Below, piece by piece: positions 1-64,000 of a DNA stretch of 64,000 nt (positions are counted from its first letter, which is position 1; every line of letters begins with the position of its first letter). The stretch lies in assembly GCF_964213995.1 (NCBI RefSeq), contig NC_135807.1, forward strand, positions 103,788,001 to 103,852,000. The letters run 5' to 3'. The notes beneath the pieces are model-generated. The model was not told the origin of the DNA, made no database searches, and saw only the letters and a program-made list of their open reading frames with translations. Origin of the DNA: Mustelus asterias (Eukaryota). Both the position numbers and the translations under genes were made by a program.

Positions 1-229
1 ATGGAGAAGGTAGAGTAGAAGAGAATATGGGAGTTCAGTAGAGATTGATGAAGATGTCATGGACATAAAACAAAGGGAATGTTCATGGTAGTGTTAAAGA
101 CCAAAGAAAGTGCATAGCATAGGTGAGGTAGCAGAATGTGTTAACGAAGGAACAAGGGTCAGCACTCTGAAAGCAAAATAGGTTATCAGTGGCCCTGTGG
201 GGGCGGGAATTGGAAAAAACCCCCCAGCA

Positions 230-750
230 AAATGGAAGAGCGGAGTTCATGGTCTGAAGTTAGGATAACTTAATGTTATGTCAAAAAGACTAAGTGTCAA
301 ATCAGAATTCCAATGTCTCCAATTTGCATTGAGCTTCACTGGAACATTGCTGTAGGCCAAAGATAGAAATGTGGCCATGGAAGCAAGATGGTGAGTTGAA
401 GTGACAGGAAGGTCGAGGTAATGTTTGGAGACTGAACAAAGGTGTTATGCAAAGTGTTTGCCCATGTTGTGGGAAGGGAACACCGTATTGGTGGGTGATG
501 GAGTCGTGGATCATGGTGTCATGGAGGGAACATTCCTTACAGAATACTGACAGGGGAGGTGAGAGCAAGATGCATGCTGGAGTTTGTGGAAGTGGCAGAG
601 GCGAGTGGGGTGACCAGTGAGGACAGGGGGTAGGTTATCATACTTCTAAAGGAGATGGGGAGGGATGAAGGCAGAGGAGATGGGACACGGTTGAGGGCTC
701 TGTAAACCACAGTGGAGGGGAAGCCTTGGTTCAGGAAAAAGGAAGACAGT
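230..750 (-). mobile_element. Degenerate Penelope-like element, GIY-YIG C-terminal remnant
   Basis: Minus-strand translation CHFNSPSCFHGHISIFGLQQCSSEAQCKLE resembles the C-terminal half of PLE GIY-YIG endonucleases (HFN..H...R.LE). Confidence 0.6.
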
Positions 751-779
751 CACCTGTTCTGTCATTCTAATTCTGTACT

Positions 780-1200
780 CATGAGTGCGTGGTGCAGGGA
801 CTGTAATCCAGAGATTACTACCTTTTGAAGTTCTACTTTTTAATTTTTTCCTAGCTCCCTAAAATCTGGCTGCAGGACCTTGTTCGTCTCCCTGCCTATG
901 GGACTGGCACCAATAATGGACCATGACCTTTGGCCGGTCCCCCCTCACCTCAAAATACTCTGCAATCGCTCAGCAACAACTTTGACCCTGTCGCCAGAGG
1001 GACAACTTAACTTCCCAGAGTTGCTTCTGCAGCTACACAACATGGCGGTGTTTTTCCTTAAATTGATTCCCCTTTAAATTGATTGCTTTTCTGATGATCT
1101 CCCCACCTCCTCTGTACAGCCGAGGCCTCCATGGCGCCGTGGACTTGGCTCTGGCGACGCAATTTAGGGAACCTCTGCTTTCATCGCAGCATTCCGAACT
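780..1200 (-). mobile_element. Degenerate CR1 ORF1 (esterase) fragment
   Basis: Sequence resembles the ORF1 esterase region of the CR1 copy at 24867-25559. No intact frame. Confidence 0.5.
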
Positions 1201-1437
1201 GAATAATGGAAAAACGACCAACTTTTGATAAGGCCATCTTTGGTCAGCAGCTTAAGTTTTAATATTACATGCACTGATTGGAATTTTGAAGTATTGCATG
1301 TGTTGGAAAATACAGAGGCAGCTCTCGCAAGCAATGCACTCGACTCTGTATTGTTCAGTGGTGAGAAATCTGACTTAGCGTGATTATTGATTCCAATATG
1401 CAGTCATATCAATCAACCTTCCTCTGTGCCATCATGT

Positions 1438-1828
1438 CTTAGAATCTTAGAAATCTTAGAAACCCTACAGCACAGAAAGAGGCCATTCGGCCCATCGAGT
1501 CTGCACCGACCACAATCCCACCCAGGCCATATCACCATATCCCTACATATTTACCCACTACTCCCTCTAACCTACGGACACTAAGGGCAATTTTAGCATG
1601 GCCAATCAACCTAACCCGCACATCTTTGGACTGTGGGAGGAAACCGGAGCACCCGGAGGAAACCCACGCAGACACGAGGAGAATGTGCAAACTCCACACA
1701 GACAGTGACCCAAGCCGGGAATCGAACCCAGGTCCCTGGAGCTGTGAAGCAGCAGTGCAAACCACTGTGCTACCGTGCCGCCCTAACTGTGCTACCGTGC
1801 CGCCCTCACTGTGCTACCGTGCCGCCCT
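1438..1828 (-). mobile_element. HE1-type V-SINE, full length, with triplicated 5' end
   Basis: Reverse complement of the tRNA-like head GGGCGGCACGGTAGCACAGTGG...GGTTCGATTCCC, V-domain body and short-repeat tail. Confidence 0.9.
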
Positions 1829-2252
1829 GTAAAACAGTTCAAGTTATTGAGCATAGTTTTCAAAATATTTGCATCTGTTTAATTTCTGCTTTGGTAAGCC
1901 TGTTCTGAGTCAGTCATGTGTGACATTACTGACTTAAGCTTGGTTAATTTGTTTGTCATAACACAGACATAGTTTTATGAGAGGCTTGCTTTTGAAATAT
2001 CAATGATAAGAATGATATAAATTTTGTGCAGAACATACTTTGTATATCACAGTTAACCTCTGGGATGTAATGAAATGTTTAAAGGCATAACTTCATTTCA
2101 TTATTTGTCTGCAGGAATATTAAAAGGATGGTCAAAAATGCAACTTATTTCAGCATTGAGGAATGTAAAATGGACATTAGTTAATTCATGAGCCTGTTTG
2201 TATGTGCAATCCTATACATTGATTTTAAAGTAATTTCTATCTTTGGTTTCAG

Positions 2253-2309
2253 GTAGTTTTGAGTCAAGGTCAAGATAAAGCCCTGCGCAGGATTGGAGAA
2301 TTACGTGAG
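2253..2309 (+). CDS. GOLGA4: Golgin subfamily A member 4, internal coding exon (1st in window)
   Basis: ttttcAG-type acceptor (ggtttcag|) and |GTAAGA donor. 57 nt, VVLSQGQDKALRRIGELRE, matching recalled vertebrate GOLGA4 (ILSQSQDKSLRRIAELRE). Phase 0/0. Confidence 0.9.
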
Positions 2310-3109
2310 GTAAGACCCTACACATTTTGAGTTAAACTTTCTGTTAAACTGCATGAAATTCGAGGGTAATGGAATCCTCCAAAACTTCTGAAGTCATCCT
2401 CCTTTGGAATTTTTTGTCTTTTAGTATGTATTTCATTTGTAATAGCTGAGACTTATTTGGAAACGTGTAAAAGTTGCTTTGTGTGATAGATACGTGTTGC
2501 TGCAAAGTGCCAGTAGTATTTATAACGGCATCTGCTGCTGGTTGTAAATGTTAGTAAAATATGAGTCCAAATCCTTGTCAAAATAACAAGTACGTGAAAA
2601 CAATGCTTAGTATGTTTGATCTATGAAAAAGATGAACAAGGAAATTAGATTTCCACAATAATCTAAAACTAAATTACTTAGATGATATTTTCTTTGTTTT
2701 AATGAGATTTGAAGCAATGTGTGGTATAATTTCAGTGGAGCAAAATGTCATTTAAGAATGATGTGGGGCTGAGCTGTGAATGCATATATTTATGTACAAT
2801 TTCAGTTCAGCAGTTCTCCACTTTTGTTTGTAGCATATTGACTATTCAGTGAGAATGCACGAGACATGCAGATGGAAGAGTTGATGGTTCTTTACTGCAT
2901 TGAAAGTGGTGCTAACCCCCAACCCATTAAATAACCATGCTCAAAACCACAATGTTGGCTGATACAAGTCCTTCAGAAATACACTTTTGCATATTGGCCA
3001 GACTGCTTCTGAGCTAATAGAAATATTGTATGCATCTGGAAGTTCCAAAAATTTCACGTGAGAGCATGATAGTTGCTATTTCATTGATTGGAAAACTTTT
3101 TTTTAATGG

Positions 3110-3240
3110 AAGCAAAATACTGCTGATGCTGGAACCTGAAACAAAAACAGAAAATGCTACGGAATCTCAGCAGGTCTGACAGCATCTGTGGAGAGAGCAG
3201 AGAGCCAATGTTTTGAGTCTGGATGACTCTTCTTCAGGAC
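3110..3240 (-). mobile_element. Short PLE pseudo-LTR derivative (family B) with decayed hammerhead motif
   Basis: Same family as 15251-15383 and 17102-17235. Minus strand reads CTGAAGA-A-GAGTC-atcca-GACTC-AAAA. Confidence 0.65.
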
Positions 3241-4772
3241 TGTTTTTAACCTTATTTTGCCTGACTCCACGCATGCAGTTCAGGATGCAGCCAGGGACAA
3301 CACTAGGATAGTTCATCAAACTGCTGATGCATACCTTTGCTCCTTATCATTAATAAAAGTCATAAGTAAAAGGTGAGAAAAACTTTGAGTTCAGTATCGA
3401 AGTATACACTTGGACTGGATACCACATGGATTAAATCTGGAAGTGCAAATTTTGATCTGCTTTATCAATATCGTTCTGAATAAATGTGCAAGTGCATTGT
3501 TTTGATAAAACTGGAATGGACCCAAATTGTAGGAAAAATGAAACAAATGTTAAAGCTACATAACCAACAGATAGGAGGAAAGCTGGACTCCATTTTGAAA
3601 CTTAAGGCAGTGGATTCGAATTCACCAGGTGAAAATGAATACAAAGGAATTATCTCATTAAAGGATAATTGGCTTTGTTCCAGCCCATACTGAGTCTTGC
3701 CACTGCTGAAACCCTTCGCCATCTTACCCTGCACACTTGATGAGATCCTATTTGTTAGGGGAAATATCCAGCCGCCTTGTATTTACTTCCTTTGAGAGAC
3801 TAGACAAAATTTTGTGAGTTTAAAGTTGGCCTTTATTCAAGCTGAAGCAGGGACAACCTCTTTCCACTCATGTGGCATACAGTCTCCCAAAACAAAGGAA
3901 TTTAATGACAATTATACCTTTAGGCTCAACTTGAAATAATTAACATAGATCAATCAAAATTGTACATGCATTTGAATATAAAATCAAATCCCAACTAATA
4001 GTTCTGGTCACTTAATTTGTTTCCCACAGTAGTATTTAACCAATTACAATAAGTCTACGCTTGCCTAATTGTCATGTCCAATCGTCAACTGGGCACATAC
4101 ACATAGCTACACCATCAATAAATACATGTCTATGCACCCTGAGCAGCGACTTATGACTGCTATCAAAGCACAGTGGAGTCTTGCGTTGTTATCTGGAAAG
4201 CAATGATGTATGTGGTGACAGCCCTCTTGTGGTCTATCAAAGTGCCTTGCAGCTGTACCTTCATTGTACCTTGCAGCTGTAATCATTTCCCAGGAACTTT
4301 TCTGCAGTTAACAATTTGTAACTCCTTCACTATTTGTTAAAAGTTTAGCCAACAATTCTGTTCTGTGCCAAATTCTGTCCATTCATCATTTTCTCCCTTG
4401 CTGGTTTCTGTCTGCATTGCATGATTTTAAAATTCTGCCCTGCATCCACGAAGCCTTTTTGAAACCTTCCAACATTCGCAGTATTCCATCCTCTGTCTTT
4501 TCTTCTTCAGATTCTAGTCCTCTTTACATCTTTTCTCCTTTTCCCCTACCATTGTGGAATACCCTTCAATTGCATTGGCTTTACTCTCTGTAACTGTCCA
4601 GTCCACCTTATATTTTCAAAAGCTTGTGTCAGATCATCTTTCTGATCACGCCATCAGATCTTTTCCTTCAATGCTTGGAGTTCATTCTCTTATCTAGTTT
4701 TTTTCTTCGTCTTTGGAATGAAAATTAAACTCAGTCCTTGCCTCAGGCAGATGTTAAAAACAAAACACCGAT

Positions 4773-5100
4773 GTGGGCAGCACAGTGGTTAGCACTGCTG
4801 CCTCTAAGCACCAGGGACCCAGGTTTGATTCCATCCTTGGGTGACTGTGTGGCATTTGCATGTTTTCCCCATGTCTGTATGGGTTTCCTCTGGGTGCTTT
4901 GGTTTCCTCCACAGTCCAAAGATGTGCAGGCTAGGTGGATTGGCCATGTTAAATTGCCCCTTATGTTCCAAGATGTGTAGGTTAGAGGCTGAGAGTATGT
5001 GGATAGGGCCTGGCTAAGATGTTCTGTGGGAGAGTCTGTTGGAGAATCTGTGCAGACTTGATGGACCTAATGATCTCGTTCGGCACTGTAGGGATTCTGT
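4773..5100 (+). mobile_element. HE1-type V-SINE, apparently inserted in an older Deu-domain SINE
   Basis: cagtggttagcactgctgcc head and V body. Flanks (~4710-4765, ~5105-5240) resemble Deu-domain SINE sequence. Confidence 0.8.
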
Positions 5101-6144
5101 TCGATGTCACTATTCAAGAGAGAGTAGGAGAATTTTCCTGCCAATATTTATTCCTCAACAGAGGAACAGATTACCAAATCATTTATGTTGGTGCTATTTG
5201 TGGCTGTAGCTATGCTGAAATGACAGCCCCAAGTTACACCAGTGACTCAATCGCCTGTGATATACGGGAATAGGCTGGAATTGTTCTTGCATTACCTCTG
5301 TCCTCGAAATGTCTTGGGGCTTTTATCTATTAAAAATAAATATTAGAGATGCCGTATCAATACACCTTAGGGTAAAGGGATTGACAGCTCTTCAGTACCT
5401 CTCCCAAGGGTCCATTCTTTTGATAGTCCAGCGCAGCTGATGCCAATCTAATTTTTTACATGCACAAATCATTTCTAGCAGATAGAGATTTGGAGCTGGA
5501 GCACTGGCAAACCTTTTGTTTTTACCCTGTCCCTTTTCCTGTTCCAAACATAGTCATCCAAATATGATCAACCATCAGGGATCAATCTTGGGACCTGGGT
5601 GCTTGTCACAGCATTATACTGATCAACTCTTAAAGTAGCAAGGCACTCCAAAATCCGTTCTCTGAGGGTTGTTTTCAGCTGAGAGTTTTCAATATTGCAC
5701 ACCATTCTAAACTCAGAGAATGGTGAGAAGAGCTCCTACACTGAGCCAGTGCTGCTTTGAAACTTGCTACAAGAAGATGTGGATCTCACTGTTCCTTACC
5801 CTAAGGAAGGATTTAATTTGTCTTCAGTTTTGCTCTGACTGATGAGATCACCATGTGATGGAGTATGAGAGGTAAAACTGAGACCTCTTACTGTGTGACA
5901 GAGATAAAGGGGATATATTCGACATTCAGTATAGTTAGATTTTTTGGATGAATTAAAAATTAGATGAAGCACAGTGAACATGCAGTATTTGTTGGCTGTG
6001 TTATGTAAAGGTGAGGAGGGAGATTGTTAATTTAGTCTTGGTGTGCAATATTTGGATCTCTGTTTATAATATTGAATGCCTTGCATTCAATACTGAGTAC
6101 AAGCTTGGCAAGTTCAGTGATGAATTTTTACAAGTTTAGCCATG

Positions 6145-6580
6145 GAATGTGGGGGTCGCCGACAAGGCCAGCATTTATTGCCCATTTCTAATTGTCTTTG
6201 AGAAGGTGACAGTGAGCTACCTGGCTACTGCAGCCCATGTGGTGTAGGTGCACCCGGAATGCAGTGCTTTCCCAGGATTTTGACCTCGCGACAGCGAAGG
6301 AATGGCGATATATTTCCAGTCAGGATGGTGAGTGGCTTGGAGGGAAACTTCCAGGGGGTGGTGTTCCAGGTGTTGATTGCCCTTGTCTTTCTGGATGATG
6401 GTAGTGGTCATGGATTTGAAGGGTGCTGAGTGAGGACTCTTGGTGAGTCCCTGCAGTGCATCTTGTAGATGGTGCACACTGCTGCCAATGTGCATTGATG
6501 GCTGAGTATGTGAATGGGGTGCCATCAAGTGGGTTGCTTTGTCCTGGATGGTGTTAGGCTTCTTGAGTGTTCTTGGAATC
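6145..6580 (-). mobile_element. 3' end of CR1/L2-clade LINE (same family as 29605-31650)
   Basis: Reverse complement of the tail ...GGGCAATAAATGCTGGCC and of the C-terminal coding remnant (TIQDKA). Confidence 0.7.
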
Positions 6581-7349
6581 TGAGAAGGCAGCTCACGGAG
6601 TACAAAATATCGAGTGGAACAACGGCAAATCAAACTGCTGAGTGCCATAAATTACTGGATATAGGAAATAAAGAATGGATAAGTTGCTCCAGTTTTATGT
6701 TCTGAGCGTAAGAGAAATTTGCAAGGAATCTAGGATTTTACTAAATTGATTCGTCAATTTCTGAAGTACCAATCAACAAAACATGCTGAGCTCCATGGCC
6801 AAAGAGTCAAGCATAAGTCTCAGAAGGTCATGTTCAAATTTATGGTGCACTGCTGTGATGCACTGGCTGAACTCAATGTGGTTTGAACTCCATCTCCCTG
6901 CTTGCCATCCAAAACCCTTGACTCTCATAAATCTGTCTAACCCATTCTTGAATCTGTTCACAGGCATTATTTAGGCATAGGATATGGTTCAGAGTGTCTT
7001 ATTCCTCCTGTTATTCGGGACAGAGTGGATCAGCTCTCGGGTAAAATATGAGCTGACCAGATGGTTCTGGTATAAAATTGTATAAATTAAGTCATGTCTT
7101 AAGAACCAAGTTGAATATTTTGGGATGATAATGGATGTAGTAGCTAAGGGAGTGTCATTTATGTGGTCTTCCAGTAGGCGTTCTATAAAGCTGCACTAAG
7201 AGACGGTTAACTGAGCTGAGAACGCACTGGAATGAGGAAAGCTATTAAAAAAGATAGGGAATTGTTTAGGAGTTAGAAGAGTAAGAATAATAAGTATGCA
7301 TTCCAGTTGTCAAAATGGGATGAATCAGATCTGGCAGGAATAGCTTTTT

Positions 7350-7453
7350 AAAACAAAAAAACAGAAAATGCTGGAAAAACTCAGGTCTGGTGATATCTAT
7401 AGGGAAAGAAATAAGAGTTAACATTTCGAGTCCGTATTATTCATCTTCAGCTC
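7350..7453 (-). mobile_element. Short PLE pseudo-LTR derivative (family B)
   Basis: aaacagaaaatgctggaaaaactcaggtctgg...acatttcgagtcc...tcttcagctc. Minus strand has CTGAAGA...GACTC GAAA. Confidence 0.6.
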
Positions 7454-8211
7454 CAGTAAACTTATATACCTTCTCAACAGTCTTTTAAAGTCTTGATGGA
7501 GGGTCTGCTATCATATTTTCTTTTCGAAAAACACAAAATTAAAAAAAATTAAATAGCTGCAACGATAGACTCCAACAAAATAGTCTAGTGTTGCTGTCTT
7601 TAAACTTTTCCAGGAACCTTAATGGATTATGACCTGTAGGAACACAAGGCAAATTTTGGGTTGGTGCAGGAACTTCTTTTTATATACAGAAGAATAAACA
7701 CTGGAATAGACTTCAGGGATTAAGAAAGTGAGGCAATTAAGTAACAGTTGCTTGATAGGATTGTGATGTGGAGATGCCGGCGTAGGATTGAGAGGATTGT
7801 GTCAGTGGTGATAAAACCATTCTGGATGGATGAACCCTGATGGATTGCCTGTCTTATGTTTGTTTTGTTACTGCACAGCCTTTGCTAACTTCCTGACCTG
7901 TGACTGAGGTCAATAGGCCAGTCACCTTTTCCAAGTCTTGGAAACAAATGTGGTTGTTCAGGTTTCATCTTTTTTTGTCTTTCACTGCTATCTTCAGTTT
8001 AATTGCAAGGTGAAGGGGTTTGAACATTTGACCCTTCGATCAATTGCAAGATGAGTTTGTGCTTCAACTACATGGTTTGTTAGTGTCACCTGTGCTCTGC
8101 TTTCCATCTTCTTTATAACCCATTCTGAGAGTTGGAAAAGCAACAAAGTATTTAAATGTCAAAAAAAGCCAATTCTATGTCTTCATGAAGTTTTCTTTGT
8201 TAAATTCTTAG

Positions 8212-8310
8212 GAGCTGCAAATGGATCAACAAGCTAAGAAACATCTTCAGGATGAGTTTGAAGCAGCCCTGGAGGAAAAAGACCAACTTATTGGTGTTCT
8301 ACAGACACAG
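8212..8310 (+). CDS. GOLGA4: GOLGA4 coding exon (2nd in window)
   Basis: ttcttAG| acceptor, |GTAGAA donor. 99 nt, ELQMDQQAKKHLQDEFEAALEEKDQLIGVLQTQ, in frame with neighbouring exons. Confidence 0.93.
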
Positions 8311-8394
8311 GTAGAACTACACAGCATTGGTGTGTTTTGGCTAAATATCAAATGCCAACTAAGTTGGTTAAAGCGTTCTTGTCATAGAATCCCG

Positions 8395-11300
8395 ACAGGG
8401 GGTGGTGGGGGGGGGGAATGGGGATGGAGAGGGAGGCGGGGGGGACCCATGGGGGGACGGGAGAGGGAGGCAGGGACAGATGGGGGGTGGGAGAGGGGGG
8501 GGTCACATGGGGGACGGGAGAGGGAGAGAGGGGGCCCACGGGGGACGGGAGAGGGAGGGAGGGGGCCCACGGGGGACGGGAGAGGGAGGGAGGGGGCCCA
8601 CGGGGGACGGGAGAGGGAGGGAGGGGGCCCACGGGGGACGGGAGAGGGAGGGAGGGAGGGGGCCCACGGGGGACGGGAGAGGGAGGGAGGGAGGGGGCCC
8701 ACGGGGGACGGGAGAGGGAGGGAGGGGGCCCACGGGGGACGGGAGAGGGAGGGAGGGGGCCCACGGGGGACGGGAGAGGGAGGGAGGGGGCCCACGGGGG
8801 ACGGGAGAGGGAGGGAGGGGGCCCACGGGGGACGGGAGAGGGAGGGAGGGGGCCCACGGGGGACGGAGGGAGGGGGCCCACGGGGGACGGAGGGAGGGGG
8901 CCCACGGGGGACGGAGGGAGGGGGCCCACGGGGGACGGGAGAGGGTGGGAGGGGGCCCACGGGGGACGGGAGAGGGAGGGGGGGGCCGGGAGAGGGAGGG
9001 GGGGGGCCGGGAGAGGGAGGGGGGGGGCCGGGAGAGGGAGGGGGAGGACACGTGGGGGACATGGGAGGGAGGGGGAGGACACGTGGGGGACGGGAGGGGG
9101 AGGACACGTGGGGGACGGGAGGGGGAGGACACGTGGGGGACGGGAGGGGGAGGGGGAGGACACGTGGGGGACGGGAGGGGGTAGGGAGGGGTGGACACGT
9201 GGGGGAGCGGGAGGGGGTAGGGGGGACGGGAGTGGGAGGGGGGGAGCGGGAGAGGGAGACGGGAGGAGGGGAGCTGGAGAGGGAGACGGGTGGGGGGGAG
9301 CAGGAGGGGGAGAGCAGGAGAGGGAGGGGGGGAGCGGGGGAGGGAGTGGGTGGGGGGGGAGAGGGAGACGGGAGAGGGAGTGGGTGGGGGGGAGAGGGAG
9401 GGGGGGAGCGGGAGAGGGAGTGGGTGGGGGGGAGAGGGGGGGGGAGCGGGAGAGGGAGTGGGTGGGGGGGAGAGGGAGGGGGGAGCGGGAGAGGGAGTGG
9501 GTGGGGGGAGAGGGAGGGGGGAGAGGGAGGGGGGAGAGGGAGTGGGTGGGGGGGGAGAGGGAGGGGGGGAGAGGGAGTGAGGGAGGGGGGAGTGGGAGGG
9601 GGTGCGGGAGGGTGGGAGGGGGTGCGGGAGGGTGGGAGGGGGTGTGGGAGGGGGAGCAGGGGGAGGGCGAGGGGGAGGGGGCGAGGGGGAGGGCGAGGGG
9701 GAGCGGGAGGGCGAGGGGGAGCGGGAGGGGGTGAGGGGGGGGAGGGGGAGCGGGAGGGGGAGGGGGGAGGGGGAGCGGGAGAGGGGGGGTGGGGGCGAGG
9801 GGGAGCGGGGAGGGGGGCGAGGGGGAGCGGGTGGGGGGCGAGGGGGAGCGGGAGGGGGGCGAGGGGGAACGGGAGGGGGGCGAGGGAGTGGGAGCGCGAG
9901 GGGGAGCGGGAGGGGGGAGCGGGAGGGGGAGCGGGAGGGGGGAGCGGGAGGGGGGGCGAGGGGGAGCGGGAGGGGGGCGAGGGGGAGCCGGAGCCGGAAG
10001 GGGGCGAGGGGGAGCGGGAGGGGGAGCAGGAGGGGGAGCGGGGGGAGCGGGAGGGGGGCGAGGGGGAGCGGGAGGGGGGCGAGGAGGGGGGCGAGGGGGA
10101 GCGGGAGGGGGAGAGGGAGGGGGGGCGGGAAAGGGAGGGGGGCGGGGGAGAGGGAGGGGGGGCGGGAAAGGGAGGGGGGCGGGGGAGGGGGCCGAGGGGG
10201 AGAGGGAGGGGGGGGCGGGAGAGGGGAGGGGGGCGGGGGAGGGGGCCGAGGGGGAGAGGGAGGGGGGCGGGGGAGGGGGAGAGGGGGGCGGGGGAGGGGG
10301 AGAGGGTGGCGGGAGCGGGAGGGGGGCAGGAGGGGAGAGGGAGGGGGGAGCGGGAGAGGGAGGGGGGAGCGGGAGAGGGGGGGGGAAGGAGCGGGAGGGG
10401 GGGACGGGAGCGGGAGGAGGAGCGGGAGGGGGGGAACGGGGTGAGGGGGGGAAACGGGGGGTAACGGGGGGAGGAGTGTGAGGGGGGAAACGGGGGGAGG
10501 AGGAGTGGGAGGGGGGAAACGGGGGTAGGAGGAGTGGGAAGGGGGGAAACGGGGGTAGGAGGAGTGGGAGGGGGGGAAACGGGGGGTAACGGGGGGAGGA
10601 GTGTGAGGGGGGGAAACGGGGGGAGGAGGAGTGGGAGGGGGGGAAACGGGGGGAGGAGGAGTGGGAGGGGCGGAAACGGGGGTAGGAGGAGTGGGAGGGG
10701 CGGAAACGGGGGTAGGAGGAGTGGGAGTGGGGGAAACGGGGGGTAACGGGGGGAGGAGTGTGAGGGGGGGAAACGGGGGGCGGAGGAGTGGGAACGGGAG
10801 GAGGAGTGGGAAGGGGGAACGGGAGGAGGAGTTGGGGGGGGACGAGAGAAGGAGTGGGAGAGGGGGGACGAGAGAAGGAGTGGGAGAGGGGGGACGAGAG
10901 AAGGAGTGAGAGGGGGGACGAGAGAAGGAGTGGGGGGGGGACGAGAGAAGGAGTGGGAGAGGGGGGGACGAGAGAAGGAGTGGGGGGGGGGGGGACGAGA
11001 GAAGGAGTGGGAGGGGGGGACGAGAGAAGGAGTGGGAGGGGGGGGACGAGAGAAGGAGTGGGAGGGGGGGGACGAGAGAAGGAGTGGGAGGGGGGGGGAC
11101 GAGAGAAGGAGTGGGAGGGGGGGGACAAGAGAAGGAGTGGGGGGGGACGAGAGAAGGAGTGGGCGGGATGGGAGGAGGTGTGGGAGTGAGGGATGGGGGG
11201 AGAGGAGGGGGGGCGATGGGGGACGGGACAGGTGGGGTGTGGGGGGGGAGATGGGGGATGGGAGTGGGGGGGGTAGGAGGGGGCGATGGGGGAACGGGAG

Positions 11301-13330
11301 CAGGCAATGGGGGCAGGAGAGGGAGCGGGAGGGGGGCGATAGGGGACGGGAGGGGGAGCGGGGGGGCAAGGGGGGTGATAGAGGGAGCGGGAAGGGGGTG
11401 CAATGGGGGGTGGGGGGTTGTGATGGCGATGGGATCGGGAGGAGGGACAATGGGGGACAGGATCGGGAGGAGGGACAATGGGGGACGGGGGGGGAGACGA
11501 TGGTGGATGGGAGAGGCACGGGGGGACGATGGGAGACGGGAGAGGGAGCAAGGGTGGTGGGAGGCAGGGATGATGGGGGACGGGAGAGGGAGCGCGGTGG
11601 GAGGGGGGGCGGGAGAGTGAGGGGAAGGGTGAGGGAGGGGGGACGGTTGAACAGGGGTCGCGGGAGAGTGAGGGAGGCGACGTAGTGGTGCGGGGCGGGG
11701 GTGGAAGGTAGAGGGGAGGGGGACAGGAGAGGGCGCGGCGGGGGGGACAAGATTTGGAGACTAGGCGTGAGATGGAGAGGGAGGTGGGGGTGTGCAGGGG
11801 GAATGGGAGGGGGGACGGGGAGAGGGGTAGAGGGGGAGGGGGACATGAGATCGGGGGGATGATAGAGGGGGAGGGGGGATGGGACGGGGGGGCGATGGGG
11901 GATGGGAGAGGGAGGGGGGACGGGTTGGGGGCGGGGGGATGGGTAGGGGCGGAGGGGGGAGGTGGCAGAGGGGCAGGTGGGAGTAGAGAGGGGGGAACGG
12001 GAGAGAGAGGAGGCGGAGGGAGGGGGAATGGGTCAGTGGGGAAACGGGAACAAGTGGGCGGAGGGGGGGACTGGAGAGGCAGTGGGTGGAGGGGGATGTG
12101 AGGGGGGGACTGGAGAGGCAGTGGGTGGAGGGGGACGAGACGGGGTGGTGGCCGGAGGGGGGGGCGTGCGCGGAGGGGACAGAGACGCGGAGGCTGGGGG
12201 CGGGTTGGGTCTGTGCTGGCAATCGTGGTAGGGCGGGCCAGCAGTCAGGGGAGGTGGGGTGGGGGTGACACGGCAGGGCTGGTGGGGCTATTGTCTGTGT
12301 TTCGGGGGCAGGCGGGTACCAGGCGGCAGAGCTGGGGCATTGTGGGGCTGGGGTTCATTGAGGGGTCAACAGTGGTATGGGTTGGGGCTGATATCTGCAC
12401 TTGGGGGATGGATCGGCAGGCATTCAGGGCGATGGCGCATGTATCAGCTTGCGGGGAGAGGCAGGGCCAGTGATCGGCGGAACAGGTTGGGGCCTGCGAC
12501 TTGACGGGGATGACCACGACAGGCGATTGAGGGTGGACGGCACGGCCGGCCATAAGGGGTGGCCGAGGCAAAGGACACGGGTTGACAATTGGGAGGGGCG
12601 GTGTCGGTCCGGCAATCGGCGTGGATGGGCTGGCAAGCGGGGAGGTGAGGGAATAGGCAGGGCCGGCGATTGGGTGGGTGGGGGTCAGCAGGGCGGGTTG
12701 GTGATCTGGGGACTCAGAAGGGCAGGCGTTCGGGTGGGTACTGACGCCAGGGAGGGAGTGGCAGGCAGGGTGGGGTCGGAGGTCAACTGTCGGATGGGTG
12801 AGGCTGATGATCCGGGAATGGCGCTGGTACCTGTGATTGGGGGGGGGGGGGGGGGGGGCGGGGGGGGCGTGGGCAGGGCAGGTACCAGCGATTGGTGGGG
12901 TTCGAGGCCAGCCAGGCAGGGTGAGGGTGAGGCCTGCAATTGGTGGTGTGGGTGGGGAGGAGACGGGGAGGGCAGGCAGACGGGGCCGGTGATTGGAGGG
13001 GGAGGGCGAGGACATGCCAGGAAAGCAGTGGGGCCAGGCTGGTGAGCGGGTGGGGTTTGTGGGGAAATAGGCGGGGACAGTAGGGTGAGTTGGCGATCCG
13101 GGGACGGGGCTGCTACCTACGATAGGGAGGGTGGGCCAGTTACTGGCCAGTGGAGTTGGGGGGGATGGCGCAGGGCCGGCAGTCAGGGGTGGGGCAGGTG
13201 GGCTGGCAGCTGTGATCATGGGGACGGTGCAAGGCAGGTCCGGTGTTCGGGATACCTGTGATTTGTGGGGTGGGCGGGATGGGGTGGGACTGTGATTGGA
13301 GCAGCCAGGGTGGACAATGGGTGAGGCATG
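8395..13330 (+). repeat. Compound G-rich minisatellite / low-complexity tract
   Basis: Successive arrays of ~22-35 bp G-rich units, e.g. gggcccacgggggacgggagagggagggagg, gggaaacggggggaggaggagtgggagg and gggacgagagaaggagtgggaggg. More degenerate after ~12200. Confidence 0.95.
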
Positions 13331-13419
13331 GCAGGTCCAGTGATGCCGGCGATCTGGTGTCAATTTTCCTCCTGTCCCGTTGGGCACTTCGAATTTTTTG
13401 GGAAAATCGTGCCCTCTTA

Positions 13420-13870
13420 TTTTTAAAGGGTGAGAAACTATTAACCATTAATTTTCAGAAGGATTTGGGTGTCTTATACATGAATCGCAAAGTTACATGC
13501 AGATATAACAAACTATAAGGAACACACATTCAGTAGACGAGAAGCGGATGCTTCGTCTTGTGGGGCATTCTAGGACGAGAGGTCTTAGGATAAGAGGTAG
13601 CAAATTTAAAACAGAGATGAGGAGAAATTACTTCTCCCAAAGGGTTGTGAATCTGGAATTCACTACCCCAAAGTGCGGTGGATGCTGGGACAGTGAGTAA
13701 ATTTAAGTAGGAGTTAGACAGATATTTAATTGGTAATGGGTTGAAGGATTATGGGAAGGAGGCAGGAAAATGGGGTTGAGGAACATTTCAGTCACAATTG
13801 AATGGCGGGGTAGACTCAATGGGCCGAATGGCCTAATTCTGCTCTTGTATCTTATGAACTTGTGAACATA
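13420..13870 (+). mobile_element. CR1 3' fragment
   Basis: RT C-terminal remnant (..RRNYFSQRVVNL..) and CR1 3' UTR gggccgaatggcct...tcttatg. Confidence 0.75.
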
Positions 13871-14202
13871 GTAGTATCGTGATCATTATTGTGGGATATT
13901 TTAATGCAAGTGTAATGAAGACTTGCTGTATTTGTGCAGGACTTTGGTGAGACCACACTGGAGTACTGCATATGGATCTGAAACGTTAGCTCTGTTTCTT
14001 TCTCCACAGATGCCCCCAGATCTGCTGAGTATTTTCAACATTTTGATGTTGTTTCAATATTTCTCCAATATTTCGCCTTTCTATTGAATGGCAGAATAGT
14101 TTGAAGGAGACCAATGGCCTACTTCTATTTCTGTTTCTGGTGTTATTATACTCGTCAGAAATATTCTTCATTCTGTTAACATTGGGAATTTTACACCTTT
14201 AG

Positions 14203-14356
14203 GTATCACTACTAAAACACAGGATGGGACTCGGGGGGACAAATGCAGATTTGCAGGAATCCACAACCCAAGCATCCATGACGGAAACTACAGAAGCAGC
14301 TCAACTGAGTTCCAACAATGAAGAAAATAACACTGACAGTCCTGATGGATTTGGAG
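14203..14356 (+). CDS. GOLGA4: GOLGA4 coding exon (3rd in window)
   Basis: cctttAG| acceptor, |GTGATG donor. 154 nt, VSLLKHRMGLGGTNAD...DSPDGFG plus 1 nt. The phase-1 end joins the next exon to form GAG (E). Confidence 0.85.
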
Positions 14357-15250
14357 GTGATGCCTTTCATCTAATCTGAAAGTTAAATTAACAAAATTTA
14401 AAAAAAGCTTTCCTAGTTACAGATGTGCAGACACTCTGAGGGGAGGGGGGGGGGTTTCCCTAAATGTTATGGGGCTGGAATTTACTGTAAAAACAGTGAA
14501 ACTTGGGGCACGGATTGTTATCTGTGCTTGAATCAGACAGCAACGTCAGACGAGGGCAAATAGCCATTAAATGTAAAAATCCAGAATTTGCTTTTTGAAA
14601 TGTTGCTTCAAACAGCATCCTGCTGTCCAGCTTCCCATTCAAATGTATTGAGCTGGAAGAAATTCCTGTACTGTAGATGGGGACGAAACTCGCCTGGAAA
14701 GTTTGGGCTCATCCATTGCGCAAGTGCTCTTTGAACTGTGTGACAAGTCTCAAATACTGCCTGACAATCTCTCTGGTGCTCAAATGTGGAATCTTATTGC
14801 TTCAGCTTTTAGCTTTTGTTGGAGATTTTAATAGATTGTAGTTTGTTTCACTTTTGCTTTCCTTGTTTCTCTTGCAATCCAATCTTTCCCCTGTATCTGA
14901 TTTGACATTGAATTCTCTATTTAACAGGTTCAGACTCTGCATTGTTCATTAACACTGTTCAGTTTGGTTAAAAAGATGCACATTTGCTTGCTGTGTTCAT
15001 GTAGACCCTAAATTCTCTGTAGAGGCTGCCATGCCATTTTGGTCTTCCTCTTGTGGCAACTTACAATTTGTAAAGGCTCCTGGAACTTCAACAGATGACA
15101 AATCATCTGACACATATTGGGTGCCATTTGTTTGTTGGCTACAGTGAATTCTGGCTCATTGTATATGTTAAGCCACTATGTATTTTTCATCGTTTTCCAA
15201 AGCACTTAGAATTTATTTTTAACACTAACAGGTGAATTCCAGCATTCATA

Positions 15251-15383
15251 ATTTTGACAAAGGAGTCATCTGGGCTCGAAACGTCAGCTCTTTTTTCTCC
15301 TTGCAGATGCTGCCAAACCTGCTGAGATTTTCCAGAGTTTTCTCTTTTGGTTTCAGATTCCAGCATCCGCAGTAATTTGCTTT
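15251..15383 (+). mobile_element. Short PLE pseudo-LTR derivative (family B) with U3:A8 hammerhead motif
   Basis: TTGACAA-AG-GAGTC-atctg-GGCTC-GAAA-CGTC-AGCTC followed by the family body ...cagattccagcatccgcagtaatttgcttt. Confidence 0.7.
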
Positions 15384-16124
15384 CATTCATAATTTTGCTC
15401 TGTGCAGTTTTATGGCCTTGGTTATGATACAAGTACAAAAGCCTGAAGTCCCTGTTGGTAATTTAATTCCTTGTTCGTGATTAAACAATTTTTATGCTGT
15501 GCATCAACAAATCATTTTGAATTACAAAAAAAATTTCCTCAATTGGATTGTATTAGAAACAAAATGAGAAACTTTAACTTTTAAGCACGCGAGAAATCCT
15601 TGTCTGCTTGGGCTGATTGACTTGATAGATTTGTAGCTCTCACTCTGAAATTGTTAACAGTCAAAATTTTAGATCGTTGTTCTGTTAGTGATCAGTGTTT
15701 AAAGTGGGTACTTGAGGGAATTCTTGAAGTGAATTGAGAAAAATGTTGAAGATTCATTTTTCACAAATACGCTAAAATTATTTTTACTTGATATGTTTTT
15801 TGAGTTTGTACAAGACTGGCTTTAAAGTTTTGCAATTAATATTTCAAGTTTTTTTTATTAATGGTCAGTTAATTTGAGAATCAAATTTCTGGCCTTGTCA
15901 GACATTGAAATGAGATTTAATAGAACATAGATTTAGTCAAGTATGATGAGTGACAATTTGACATTTCAAGTTTATGTTACATTAGTAATTGATTTTACAA
16001 TATCAGTAAACAATTCTAATAGTTTTAGTGTCTGTGTTAACACGGGGAAAATATTGTGGCGTAGTTTGCAGACATTCTTTTACAGTTCTGTTGCTAACAA
16101 ATGAGTTACCATTGTGTCATACAG

Positions 16125-16309
16125 AGGGAGCTGGAGATGCTACTTCCTTAACAGTTCTTCAGAAACGCGTGAAGAGGCAAGAAAATCTGCTACAGCGCTG
16201 CAAGGAGATGATTCACACACATAAAGAACGCTGCACTCAGATGACCAGTGAAAAGGAAGCCCTACAAGAACAACTGGATGAGCGTTATCAGGAGCTGGAA
16301 AAAATAAAG
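16125..16309 (+). CDS. GOLGA4: GOLGA4 coding exon (4th in window)
   Basis: catacAG| acceptor, |GTGAAT donor. 185 nt, ..LQKRVKRQENLLQRCKEMIHTHKERCTQMTSEKEALQEQLDERYQELEKIK. Confidence 0.93.
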
Positions 16310-16361
16310 GTGAATTTCAAAATGGGTGGAGCTTTTCTTTGCTCTGGGTTCCCTTTTATAC

Positions 16362-17009
16362 TGTGGAGATGCCAGCGTTGGACTGGGGTAAACACAGTAA
16401 GAAGTTTACAAACACCAGGTTAAAGTCCAACAGGTTTATTTGGTAGCAAAAGCCACAAGCTTTCGGAGCCTTAAGCTCCTTCTTCAGGTGAGTGGGAATT
16501 CTGTTCACAAACAGGGTATATAAAGACACAGACTCAATTTACAGAATAATGGTTGGAATGCGAATACTTACAGCTAATCAAGTCTTAAAGGTACAAACAA
16601 TGTGAGTGGAGAGAGCATTAAGACAGATTAAAGAGATGTGTATTGTCTCCAGGTAGGACAGCCAGTGAGATTCTGCAAGTCCAGGCAAGCTGTGGGGATT
16701 ACAGATAGTGTGACATGAGCCCAATATCCCGGTTGAGGCCGTCCTCGTGTGTGCGGAACTTGGCTATCAGTTTCTGCTCAGCGACTCTGCGCCGTCGTGT
16801 GTCGTGAAGGCCACCTTGGAGAACGCTTACTCGAATATCAGAGGCCGAATGTCCATGACTGCTGAAGTGCTCCCCAACAGGAAGAGAACAGTCTTGCCTG
16901 GTGATTGTCAAGCGGTGTTCATTTGCTGCGCTGCAGGAAAGGATGACCCGAGGCATGGTACATTGGGGAAACCATGCAGGCACTGCGACAACGGATGAAT
17001 GAACACCGC
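16362..17009 (-). mobile_element. 5'-truncated Penelope-like element (family A): GIY-YIG C-terminus, pseudo-LTR with hammerhead, inverted 5' piece
   Basis: Minus frame NEHRLTITRQDCSLPVGEHFSSHGH...RRRRVAEQKLIAKFRTHEDGLNRD. Plus-strand 16929-17009 reads WYIGETMQALRQRMNEHR (YIG motif). Hammerhead motif at 16454-16490. Confidence 0.85.
16454..16490 (-). ncRNA. Minimal type I hammerhead ribozyme motif
   Basis: CAC-CUGAAGA-A-GGAGC-uuaag-GCUCC-GAAA-GCUU-GUG: complete core, stem II, palindromic mini stem III, stem I CAC/GUG. Confidence 0.7.
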
Positions 17010-17058
17010 CCTGCCGGTCGCCCCGGCGCGTCCGCCCTGCCGGTCGCCCCGGGCTGAT

Positions 17059-17235
17059 GAAAAGAGCTGATGTTTCGAGTCCAGACGACCCTTGGTCAAA
17101 GCTTTGACAAAGGGTCGTCTGGACTCGAAACGTCAGCTCTTTTCTCTCCTTACAGATGCTACCAGACCTGCTGAGATTTTCCAGCATTTTCTCTTTTGGT
17201 TCCAGATTCCAGCATCCGTAGTAATTTGCTTTTAT
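17059..17235 (+). mobile_element. Family B PLE derivative with fold-back 5' duplication (43-bp arms)
   Basis: Palindrome centred on AAG|CTT (17101/17102), then the family B body. Confidence 0.75.
17100..17138 (+). ncRNA. Minimal hammerhead ribozyme motif, U3:A8 variant
   Basis: AGCU-UUGACAA-A-GGGUC-gucug-GACUC-GAAA-C-GUC-AGCU, with a GUC cleavage triplet. Confidence 0.65.
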
Positions 17236-17796
17236 GACTCTGTAGCCCTTCCACTAAGTCATTTAGAAATATTGTGAAAAGCTGAAGCCCCAGTGCAAAT
17301 CCTTGGTTGAGACCACTAGATGCATCTTGACAACTAGAGTGCCTCTCTCTGTCTCTTGCCTCCTAACCAATTCCCCACCGTGCCAACGGATTGCCTCCAA
17401 TTCAATGCATGCAAATTTTAGTTAAATTTTTTATGTGGAAACTTATTGAATGCTGTCTGCAAGTTCACATAAATAACATTAATTGACACTGAAATATTTT
17501 TGTTATTGCAAAACGTTGAGCTAGGTTTGTTGGATATTATGTAACCATATACAAATCCATCCTGCTTCTTGCTGATAAAATCATATTTGACCAAATGCTC
17601 AGTTACTCTATTCTAGGTGACAAATTCTAATAAGTCCCCAAAACAGACACTAGAAAAATCAGTTTCAAATGTTCTAATTTTTCTCTTAATCATTCTTAAA
17701 TAATAGTGATATTGGCAATTATCCAATCCATGGACAAATTGCATTTTGTAAGATTATGATTGAAGCATCTCCAACTTCCTCACCTGCTCCCTTTAA

Positions 17797-18062
17797 TAGT
17801 ACTGCTGCATCACAGCGCCAGGGACCTGGGTTCAATTCCGGCCTCAGGTGACTGTGTGTGTGTGTGGAGTTTGCACATTCTCCCTGTGTCTGCGTGGGGT
17901 TTCTCTGGGGGCTCTGGCTTCCTCACACAGTTCAAAGCTGTGCAGGTTAGGTTGCTTGGCCATGCTAAGTTGCCCCTTCGTGTTAGGGGAGATTAGCAGG
18001 GTAAATATGTGGGGTTATGGGGATAGGGCCTGGGTGGGATTGTTGTTGGTGCAGGCTCAATG
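17797..18062 (+). mobile_element. HE1-type V-SINE
   Basis: tRNA-like head and V body. Its 3' end abuts the tail of an oppositely oriented CR1. Confidence 0.85.
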
Positions 18063-18064
18063 GG

Positions 18065-19250
18065 CCCCTCGAGCCTGCCCCGCCATTCAATAAGATCATG
18101 GCTGATCTGATAGTGGTTTAGTTCCACTTACCAGCCCGCTCCCCATAACCCTTAATTCCCTTATTGATCAGAAATCTATCTACCTGTGACTTAAACATAT
18201 TTAACGAGGTAGCCTCCACTGCTTCAATGGGCAGAGAATTCCAGAGATTCACTACCCTCTGAGAGAAGAAATTCCTCCTCACCTCTGTTCTAAACTGACT
18301 CCCCCTTATTTTGAGGCTGTGTCCTCCAGTTCTTGTTTCCTTTCTAAGTGGAAAGAATCTCTCTGCCTCTACCCTGTCTAGCCCAACATTCCATTTGCCT
18401 TCTTGATCACCTGCTGCACCTGCAAACTGAGTTTTTGCGATTCATGCACAAGGACTCCCAGGTCCCTCTGCACAGTAGCATGTTGTAATTTTTCACCATT
18501 TAAATAATAGTCCATTTTACTATTATTCCTTCCAAAGTGAATAACCTCACACTTGTCAACATTATACTCCATCTGCCAGATCCTCGCCCACTCACTTAGC
18601 CTATCCAAATCTTTCCGCATCCTCCACGCAATTCGCTTTCCCACTCATCTTTGTATCATCCGCAAACTTTGTTACCCTACACTCGGTCCCTTCCTCCAGA
18701 TCATCCATGTATATGGTAAACAGTTGAGGCCCCAGCACCGATCCCTGCGGCACACCACTAGTCACCAACTGCCAACCAGAAAAGCACCCATTTATTCCAA
18801 CTCTCTGCTTCCTGTTAGATAGCCAATCCTCAATCCACGCTAACACTTTACCACCAACTCCATGTACCTTAATCTTCTGCAGCAACCTTTTGTGAGGCAC
18901 CTTATTGAACGCCTTCTGGAAATCCAAAAACACCACATCCACCGGTTCCCCTCTGTCAACCGCACTCGTTACATCTTCATAAAAATACAGTAAATTCGTC
19001 AAACACGACTTTCCCTTCATGAATGCATGCTGCGTCTGCTTGATCGAACCATTTTTTTCCAGGTGTCCTGCTATTCTTTAATGATGGATTCCAGCAATTT
19101 CCCAACTACGGACGTTAAGCTAACCGGCCTGTAGTTACCCGCCTTTTGTCTACCTCCTTTTTTAAACAGTGGCGTCACATTCGCTGTTTTCCAATCAGCC
19201 GGTACTTCCCCAGAGTCCAGCGAATTTTGATAAATTACAACCAACGCATC
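18065..19250 (-). mobile_element. CR1 LINE 3' portion (RT), internally deleted
   Basis: Minus ORFs contain GKSCLTNL, LDFQKAF, SGVPQGSVLGP, KFADDTK and WQMEYNVDKC. Confidence 0.92.
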
Positions 19251-19454
19251 TATTTACTTATCTTTGCAACAAGTTGCCAATTTTCTCATATTTACAACGA
19301 TGGAACTTTTGAACAGAAACCAAGTGAATTCACAGAAAAAGAGATAAAATAGGAATGTGAAGCTAATTTAAGAGATTGACATTGTCATAAGCTTGTGATC
19401 ATGCTGTGTGTTGTACCAATTTTTGGATAATGGTGCAGGAGGATTTGTTTTTAG

Positions 19455-19690
19455 TCATGGCTCGGTTGGTCGCACTTTGCATCTGAATCACAAGACTCTG
19501 GGGTTCAGGTCACACTCCAGGCCTTGGGCACAAAGTTTTGGCTGACTTTGCAGTGCAGTTCTGAGGGAATGCTGCATCGTCGGATATTTGGATCAGATGT
19601 TAAATCGAGGCCCCACCAGCCCCTTCAGGTGGCTGTGAAACATAGTAGAGCACTTTCTTGAAGAAGCGTAAGGGAGATAAACCCGGTTTG
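19455..19690 (+). mobile_element. Deu-domain SINE (SacSINE1/AmnSINE1-like)
   Basis: tRNA-like head followed by ctgagggaatgctgca..gatgttaaatcgaggcccc..caggtgg..gaagaagc, resembling the recalled Deu domain. Confidence 0.65.
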
Positions 19691-19779
19691 TAAATGCCTT
19701 TTACTATGTTGTAAGTATTGTCCAATATAATCAGGATATCTGATGGAAAATGTCTTTTCACGTTGTTTATTTTCTTCAG

Positions 19780-19863
19780 GATCTGCACTCTGCTGAAAAG
19801 ACTAAACTAATCACTCAACTTCGCGATGCAAAGAATTTAATTGAACAATTGGAACAAGATAAG
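19780..19863 (+). CDS. GOLGA4: GOLGA4 coding exon (5th in window)
   Basis: ttcttcAG| acceptor, |GTGAGC donor. 84 nt, DLHSAEKTKLITQLRDAKNLIEQLEQDK. Confidence 0.95.
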
Positions 19864-22308
19864 GTGAGCAGTACTTCAGTCAGGTGAGTGGGATAATGTC
19901 TCATTAACAGCTGTTGGAAATAGCTGGAGCAGTTACATTCTGCATTGCATGAGTTGCCGCAGAGGTGACCCAGGCTCTAATTCAGCCATGCAGTAGGTTT
20001 TGCACTGAAGTAATTGATGTATTTCTGTAAAGTGCATTGATCTTTGTTAGCACAAATTATTGCTAACATAGTTTTATTGGTGGTAGAACATAGAACATTA
20101 CAGCGCAGTACAGGCCCTTCAACCCTCGATGTTGCGCCAACCAGTGAAACCAATCTAAAGCCCATCTAACCTACACTATTCCAATATCATCCATATGTTT
20201 ATCCAATGACCATTTAAATGCCCTTAATGTTGGCGAGTCCACTGCTGCTGCAGGCAGGGCATTCCACGCCCTTACTACTCTCTGAGTGAAGAACCTATCT
20301 CTGACATCTGTCCTATATCTATCACCCCTCAATTTAAAGCTATGTCCCCTCGTGCTAGCTATCACCATCCAAGGAAAAAGGCTCTCACTATCCACCCTAT
20401 CTAAGCCTCTCACTATCCACCCTATCTAAGCCTCTGACTATCCACCCTATCTAAGCCTCTGATCATTTTGTATGCCTCTATTAAGTCACCTCTTGACTTT
20501 CTTCTCTCTAACGAAAACAGCCTCAAGTCCCTCAGCTTTTCTTCATAAGACCTTCCCACCATTCCAGGCAACATCCTAGTAAATCTCCTCTGCACCCTTT
20601 CCAATGCTTCCACATCTTTCCTATGATGCTGTGACCATAACTGTACGCAATACTCCAAGTGCGGCCGCACCAGAGTTTTGTACAGCTGCAACATGGCCTC
20701 CTGGCTCCAAAACTCAATCCCTCCACCAATGAAAGCTAACACTCCGTACGCCTTCTTAACAACCCTATCAACCTGGGTGCCAACTTTCAGGGATCTATGC
20801 ACATGAACACCCAGATCCCTCTGTTCATCCACACTACCAAGTATTTTACCATTAGCCCAGTACTCTGTATTCCTGTTACTCCTTCCAAAGTGAATCACCT
20901 CACACTTTTCCGCATTGAACTCCATTTGCCACCTCTCAGCCCAGCTCTGCAGCTTATCTATGTCCCTCTGTAACCTGCAACAATCTTCCGCACTGTCCAC
21001 AACTCCACCGACTTCAGTGTCATCCGCAAATTTACTAACCCATCCTTCTACGTCCTCATCCAGGTGATTTATAAAAATGACAAACAGCAGTGGCCCCAAA
21101 ACAGATCCTTGTGGTACACCACTAGTAACTGAACTCCAGGATGAACACTTCCCATCAACCACCACCCTCTGTCTTCTTACAGCTAGCCAATTCCTGATCC
21201 AAACCGCTAAATCACCCTCAATCCCATGCCTCCGTAACTTCTGCAATAGCTTACCGTGGGGAACCTTATCAAACGCTTTACTGAAATCCATACACACCAC
21301 ATCAACTGCTTTACCCTCATCCACCTCTTTGGTCACCTTCTCAAAGAACTCAGTAAGGTTTGTGAGGCACGACCTACCCTTCACAAAACCGTGTTGACTA
21401 TCCCTAATCAAATTATTCCTTTCTAGATGATTATAAATCCTATCTCTTATAATCCTTTCCAAAACTTTGCCCACAACAGAAGTAAGGCTCACTGGTCTAT
21501 AATTACCAGGGTTGTCCCTACTCCCCTTCTTGAACAAGGGGACAACATTTGCTATCCTCCAGTCTTCAGGCACTATTCCTGTAGACAATGACGATATAAA
21601 GATCAAAGCCAAAGGCTCTGCAATCTCCTCCCTAGCCTCCCAGAGAATTCTGGGATAAATCCCATCTGGCCCAGGGGACTTAGCAATTCTGGAAAGTGTG
21701 AAAATAGATAACACCTCCTCCTTATTAACCTCAATCCCGTCTAGTCCAATAGTCTGTATCTCAGTATTCTCCTCGACAACATTGTCTTTTTCCTGCGTGA
21801 ATACTGACGAAAAATATTCATTTAGTGCCTCTCCTATCTCTTCAGGCTCCATGCACAACTTCCCACTACTGTCCTTGACTGGCCGTAATCTTACCCTCGT
21901 CATTCTTTTATTCCTGACATACCTATAGAAGGCTTTATGGTTTTCCTTGATCCTACCTGCCAAAGACTTCTCATGTCCCCTCCTGGCTCCTCTTCGGTCT
22001 CCCTTTAGGTCCTTCCTGGCAAACTTGTAACTCTCAAGCACCCTAACTGAGCCTTCACGTCTCATCTTTACATAAGTCTTCTTCTTCCTCTTTACAAAAG
22101 ATTCAACTTCTTTAGTAAACCACGGTTCCCTCACTCGACCAGGTACATACTTATCAAGGACACCCAGTAGCTGTCCCTTGAAAAAGGTCCACATTTCAAT
22201 TGTGCCCATCCCCTGCAGTTTCCTTCTGCAACCTATGCATCCTAAATCTCGCCTAATCGCATCATAATTTCCTTTCCCCCAGCTATAACTCTTGCCCTTC
22301 GGTATATA

Positions 22309-23258
22309 TCTTTGTGATTTTTATAAATGACCTGGATGAGGAAGTGGAAGGATGGGTTGGCAGGTTTGCTGATGACACAAAGGTTGGTGGTGTTGTGGAT
22401 AGTGTAGAGGGATGTCAGCAGTTGCAACGAGACATAGATAAGATGCAAGACTGGGCGGAAAGGTGACAGATGGACTTCAACCCAGATAAGTGTGTGGTGG
22501 ATCATTTTGGCAGGTCGAATAGGATGAAAGAAGATAATATTAAGGGTAAGATGCTTGGCAGTGTGGAAGATCAGAAGGATCTTGGAGTCAGGGTTCATAG
22601 GACGCTCAAAGCAGCGTCGCAGTTAGAGGCTGTGGTTAAGAAGGCGTATGGAATGCTAGCCTTCATCAATAGAGGAATTGAGTTTGGAAATCGGGCGATA
22701 ATGCTGCAGCTGTATAGGACCCTGGTCAGACCCCACCTGGAGTACTGTGCCCAGCTCTGGTCGCCTCATTACAGAAAGGATGTGGAAGCCATAGAAAGGG
22801 TGCAGAGGAGATTTACAAGGATGTTGCCTGGATTAGGTGGCATGCCTTATCAGGATAGGTTGAGAGAGCTAGGTTGTTTCTCCTTGGAGAAGCGAAGGAT
22901 GAGAGGTGACCTGAGAGATGTGTATAAGATGTTGAGAGGTATTGAAAGAGTGAATTCTCAGAGACTTTTACCCCGGGCTGAAATGGTTGCCACAAGAGGT
23001 CACCGGTTTTGGGTGCCCGGGAGTAGGTACAGAGGAGATGTTAGGGGTAAGTTTTTCACTCAGAGGGTGGTGGGTGCGTGGAATCGGCTGCCAGTAGTGG
23101 TGGTGGAGGCGGAGTCGATAGGGTCTTTTAAGAGACTTTTGGATAAGTTCATGGAAGTTAGTAAGATAGAGGGTTATAGGTAAGCCTAGTAGGTAGGGAC
23201 ATGTTCGGCGCAACTTGTAGGCCGAAGGGCCTGTTTGTGCTGCAGCTTTTCTATGTTC
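22309..23258 (+). mobile_element. 5'-truncated CR1 nested in the host CR1, opposite orientation
   Basis: FADD motif and 237-aa C-terminal ORF 22470-23183. Tail ctatgttc. TATA flanks both ends (22305-22308, 23259-23262). Confidence 0.9.
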
Positions 23259-23971
23259 TATACCTATTCCTTTCCATCGCTAAAGTAAACGTAACCGAAT
23301 TGTGGTCACTATCACCCAAGTGCTCACCTACCTCCAAATCTAACACCTGGTCTGGTTCATTACCCAGTACCAAATCCAATGTGGCCTCACCTCTTGTTGG
23401 CCTATCTACATACTGTGTCAGGAAACCCTCCTGCACACATTGGACAAAAACTGACCCATCTAAAGTACTCGAACTATAGTTTTTCCAGTCAATATTTGCA
23501 GAGTTAAAGTCCCCCATAACAACTATCCTGTTACTTTCGCTCCTATCCAGAATCATCTTTCCAATCCTTTCCTCTACATCTCTGGAACTTTTCGGAGACC
23601 TATAGAAAACTCCCAACAGGGTGACCTCTCCTTTCCTGTTTCTAACCTCAGCCCATACTACCTCAGTATGAGTTCTCATCAAACGTCCTTTCTGCCACCA
23701 TAATACTGTCCTTGACTAACAATGCCACACCTCCACCTCTTTTACCACCTTCCCTGCTCTTACTGAAACATCTAAACCCCGGAACCTGCAACAACCATTC
23801 CTGTCCCTGCTCTATCCATGTCTCCGAGATGGCCACAACATCGAAGTCCCAGGTACCAACCCATGCTGCAAGTTCACCCACCTTATTCCGGATGCACCTG
23901 GCATTGACGTATACACACTTCAAACCACCTTTCTGCCTGTCAGTACACTCCTGCGACGCTGAAACCTTATT

Positions 23972-24797
23972 AACAAAGAACAATACAGCACAGAAACAGG
24001 CCCTTCGGCCCTCCAAGCCAGCGCCGCTCCCTGGTCCAAACTAGACCATTCTTTTGTATCCCTCCATTCCCACTCCGTTCATGTGGCTATCTAGATAAGT
24101 CTTAAACGTTCCCAGTGTGTCCACCTCCACCACCTTGCCTGGCAGCGCATTCCAGGCCCCCACCACCCTCTGTGTAAAATATGTCCTTCTGATATCTGTG
24201 TTAAACCTCCCCCCCTTCATCTTGAACCTATGACTCCTCGTGAACGTCACCACGGACCTGGGGAAAAGCTTCCCACCGTTCACCCTATCTATGCCTTTCA
24301 TAATTTTATACACCTCTATTAAGTCTCCCCTCATCCTCCGTCTTTCCAGGGAGAACAACCCCAGTTTACCCAATCTCTCCTCATAACTGAGCCCCTCTAT
24401 GCCAGGCAACATCCTGGTAAACCTCCTCTGTACTCTCTCCAAAGCCTCCACGTCCTTCTGGTAGTGTGGCGATCAGAACTGGACGCAGTATTCCAAATGC
24501 AGCTGAACCAACGTTCTATACATCTGCAACATCAGACCCCAACTTTTATACTCTATGCCCCGTCCTATAAAGGCAAGCATGCCATATGCCTTCTTCACCA
24601 CCACCTCCACCTGTGACGTCACCTTCAAGGATCTGTGGACTTGCACACCCAGGTCCCTCTGCGTATCTACACCCTTTATGGTTCTGCCATTTATCTACCT
24701 TCTGCAGGAAAAAGACCCTTCCACTACCACCCTCTGTCTTCTGTGACCAAGCCAGTTCTCCACCCATCTTGCCACCTCCCCCTTTATCCCATGAAAT
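23972..24797 (-). mobile_element. 5'-truncated CR1 nested at the ORF1/ORF2 junction of the host CR1
   Basis: ORF 24041-24451 (ERVQRRFTRMLPG...FTQRVVGAWN) and a distinct tail (ttctttgtt). Confidence 0.88.
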
Positions 24798-25839
24798 CCA
24801 TGACCTCACTACTCTCAACCTCGTGTACACTGGATCTACAATTCAGGTTCCCATCCCCCTGCTGAATTAGTTTAAACCCTCCCAAAGAGCATTAGCAAAT
24901 TTCGCCCCCAGGATATTGGTACCCCTCTGGTTCACGTGTAGACCATCCCGTTTGTAGAGGTCCCACCTACCCCAGAATGAGCCCCAATTGTCCAGGTATC
25001 TGAATCCCTCCCTCCTGCACCATCCCTGTAGCCACGTCTTCAACTGCTCTCTCTCCCTATTCCCCTCCTCACTATCACGTGGCACGGGTAACAAACCAGA
25101 GATAACAACTCTGTTCTCGCCCTAAGCTTCCACCCTAACTCCCTGAATTTCTGCCTTCCATCCCCATCCCTTTTCCTACCTATGTCTTGGGTACCTGTGT
25201 GAACCACGACTTGGGGCTGGTCCCCCCTCCCCCTTAAGGATCCCGAAAACACGATCCGAGACATCACGGACCCTGGTACCTGGGAGGCAACAAACCAAAC
25301 GCGAGTCCCTCTCGTTCCCACAGAATCTCCTATCTATCCCCCTAACTATGGAGTCCCCAATAACTAATGATCTACTCCTCCCCCTCCTTCCTTTCTGAGC
25401 AACAGGGACAGACTCTGTGCCAGAGACCTGTACCCCACGGCTTACTCCTGTTAAGTCTTCCCCCCCCAACAGTATCCAAAACGGAATACTTGTTATTAGA
25501 GGAACAGGGGATCCAGGGAATCGCTGCTCTAACTGTTTCTTACCCCTTTTAGCCGTCACCTACGTATCATAATTTCTAGGAGTAGCTACCTCCCTGTAGC
25601 TTCTATCTATAGCTGCCTCTGCCTCCCAAATGATCCTGAGTTCATCCAGTTCCAGCTTCGGATCCCTAACACGGTCTTTAAGGAGCTGGAATTGGGTGCA
25701 CTTCCTGCAGGTGTGTCCCTGAGACTGATAGTCTGAATTTGTATCCTGCAAAGATCTGTGTTGGTTTCAACTGGTTACTTTATTCATTAAAACCATATTC
25801 ATTAATGCCTTTAATGATAAAACATGTAGCTACATGTCA

Positions 25840-26400
25840 AAATGACACACAAATAGTCAGCATTCTAGATGGAAGTACAAAATTACAGAGCAATATTGAT
25901 AGGTTAAGTAAATGGGTGAAACAGTGGCAAATGGACTTCTGTGTAGGGTAATGTTAGCTTATCCACTTTGACCTAAAAATGCTAGAAGATAGTACTTTCT
26001 AAATGGTGATATTCCCAAAACAGTGGAGTCCAAAGAGATTTTGGAAGCCCAAGTCTATAAAATCGTGAAAATGTCATGAACATGTACAGAAAATAATCAA
26101 AAAGGTGAATGGAATGCTGACCTTTAGACCTCAAAGACTACATATAAGGAGGTAAAGTCATGATGCTTCAGTTATGCAAAATGCTGTTAGACCACACCTA
26201 AAACGCACAATTCTGGAAACCAAGCCTTAGGAAGGATAAGTGGATCTTGGAAGGAATGGAGTGTAATATATGGCCTGCCAAGGGTTAAAGTACAAAGAGA
26301 CTTTACTAAAACTGGGGTTGTATTCCCTGAAATTTAGAAGGATAGGAATGATTTGATCACAGTTTTTGAGTTAAGAGAAACATAGGATAAATAAAGAGAA
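25840..26400 (+). mobile_element. Old CR1 RT C-terminal fragment
   Basis: LQSNIDRLSKWVKQWQMDF followed by degenerate CR1 sequence. Confidence 0.7.
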
Positions 26401-26523
26401 ACCATATGGGATTAGCTCCAGTAGGAGCATGGGCAACACCCACTGATATCACTTCGTAGCCTCTTTGAACTCCTCCAAGACTTCTCTATTCTCACTCTAC
26501 TTGTCCAAAATCTGATATCAAGT

Positions 26524-26795
26524 AAAGTTTATTTATTAGTCACAAGTAGGCTGATCACTAATGAAGCTACTGTGAAAATCCCCTAGTCACCACACTCCAA
26601 CGCCTGTTCGGTTACACTGAGGGACAATTTAACCTGAACAATTCACCTAATCAATACATCTTTTGGACTATGGGAGGAAACCTGGAGCACCTGGAGGAAA
26701 CCCACGCAGACATTGAGAGAACATGTAGACTCCGCAAAGACAGTGACCCAAGCCGGTTCCCTGGCGCTGTGAGGCAGCAGCGCTAACCAGTGTGT
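26524..26795 (-). mobile_element. V-SINE with alternative 3' tail
   Basis: HE1-like head and body. Tail ...gtgactaataaataaac is shared with the copy at 51335-51610. Confidence 0.75.
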
Positions 26796-27801
26796 CGGGG
26801 GGGGGGGGGGGGAGGAATACTTTTGCCCATCCAACAAGGTCAATGTCTTTGTCACTGATTCCATTCCCTTCCCTGACTCAGCCTGAACCATTTCCCCATC
26901 CTATTGGACCCTGTCCTAGGCTTCTGGCCTCCATATCTTCTCTATCACTTCGGTTCCTTACTTCCATTTTTGTAACATTGCCCTTCTCCATCCTTAACCT
27001 TGGACAATCTGCTGTCAGCACACTCAGCTTGTTACCTGCAGGCTCAACTATTAATAGTGCTTTCTTAACCAGTCTTCCATCACTCCCCTTAACCCTTGGC
27101 AAATGTAAAACTCTGCTCTTATCCTATCTGGCATTATGTCCTTCACTTCTAATTTAACATTTCAGGTAGCAAAATAAATGCTTATTGGATTTTGATAGAA
27201 ACTGAAATAATATGACGTTAAATTTGTATTTTCTTAAAAATAATTAGATATTGTATTGTCGAGAAACTTGATATTCCACAAATTTAAAATTAGTTTTCCA
27301 AGGCCAATGAGCATGTTTAGCAATAGTTATGAAATTACAGCACCATTAAAAGTTGTAACTCACCAACAAGGGGTAACTTTTTCACGAGTTCTTCGTGATT
27401 TTGACTGCATGTAATGGGAATTTTCTTGGCTGAGTTTTTGAATTGCTATTGATTATGAAGGGAGTCTGAGTTTTAAAAGTTATTATTAAAGAGTGAAATA
27501 TTATTCAATGAGATACCGATGGAATGAAAATTCTTCCAACCTCATTTCTCCATTCCCTTAATTTGAAATAAACTTTCAAAAGAAAGCAATAGCTTCTAGG
27601 GATAAAATGATACTCCCGTTGTAGGAGACAGTTCTGAGATCTCATGAACTGTTTGGTGTGAACAAGATGGAAGAGAAAGTAATTGGAGCAGTGGGAGGTT
27701 TGTGAGCTGCATAAACATCAGCACACATCAATTTGACTCTGTGGTCTGTTTCTGCGCTGTTTACTTTTTGTAAGGAAAAATAAAGCTTTGATAAATTACA
27801 G

Positions 27802-27949
27802 GGTATGGTGATCGCAGAGACAAAACGGCAAATGCATGAAACATTGGAAATTAAAGAAGAGGAAATCTCTCAACTTCGTGCAAGAATTCAGCAGTTCAGT
27901 GGACAACGTGAAGAACTGCTTGAACAGAAAGAGAAGTCTGACAAAGCTG
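27802..27949 (+). CDS. GOLGA4: GOLGA4 coding exon (6th in window)
   Basis: attacAG| acceptor, |GTAAGC donor. 148 nt, GMVIAETKRQMHETLEIKEEEISQLRARIQQFSGQREELLEQKEKSDKA plus 1 nt. Confidence 0.95.
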
Positions 27950-29604
27950 GTAAGCAATTCCTGCTATGTAATAATTTTTACATGTTTTCTTTGTTTCTTT
28001 TCAAAAGAAATTCCTTAAGTGGCTATCTAAGCTCAGTCAAATTCAATAAATAATTAGTGAGTACATCCAGATTTAATTGTAGAAGAAAAAATAGTGAGTC
28101 TGGTTCAGCCAGATATTTTACCAACAAATTAACAAGACATACTTCAGACATTAACTAGTAATTGAGCATTTGTGAAATCTGTCTCAGCTTCGATTGTTAA
28201 CTTATTTCCACAAACTTCTCTTAGTTTCTACTTTGTGCACCAGTTTTTATTGCACGTTTATCATCTCTGTGATTCTTAACTTTGAAAGATACACTAATGT
28301 CCAATAGTAGGTCAAAGGAACATTTTTACCATGTGTTGTTTCTTCATACTACTTTGGAAAGTCTGCTCGCACAGGCATTTCAGTATTAATACGATCAAAA
28401 CTTTCCGTGCTTGCAGGTGCTGTCTGTCAACATTCACTAGCTTTGCTTTGATGCTGCTCATCCCTTTGGCATTTTTCTGATGGTTGCAGTTTGTTAGTGA
28501 TAACTACACAGGATGTGGACTGAATATTTAAGTTGACTAATTTTAGAACAATTCAAGCTTCATCAGAAGCTTTTAACTTTTTACGTGTCAAAGTAGTGAT
28601 AGTGAGATAAATAGTCACTTGCTTTATACCATTATAATCCTTCCTTGGATCAAACATTGATCTTGTTTGAATGAGATAATAAACCAGTGTTTTATTAGTA
28701 AAGCATTATTGTTGTGGGTTAGGTGAGAATTTGATGCTATGGTGTACTTATTTGATGACCTAATTTGTCCAGTTTGATCATATATTTAATGGGAGGATAA
28801 TTTACAATCAGCTCATTGAAGCTGTTCGACAATAAGTGATGAGACCGTGCTGAACTTACTAAAGTAACAAAAGTAAGTTTTTGCCCATCTATTATTTCTT
28901 TCTACATTTCATTTATTATAAATGGTATAAAATTAAACCTTTTGGCTTCATTTTGAGTTTGTATGACTTCAGTTTAATTTTCCATGCCAATGATACAACA
29001 TCCTTCATTTTGTGCACAGAATAATGGCAAGGCTATCAGCGTTCGAGGTAGAGTAATTAATTGGAAAGCAACTTGCAATGTTTGCATATGCGCAGTTAAA
29101 TGCGGAAATCAGAAACTTCCTATCTAATTTGCCTTGATCTTTCAGAATCTTCATTGCACTGCTATCTCACTGAGCGATTTAGCATTGAAGCACATGACAG
29201 ACATGAAGTTAGGCCTTATCCATTCAAGAGTCGGTGAATTTTTAATGACATGCTGAGCCTTAATTATTGCCAAATGAACTCTCTGGAACTAAAAATTTGC
29301 TTTTACAAATTTCATGTCTCATTCTTTCACGTTGAAATTATTGTTTGAAATTCATAAGGGAAATGAAAAAATATTTTTCTGAACCTTTTTCTTTATCTCT
29401 TACTTTTTGCTTAATCCAATCTTTCCCTTTCCTGATTCCGTCTTTTGGGCATGAATTTACATTATATTAAATTTTCCAACTTAAAATTCCTAGTTCCGAC
29501 TTAGAGGTTTCAGTTTCGTTGATTGAAGAGGCGATGCCATTGCTTGCTTTGTTCACACACATCCGGGTTTCAAACATGGAGGATGGTAAATTGTTGCACA
29601 AATT

Positions 29605-31650
29605 GGGATGTTGATGTGGAGTGATAATGTTACTGGATTGGTAACCCCCCAAGCTAATGCTCTGAGTTGAGATTAACTAATAAATTTTGAATTAAAGCCA
29701 TGAAATTATTGGATTATCATAAAACCATATGCTTCACCTATATCCTTTAGGGAAGGACATCTGTCTCCTTACAGGTCAGTCCTATATGTGACTCTAGATC
29801 CACAGCAATGTGATTGACTTTTAACTGCCCTCTGAAATGGCCTGGCAAGCTCCTCAGTTTTAGAAAGCCAATGCAGAAAAGTTGAAAAGGAATGAAACAG
29901 TATAAACTACCCAGCATCGATCTAGTAACTGGAATTGGCAAAGGCCCAGTCAACCTTGAAAGTTCCTCCTTTCTGACATCTGGGGACTGTGCCAAAATTG
30001 GAAGATCTGTCCCACTGACTTTTGAAACAACACCTTGGCTTAGTCGTACTGACCAATTCATACTTTACGGACAATGTCCCAGGCATCTGAATCTGGGTAT
30101 GTCCTGATCCAGCTGCAGGACAGACTCATCAGAGATGATGGCACAGTGGCATACAATCAGAAAGGAGTGGTGAGGGAGTCCTCAACATTGACTCTGAACC
30201 CAATTATGTCTCTCAGCATCAGATCAAACACATGCCAAGTACCTCCTGCTGATTACCATTTACCATCCTCCCTGAGTATGGTAAATGAGTATCCTTGACC
30301 ATGCTGAGTATCCTTGACCATGTTGACTTTGGAACATGTTATTAACAACCTTATCAAGCGACACTTGCACAACAATTCCCTGCTCTCAGTTTCAGTTCCA
30401 CTTGGGCCTTCTAGCTCCTGACCTGGCCTTGGTCCAAACTTCGACAAAAGAGCTGAATTCAAGAGTTGAGGGATTGCCATTGACATTGAGGCAGCCTTTG
30501 ACCGAATACGGCATCAAGGAACCCTAAATAAATTGAGGTCAATGGGAATTAAGGTTGAAAGCTTTCCACTGGTTGGATTCTTATCTAGTGCAAAGGAAGA
30601 TGGCTTTGGTTGTTGGAGGCCAATCACCTCAGCCCCAGGACATGGCAGGAATTCCTCAAGGTAGTGTCTTAATCCCAACGATCTTCACCTGCGTAATCAA
30701 TGACCTTTCCTCCAAACTAAGGTTAGAAGTGGGGTGTTCGCTGATGATTGCAGTGTTCAGTTTCATTTACGGCTACTCAGGTACTGAAGCAATGTGTGTC
30801 CATATGCCAAACGACCTGGACAGCATTCAGTTTTGGGTTGATGAGTGGTAAGTAGCATTCATGCCAAATAAGTGCCAGGCATGACCATCTTGTACCAAAG
30901 AGAATCTAACCATCTTCCTTTGATATTGAATGGCATTTATCACCACTAATTTTCTCACTATCAACGTTCTAAGGGTTACCATTGACTAGAATCTTAATTG
31001 GGCCAGTAATATAAATCCTGTGGCTAAAAGAGTAGATCAGTGGTTGCAAATCTGCAATGATTAATTTGCCTGACCCCTCAAAATCCTGTCCACCATGTAG
31101 AAATGCCATGTCAGGAATATGATGAAATGCTGTGCACTTGCCTGGATGAGCTCCGAGAACACAAATTTAACAGTATCCAGAACTAAGTGGCCCACTGGAC
31201 CGGAAATCCAATCAACACCTTAAACATTCACAGAAGCATCGTAGCAGCAGTGTACAGCATCTACATGATGCAGTGCAGCAACTTGTCGAAACTCCTTTGA
31301 TTGCCGCCTTCTAAACTATGATTTCTAACACTGAGAAAGACAAGGGCAGCAGACACATGGGAAGACAACCACCTACAATTTCTCCTTCAATCCATGCACC
31401 ATCCTTAGTTGGAACTGTGCTACTTACCTTTCACTGTTGCTGAGTCAAATGCCAGGAACTCACTTCTTCACAGCACTTCGTAACAGCATTCGTAGCCATT
31501 TCATGGGCTTTTAGAAAATTCTTTCTTGGAGAGGGAATGTCGCTGACAAAGCTAACATTTTTTTCTCATTGATTCTGGAAGGTGGCTCACCTCCACCTTC
31601 TCAAGGGCAATTAAGGATGGGCAATAAATGCTTGCCTTGTCGGCGACCCT
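29605..31650 (+). mobile_element. Internally deleted CR1/L2-clade LINE with SINE-like 5' region
   Basis: APE N-terminal remnant (IWG.VPKL..L) near 29975, RT remnants (AAFDR, PQGSVL, FADDC) and tail gggcaataaatgc. Confidence 0.8.
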
Positions 31651-34600
31651 TCCACCCTGTGAAATAAGTTTTTAAAAGCCCATGAAAAATCTTTGGACAG
31701 CTGTAAGTGGAATGAATGGTGAGTGCTGTTGACTGCAAGATCCATGCAAAAGTATCCAGCAGCAATGATTCACTATGTTTCATAAATTTTAAACTTCAAC
31801 TTTAAAACTTAATATTAGATCTTCCATTTTTATCAATTTTTGTTTGGCACCATGAACAACTCTGTTCCGTACAATTTCTTTGTTTTCAAATTATTGAAGC
31901 ATAGGTAATTAAAATGAGAATATTTTTCTTTGCAAATGAGCAGTTGGAACACTACAATTGACTTCATTATGTGCAGATTATGGAGGGGGTAAACGCCTAA
32001 GACTACTCACTACTGATTCCCATGCAATGAAGCTGTTGAAAAAGATGCATGCGTGGGTATCGGGTGAGACCAGAAACCGGCTTGCCAAAGCTCCTTTCCC
32101 AAGTGATTGAATAGCCTGCTAACACTCAATCTTACTGAAAGAATAACCTCTTGGTGCTGACACCTGACTCCATTGTTAGAATTTTAAATTATAAATTGTG
32201 TAATAAAATTTTTTTAAATGTATTTGATAATAGCGTTCTGGCCCCTTGGTAGTTGATATGTCCAACTAAATTGCCATCTGATTGTCATTCATGTTTCCGT
32301 GCATCGTGTGTACATTTTACATGGTAGCAATTCTGTTTTGCTTTGGTATATGAGTAATGATAGCATTGTTAATAAGTTCTTAACAAAGATGGTGAAGTAT
32401 TAAGTATTGCTTGATGGAACACATTTTAATAGGTTACTGTTAAATGGAAGGCACTGTCAGATTTTCACTATTTTTAGTTTTAAGGTTCACTGTGCAGAAA
32501 TCTTACACAGCATTTTATTTCTGTACATCCACGCATGCCAATAAGTGAATCATGGTGCCTTTCCCAAGCCTTGTATGAACAGGACTGGGGTAAGGGCTCT
32601 TCTTTCTTACACTCCATAGTGCTTGCACTTGCTCAACAAGTAAACCCTATGCTTCTCAGGCAATAGTTTTACTCCTTTAATGACAAAAATCAATTGTTCC
32701 TTTCATGCAAAACACATAGTTAAAATAACGATGGAATTATTCATAAAGTTTTATATTTTTCCAATTTGTGTGCCTAGTTTCAGCATCTCTTTCAAAAATT
32801 TGTTGCATTGGTCCGTGTACTAAAATTAGTTTGGCATTTTTTTAAGAAGAAATTAAATAACAGGGACATATTTTTATTTTTTCCAGTTGCAAGTTGAAGA
32901 ATTGCACATATCTGAGCATGCCATTTGCAGTTAGATCCTTTAGACAATCAACACTAAAGCTGTTGCCCTGTTCAATAAGTTAGAATTCATTCATCTCCCA
33001 TTCTCCAACAGCCTCTCGTGAAAACCACTGAGTATTGCAGCACTTAGCTTTTTCACAGTGAAAAGATGTACTATATGCGAATAGTTTGACAGTCAGATGC
33101 TAGACCAATAATTGTTTTATAACATAATGGTGCCCTCTCATTGATTGTATGCAGTGGGTATTCAAGTGCTTTAGGTTTGTTGCTTACACAGAAGTTAATG
33201 TTCTATGTAAATTAAACTCCAAGGTAAGAAGCATTACTGCTTAATGTACTAGAAAGGCACGTGCACTCATACAGAGCAGAATTCCAAGTCGATATAAATT
33301 TGTATATTTAAGCTGCAGATGTCATTAATGCCAGCATTGGTGGCTGTGGCAAGACACCCACAGAATGTATTGGACTTGATTAGTTTCTGGGTTTTTTCTG
33401 ATTCGCTTTTGTCTGCCAATTTTCTCACCATTCGTATTATTCTGCTATTGAGTTCTTGCTTAAGTGACCTTTTTGATGTATGAGTGTTGGCAGGCTATAT
33501 CACAGCCCAGCCCAATTCTATTTCAGCTGATGACCAAGCCTGTGAGGATACATGTTGACATGAAGTGGGAATATTGCCTGCTTTTTATTTAACTTAAGAC
33601 TTTTCCTTTCTAAAACCAAGCCTCTGTTGAAGTAAGTTGTTACACCTGTACTACAAGCCAGCTGAGATCACCTATTTTGGTTCAGATTAGGGGTCAACCT
33701 TGAATTGGCTTGGTCACTATGGCTCAGCCACTCCAGAGCCTGAACGAGCTGAACTATGGGTGATGTCAGTAACTTGGGTATTTTATTCTGCTTCAAATCT
33801 TGGCTTTAAAATTTGGCAGATGCTTCTTTGATTCAAATAAACCACCAATTCTCTGTTGTTAAGTATCTTAGTTGAGCCGGTGCAGTTTATGTATTGATGC
33901 CTCATTGGAGTAATATTCTGTCTGGTGCAGTCTAACAGGCTGCGAAAACATAGCACCTCAGAATCAAATACTTCAGTGTATTATGTGCAAACGTTGAAGC
34001 AGCTGAATACCAACCAACTGACATCTGTCTGATTCCTCACTTGCAGTATTGGATAAATGTGATGTGTACAGGTAGACTGTAATCATAACATACATCGGCC
34101 ATTCTGGCTTTGCTGAATTCTAACAGTGCTGTGTGTTGTGCACGTACATAAGCAAGGCAACATCTTTCCATGTCCCAAGTTGCCCAGGTCAAAATAATAG
34201 CATGAGTTAGCTGAGTGCAGACCTTGATAAAATTGGGTAATTTGGGAGAGTGCTTAAATAAACTTTGCTATGCAATTGAATATTGAAATTATTTTCATAC
34301 AGTTACAGATAAACTTCATACTTGAACTTATTAATCAATACAACAAAAGTAATTCCTTTCAAAAACCACTGTGTTGTCCCACAAAGAGTGACACATCAAG
34401 TTTCACACAGGTTTTTGGATTCCTTTTGTAGTATTATTTTTTGAAGTCTGATATTGTGTGGGTGCCGGGGTAGAGGGTAATAGCAGGGGCAGGGCAAAAT
34501 TCATCCTTAATGTAAAGTAATTTAATTGCCTGAGATCCATAGTTTTAACTTTAAGTAGCCTTAATTGTGGTTTTGTGGAAGTTTGTCATTGTTGCTTGCT

Positions 34601-35487
34601 TCTTTCATTGATGTGTCATTGTTCACTGCAAAGAAAATGTCTGCTGATGTGTGCTGTGACAGTGACATAATAAAGCAGTACTTATGCATGTTGTGCTGTA
34701 GTTCACCATTGCAGATTATGTAAGATGAGCAAAATGGACCTTGACAGGTACAAGGACCAGTCACTTATTTTGTGTGGCAGATAATTCAAAAGATTTATAT
34801 GAAATAATAATCATCAAAAAACTAAAATGTACTGTTTCTTGCCTAGCCTTTGAAAGCAACTGAGAATGCATCTTACAGCTAACGCTTCTATATTGTAACT
34901 CCACACCAATAATTTTATATTAACTCTTGATGATGTTCATAGCTACATACTTATTTTGAGTTTTATAGTATGTAGAGCAATTGGAATGGCTCTGGTGATT
35001 CGATAAGATTTTTACATTTGTACAGGTGCTGCTATTATTATTTTGAACAGGTTAAGGAAATAGTTACAAATCCATTTTGGCATTAATGGCATGGCAGTTC
35101 TGGATGTAGGAACTAGAAGTTGAGTTTTATGGGCTTGCACAAAAAACTGCTATTTCTATTACGACTCAAAAAAAATTACTGATTAATTGTATGAATCTTT
35201 TTTTTAAAAGTCTGAATATCATTAATGTTCTTGCAATTGAAATCAACTGTGTAAATACCGTTGAGCATATTAACCGTATAGTGGGTTTTAAAAAAAAGAT
35301 GTTCTTGTGTGGTTTTTGTTACAGCTCTGTCCTTTGATGCTCTAATTTTTAACATTTCCTGCATTAATTTTCCCCAGATGTGTATAAATTTTGCTTTCAC
35401 CAGGAGTGTTTGATGGATTTTGGAAATGTTTTCTGAATTTCATCACTCTTCAAAGCAGTTGCTTTGGTTATAGTTTAAGCAAATTAT

Positions 35488-35563
35488 TTTCTAGCCAAGT
35501 GAATAATACCATAAAAATACGTATATTTCTAGCCAAGTGTATAATACCATAAAAATACATATA
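35488..35563. repeat. 38-bp tandem duplication
   Basis: tttctagccaagtg(a/t)ataataccataaaaatac(g/a)tata, two copies. Confidence 0.9.
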
Positions 35564-35667
35564 TTTACATAAAGCAACTAATGTAACATTAGTAGAACCG
35601 AGTGGTGAATGGTAGTTTGATTTGGCAACAGTATGGGGCGATTGTGTTTACTGCTTCTTTGGAATTA

Positions 35668-35832
35668 ACCAAGGGGCAATTTAGCATAGCCAATATTCCT
35701 ATCTTGCACATCTTTGGACTGTGGAGGAAACCCAAACAGACACAAGGAGAATGTACAAATTCCACACACTGTCACACAAGGCTGGAATTGAACCTGGGTC
35801 CCTGGCGCTGGGAGGCAGTCGTGCTAACCACT
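35668..35832 (-). mobile_element. HE1-type V-SINE fragment
   Basis: aaggggcaatttagcat...gtgctaacca. Confidence 0.8.
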
Positions 35833-36125
35833 TCCAACATGCTGCCCTTAAAAAGAAACCACACCTGGACTTTGAAGCTTTGAGTCCATTGAGACTGACC
35901 ACTGACTGCTGCAACCGAACTGAGAGTCCTAAGAAAATATCTGCCAGACCGGGCCTGCGACAGGTGGTGGGAAGACCAAAAAAGAGGGGAAAACCTATTT
36001 GACTTGGCTCTCAATAGTCTCCCTGTTGATAGATGCATCTATCTGTCCATTGCAGAAAGGGTGACAATTGCACAGTCCTTGTGCAGGCAAAGTCCCACAT
36101 TTATACTGAGGATACCCTCCACTAA

Positions 36126-36590
36126 AATCATAGAATCCCTACAGTGCAGAAGGAGGCCATTTGGCCCATTGAGTCTGCACTGACAACAATCCCACCCAGG
36201 CCCTATCCCCGTAGCCCTGATAATCCCCCTGATAAACTAAGGGAGATTATTTTAGCATGCCCAATCAATCAAACCCACACATCTTTGGAATTCTGGAGGA
36301 AACTCGCGCAGACACAGGGAGAATATGCAGACTCCACATCGACCCAAGCTGGGAATTGAACCCTGGTCCCTGGCACTGTGAGGCGAACCACAGTGCCACA
36401 CCATCAGTCCAAAGATGCACAGGTTAGGAGATTGGTCATGCTAAATTGTCCCTTAGTGCCTCAAGATGTGTACATTAGGGGACTTAGCAGGGTAAATGGA
36501 GTTACAGGGAAAAGCTGGGGGTGAGATTTGGGGCAAACTTGATGTGCCAAATGGCTGCTTTCTGCATTGTAGAGATTCTATGATTCTATG
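36126..36590. mobile_element. Two HE1-type SINE copies in inverted arrangement (- then +)
   Basis: Minus copy 36126-36400 and 5'-truncated plus copy 36405-36590, with tails pointing outward. Confidence 0.8.
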
Positions 36591-37491
36591 CTAAATGGGA
36601 TAAATTCAGAACAAATCTCGCAGTTCATATCTGATCATGAGCATCCGTGAGGCAGCGTGGGTTATCGCAGCAGAATTATGTTCAACTAAGACGTGTCATG
36701 TAAAATCATGCTTTATATCAAAAATTGAATTTTGAACGTACTGGCTGGAAACCCTAACTGATTTTTCGAAAGATGAAAGCCTCATTCCAGTGACTTTGGA
36801 GCACAGTCATTTGCATCACTTTACCTTCTGCATTCCAAGACTGTTAAAATGGATACAACCTGTATGCAAAGCTGCACTGGGACCAATGACCTTGAAAGAG
36901 AATGAGTGGGGTCCATCTTCAATCCCATTAGCACAACATCTAGACAAGCACCTGGATATTCAACTAAGTGGAGACAAAACATTGAACATAATGATGTGGA
37001 CAATGGGACCCTGGCTAAGAGAAGAATTCCTAACCATGGTCAAAGTAAAGTAAATGTAATATACTACACAAGAGCATATTTGCATCATGCGACATTTGGC
37101 GAACAAGGCTCATGTGGTAAACCAAGTGCAGGTCATATTTTAAGCATCTGCTTTCTCTGCAGAATGGGGCAAGTCATTGAAGGAACAAGACTATCCCCAG
37201 GCAAACTTGCTCGTTTAACTCTGTCTGCTGATTTTGACTATCCAGGTATCATAGAGATTTTTAAAAGAATTTAATGCGGTGTTGTCTCCAGAAGTCAGTT
37301 CTTTTTTGTTGTCTTATTTAGGCCAGGTTAAGTGCAATTAAACTATCCTCTTTCTCTTATAAAAATTCAAGAAAGCCTGTCTCATCATGTCGATTAGGTA
37401 ACAAGACCTAAACAGTTAAAAACTCATGGAATTGTGACTAGACCTATTTTTAAAAAAGCTTGTTGTGGTCAAACAAGAAGAGTGGAGTTGG

Positions 37492-37835
37492 TTGTGTCGT
37501 ATTGTCATTGGGTGAGTAATCCAGAGATCAAGGGTAATGCCCTGGGCACCTGGATTCAAATCCCACATTGACAGATGGTAAGATTTGAATTGAACTAAAA
37601 AATCTGTAATTAAAATATTCTAATACCATAGTACCATTGTCAATTGTCACAAAAACCCATCTGGTTCACTAATGTCCTTTGGGGAAGGGAATCTGCCATC
37701 TTTACCTGGTCTGGCCTGCAAGTGTCTCCAAACCCACAGCAATGTGGTTGATTCTTAAATGCTCTCTGAAATGACCAAGCAAGCCACTCATCCCAAGAGC
37801 AATTCAGAATGGGCAATAAATGCTGGCCCAGCCAG
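37492..37835 (+). mobile_element. tRNA-head SINE, probably Meta-domain type
   Basis: B-box-like ggattcaaatccc, core ggttcactaatgtcctttgggg...cccacagcaatgtggttga and tail gggcaataaatgctggcc. Confidence 0.7.
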
Positions 37836-37899
37836 AGACACCCATTTTAAAAAAAAAACCTCAACACCCCCCATACCTGATTATAACCATAACCTTATG

Positions 37900-39000
37900 A
37901 TTTAGCAGATCCTTCACTTTACCATTGCCATCAAATCAAGGGATCATCTCTGCTTCAAAGACGAGTGCAGGAGAGCATGTCATGAAGAATGGGGTACCAA
38001 CCTTATGAAACTACATCACATGCTACGTACATGCTAAACAGGGAACCGTACGCTGTCGACCAAGCAAAGAAATTCAACAAATAACTGATCAGAAGGAAGC
38101 TCTGTAGTCTTGCCACATCAAAGCATTGCAAAAAAACAAGGCAGTAGCATATGCAGTTACCTTCGGCCAGAAGTGTCAAGCAAATGATTCTTTATTGCCT
38201 CCTGAGGTTCCGAGTGCCACAGGGGTCAGTTTTGGGCCAATTTGATTCACTCCACCTGATAGTAAGAATTAGCTGATGACACTGCATGCAACAAAGGTTA
38301 CAGGATTTGACAACATCCTGGCTGTTGTACTGGAGACTTGTCACAGAACTTGCCATGCCCCTTGTCAAGCTGTTCTAATGTAGCTACAGCACGGGCATTT
38401 ACCCAACAATGTGAAAACTGTTTCACTCTATTCTGTCTACAAAAAGCAGGGCAAGTTAAATTTGACTAATTGTCATCCCATCAGTCTACTCTCATTCATC
38501 AGCAGAGTAATGGCAGGGGTAATTGATATTGCTTTTAAGTAGGACTTGGAGATAGCTTGCTTTTGATACTCAGTTGGGTTTGGCCAATGATGCTGGGTTA
38601 TGAACCTCATTTACAGTCTTTGTCCAAACATGAACAAAAGAGCTGAATTTCTGAAGTGAGGTGAAAGCAATGTGACATTGAGGAGCCCTAGTTAAATTGA
38701 AGTGAATAGGAATCTGGAAAAACACTTCGCTCAGTGGGAGTCATAACTCATAGAAAGGAAGATTGATGTGGTTGTTGAAGGTCTGTCATCTCTGCCTCAG
38801 GCCATTATTGTAGGAGTTCTTCAGGGTAGTGTGCTCAGCTCACTCCATCTGCTATATGAATGACCTTCCCTCAATCATCAGGTTAGAAGTGGGAATAGTG
38901 ATTGCACAGTGTTCAGTACCATTCATGATTCCTCACATACTGAAGTTGTTTGTGTTCATGTGCAGCAAGACATGGATAATGTTCAGGGTTGGGCTGAGGT
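37900..39000 (+). mobile_element. Degenerate CR1/L2-clade LINE RT fragment
   Basis: Homologous to 30330-30850 and 50720-51170 (tccaaacatgaacaaaagagctgaatt, cagggtagtgt). Confidence 0.75.
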
Positions 39001-39744
39001 AGATCAATACAGTAAGAGTTTTACTCATTACATATTAGATCAATATGACATGACATGAAATGAACGACAAAACTATGTATTTAAACCTTATTTTGCTACT
39101 TTCAAATGAACTTTTGCTGAATGGAAAAAAATGGCTGCAAGTCAGATGACCACAGGATTGGCCTTTGTTTTGAAAGCTGCCAACTTGAGCTACAAGAAAA
39201 AAAGCATTCTGTTCTCCTCATCGTGGAATCTTGCACCCAATTATAAGAACATTTATAATTGGGAAACCAGACGACTTGTAGGTAGAAACTCGCAATGCCT
39301 GCAGAGCTGCTAACAGACTCATCTCATATCCAGGGTTGTCCAGGTCCATTTCAAAAGGGCATCATTGAGAGGACAATGGATGTAATTTGCATCTTGATAA
39401 GCTCACCCCTCCAGCGGAATCAGAAGGTCTGCCTCGACGATGACTTCTCCACAAGATCTTTAATATTGATGGTAACTCTTTCAAAACCTAATGGCTGGGA
39501 TATTATCAATTCTGAAATCCAGAAAAACATCCCTTGTGACATTGTGGAAAAAGAAGATCACATTATTCGGAGTGACCATTTTGAACAACAGCCTTCTCTT
39601 TAAAGCTTGTCTCTGCTGGAAGATTTCCAACCATCACCGCCAGAACTAACCCAGTCTTTATATACCAACTTCATCTTCTGGTATCTGCACCAACTATAAA
39701 ACAACTCTGCAACTCTTCATCTGGCTGAACTTGAGATCCTGCAT

Positions 39745-40047
39745 TGGGTGGCACAGTGGTTGTCACTGCTACCTCACAGCACCAGGGGCCTGGGTTCAAT
39801 TCCCGGCTTGGGTCGCTGTCTGTGTGGAGTTTGCACATTCTCCCCGCGTCTGCGTGGGTTTCCTCTGGGTGCTCATGTTCCAAAGATGTGCGGGTTAGGT
39901 GGATTGGCCATGCTAAATTGACTCTAGTGTCAGGGGGATTAGCAGGGTAAATATGTGGGGTTACGGGAATAGGGCCTGGGTGGGATTGTGGTCGGTGCAG
40001 ACCTGATGGGCCGAATGGCCTCCTTCTGCACTTTAGGGATTCTAGGA
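39745..40047 (+). mobile_element. HE1-type V-SINE
   Basis: Head, V body and tail gggccgaatggcctccttctgcac. Confidence 0.9.
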
Positions 40048-40294
40048 TGATAGGAAAGAATTCCTCACTTGACTTGACCTGTTAAATCATGCGAACCAGT
40101 ATTCATTTCTGTGATACTTTTACTACTACTATCCATAGTTCTAAAACTTTTTTTCTATTCCCCCCACTTTGTGTTTGTGTGTGTAGTGAGTGGGGTTTTC
40201 TGCAGTTTAGTAGTAAATTGGATCACTGAGGGTTTGCCACAGCATACTTAAAAATTATTCAAAATATCTTCTGCTTTAAGGACAGTTGATGAAA

Positions 40295-40480
40295 TCGTAG
40301 AATCCCTACAGTGCAGAAGCAGGTAAATCGGCCCATCGGGTCTGCACCAACAACAATCCCACCTCGGCATTCTCCCCGTAACCCCCACGTATTTACCCTC
40401 CAAATCCCTCTAACTGACACATCCCAGAACACTAAGGGGCAATTTAGCATGGCCAATGCACCTGACCCGCACATATTTGG
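40295..40480 (-). mobile_element. HE1-type V-SINE, 3' half
   Basis: tagaatccctacagtgcagaag...gcacatatttgga. Confidence 0.85.
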
Positions 40481-40724
40481 AGGGATGAAAGAAGTTCAGT
40501 TTGCCTGTCTTTCCAGATGAGTGATGAGTACACACACAAGTGACAGCCAATGCATTGCTGAATCCCCCACCATCAGTCTGGGGACTAGCACTGAATAGTT
40601 ACTTAACTGGACCTGCTCTTTAAATAGCGTGGCTATAAGGGCATGCCCGGGACTGGGGGTTCTGGTGAGTCTCTCACTTTCTGACTCCCTCCTACAAAGC
40701 ACATAATCGGAGTATAATGGAACA

Positions 40725-41030
40725 ACTTAGAAACTTAGAATCTTAGAAACCCTACAGCGCAGAAAGAGGCCATTCGGCCCATCGAGTCTGCATCGATCAC
40801 AATCCCACCCAGGCCCTATCCCCACATCCTTACATATTTACCCACTAATCCCTCTAACCTACACATCCCAGGACACTAAGGGCAATTTTTAGCATGGCCA
40901 ATCAACCTAACCCGCACATCCTTGGACTGTGGGAGGAAACCGGAGCATCCGGAGGAAACCCACGCAGACACAAGGAGAATGTGCAAACTCCACACAGACA
41001 GTGACCCGAGCCAGGAATAGAACCCAGGTC
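40725..41030 (-). mobile_element. HE1-type V-SINE
   Basis: Close match to the copy at 1438-1730. Confidence 0.9.
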
Positions 41031-41034
41031 ACGA

Positions 41035-42240
41035 ACACAAGAAATAGGAGCAGGAATGGACCCCATGATTGGTTGAGCCTGCTCCACCATTTAATACGAT
41101 CATGCCTGATCTTGGATTTCAAATCCACTTTCCTGCATTCTCCCCATATCCCTTGATTCCCTGAGAGACAAAAAGTCTGTCTGTCCACCCTTAAATGTGT
41201 TCAACGATGGAGCATCCTCTGGGGTAGAGAATTCTAAAGGCGCACAACCCTTTGTGTAAAGTAACTTCTCCTCTCGGTCCTAAATGACGCTTATCGGCCC
41301 CTTATCATGACGCTGTGCCCCCATGCTTTTGATTCTCCAACCAATCTTTGAGCCTATCGTATCAAGTCCCTCCAGAATCTTGTCTGTTTGAAGAGGATTA
41401 CTTCTCAATCTTCTAAACTCCAGAGAAGATAGGCTCAGTAAATTGAGCCTATCACCATAGAACAACCCCGTCATCTGAGGGGCCAATTTAGTTAGCCCTT
41501 GCTGTATCACCTCCAATGCCAATATGTCCTTTCTTAAATATGCAGACCAAAATTGCCTCCACTTCTCCAGATGGGGTCTCACGAAAACCCTGTAGAAACG
41601 CTCCTTTATTCCTGTACTCTAATCTCCTTGCAATAAAGGTCATTGTGTTATTTGCCTTCCTAATTGCTTGTTGTACTTGTATGCTAACTGTGTTTCTTGT
41701 ACAAGCGCACCCTCGTCTCCACGAACATTAACATTACAAGTTTCTCACCTTTTAAAAAGTACTCTGCTTTTCTATTTTTATGACTAAAATGCGTAACTGC
41801 AGATTTTGCCAAAACATACTCCATTTGCTATGTTGTTGCTTACTCACTTAATCTGCCTATGTCTCTTTGCAGACTTGTGTTCTCCCCACAGCTTGCCTTT
41901 CCATCTAGTTTTTTATCATCAACAAACTTCGATACCCTGCTATCCATTTCTTTATCTCAGTCAATACAGTTTCTAAGTATCTGAGGCACCAACACTGATT
42001 CTTGTGGCACTCCATTATTCACTGTCTACCAATTTAGAAATTGTCTCTTTGTGCCCATTTTCTGCTAACCAACCCCTATCCATGCTAATAAATTACCCCC
42101 AACTCCATGAGGCCTTACCTTCCCATTAATCTTTAGTGTGGCACCTTACCAAATGCCTTTTGGACATCCAAGTATGTTCCTGGTTCCCCTTTGTCTACCC
42201 TCTAGCTATGTTCTCAAAAATATCTGATAAATTTTAGTAA
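41035..42240 (-). mobile_element. Degenerate CR1 3' portion
   Basis: RPHLE..QFWSAYLRKDILALE remnant and CR1 3' UTR. Confidence 0.8.
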
Positions 42241-42714
42241 AACAATCTCAACTTGTTTTAATTATACTTAATAAAAGTTTTATTCTTGCATTAACCAACT
42301 ATTTTCTTGAACTGCTGAGTGTTTTGATGCAATTGAGTGACTTGCTCTACTGGTTAACAAGAGGGGCTAAGTGACATCCACATTAATGTGGGACTAAAGT
42401 AACACATAGGCTAGACTGGATAAGGTCAGCAGGATTTCTTCTTTAAATGACATTACTGAAGCAGTTAAGTATTTAACATAATTCAAGAATTCAATTATCA
42501 CTTGATTGCAGATTTTATTTCCAGTTGAAAAAAAAGAACTCAAATTCTCAAGCTGTTAGTTCAAACTACTGGATTACTCATAATTGCTGAATTTGACATA
42601 CACAACTTCCATCACTAAAGCTGAAGTTAATTTTCAATATTACAAAACATGAAGTACCACCAAATTGTCAAGCCTCCGTTCCTGAGGTGTCATTAAACTA
42701 AGTCTGTTTGGGTC

Positions 42715-43010
42715 AGTTGGCAATCAGGTCCCTTATGTTTCAGAAGGTTGTGTATTTAAAATCCACTCCATTACCTAAGCACATGACTCAAACTGATACT
42801 TGAATGCTCCACTGCATTGTCAGAGGTGCTGTCTTTAAGATTAAACTCCGGTGCAGACCATCTGTCCTGAAGGTTCAGGTCAATGCAAATTCCTTGCCAT
42901 TATTCGACGAAGGGCCATGGGTTCTTCAACATTTAGCAGATGTTACCTCATCAAAGAACATGACCAAACCTAATCATTTATCTCAATGTCATTTCTGGGG
43001 CGTATAAATA
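42715..43010 (+). mobile_element. Degenerate Deu-domain SINE
   Basis: actgcattgtcagaggtgctgtcttt...gccattattcgacgaaggg, similar to 19455-19690. Confidence 0.55.
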
Positions 43011-43136
43011 TCAATTTATTGCAGTATTGTGGAATTAATGTCCAAAATAATTCATAGGACAATTTCATAAATAAGTGTTCTTCATCCCTTTTTTAAAACT
43101 TGAATGGGAATTATTTGTCAGTATAAAATCTATAAA

Positions 43137-43279
43137 ACCTAATCAATGAAAATCTCAGTTTTTGCCCACAGAATTTCCTGAGGTGTTTTACTCAGCAATT
43201 TTTAGGGAAAAGCAAGATTGCTGAGTAAAACACCTCAGGAAATTCTGTGGGCAAAAACTGAGATTTTCATTGATTAGGT
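43137..43279. repeat. Perfect 63-bp inverted repeat with 17-nt spacer
   Basis: 43137-43199 is the exact reverse complement of 43217-43279. Confidence 0.97.
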
Positions 43280-44029
43280 ACCATATATCTTAAGCATGTA
43301 TTGTAATAACAGTTGGTTGATTCAAAATGTTATATTTATTTAAATAATGAGGTTAAAAGCAGATTCAAATTGTTATATCGCTATTTGCTCCTTTAACTTT
43401 AAAATAGTTGTTTTTTTCAGTGGTTTTTGGATTTATTGAACGATATGGAGTTGAGAATCAGTCTTCAACAATCATGTAAAGTAACAAGAAACCTCCATTG
43501 ATATTCTTATTGTTTTATGGAGAAGTTTACTAAATTTATAATGCAATGTATTTCAAAGGTGGGGAACATAATTGCTGATGGAGATTTTAGTTGATAGGAG
43601 TTTGAAGCTCTAATAAATTGGTTTACGTATTTTGTTGGAATATTTCAGTCCTGTACTTGCATTGGTCCATTTTCTCAGCCATATCACATAAAACATAATT
43701 TAGCCAAGTACATCTTAAGCATTTTCAATGAATGTGTGAATTTGCGCTTCATCAATTTTCAATGGTGGACTTAAATCTGGTACTGCATATTGGAATACCG
43801 TGATTTAATTATAATGTTTGCGACCTCATCCTGATGCTGAAAAGCTAATATATTATGTTTAAAGAGCAGGGTACCTTGGGGCTGTCAAAAGATTTTGCTG
43901 AATTACTCTTAACTTTTGATTTGTTCAACTTCTGTACACATTTGAATGTGAGTCTGGTTGACAGAACTACAAGAAATGCACATGTTAACAGATTTGATCT
44001 TAGTGTTGAGTTTTCTTTCGTTTCTTCAG

Positions 44030-44208
44030 CGTTCGAGGAGCTTGAGAAAGCACTGGTCACAGCTCAGAAATCTGAAGATAAGCGTAAGAAGCTGAAGCAA
44101 GAAATGGAAAAGCAGATCACAGTTATAGAGCAATCAAGTGAAGAACAAAAAAAGAGTTTGCAACACGAGCTATCACAGGTCAAGCTGGAAATGGTTAATG
44201 TATTGAAG
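44030..44208 (+). CDS. GOLGA4: GOLGA4 coding exon (7th in window)
   Basis: ttcttcAG| acceptor, |GTAAGA donor. 179 nt, (A)FEELEKALVTAQKSEDKRKKLKQEMEKQI...MVNVLK. The phase-1 start matches the previous exon. Confidence 0.93.
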
Positions 44209-44950
44209 GTAAGAAAACTAAAATGTAATGAGGATCTTTTAAACTTAGGTAGATTTATTTCTGTAGCAAGTGGAGTTGATAGTTCTTTTGGTGCGAGATG
44301 AATGTTCCTGTATTGTTTTATACACAGTAATTATAGGCAAGGAGTTTCTGCTAAATTTTAATCTTCCCACAAAAATAAAAAAAAGTGTTCTTTGCTTATT
44401 TCTCACAAAATTGCATGCCTTTAAAAAAAAATGTCATTTTTGAAATTTGCTCCTGCATCATGTTAAAAAACGAAGACTTCCAGGTGGCAATCAAGGACTT
44501 TACTTGCAAGGCCTTTTTAAAGTAAAAAATAAATCATCTCAGAATCCTGAAATTAAAGTTGAAAATTGCTAGACTGATTTCGTTTGAACTACTACATGCA
44601 TAATGACCAAGATGTTGACGTGAAACGAGGGCACCCACTGTTGACCTAACGATCTCTATGTGTAGTTTTCCTAATTCACCAAAGGAAGTTTAAATATCAT
44701 ACCAAGTCAAGGGACATCTTCACGTACAGCTGTGACGATGTCAGCAATCAGGTAAGGAGCTAATTACAGTATTCACACACAGCAAAGTAAGAAATGAAAA
44801 GCCCTTTACTTTTAATTTAAATCTTTAGATAATGAAATAACGTCATCCAGTCGACTGTCATTATTGATGATTTCAAAATATGAAGAGCTGGAGGGAAAAG
44901 TCAAGATATATGTTTTTAATTTATCTAATATATTACATGTGTGCAGTATT

Positions 44951-45446
44951 CAGTGGTTCTGAGCCAGTGTTGGCACAGTGGTGTACCGTGAAAACCTCCC
45001 CCTTCCCCCCCAAGTATGCCACGAAAAAGATTCCAAGTGATTAAAAATTCATGTAATTTAATTAAAACTATTCTTCGTCTTCAGCCTTGTGTTTGGCATC
45101 TCCATGACCCAACTAATCTCGGTCCCCCTGTGCATGCGCCAACTGGGAAAGAACCGCACATGCTTGGTTTAGAATTTTTATGTTGGTGGGGCCCGTGTGC
45201 ATGACCAACAGGATTTGGATCTGAAGGCAAAGGCCCCATGAGCCCACACAAAAAGCGAAAACTCAAAAAGGGCGCCTAGGAGAAACGCAAGTGACGAGAG
45301 GTTAAAAACACAGACGAGAGGACTGATAGAAGTTAAAAATGAGGTTCCCAGTAAGGGAAGAAGACAGAGAAAATGGGAAGTGTGCATCAATTTTTTTTTA
45401 ATAGTGTAAAGGTGTGCCATGAAACACAAAAGGTTGGGAACCACTG
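44951..45446. mobile_element. Probable non-autonomous hAT (Charlie-like) DNA transposon
   Basis: Ends CAGTGGTTCT.. and ..GGTTGGGAACCACTG form TIRs. The right flank atctagtt resembles the Charlie target site, but the left TSD is not preserved. Confidence 0.5.
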
Positions 45447-46582
45447 ATCTAGTTAATTATATATTATTAACTTCTGAATTGAATTCCACAGTGTTGTGGA
45501 ATTTTTAGTCCAGTGTTGTTTCAGGTTGAGCCACAAATCTGCAATAAATCTCATTTGATTGGATCTCGCTTGACATGTGGAATGTTTTATGATTGTAAAA
45601 CTACAATGGAATGTTTAAACAAGCTGACTACACTAAAGCTCGGACTTGGGCAGCAAATGTTCAACACTGAAATTCACATGTGCTTTTCATTAATCTTATC
45701 ATATGTTCAAGTCACTGCAGTGTAGAAATATGAAAACTAATCTAATATACATGAGGAATAAGTGTTTTGTTTAAACCATCTTAATTTCATTGATCATGCA
45801 TTGGTGTCTTTTAAACTTCCTTATTTTGAAACAGACAATGCTATCTAAAATTGAAGGAGAAAATGCTGAAACTCCACTTTATCTGTTAAGAGAAAAATCT
45901 TTAAAGCATTCTTTGTTAGAATTGTGAAGAGGATAATTGTAAAATGGATATCAAAAGAACCTTTCAGTCAGAATAAACAAATCAAGATGGGCTGTTTGGG
46001 TAGGAGGAAAGGACAATGGGTAAAGGATGAGATATGCACTCCTGTCAGAAAATCAGTGGGTTAACTGACCAGAAGCAATTATTTGTAAAGCTTGTAAGAT
46101 AAAAAAACTAACACCTGTGACAAATATCTAATTCATCTTTCAACCGCTGAGCTTTTAAGATTGCCAGAACACCTAAAAAAAAAAGGCAGTTTAGAAGGTT
46201 ACCCTTTTTTCGTTTAATAGATCAAAAAAATGGAATCATGAAGCAGCAGTTGGGCTTAGTTAGCTGGAGAGGTGGTGACATGATGTCTACACTTTGCAAA
46301 GGTGTGTAGTCAAGATCAATGTTTTGTTTTGGGGGTTTGTAGTGAACCCTGAAAAGCTGTGTTGTCATGGAGGACTGGAGCTTAAGAAGGTTCTCTAGTT
46401 TCCATTTATCTGTGTATTTGCTGGGAGAGAGGAGAATTGCAGATTGGACCTTGTATTGTTTGCAGAGAAGCCCTAGAAGCCATTCAATGCAATTGGGGCT
46501 GAGGAGAAGTAGTCCTGAGGAACTCAAAGGTTCTGTGCTCAAGAGGGTTAGTGTGCAGAAGAAGCCCTGGGACCCATTTATG

Positions 46583-46680
46583 GTAAGAAGTCTCATAACA
46601 CCAGGTTAAAGTACAACAGTTTTATTTGGTAGCAAAAGCCACTAGCTTTCGGAGCGCTGCTCCTTCATCAGGTGAGTGGG
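46583..46680 (-). mobile_element. Family A PLE pseudo-LTR fragment with hammerhead motif
   Basis: Minus strand CAC-CTGATGA-A-GGAGC-agc-GCTCC-GAAA-GCTA-GTG at 46640-46674. Confidence 0.8.
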
Positions 46681-46737
46681 ATCATCATGGCACCCATTTA
46701 TAGCTCAGTGCAATCTGGAGACTGGAGTTGAGAAGTT

Positions 46738-47097
46738 GGGGCGGCACGGTAGCACAGTGGTTAGCACTGCTGCTTCACAGCTCCAGGGTCCCAGGTTCGA
46801 TTCCCGGCTCGGGTCACTGTCTGTGTGGAGTTTGCACATTCTCCTTGTGTCTGCGTGGGTTTCCTCCGGGTGCTCCGGTTTCCTCCCACAGTCCAAAGAT
46901 GTGCGGGTTAGGTTGATTGGCCAGGTTAAAAATTGCCCCTTAGAGTCCTGGGATGCACAGGTTAGAGGGATTAGCGGGTAAATATGTGGGTGTGGGTGTG
47001 GGGGTGGGGCCTGGGTGGGATTGTGGCGGTGCAGACTCGATGGGCCGAATGGCCTCCTTCTGCACTGTAGGGTTTCTATGATTTCTATGATTCTATG
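46738..47097 (+). mobile_element. HE1-type V-SINE, full length, young
   Basis: GGGCGGCACGGTAGCACAGTGG (A box), GGTTCGATTCCC (B box), V body and (ttctatga)n tail. Confidence 0.93.
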
Positions 47098-47261
47098 AGA
47101 AAAACCAGGGACAGTGAACCTGGCATTCTGTGCAACAGTTGCAAGATGCCGGAATGACAAGTGAGCGTGCAGCCTTATGAAACTAGTGGAACTGAGTTTC
47201 AGGAGGAGAGATTAAACTATCAAGAGGTGAACAGTCATTGAGGCAGTCCAAACTGGAGCAG

Positions 47262-47485
47262 CTTTCGATTCCAGCCTTGGGTGACTACATGTAGAATTTG
47301 CACATTCTCCCTGTGTCTCCGTGGGTTTCCTCTGGGTGCTCCGGTTTCCTCCCACGTTCAAAAGGTGTGCAGATTAGGTGGATTGGCCATGCTAAATTGT
47401 CCTTTAATGTCCAAATGCTGTGTATGTTAAGTAAATGTGTGGGGTTGCAGGGCAAGGGCGGGTGGTGGGCCTGGGTAAGATGCTC
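47262..47485 (+). mobile_element. HE1-type V-SINE fragment
   Basis: tttgcacattctccctgtgtctccgtgggtttcc body. Confidence 0.8.
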
Positions 47486-48027
47486 CAATTGAGAAGCTCA
47501 GCAGATTGATCACCAAATCCACACTTTGTATTCCATGTGTGGAGGAAACTGTAGCATGGACCATGAATGCAATGTGCTGGATTAGTGGAAGTATGCATAA
47601 ATCACTGTGTCACACAGAAAGCAATCTCAAGGGCTCTGGATAACAGTGTGCGAAAATATTGCATTTTTTAGAGGGGAAGGGCAGCTGGAAATGAGAGTGG
47701 TGCAAGGTGGATAAAAGTATGGTTCTTTGAGATTGGGGAGTGCGCATTATTATTGTGCATTTGGGTGATGCAAAATAACGTGACATGGGGGGGGGTGGGG
47801 AGGCAAGAGAATGCAAAGCAAGGACAAGGAGAACTCTACAATGAGGGAATGAAGGCAGAGGTGTGGGAAATGGAGCTGACCTGGTCAGGTGCCAAATCCA
47901 TGAGGAACTTGACCAAGTTGGAGGACTGACTTGGTTGGTCATTGTCAGAGTTGGAGTCTTTTCAAAATGTGGGGTGGGAAGGAATACACTTTGCATAGTG
48001 GTGAAAGACCCGAGCCCTGTATATTAT

Positions 48028-48112
48028 AGGAGCAGTGCTCCGAAAGCTTATGGTATTTGCTACCAAATAAACCTGTTGGACTTTAACCTGGTGTTGTGAG
48101 ACTTCTTACTGT
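48028..48112 (+). mobile_element. Family A PLE pseudo-LTR fragment, truncated inside the hammerhead
   Basis: ggagcagtgctccgaaagcttatgg...gtgagacttcttactg, with tattata on both sides. Confidence 0.75.
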
Positions 48113-48409
48113 ATTATATCTGGAACATTCATGATGAGAAGTGGAAAGAGAGTGAAGCAAAGTGAGGCTACAAAAAGGAAAGCCATGATTGCAAGTTGTA
48201 ACGTAGGCAATAGCATTTTTAAGTGCAGTCTTGAGTATAATTGAAGAAGCAGCAGAGGGAGGTCTTCAATAGGATTGGAACTTAGGAATCGTGGAGTAGT
48301 GGCTATGTTACTAGACTAATAATCCAAAGGTCTAGGCTAAAGCTTTGCTCATGGCAGCTGGTGGAATTTAAATTCAACTGATTAATAAATCTGCAATTAC
48401 AAATTAATA

Positions 48410-48822
48410 CACTGGGTGTGGTAAATCAAATTGGTGAGCTACGGCTGCAGATAGCCACATGGAGATATGATAATCTGGTTGTAGCAGAGACGTGGATCAA
48501 AGAAGGGGAGGACTGGATACTGAGTATTCTTGGAGACAAGGTCTTCAGGAAAGCTAGGGAGGGAAAGAAAGGAGGAGGGGGTAACAGTATTATTTCAAGA
48601 AAATGTTACAGTGCTGGAGACAGAGGAAACCATAGAGGCATCATTACATTGCATTTTAGAATCCACCAACTAGTGGGAAGTTGTAGAGGAATAAATTAGT
48701 AAGGAACTTGAGGAAAGGGTAAGGATTCTGTAACAGTTGTAATGTGGAACTTGAGTTATCATAATATAGGCTCACCTAGTGATAAAGTAAAGGGCAGAGA
48801 GAGGCAAGAGTTACTAGACTAT
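48410..48822 (+). mobile_element. Old CR1 endonuclease fragment
   Basis: VNQIGELRLQIATWRYDNLVVAETW...RKAREGKKGGG. Confidence 0.75.
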
Positions 48823-49390
48823 GTTTCATTTGGTTTATTATTGTCATATGTATTAATATACAGTGAAAAGTATTGTTTCTTGCAAGCTATACAGACAAAG
48901 CATACCGTTCATAGAGAAGGAAACGAGAGAGTGCAGAATGTAGTGTTACAGTCATAGCTCGGGTGTGGAGAAAGACTTAATGCAAGGTAAGTCCATTCAA
49001 AAGTCTGACAGCAGCAGGGAAAAAGCTGTTCTTGAGTCGGTTGGTACGTGACCTCAGACTTTTGTATCTTTTTCCTGAAGAAAGAAGGTGGAAGAGAAAA
49101 CGCCCGGGGTGCGTGGGGTCCTTAATTATGCTGGCTGCTTTGCCAAGGCAGCGGGAAGTGTAGACAGAGTCAAAGAATGGGAGGCTGGCTTGCGTGATGG
49201 GTTGGGCTACATTCACCACCTTTTATAGTTCCTTGCTGTCTTGGGCAGAGCAAGAGCCATGCCAAGCTGTGATACAACCAGAAAGAATGCTTTCTATGGT
49301 GCATCTGTAAAAGTTGGTGAGAGTTGTAGCTGACATGCCAAATTTCCTTAATCTTCTGAGAAAGTAGAGGGGTTGGTGGGCTTTCTTAAT
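48823..49390 (-). mobile_element. Rex1/Babar-type LINE 3' end
   Basis: KKAHQPLYFLRRLRKFGMS..FYRCTIESILSGCITAW and RYKSLRSRTNRLKNSFFPAAVRLLN. Confidence 0.8.
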
Positions 49391-50702
49391 TGGGACCTGC
49401 ACTCTGCTGATCCCCAAATACACTCAACACAAGCCCAGCTCTTTTGTCCATGTTTGGATCAAAACTGGAATGAGATCAGGACCTGTTTGTACATTTACAT
49501 CAGTTTGTTCCCAGTCTGAAGAGAAAGGAAAAGTTACTGGAGCAAAATGGAGGCCATGAGGACCCAGTTCTTGGGAATAAGGCAGGCGAAATGGGCCTAG
49601 ATGTCAGTAGGGAAACATTTAGAGGACAGTGATTTTGGGTTGACTATGGAAAAGAACAAAGAGCAATTTAGAGTCACCATAATTGATTAGGGAAGAGCAA
49701 GCTTCAGGTGAGTAGGGTTGTGGCCCATATAAGTTGGAATTAAAGATTTGCAGGAACAACTACAATTGTAATGGGTTGTCTTTAAGGAGATATTTTGGGT
49801 ACAGGTTAAGTACATTCCCACGATGGGTGTGTGAGGAAAGGTAAAGAAACCCAGGGCTAACTGTGTGATAAAACAGAAAAAAAGGTGCATACAACAGATG
49901 TCAGGTGGATCACTCAGCTCCTGATCTCATTCCAGTTTTGGTTCAAACATGAACAAAAGAGCTGGACTTGTGTTGAGGTGAGAGTGACTGCCTTTAACAT
50001 CAAGACAGCATTTGATTAGGTCTGGCATCAAGGAGCACGAGGAAACTGGAGTCAATGGGAATAAGGGGAAACCTCCACCCTGGCTGGAGTTGTACCTCGC
50101 ACAAAGGAAAATGGTAGTGGTTGATGGAGGCCAGTTGCCTCAGCCCAGTATATCACTGTAGGTATTCCTTGGCATGGTGTCCTAGGTTTAGCCATCTTCA
50201 GTTGCTTCATCAATGACCTTATTTTCATCATAAAATCAAAAGTGTCGTTAATGCACAGCGTTAATTGCTATTCGTGTCTTCTCAGATACTGAAGCAGTAA
50301 TTTTACGTGTGCACATATCCCCATGCATTACCATCGTTGAATCCCCCACTATCAACATACTGGGAATGCCATTGACCAACATTGCTGTCAAGCAACATCT
50401 GCTCAGTAGTAACCTGCTCAGTGACGCCCTACTGACATCTAGGCCCATTTCGCCTGCCTCATTCCCAAGAACTGGGTCCTCATGGCCTCCATTTTGTTCC
50501 AGTAACTTTTCCTTTCTCTTCAGACTGGGAACAAACTGATATAAATATACAAACAGGTCCTGATCTCATTCCAGTTTTTGTCCAAACATGGACAAAAGAG
50601 CTGGACTTGTGTTGAGTGTATTTGGGGACCAGCAGACTGCAGGTCCCAATTAAGAAAGCCCACCAACGCCTCTACTTTCTCAGAAGACGAAGGAAATTTG
50701 GC
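49337..50702. repeat. ~275-bp inverted duplication (49337-49612 / 50427-50702)
   Basis: The arms are near-identical reverse complements with few mismatches. Spacer ~815 bp. Confidence 0.92.
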
Positions 50703-50719
50703 TTTCACCAGGATCATTC

Positions 50720-51830
50720 AGCTCTTGACCTCATTATGGCCTTGGTTCAAACATGAACAAAAGAGCTGAATTCCACAGGTGAGATGAGAATGACAGTCCT
50801 TGACATCAAGGTCTCATTCGACCCAATGTGGCATCAAGGAGCCCTCGCAAAACTGGAATCATTGGGCATCGGAGCAAGCTCTCTGCTGGTTAGAGTCGTA
50901 CCTGGCACCGAGGAAGACAGTTGTGAGGGGGCAGTCATCTCAGGTCCAGGGCACCTCTTCAGGAGTCCCTCAGGGTAGTGTCCTAGGGCCAACCATTTTC
51001 AGCTGCTTCATTAATGACCTTCCCTCCATCATAAGGTCAGAAAAGGGGATGTTTGCTGGTGATTGCACAATGTTCAGCACCACTTATGACTCCTCGGATA
51101 CTGAAGCAGTCGTGTTCAAATGCAACAAGATCTGGACAATATCCACACGTGGGCTGACAAGTGGCAAGTAATATTCACTCCACACAAATGCCAGGCAATG
51201 ACCATCACCATTAAGAGACGATCTTAACCACTGCCCCTTGACATGCAACGGCGTTACCATCACTGAATCCACCACTGTCAACATCCTTGGGGTTACCATT
51301 GCCAGAAACTCAACTGCATTCGCCACATAGTTAAAATTTATTTATTAGTCACAAGTAAGGCTTGCATTAACACTGCAATGAAGTTACTGTGAAATTCCCC
51401 TAGTCGCCACATTCCGTGCCTGTTCGGGTCAATGCCCCTAACCAGCACGTCTTTCAGACTGTGGGAAGAAACCAGAGCACACGGAGGAAACCCAAGCAGA
51501 CACAGGCAGAAAGTGTAAACTCCACACAGATAGTGACCCAAGCTGGGAATCTAACCCGGGTTCCTGGCGCTGTGAGGCAGCAGTGCTAACCACTGTGACA
51601 CTGTGCTGCCCCATAAACACTGTGGCTACAAGAGCAGGTCAGAGGCTAGGCATACTGTGGCGAGGAACTCACCTCCTGAGTCCCCAAAGCCTGTCCACCA
51701 TCTACAAGACACAAGTCAGGAGTGTGTTGGAATAATCTCCACTTGTCTGGGTGGGTGCAGCTCCAACAACACTCAAGAAGATTGACACCATCCAGGACAA
51801 AGCAGCCTGCTGGATTGGCACCACATCAAA
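50720..51830 (+). mobile_element. CR1/L2-clade LINE RT and 3' fragment, interrupted by a SINE
   Basis: LDIKVSFDPMWHQG and SGVPQGSVLGPTIFSCFINDLP. Confidence 0.85.
51335..51612 (-). mobile_element. V-SINE with alternative 3' tail
   Basis: HE1-like head. Tail is shared with 26524-26795. Confidence 0.8.
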
Positions 51831-52020
51831 ACCTCTGACTCCCTTATAGATCAAAAATTGTTTTGACTCATCCTTGAATATATACAATGACCCAACCTCC
51901 AATGCTCACTTGAGAGAGTTCCAAAGGTTAACAAACCTTTGATATAAGAAATTCCTCCTTGTCTCCGTTTCAAATGGAAGATCTCTAATTTTGAAATGTC
52001 GCCCCTGGTGTCAAGAGGGG

Positions 52021-52460
52021 AAACACTGTAAGAAGTCTCACAACACCAGGTTTAAGTCCAACAGGTTTATTTGGTAGCAAAATCCACTAGCTTTCGGAGC
52101 GCTGCTCCTTCGTCAGGTAAGTGGGAGTTCTGTTCACAAACAGGGCATATAAAGACACAAACTCAATTTATGAAATAATGGTTGGAATGTGAATCTTTAT
52201 AGGTAATCAAGTCTTAAAGACTTTTGAAAGCCTTTAAGACTTGATTACCTATAAAGATTCGCATTCCAATCATTATTTTGTAAATTGAGTTTGTGTCTTT
52301 ATATGCCCTGTTTGTGAACAAAACTCCCACTCACCTGACGAAGGAGCAGCGCTCCGAAAGCTAGTGGATTTTGGTACCAAATAAACCTGCTGGACTTTAA
52401 CCTGGTGTTGTGAGACTTCTTACTATGTTTACCCCAGTCCAACGCCGGCATCTCCACGTC
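52021..52460. mobile_element. Family A PLE pseudo-LTR fold-back insertion (~200-bp arms)
   Basis: 52021-52219 versus 52232-52430 are inverted. Direct repeat agaggggaaaca at 52014-52025 and 52462-52473. Confidence 0.9.
52332..52366 (+). ncRNA. Minimal type I hammerhead ribozyme motif
   Basis: CAC-CUGACGA-A-GGAGC-agc-GCUCC-GAAA-GCUA-GUG, on the GOLGA4 sense strand. Confidence 0.7.
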
Positions 52461-55029
52461 TAGAGGGGAAACATCCTCGCGGCATCTACCCTGTCAAACC
52501 CCTCAAAATTGAGTATATTTCAAGAAGATCAGACCCCTCATCCTTCAAAACTCCAATGAGCTTAGGCTCAATCTTTCTTTATAAAAATGATCCTTCTGAC
52601 GAATCAACCTGATGAACCTTTTCCGAACTGGCTCCAATGCAAGTGTATTCTTCAAGTAGACCAAAACTGTACACAGTTCTCCAGGTGTGGTCTCACCAAT
52701 ACGCTCCACAGTTGTAGCAAGACCTCTCTAGTTTTATACTCCCTCTCCCTTGCAAAAAAGGCCAACATTCCATATTTTGGTTCCTAATTACTTGCTGAAC
52801 TTGTATGCTAGCTTTTGTCATTCATGTACATAGACATCAAGATCCCTCTGCTGCATTCTCCCCCATTTAAATAATACTTTGCTTTTCTATTTTCCTGCCA
52901 AAATAGACAAGCTCACACCCCCATATTATACTAATTTGCCAAATTTCTGTCCACTCACTTAGCCTCCAAACCTATCTTTCCAACTATACCTTATTTTAAG
53001 TACAAGAACAATGTGGTTTTCTAATAAATCAAATTAAAAAATTACGACCTGTTTAATCATTTTATGTATTACTAACCTCATTATAACATAATTTGCCAAC
53101 GTTTCCCAGTCTGTCAATCAGTCCAAATAGCCAATCAAATAACCCAATCATTGGACCAGTCAAGATGAAGGAAAGAAATAGAAAAGAAGAAAAATGAAAA
53201 TATCAAAACCCCATAAGCTTGAAATATGAAACCGAAACAGAATCCCGAAATGCCAACTATTTTAGAGTAAAAAATCAAATGAAAAATACATTTCTGAAAG
53301 TTTGAGTTTAAAAAAATTATTTCTCAATAGAGGGAAAAAAGCACAATGTTAGTTGAAAGATATGCAGACTAAGCAGACACTAACTAGTTCAAAATATAAT
53401 AAAGATGAAACATTTTGAGGCTACATTGATTCACTATATTGCACGGATGGTTGTGTGTCCTGGCCTGCCTGGGTGCACAGTTTAAGCTTGGAGCTGAGTG
53501 GGAGTGGAAAAGAGAGTTTAAACATGTCCTGTCCAAGCCCAAAACCTCTAACTCTACCCTAAAGTGAGGGAGGGAGGAAGTGGCTGTTACTTGGGGCTCG
53601 TTTTGAATGTGTCCCACTGATCAGCTGTGGCAGAAAATGGAGCAGTGGTCGTGAGTTTCCCCAATCCCCCACACTCCATCCTTGAAACTCCAACACACTC
53701 ATTGGACCCAGTCTCCCTCAAATTCACTTACCTAACCCAATCTCCATTAGCTCTAAATCTTCCCCAGTCTCCTATAACCTGTCCAGCTACCGTTGAGTCT
53801 CTCAAGGTTTAACAATCTATTCAAGTGTTATTCAAAGAAAAAAAAAATGCCACAGGAGAGAATCCTCAATCTTCGGATTCCCAGTAAGTCCTTCCCACCT
53901 CAGTGATGATGGGACTCTTGTGAATTGCACATCATGTGATTTTTGTTTTACCTACTACCAGCCTGTAAATAAGGTGCATTTCACATATTGGTGCCATACA
54001 TCTTGAATCAGGGATGCATTTTCTGATATTACATGCACTTAAATGGGAAAAGCTGCTTTGATGCAAGTAGTTTCATTTTAAGCAATGGTTTTCAGGAAAG
54101 TGTCTACTAAAAATGAGGTAATCGTGTAGTCATTTGCAAACACTTTGTATAACTTGTTTTTCTACTTCGCTTTGTATTATGAGCAATTTGGCTACAGTAC
54201 ACTTGTTCCACATCATTTTTCTATGATGTGGAGTTACAGGGATAGGATTGTTGTCGGTGCAGACTCAATAGGCCAAATGGCCTCCTTTTGCACTGTCAGG
54301 TTTCTATGGTTTTCCTTTTTCTAAGTTCTTAATGTAGAGCAGAGATAGTTAAGATCTCAGCACTGATCCCTGTAGCACTCCACCAGTTGCAGAAACTGAC
54401 CCATTTATCCTGACTCTGTTTCCTGTTAGGGAACCAATCCTCACATTTGTCAAAATACACATTTTTCAAACTCTATCTCTCTTTTTCATAAAACCATGTT
54501 GACTCTGCCTGATTTTATAATTTTCTAAATGCTCTGCTCCTATTTCCTTAATAATGGATTCCAGCGTTTTCCTGTAACTGGCCTGAAGTTTCCTGCTTCT
54601 GTCTCCCTCTTCTTGAATGGGGAATACATGGCCTCCCAATTTCTCTTCCTCTTCAATTTCACTTTCTATTGACCAATTTTTCCTTTTAATCTCTTATTGG
54701 AATGCTTATTTTTAGGCCATTACACCTGTGTAGGTTTTTCTAATTTCTTTTCAGGTATGGAAAGATCTGTCTGGTATTTTCTGTTTTCATTTCAGATTTT
54801 TAAAACCAGTTTTTCCCTTTGTTCTTCATGAATCTTTTTCAAATCTTCACATTATCTCACACATGGAAGTTACTGCATGCCTTTGCTTTTGATGCTTTTT
54901 CATTGTCCTACAATAATCCTTTGCCATTACCTACAGTGTTCATCTTTCCTAAGTTTTTGAAATAAAATCCATTTGGCATTCAATATGTTAACTCCACTAA
55001 ATGGAATGAGCTATAATCTTTAAATAAAA

Positions 55030-56070
55030 CGGCAACAGCTTATACTTATATTGTACCTTTAACGTAAGGTTCAAGGTGCTTTACACTCGTATTATAAAAC
55101 AAAATATGACACTGGGCCACGTAAAGAATTAGTTAGGTAACCAACAGCTTGATCAAGGAAGTAGTTTTAGAGTGTGTCTTAAAGGAGGAAAGTGTGATAG
55201 AGAGGCAGAGGGTTGAAGGATGGGAATTCCAGAGCCTGAGGCCTCGGCAACCAAAGCATGACCACCAATGGTAGAGCAATTATAATTGGGAATGCACAAG
55301 AGGCTTGCATTCGAGGATTGCAGATATCTTGGAGGTTTGTGGTATTGCAGGAGATTACAGATATAGGCAGGAGCAAGGTCATGGAGGTATTGAATCTAGC
55401 GGTAAAGAAGACATGGATGGTGGTTTCAGCAGCAGATGAGCTGAGGCTAGGCAAAGTTGTGATGTTTAGGAGCTGGAAATAGGTCTTCAAGATGGCATGA
55501 ATTTGATTTTGGAAGCTCATCTTGGGATCAAATGTGACACTAAGGCTGTGAGCTTAATCTCAGACTGCTGTCAGGGAGTTGGTAGTTAAGGAACAGAGTT
55601 TGGAGTGCGGGCTTCAGATTTCCCAATATTTCATTGAAGGAAATTTCAGCTCATCTCCTAAAAGTTTCATAAGCAGTCAATTAGCATACTGGAGACGTTG
55701 AGAGAGGTGACGGTAAGGCAGAGTTAGGTGTCGCCAGTATACGTGTGAAAACTAATGCTATGCCTTTGCAGGATGTCACCAAAGGACAGCAAATAGGTAT
55801 GGGAGAGGGTCAAATATTGCTCCTTGTGGCAGGGCAGGGAGGTGAGTGGAATACCGAAGATAATGATGGGAGAACAGGCAGTGAAACAATTGCAGATTAT
55901 TCTCTTGTAATATTTAGATAACTAAGAATGGAACTATGAGAGAGCAGTCTCCTACCCAGCTGGACGACAGTGGAGAGGCTTTGTGGAGAATGGTGTGGTC
56001 TGCTGTGTCAAAGGTTGCAGACAGGACGAGGAGGGAAAGTTTACCTTTATCACTGTCATATAAAATGTCA
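55030..56070 (-). mobile_element. L2-type LINE 3' portion
   Basis: Minus frame KTYFQLLNITTLPSLSSSAAETTIHVFFTARFN resembles the L2 RT C-terminus (AETLIHAFVTSRLD). Confidence 0.7.
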
Positions 56071-56944
56071 TAGAACAGAAAATGCTTGAAACACTCAGGT
56101 TATGCATCCTCTGTGCCGAGACGAGCAGTTAACATTTATGAAAATAGCTTAAGTTTGCAATTGGGGGCATAAAATTCCTGGTGGTAACACTTCCAGAAGT
56201 ACAAGGAGAAAATGGGTGACAGTGCATAAGTGTTGTATGTTCCAGGGGTTTTGAAATCGTACCATTCTTGATATTCATCATTGGCCACCAGATGTAAGTT
56301 AGAAGGAGACATCTTTAAGCAGTTCAGAAAGTTAGGAAGAACAGGACAAGAATATTGGGTGATTTTATTTATCCTAAGGTATATCTGAAGGTTTACCACA
56401 AAGTGATTTATTCGTGATCGAAGACTTGCTTCCCAGATCAGCATGTTTATTGATTGACCAGGAAAGAAACATTTTGTTATAACTCGGGGAAATGGAGTGT
56501 GAATGGGAGAGCAGTTAGGAAAAAATGTCTCAACTGAAGTTTAAAATAGAATCAGAAGATGATGATAAAGGTACTGTACTGACTGGAAATTGATGAAATT
56601 TGGTGATTAATGGGATCTGCTCCAAATTAATTGGGTTTAGAAGTTAACAAATGGAGCGATGAACTATGCAATAGATGTGAAGCCAAAAATATCAAACATA
56701 ACAGTGAGAACACTTCAAAAATTATTCATTTGGGCCATGATGACTGTTACATAAATGTACATGTTTTTCTTTTTTAGTGTACCAGTTTATACAAAAAGTG
56801 TGCATCTAAGGATACAGTTCTGTTGATTAAAAAGACAATCATTAAAATTAGGGCTAATAATGTTAGTAGTTAATATAAAAGGAAATTATTTATATTATAC
56901 CAAGTGCAGAAGACTACATTCAAAGTATAGGACTGCACAGTCAT

Positions 56945-57760
56945 AAAAAGAACATAGCACAGTACAGGCCCTTCGGCCCTCGATGTTGTGCCGAGATTTG
57001 TCCGAAACCAAGATCAAGCTATCTCACTCCATATCATTCTAGTGTGTTCCATGTGCCTATCCAATAACCGCTTGAAAGTTCCTAAAGTGTCCGACTCCAC
57101 TATCACAGCAGGCAGTCCATTCCACACCCCAACCACTCTGAGTAAAGAACCTACCTCGTACATCCCTCCTACATCTTCCACCACGAACCTTATAGTTATG
57201 CCCCCAGTAACAGCTACATCCACCCGAGAAAATAGTCTCTGAACGTCCACTCTATCTATCCCCCTCATCATCTTATAAACCTCTATTAAGTCGCCTCTCA
57301 TCCCCCTCCGCTCTAAAGAGAAAACCGCTAGCTCCCTCAACCTTTCCTCATAAGACCTACCCTCCAAACCAGGCAGCATTCTGGTAAATCTCCTCTGCAC
57401 TCTCTCCAATGCTTCCACATCCTCCTTATAGTGAGGTGACCAGAACTGCACACAATATTCCAAATGTGGTCTCACCAAGGTCCTGTACAGTTGCAGCATA
57501 ACCCCATGGCTCTTAAACTCAAACGCCCTGTTAATAGACGCCGACATACTATAGGCCTCCTTCATGGCTCTATCCACTTGAGTGGCAACCATCAGAGATC
57601 TGTGGATTTGAACCCCAAGATCTCTCTGTTCCTCCACATTCCTCAGAACCCTGCACTCCGCATTCAAATTTGTCCTACCAAAATGAATCACCTCGCACTT
57701 ACCAGGCTTAAACTCCATCTTCCATTTTTCGGCCCAGCTCTGCATCCTATCAATGTCTCA
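56945..57760 (-). mobile_element. 5'-truncated CR1
   Basis: 243-aa ORF 57014-57745: WKMEFKPGKC, RPHLEYCVQFWSP, ERVQRRFTRMLPG. Confidence 0.92.
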
Positions 57761-58359
57761 AAAAGTAATGGAGAATGAATTAATGGGAAAAAATTAAATT
57801 TTTGCTTTGTTTTGTTCCCGACAACTATGGTTGTAATAATGTAGGTCCATTAGAGGAGGATATGGAACACTGTTACATGTAACTGGGAAATAAATTGGTT
57901 TTGAACAAGTTGTGCAACCTGATTGTCTTGGTGCCATGTGCCCATAGCTGTTGAAGTTTAAGGTGGAGATAGCGCATCTGAGTTTAATTTTTCAAACTTG
58001 CTTTCAGTTGTGAAGGACAACTTGGAAGTATCTAGTTTAATGCTTCTGTTTGAAGACATAGAGAAAATTAAATTTTCTAAATACAGGCTACTTATTCTGA
58101 TGTCAGTAGGAAACTTTGAAAAAGCCATGAGTTGCAATGAAATGATACTTATTGCACAATCAAGATAATCGGTTCAAGGAAGTTCTTTACAAATTGAATA
58201 TTTTTGAAAGCAAAGACTGAGTAGATAATGAGAATGTAGTAGCTATGTGGATTTTAATTAAGCGTTCAACAAAAGTATTTTTTTAAAAAGTGTATAAGAG
58301 GAAATGTTACAACGTGGCTTAAAACCTGATCGGAAAGGAAATAAAGAGGAAGGATACAA

Positions 58360-58700
58360 AAAGCAAGATACAGCAGATGCTGTTAATCTGAAATAAAAAT
58401 TGAAAATACTGGGAATACTCAGCTGGTCAGGCAGCATCTGTGGAGAGAGCAGGTAAAATTTCAGGTTGATAACCTCTCTTCATAATAAAAGTAAAATACC
58501 GTGGATACCGGAAATCTGAAACAAACAAATGCTGGAAAAAAACTCCGCATCTGGAGAGAGAAATAGAGTTGACATCTGTATGACTCTTCAGAGCTTTGAA
58601 GAAAAGTCATACAGACTCAAAATATCAACTCTGTTCTTCTCTCCATAGGTACTGCCAGACCTGTTGGGTTTTTCCAGCGTTTCCTGTTTTTGTTTCAACT
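58360..58700. mobile_element. Cluster of family B PLE derivatives including a fold-back pair
   Basis: One copy at 58360-58480 and a palindromic pair at 58490-58700 centred on AG|CT (58593/58594). Confidence 0.7.
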
Positions 58701-58879
58701 TTATGCATGATTAGTTGCTGAACTGGAGAACGATTGGTAGTGATGTGCCCTGGAGTACCCTGAGTGTCTACTTTTGTGGTCTGTATCAAGAAATTATTTG
58801 GACATGGGCATGGAAAGCACAATATCAAAATCTCCAAATGGCACAAAATGTGGTTCTGTCGTTCTAAATGTATTTGAAT

Positions 58880-59635
58880 TAGAAGATTTAATTGATTTTT
58901 GCTTTAAAAAATGACTGCATTCTGTGTGAGATTGTTCACTTTGAGTGTAACAACAGAAAAGCAGAATATTTTAAAAAGGCATGGAACTTGTGAATGTTGA
59001 TGTTCAAAGACACTTGGATGTAAACATACAAGGGACACAAAGTTACTATACAGGTACAGTAGCAATTACAATAACAAATGGCATGTTAGCTTTTGCAAGG
59101 AGTTTCGAGGAGAAGAATAAAAAGGTTTTGCTACATTTGTACGGGGATTTGGTGAGACGACACCCGAAGTGCTGCAATTTTGGCCCCCATTTGAAGGAAG
59201 AATATACTTGCATTGGAGGTAGTACAGAGAAGCTTCACTAGAATAATCCCTGGGATGAGTGGGTGGTGCTACGATGATAAATTGGGCCTGTATTCTCTGG
59301 CGTTTAGAAAAATAAAAGATGATCACAAGGAAACATTCAAGGCTACGAAAGGGACAGACGGGGCAAATACCGAGATTTTGCTTCCCCAGCTGGGAAATCT
59401 AGAAGAAGGGGTCACAATTTCAGGATGGGTGGGGTGATCATTTAGGACTGAGATGTGGAAACATTTTTTCACCCAAAGGATTGGGACAGTTTGGAATTTT
59501 CTATGCGAGAGGGTTGTGCAAACTCCAACATTGAATATATTTAATGCTGAAATAGACAGATTTTGGGTATCCCAGAAAGTTAATGGAGCAGGCTCAATGG
59601 GCTATGTTGCCTTCTCCTGGCCCTATTTCTTATGT
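58880..59635 (+). mobile_element. Old CR1 3' fragment
   Basis: EVVQRSFTRIIPGMSG and KHFFTQRIGTVWNFL. Confidence 0.78.
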
Positions 59636-59760
59636 TGTGACGTGCAAATTGATTAGAATTCAAAGGGATCTGATTCCATGCTGTGTTGATGTATAATGCT
59701 AGAAATTGTTTTAAAACTGTGGATCACAAGCAGCTGGAGTATGTTATAATATGGCAGGAG

Positions 59761-60072
59761 TAGAATCCTACTGTGCAGGAGACCGCCATTCGGCCCATCA
59801 AGTCTGCACCGACCACAATCCCACCCAGGCCCTATCCCCATAACCCCATGCATTTTACTCTAGCTAGTCCCCCTGGACACTAAGGGGCAATTGAGCATGG
59901 CCAATCCACCTAACCTGCACATCTTTGGACTGTGGGAGGAAACTGGAGCACCCGGAGGAAACCCACGCAGACACAGGGAGAATGTGCAGACTCCACACAG
60001 ACAGTGACCCAAGCTGAGAATCAAACCTGGGTCCCTGGTGCTATGAGGCAGTAGTGCTAACCACTGTGCCAT
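59761..60072 (-). mobile_element. HE1-type V-SINE
   Basis: Full head, body and tail, ~150 bp upstream of a GOLGA4 exon. Confidence 0.9.
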
Positions 60073-60226
60073 CCTGTGAAGGAGAACTGTTGCTGATGAA
60101 CGTTTTCTTGCTTACTGTTTGGATTTCAAAACAACACGGCACTCCAATTAATTTGATCACTAATGTCCTTTATGCTTTCATGTATTTCGAGGAAAACAAA
60201 TATAAATTTGCTTCTTGCTTTACAAG

Positions 60227-60355
60227 TCTTCTGAAGATCGCATTGAAGAATTGGGAAAAAATCACATGAAAGCACTGACCTGCAAAGAAAGAGAGTTTGA
60301 GCAGCAATTACAGGCTTCTCAGCAGGAGTTTCAGGAACAGTTAAAAAAGGCTCTG
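60227..60355 (+). CDS. GOLGA4: GOLGA4 coding exon (8th in window)
   Basis: ttgctttacaAG| acceptor, |GTATGT donor. 129 nt, SSEDRIEELGKNHMKALTCKEREFEQQLQASQQEFQEQLKKAL. The acceptor is the rarer AAG type. Confidence 0.85.
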
Positions 60356-61044
60356 GTATGTATCATGTAATCTGAGATTTTTATTGCATGCTAAATAGAT
60401 CAATCATTTTTTGTCATTGCTAAATGCATATTGGGGAACAATGCTGCACGTACCATGTCTCATTAGTACCCTTACTGAAGTCTCCCCACCTGGCCTCACT
60501 CAGATTGTCATGGTAATGGTGTGGCTCTTAAAATCAAATGAAACTTTGGTCTGTCCCCTTATTGCTCTGATTCTTTACCTGCTTTGTATATCTTATATTT
60601 GTCATGCATGCCTATTTTCTGCTTCATCTTACTCGCTATCTCTTTCAGCATGGAGAGATTGCCCTATCTTTTTCTGTCATGGAAATGAACCTTGACTCTA
60701 CCCAAACCAAATCAAATCCTCTTTAAAGGCAGCTCATTGCTCTGTTACAGTTTTAAATGCCCATCTTTGCTTACAATTTTTAAAAATGTATTTTTATTGA
60801 AGATTTTTCATTTGAACAAGTAACGCAACAAACCCTCAAAATTTGGTACAGCAATTTTTCCACATCTGTATACAGAAAGAGACAGGTAAAACATCAGTAC
60901 AATTAGTTCAAATTATACATTGTAATCAGCACCTCTCACTCTCCAGTCAATGAAAAGATATTTCAAAAGAATAAAGTCATAAATATATGGCATAGTGGTG
61001 CACACCCTTGCTTATCGGATAACAGAGAGAGAGAGAGCTGCAAA

Positions 61045-61198
61045 ATGAAAAAATGCTGGGAAATCTCAGCAGGTCTGGCAGCATCTGTAAGGAGAGAAAA
61101 GAACTGATGTTTCACGTCCAGATGACCCTTTGTCAAAGATTTTCCTGCATTTTCTCTTTTGGTTTCAGATTCCAGCATCCGCAGTAATTTACTTTTAC
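61045..61198. mobile_element. Family B PLE derivative, inverted two-part insertion
   Basis: Minus part 61045-61138 has TTGACAA-AGGGTC-atctg-GACGT-GAAA. Plus part 61139-61198 is the element 3' end. Confidence 0.7.
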
Positions 61199-61979
61199 TT
61201 TAAAGAGCTGCAAAACTTTGTAGGAGTGAGTCCAACAAAAAGGAGCCTGAATCAATGCTCCCAACATCCAGATAATAAAAAGATATCTCAGGGAGAAGGG
61301 AAATCAGAATAAGGCCACAATCACACATGTCATAACGATGCAAACCTTTGTTAAAAGGATAGCAGACAGAGTCACATAACTTGTGGAAAACCTTGTAGGA
61401 GTGATTCAAGTAAAGAGGAGCCCAAATATTTGAGATTGGGGCCCCATGCTTATCCGAATATATCCAATATAACTTGGAACACGCAAGTTAAGAGATCCAA
61501 TGGGATACACTTCATGACAACCCCAAACTGATGGAGAGTTACTGCTGATTTCTCTCAGAACATGGCTGCTCCACTCTGGAGCCACAGATTGAACTGGACT
61601 GGATTGGATAGCTGCAGCTGATTGCCTCCTCTTTTCACCCGCTCTCATATTGCCATGCAGCTCCCCAACTTTATTTACCATGCTTCTATAGAAAATAATA
61701 CACCATTGGCAAAAACAAGACGCTCAACCAAAAACCTTTTTCAGTCAATCAAGATTTACAGTTCCCTCCCTTACACAGTATCTTTTTGCATCGGCTGGAC
61801 CTTTTTGGATGAAACCTTCTTGCTGACTTTAATGATGCAGACTTGTATTTAAGTTGTGCATGTTTTGTTTAAAGCACTGAGTTTGGCTGCCCAGCAACCA
61901 AAACAAAGGTGTGATTTTGCAAGGTCTTAGACTGTTCTTAAGCCTCTGAATCAGAATTACTAACTATCTGAGATGATAA

Positions 61980-62110
61980 GATAAAAGCAAATAATCGCAG
62001 ATGCTGGAATCTGAACCAAAAACAGAAAATGCTGAAAAATCTCAGCACATCTGAAAGCATGTGTGGAGAAAGAATAGAGCCAACATTTCGACTCAGGGTG
62101 ACGTCATCCA
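61980..62110 (-). mobile_element. Family B PLE derivative
   Basis: aaaagcaaataatcgcagatgctggaatctgaacc...caacatttcgactc. Confidence 0.65.
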
Positions 62111-62755
62111 AACTCAATGTTAGCATGATTACAAGATACAAGGTATTGCATAGAATGCTCATAACCAAATCTTTTTGGTTTCAGTGGCAATTGACTCACC
62201 ACAAAATCAGGCTAATCAGGTATCTTTAGATAACCTGTCATCAAGTTGCCAGTGCACAATGTTAATACTGTCACTGGTGCTGATCACTGCTTGCAATTCC
62301 CAGCAGGATTACCTAGTATTAATTAGCAGCATATTTTCAAAGAGAATTGAATATTTTGTACAATCTTAAATCTGTTCAATTCTCTATCTACTAAAGTTCT
62401 TCACACACCCTTTTCAACACATTGCTATTTGAATGTCCCGGAACCTGAAGACAAATGGAAATCAATGAAGGCAATTTTGGAAAGGTTTTGTCAGCTTTTT
62501 GTCTTTGCTTCAACGAAGCAACAATCACTCACTCTTGGGAACACTCATGGATAGAAAGCAATTCTTAAGCATGATTACTGATATGTGATGGACATTTTTG
62601 AAAGGTTCATTTGATTTACCATAATTGTGTGAATTAGGTAAACGGTTGTAAAAATCAAAAATATGTACAGAAGCACAACTTTCAATTTTTCATGGGGGAA
62701 AGGTATATGCTGATATGAGGTGCCTTGCTCATATGATGTAAACTATTTTTGACAG

Positions 62756-62911
62756 GATAAATGTCATGCTGAGCACCAAGAACAGCAACAAGAGAGAGAA
62801 CAGCAAGCTGTGTTGGCTTTAGAAGAACAGGAATTGCAAAGACAGGCGGTTCAAGCACAAGCAGCAAAGCAAATCCAGGAATTGCAAGCAGAATTGGAAA
62901 CCTTCAAAACA
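62756..62911 (+). CDS. GOLGA4: GOLGA4 coding exon (9th in window)
   Basis: ttttgacAG| acceptor, |GTAAGT donor. 156 nt, DKCHAEHQEQQQEREQQAVLALEEQELQRQAVQAQAAKQIQELQAELETFKT. Confidence 0.9.
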
Positions 62912-64000
62912 GTAAGTCTAGTTTCAAGGTTTAACTGTAATTCTTAAAAACTGCATCACAATCAGTGAATGCACTTCCAAATCTTCCTTTATATATGAAA
63001 GGTTTTATAATTTATAGCTTTTTGAGGTTTTACGTTGGTAGAAACAGTTACTTGTATCTCGAGCAAGTTTGTAAAGTGATTAGTAAATACGATGTAGAAA
63101 CACTTATGAGAGGAACTCTCCTGCTGACTAGCACTTACTGCTCTCCCTCAGCTGATGAATCAGTATTCCATGTTGAACATCACTTTGAAAAGTGCCGAGG
63201 ATAGCAAGTTTACAGAATATACTCTTTGTGGGGAACTTTAATGTTGATCAGCATGATTGGCTCAGTGGCACTGCCACCACCACAACTGGCTGAGTCCTGA
63301 TGGTCTGAGACTGCAGCAGATGGTGAGAGAACCGACATGAGGGAAAAGCTATATAACATCATCCTCACCAATTTGTATTAAGTTTGTATTGATAGAATAT
63401 GTATGTGGGATTTTCCACAAATATTGTGGAAAAAGCCTGGCTGTTAGTAGACTTTGTAAAGTTTAATTTCTAGATTGTCATTTGTAGAAGATCCATGCAC
63501 TTGTACAGATATATTAGAAATAATTGCATCTCAAAGAACAACCTACCTTCCAAACTCAGTTAATTCTGCAGTAGCTATCATTGGCTCACCCTCACAATAT
63601 GATTGACAATTTGGAAAGGATTAGTGGAAAAAAATGAAGAATTGCCTTTGATTATTCAAATGAGTGTGGGACATTTAAAGGAAGAAAACACATGCAGGAC
63701 AATGTTGGGACAGAAATAAATTAATTGAGAAACATTAAATGAGTTGTCTATCTCAGCAGTCATAAGTGTGAAAAAATATGTTTATTCCAAATTTTATTTT
63801 CTGTATTTCATGAGTCTTTGTTTTCAAATAAATCACATCACAGCTATACGTGGCAGGAGGGAAAGAGTTCCAACTCATTAACCTTGTATGCATAGGATAG
63901 TGGTTATGCAATGTGAACTTGTTCCTTCATTTACCCAGTTCTCCCTACTAGCAAAAGACTTATCCATTCTGATGGTGGACTGCTAACCTATCCTCAAATC

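Follow-up and report, generated by a model that had tools for sequence, protein, structure and literature searches.

Background

Minimal hammerheads with a U3-A8 core, and a descriptor for finding them, have been described from Penelope-like elements (PLEs) of Schistosoma. In the sections available of that paper, the Cercyon elements of S. mansoni gave ~ 1,300 matches with a dedicated descriptor, and in its supplement two S. mansoni families appear with U3-A8 cores and a PLE-associated Saccoglossus motif with a U3-G8 core (PMC4209133). Natural U3/A8 covariation had been reported in 2011, in a paper whose available passages state that such hammerheads had earlier proved active in vitro (PMC3088659). 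PLE hammerheads show poor cleavage on their own, and one of them could be dispensed with for insertion in vitro; according to the available parts of PMC11167929, this hammerhead, from an Anolis PLE, needed the element's protein in order to cleave, and its cut site showed no RNA-seq ends. In cartilaginous fishes, one chondrichthyan has been scanned with canonical and minimal models, and the part available of that preprint mentions no core variant (bioRxiv 10.64898/2026.07.22.740005). In the literature searched we found no shark U3:A8 case, though the paper on variant PLE hammerheads by Lunse, Weinberg and Breaker (RNA Biol 14:1499) may cover one.

Here we analyzed 64,000 nucleotides of Mustelus asterias (contig NC_135807.1, positions 103,788,001 to 103,852,000), called the window below. 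It contains a 136-bp repeat whose young subfamily carries U3:A8 in place of C3:G8. We consider it probable, though far from certain, that the repeat is the pseudo-LTR of a shark PLE and that selection on a master RNA, which needed the 3:8 pair for self-cleavage, preserved that pair. A sequence-only reading of the window had pointed to the motif, and we report below how far its claims hold.

Results and discussion

The focal motif lies on the forward strand at 17100-17138 and reads AGCU-UUGACAA-A-GGGUC(gucug)GACUC-GAAA-C-GUC-AGCU, exactly as first reported. Sequence and descriptor match make it a complete type I hammerhead motif of minimal form, in which position 3 is U and position 8 is A. Stem I has 4 bp (AGCU 17100-17103 with AGCU 17135-17138), followed by the core, with U3 at 17104, A8 at 17109, and A9 at 17110. 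An extra unpaired A at 17111 separates A9 from position 10.1, and stem II has 5 bp including one G-U (17112-17116/17122-17126), closed by the G10.1-C11.1 pair (G17112-C17126). GAAA (G12 to A15.1) occupies 17127-17130 and CGUC (C15.2, G16.2, U16.1, C17) occupies 17131-17134, with the predicted cut after C17134; helix III is loopless and consists of the palindromic ACGU at 17130-17133. The core boxes U4 G5 A6 N7, A9, G12 A13 A14, A15.1-U16.1, and H17 are all present. Bases 3 and 8 (U17104 and A17109) are complementary and are predicted to form the tertiary pair. Each of the features associated with PLE hammerheads was found here, namely the extra base between 9 and 10.1, the G10.1-C11.1 pair, the palindromic 15.2-16.2 stretch, and the short helix I.

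A relaxed descriptor run on both strands of the window returned five complete motifs, the focal U3:A8 motif and four with C3:G8. In 200 dinucleotide shuffles, means of 0.035 U3:A8 and 0.005 C3:G8 matches were observed per window, and no shuffled U3:A8 match had a stem I of at least 3 bp, which puts the complete focal hammerhead far above the shuffled background. It had been predicted that CUGANGA searches would miss this form, and this is borne out; the Rfam covariance models were also silent, with 13 matches in the window at E up to 5, none of them to a hammerhead family. The four C3:G8 motifs, which are canonical, were likewise missed by these models at the same threshold. In folding models, a hammerhead-like monomer made up 2% of the ensemble, and the active dimer form was placed at -16.9 kcal/mol against a minimum of -23.6 kcal/mol in the cofold model. 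The modeled energies thus do not favor active folds, fitting the low activity reported for such motifs in the sections available of PMC4209133.

The hammerhead opens a full 136-bp unit of the young subfamily of the repeat (17100-17235, + strand), which we call family A, and is followed by a tail of ~ 100 bp. Contig depth falls sharply past 17235, both edges of the unit (17100 and 17235) appear among the listed loose ends, and about ten relatives of the unit were found within the window. The tail itself (17139-17235) has two stretches of pyrimidine tract plus CAG that resemble splice acceptors. Upstream lies an inverted 5' arm on the reverse strand (17059-17101), placed head-to-head and 95% complementary to the forward arm, so that the two form a 43-bp palindrome (17059-17101/17102-17144) with its axis on the stem I AGCT. 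Two differences separate the arms, one at position 8, which is C in the inverted arm (mismatch 17094/17109, giving the core UUGACCA, or U3:C8), and one at G16.2, which the inverted arm has lost. A transcript through both arms folds, in the model, into a hairpin of -74 kcal/mol, which makes ribozyme activity of the focal copy improbable. This copy is probably inert, and the hairpin would sequester its hammerhead.

Exon-like coiled-coil coding stretches with splice-site context occur at 8212-8310 and 44030-44210 (+), which would make the focal motif probably intronic and on the sense strand. A search for the host gene of these stretches returned a generic coiled coil and no gene name; we take them to resemble golgin A4.

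Next to the palindrome lies a fragment of a second PLE family, family B, that is 5'-truncated and 5'-inverted (16362-17009, - strand). It includes a GIY-YIG C-terminus, of which a GIY-YIG-type fragment at 16702-16914 (-) has up to 90% identity to proteins of Mustelus, Scyliorhinus, and Heptranchias, and its ORF ends in a family B pseudo-LTR bearing a canonical C3:G8 hammerhead at 16487. This adjacent ORF was considered as the parent of the U3:A8 motif and rejected, as its pseudo-LTR is a different one. The intact, canonical C3:G8 minimal hammerheads found by the descriptor are all of family B (16487, 46671, and 52116 on the - strand and 52335 on the + strand), and 52017-52434 holds a 208-bp head-to-head inverted pair of this family with 94% complementarity. 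Near-identical flanks of 10-11 bp (16353-16362 and 17229-17239) bracket a segment, 16353-17239, that holds the fragment of family B, a duplication of 21 bp rich in GC (17006-17052), and the palindrome of family A. A single event, primed from opposite strands, may have brought both PLE families into this target site. Other repeats in the window include ~ 4 kb of G/A-rich low-complexity sequence with extreme strand skew (8400-12400) and several LINE reverse-transcriptase fragments in 18600-23700 and 57000-57760 (RVT_1 at 20422-22317). A long near-perfect hairpin at 43133-43283 draws sub-threshold Rfam matches to miRNA families; we rejected a miRNA identity, given the length of the hairpin and scores below gathering, and it is probably a MITE-like repeat.

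Two further young copies of family A carry UUGACAA. The copy at 15243-15397 (+) has the string at 15254, with A8 present and the 5' strand of stem I lost, and is flanked by 14-bp target duplications (15243-15256/15384-15397). Because the first three core bases lie inside this duplication, its U3 is no independent witness. The copy at 61034-61215 (-) has the string at 61136, a 12-bp target duplication, a damaged stem II, and, as a 5' inversion, a piece of tail in inverted orientation attached at the core. Both have damaged stems, and neither passes the descriptor. An older subfamily is represented by a copy at 3102-3245 (-) with CUGAAGA at 3237 (C3:G8, G12 lost), a copy at 7355-7455 (-) with CUGAAGA at 7450 (C3:G8, stem II damaged), and a palindrome spanning both strands at 58352-58714, whose + arm is U3:G8 (UUGAAGA, 58596) and whose - arm is C3:G8 (CUGAAGA). 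A further tail fragment follows the palindrome in partial tandem (old tail fragments, 58352-58604), and apart from this partial array no head-to-tail tandem units with complete hammerheads were found in the window. Apart from that of the - arm of this palindrome, these core strings had all been listed in the sequence-only reading and are present where it placed them. Its description of the U3:A8 copies as separate holds for the letters and fails for their independence, given the duplicated U3 at 15254 and a shared master. That reading had overlooked the inverted arm of the focal copy, the position of the 15254 U3 within a duplication, and the published Schistosoma precedent.

A readable core remained in 8 of 10 family A arms, with three U:A, three C:G, one U:G, one U:C, and no C:A combinations at positions 3 and 8. 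The C:G copies belong to a more diverged subfamily than the U:A copies, and the invariant core of the young and older copies in the window differs at positions 3 and 8 only. A check of covariation in the stems and at 3:8, the latter as had been suggested, gave no signal beyond that of shuffles (320 of 500 for the score) in a nine-row alignment of window copies with several rows out of register. The 3' ends of the window copies, which are few, fall either near 17197 (two copies) or at 17231-17235 (three besides the focal one), forming two classes ~ 38 nt apart.

Contigs from four runs, representing four organisms, were aligned to 17082-17245 at a likeness of at least 80%, with differences listed from 4%. 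These are 4 of the 23 runs listed, one of which (X1) may come from the window's own source, and between 38,092 and 57,073 contigs were aligned per run; contig depth does not equal copy number here, and base frequencies are marginal, not joint for positions 3 and 8. The core bin had only 5-16% of the peak depth seen in the tail, since older subfamilies are lost on the way to it, ending as loose ends at 17141 and 17152. At 17104, 17108, and 17109 (positions 3, 7, and 8), no alternative letter reached 4% in any of the four runs, although position 3 lies just 5 bases inside the edge of the element, close enough for mismatches to be hidden by clipping. C3 and G8 are therefore each below 4% among copies that are at least 80% alike. 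Meanwhile, the CpG bases 17126, 17127, 17131, and 17132 showed decay of 7-37%, with the ancestral base retained in 63-93%, and G12 had become A in 9-29%, so inserted copies decay freely. The majority sequence in the four organisms keeps the other invariant bases, the G10.1-C11.1 pair, both stems, and the helix III palindrome.

A second read-out came from spurious ORFs of other family A copies in protein collections, for which 14 proteins were returned and 13 read, the remaining one (P0041) being dropped because no stretch of it passed. Position 8 was reached by 8 of the 13, seven reading A8 and one (P0037) reading G8 after C7, so a CpG-bearing precursor state exists. Position 3 appeared as one U3 and no C3, five proteins stop short of the core, and no protein gives both position 3 and position 8 within a single arm. 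P0028 contains a match to DEG, which was discarded as unrelated sequence. Pattern scans for further copies gave no match and then one match to an unrelated coding stretch in metagenomes, none in viral sequences, and one, taken as chance, in prokaryote genomes. Pieces of these shark repeats occur inside predicted proteins and are a likely source of annotation artifacts or exonization.

A master with C7-G8 would leave mostly G8 and a visible C7-to-T class among its copies, so A8 does not look like a decay product. From these alignments we conclude that A8 was present in the master of the young subfamily and, with less certainty, that U3 was too. The claim that the double change sat in a master element is thus upheld by the contrast between alternatives below 4% in all four runs and CpG decay of 7-37%. 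The further claim, that several copies preserving the pair imply selection for self-cleavage, fares less well: the U3:A8 copies descend from one master, so what is seen is a single compensatory event and not repeated covariation, and "several copies" was overstated. Selection for cleavage is inferred from this one double change together with the retention of the other core bases. As a rough post hoc estimate, two changes among ~ 11 invariant positions would fall on the 3:8 pair about 1 time in 55.

In the mechanism we propose, C3 would have changed to U first, giving a U-G wobble, and G8 would then have become A by deamination of the C7-G8 CpG, restoring a Watson-Crick pair. The G8 form with C7 in P0037 and the U3-G8 core listed for Saccoglossus make this route probable. 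Since helix III lacks a loop, cutting would need a partner RNA (a dimer through the self-complementary ACGU) or the element's protein; either way, cleavage of the master RNA after C17 would be slow. As the cut site is unbroken in the copies, their template RNA must have been uncut or rejoined; genomic copies would be dead inserts, reverse-transcribed from 17235 across such a site. Reverse transcription would then run as far as stem I, at the 5' edge of which the cDNA would often invert, and the focal copy, when transcribed, would be locked in its own hairpin. Absence of cleavage as monomer or dimer had been put forward as evidence against the U3:A8 ribozyme; given the protein dependence of the Anolis hammerhead, a negative result with RNA alone would not be decisive.

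The strongest competing explanation, which we regard as unlikely but still a serious contender, places the change in the master without selection: the ribozyme would already have been dispensable, and U3 and A8 would be ordinary transitions, one of them CpG-driven, that hitchhiked in a successful master. The event is single (n = 1), G8-to-A is a favored CpG change when N7 is C, the state seen in P0037, and the copies run intact across the cut site. Hammerhead mutants of the Anolis element insert unimpaired in vitro (PMC11167929, in its available sections), and Naiad PLEs thrive without canonical hammerheads, according to the part available of PMC8557442. Drift of this kind sits poorly, however, with the majority sequence in all four organisms retaining the rest of the core, the stems, and the helix III palindrome, and with the identical pair swap in Schistosoma PLEs (PMC4209133, in part).

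Describing family A as PLE-derived fits its architecture, while an ORF of its own to back this, with reverse transcriptase and GIY-YIG, was not found within the 64-kb window. Head-to-head inverted 5' copies with a junction palindrome are present in family A and have been described for PLEs (PMC3846280 and PMC8557442, in the parts available). The target duplications of 14 bp and 12 bp are of the variable PLE type, and the two 3' end classes, known from few copies, match the optional 30-40 bp PLE tail. Opposite-strand joints started at 17097-17102 in 11 of 15 cases among the joints listed (151 more exist), with sites further upstream not scorable with the reference used. Both arms end at the AGCT in three protein read-outs (P0028, P0030, and P0034); we therefore rejected the idea that the AGCU at 17100 is a mere inversion artifact. 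These patterns hint that reverse transcription stops or inverts at the 5' edge of the ribozyme. Among the 24 rows listed (934 more exist), loose ends did not pile up at the cut site, a result that concerns contigs only and is neutral either way.

The gathering of inversion joints at this edge also fits a second and rather improbable alternative, in which the stretch is kept as a splice acceptor, a promoter, or a site bound by the element's protein, its hammerhead shape being a relic. A pyrimidine-rich consensus of loose ends upstream of 17100 (runs X9 and X16, with an agreement of only 0.4) leads into the AG at 17100-17101 and looks, weakly, like a splice acceptor; this upstream motif had no match in the window. 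The arrangement resembles the D. virilis case, in which, in the source as available, an intron ends at the 5' end of helix I. Such roles, however, leave the complementary double change at 3:8 and the kept GAAA-CGUC box unexplained, and they are compatible with cleavage. A third alternative, that copies of a C3:G8 or U3:G8 master were individually deaminated to A8 after insertion, could draw on position 8 differing between the focal arms (A versus C) and position 3 between the 58596 arms, but it is largely refuted by the contigs, in which G8 and C7-to-T are each below 4% in four runs while true CpGs retain the ancestral base in 63-93%, and with A8 in 7 of 8 protein read-outs we give it hardly any credence.

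Returning to selection on a self-cleaving master, a bolder version can be tentatively drawn, which we hold to be doubtful as a whole. A hugely amplified shark PLE subfamily would have crossed the valley from C3:G8 to U3:A8 through the wobble and CpG steps and would still be an active, protein-assisted ribozyme, and the palindromic AGCU at the 5' edge of stem I (perhaps also a splice acceptor), rather than the cut site, would fix the point at which reverse transcription stops and inverts. If true, this would account for the head-to-head junctions of PLEs and would turn shark genomes into a dated natural experiment on what makes PLEs retain their hammerheads.

Conclusions

Shark family A is a new and abundant case, in a further host lineage, of an already published U3:A8 variant, and not a new ribozyme class. 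U3:A8 has been fixed a second time, probably independently, in a vertebrate subfamily of very high abundance. This adds to the evidence that the fold is under selection, and the older C3:G8 relatives in the same genomes provide a datable series for testing it. Counts of shark hammerheads made with C3:G8 descriptors would come out too low.

The following comparisons rest on the available portions of the cited papers. Non-LTR retrozymes are also short non-coding repeats with a type I hammerhead and are related to PLE pseudo-LTRs (PMC7229834; bioRxiv 10.64898/2026.07.22.740005), but they form head-to-tail arrays with a complete hammerhead per unit, whereas young family A copies are solo or head-to-head and carry a minimal motif. 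The natural U3/A8 hammerheads of PMC3088659 share the compensatory pair and are not tied to PLEs or vertebrates in the passage available. Vertebrate PLE hammerheads (Xena, Poseidon, and Neptune, from fish, coelacanth, Xenopus, and reptiles) are, like family A, minimal type I motifs with a GAAA-CGUC end (PMC4209133; Anolis Poseidon, PMC11167929); their tail extends ~ 100 nt past the cut, and their 3' ends fall into two classes ~ 38 nt apart (PMC4209133, PMC11167929). Unlike family A, the vertebrate motifs listed in PMC4209133 all have C3:G8, and no cartilaginous fish is among them. The closest match is Cercyon of Schistosoma mansoni (PMC4209133), which shares the core swap, the extra base between 9 and 10.1, the G10.1-C11.1 pair, the loopless palindromic helix III, the short helix I, and copies that are mostly single and dispersed. 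Family A differs from it in its shark host, its shorter stem II (5 bp), and its unrelated stem sequences, so U3:A8 probably arose separately in the shark and in Schistosoma.
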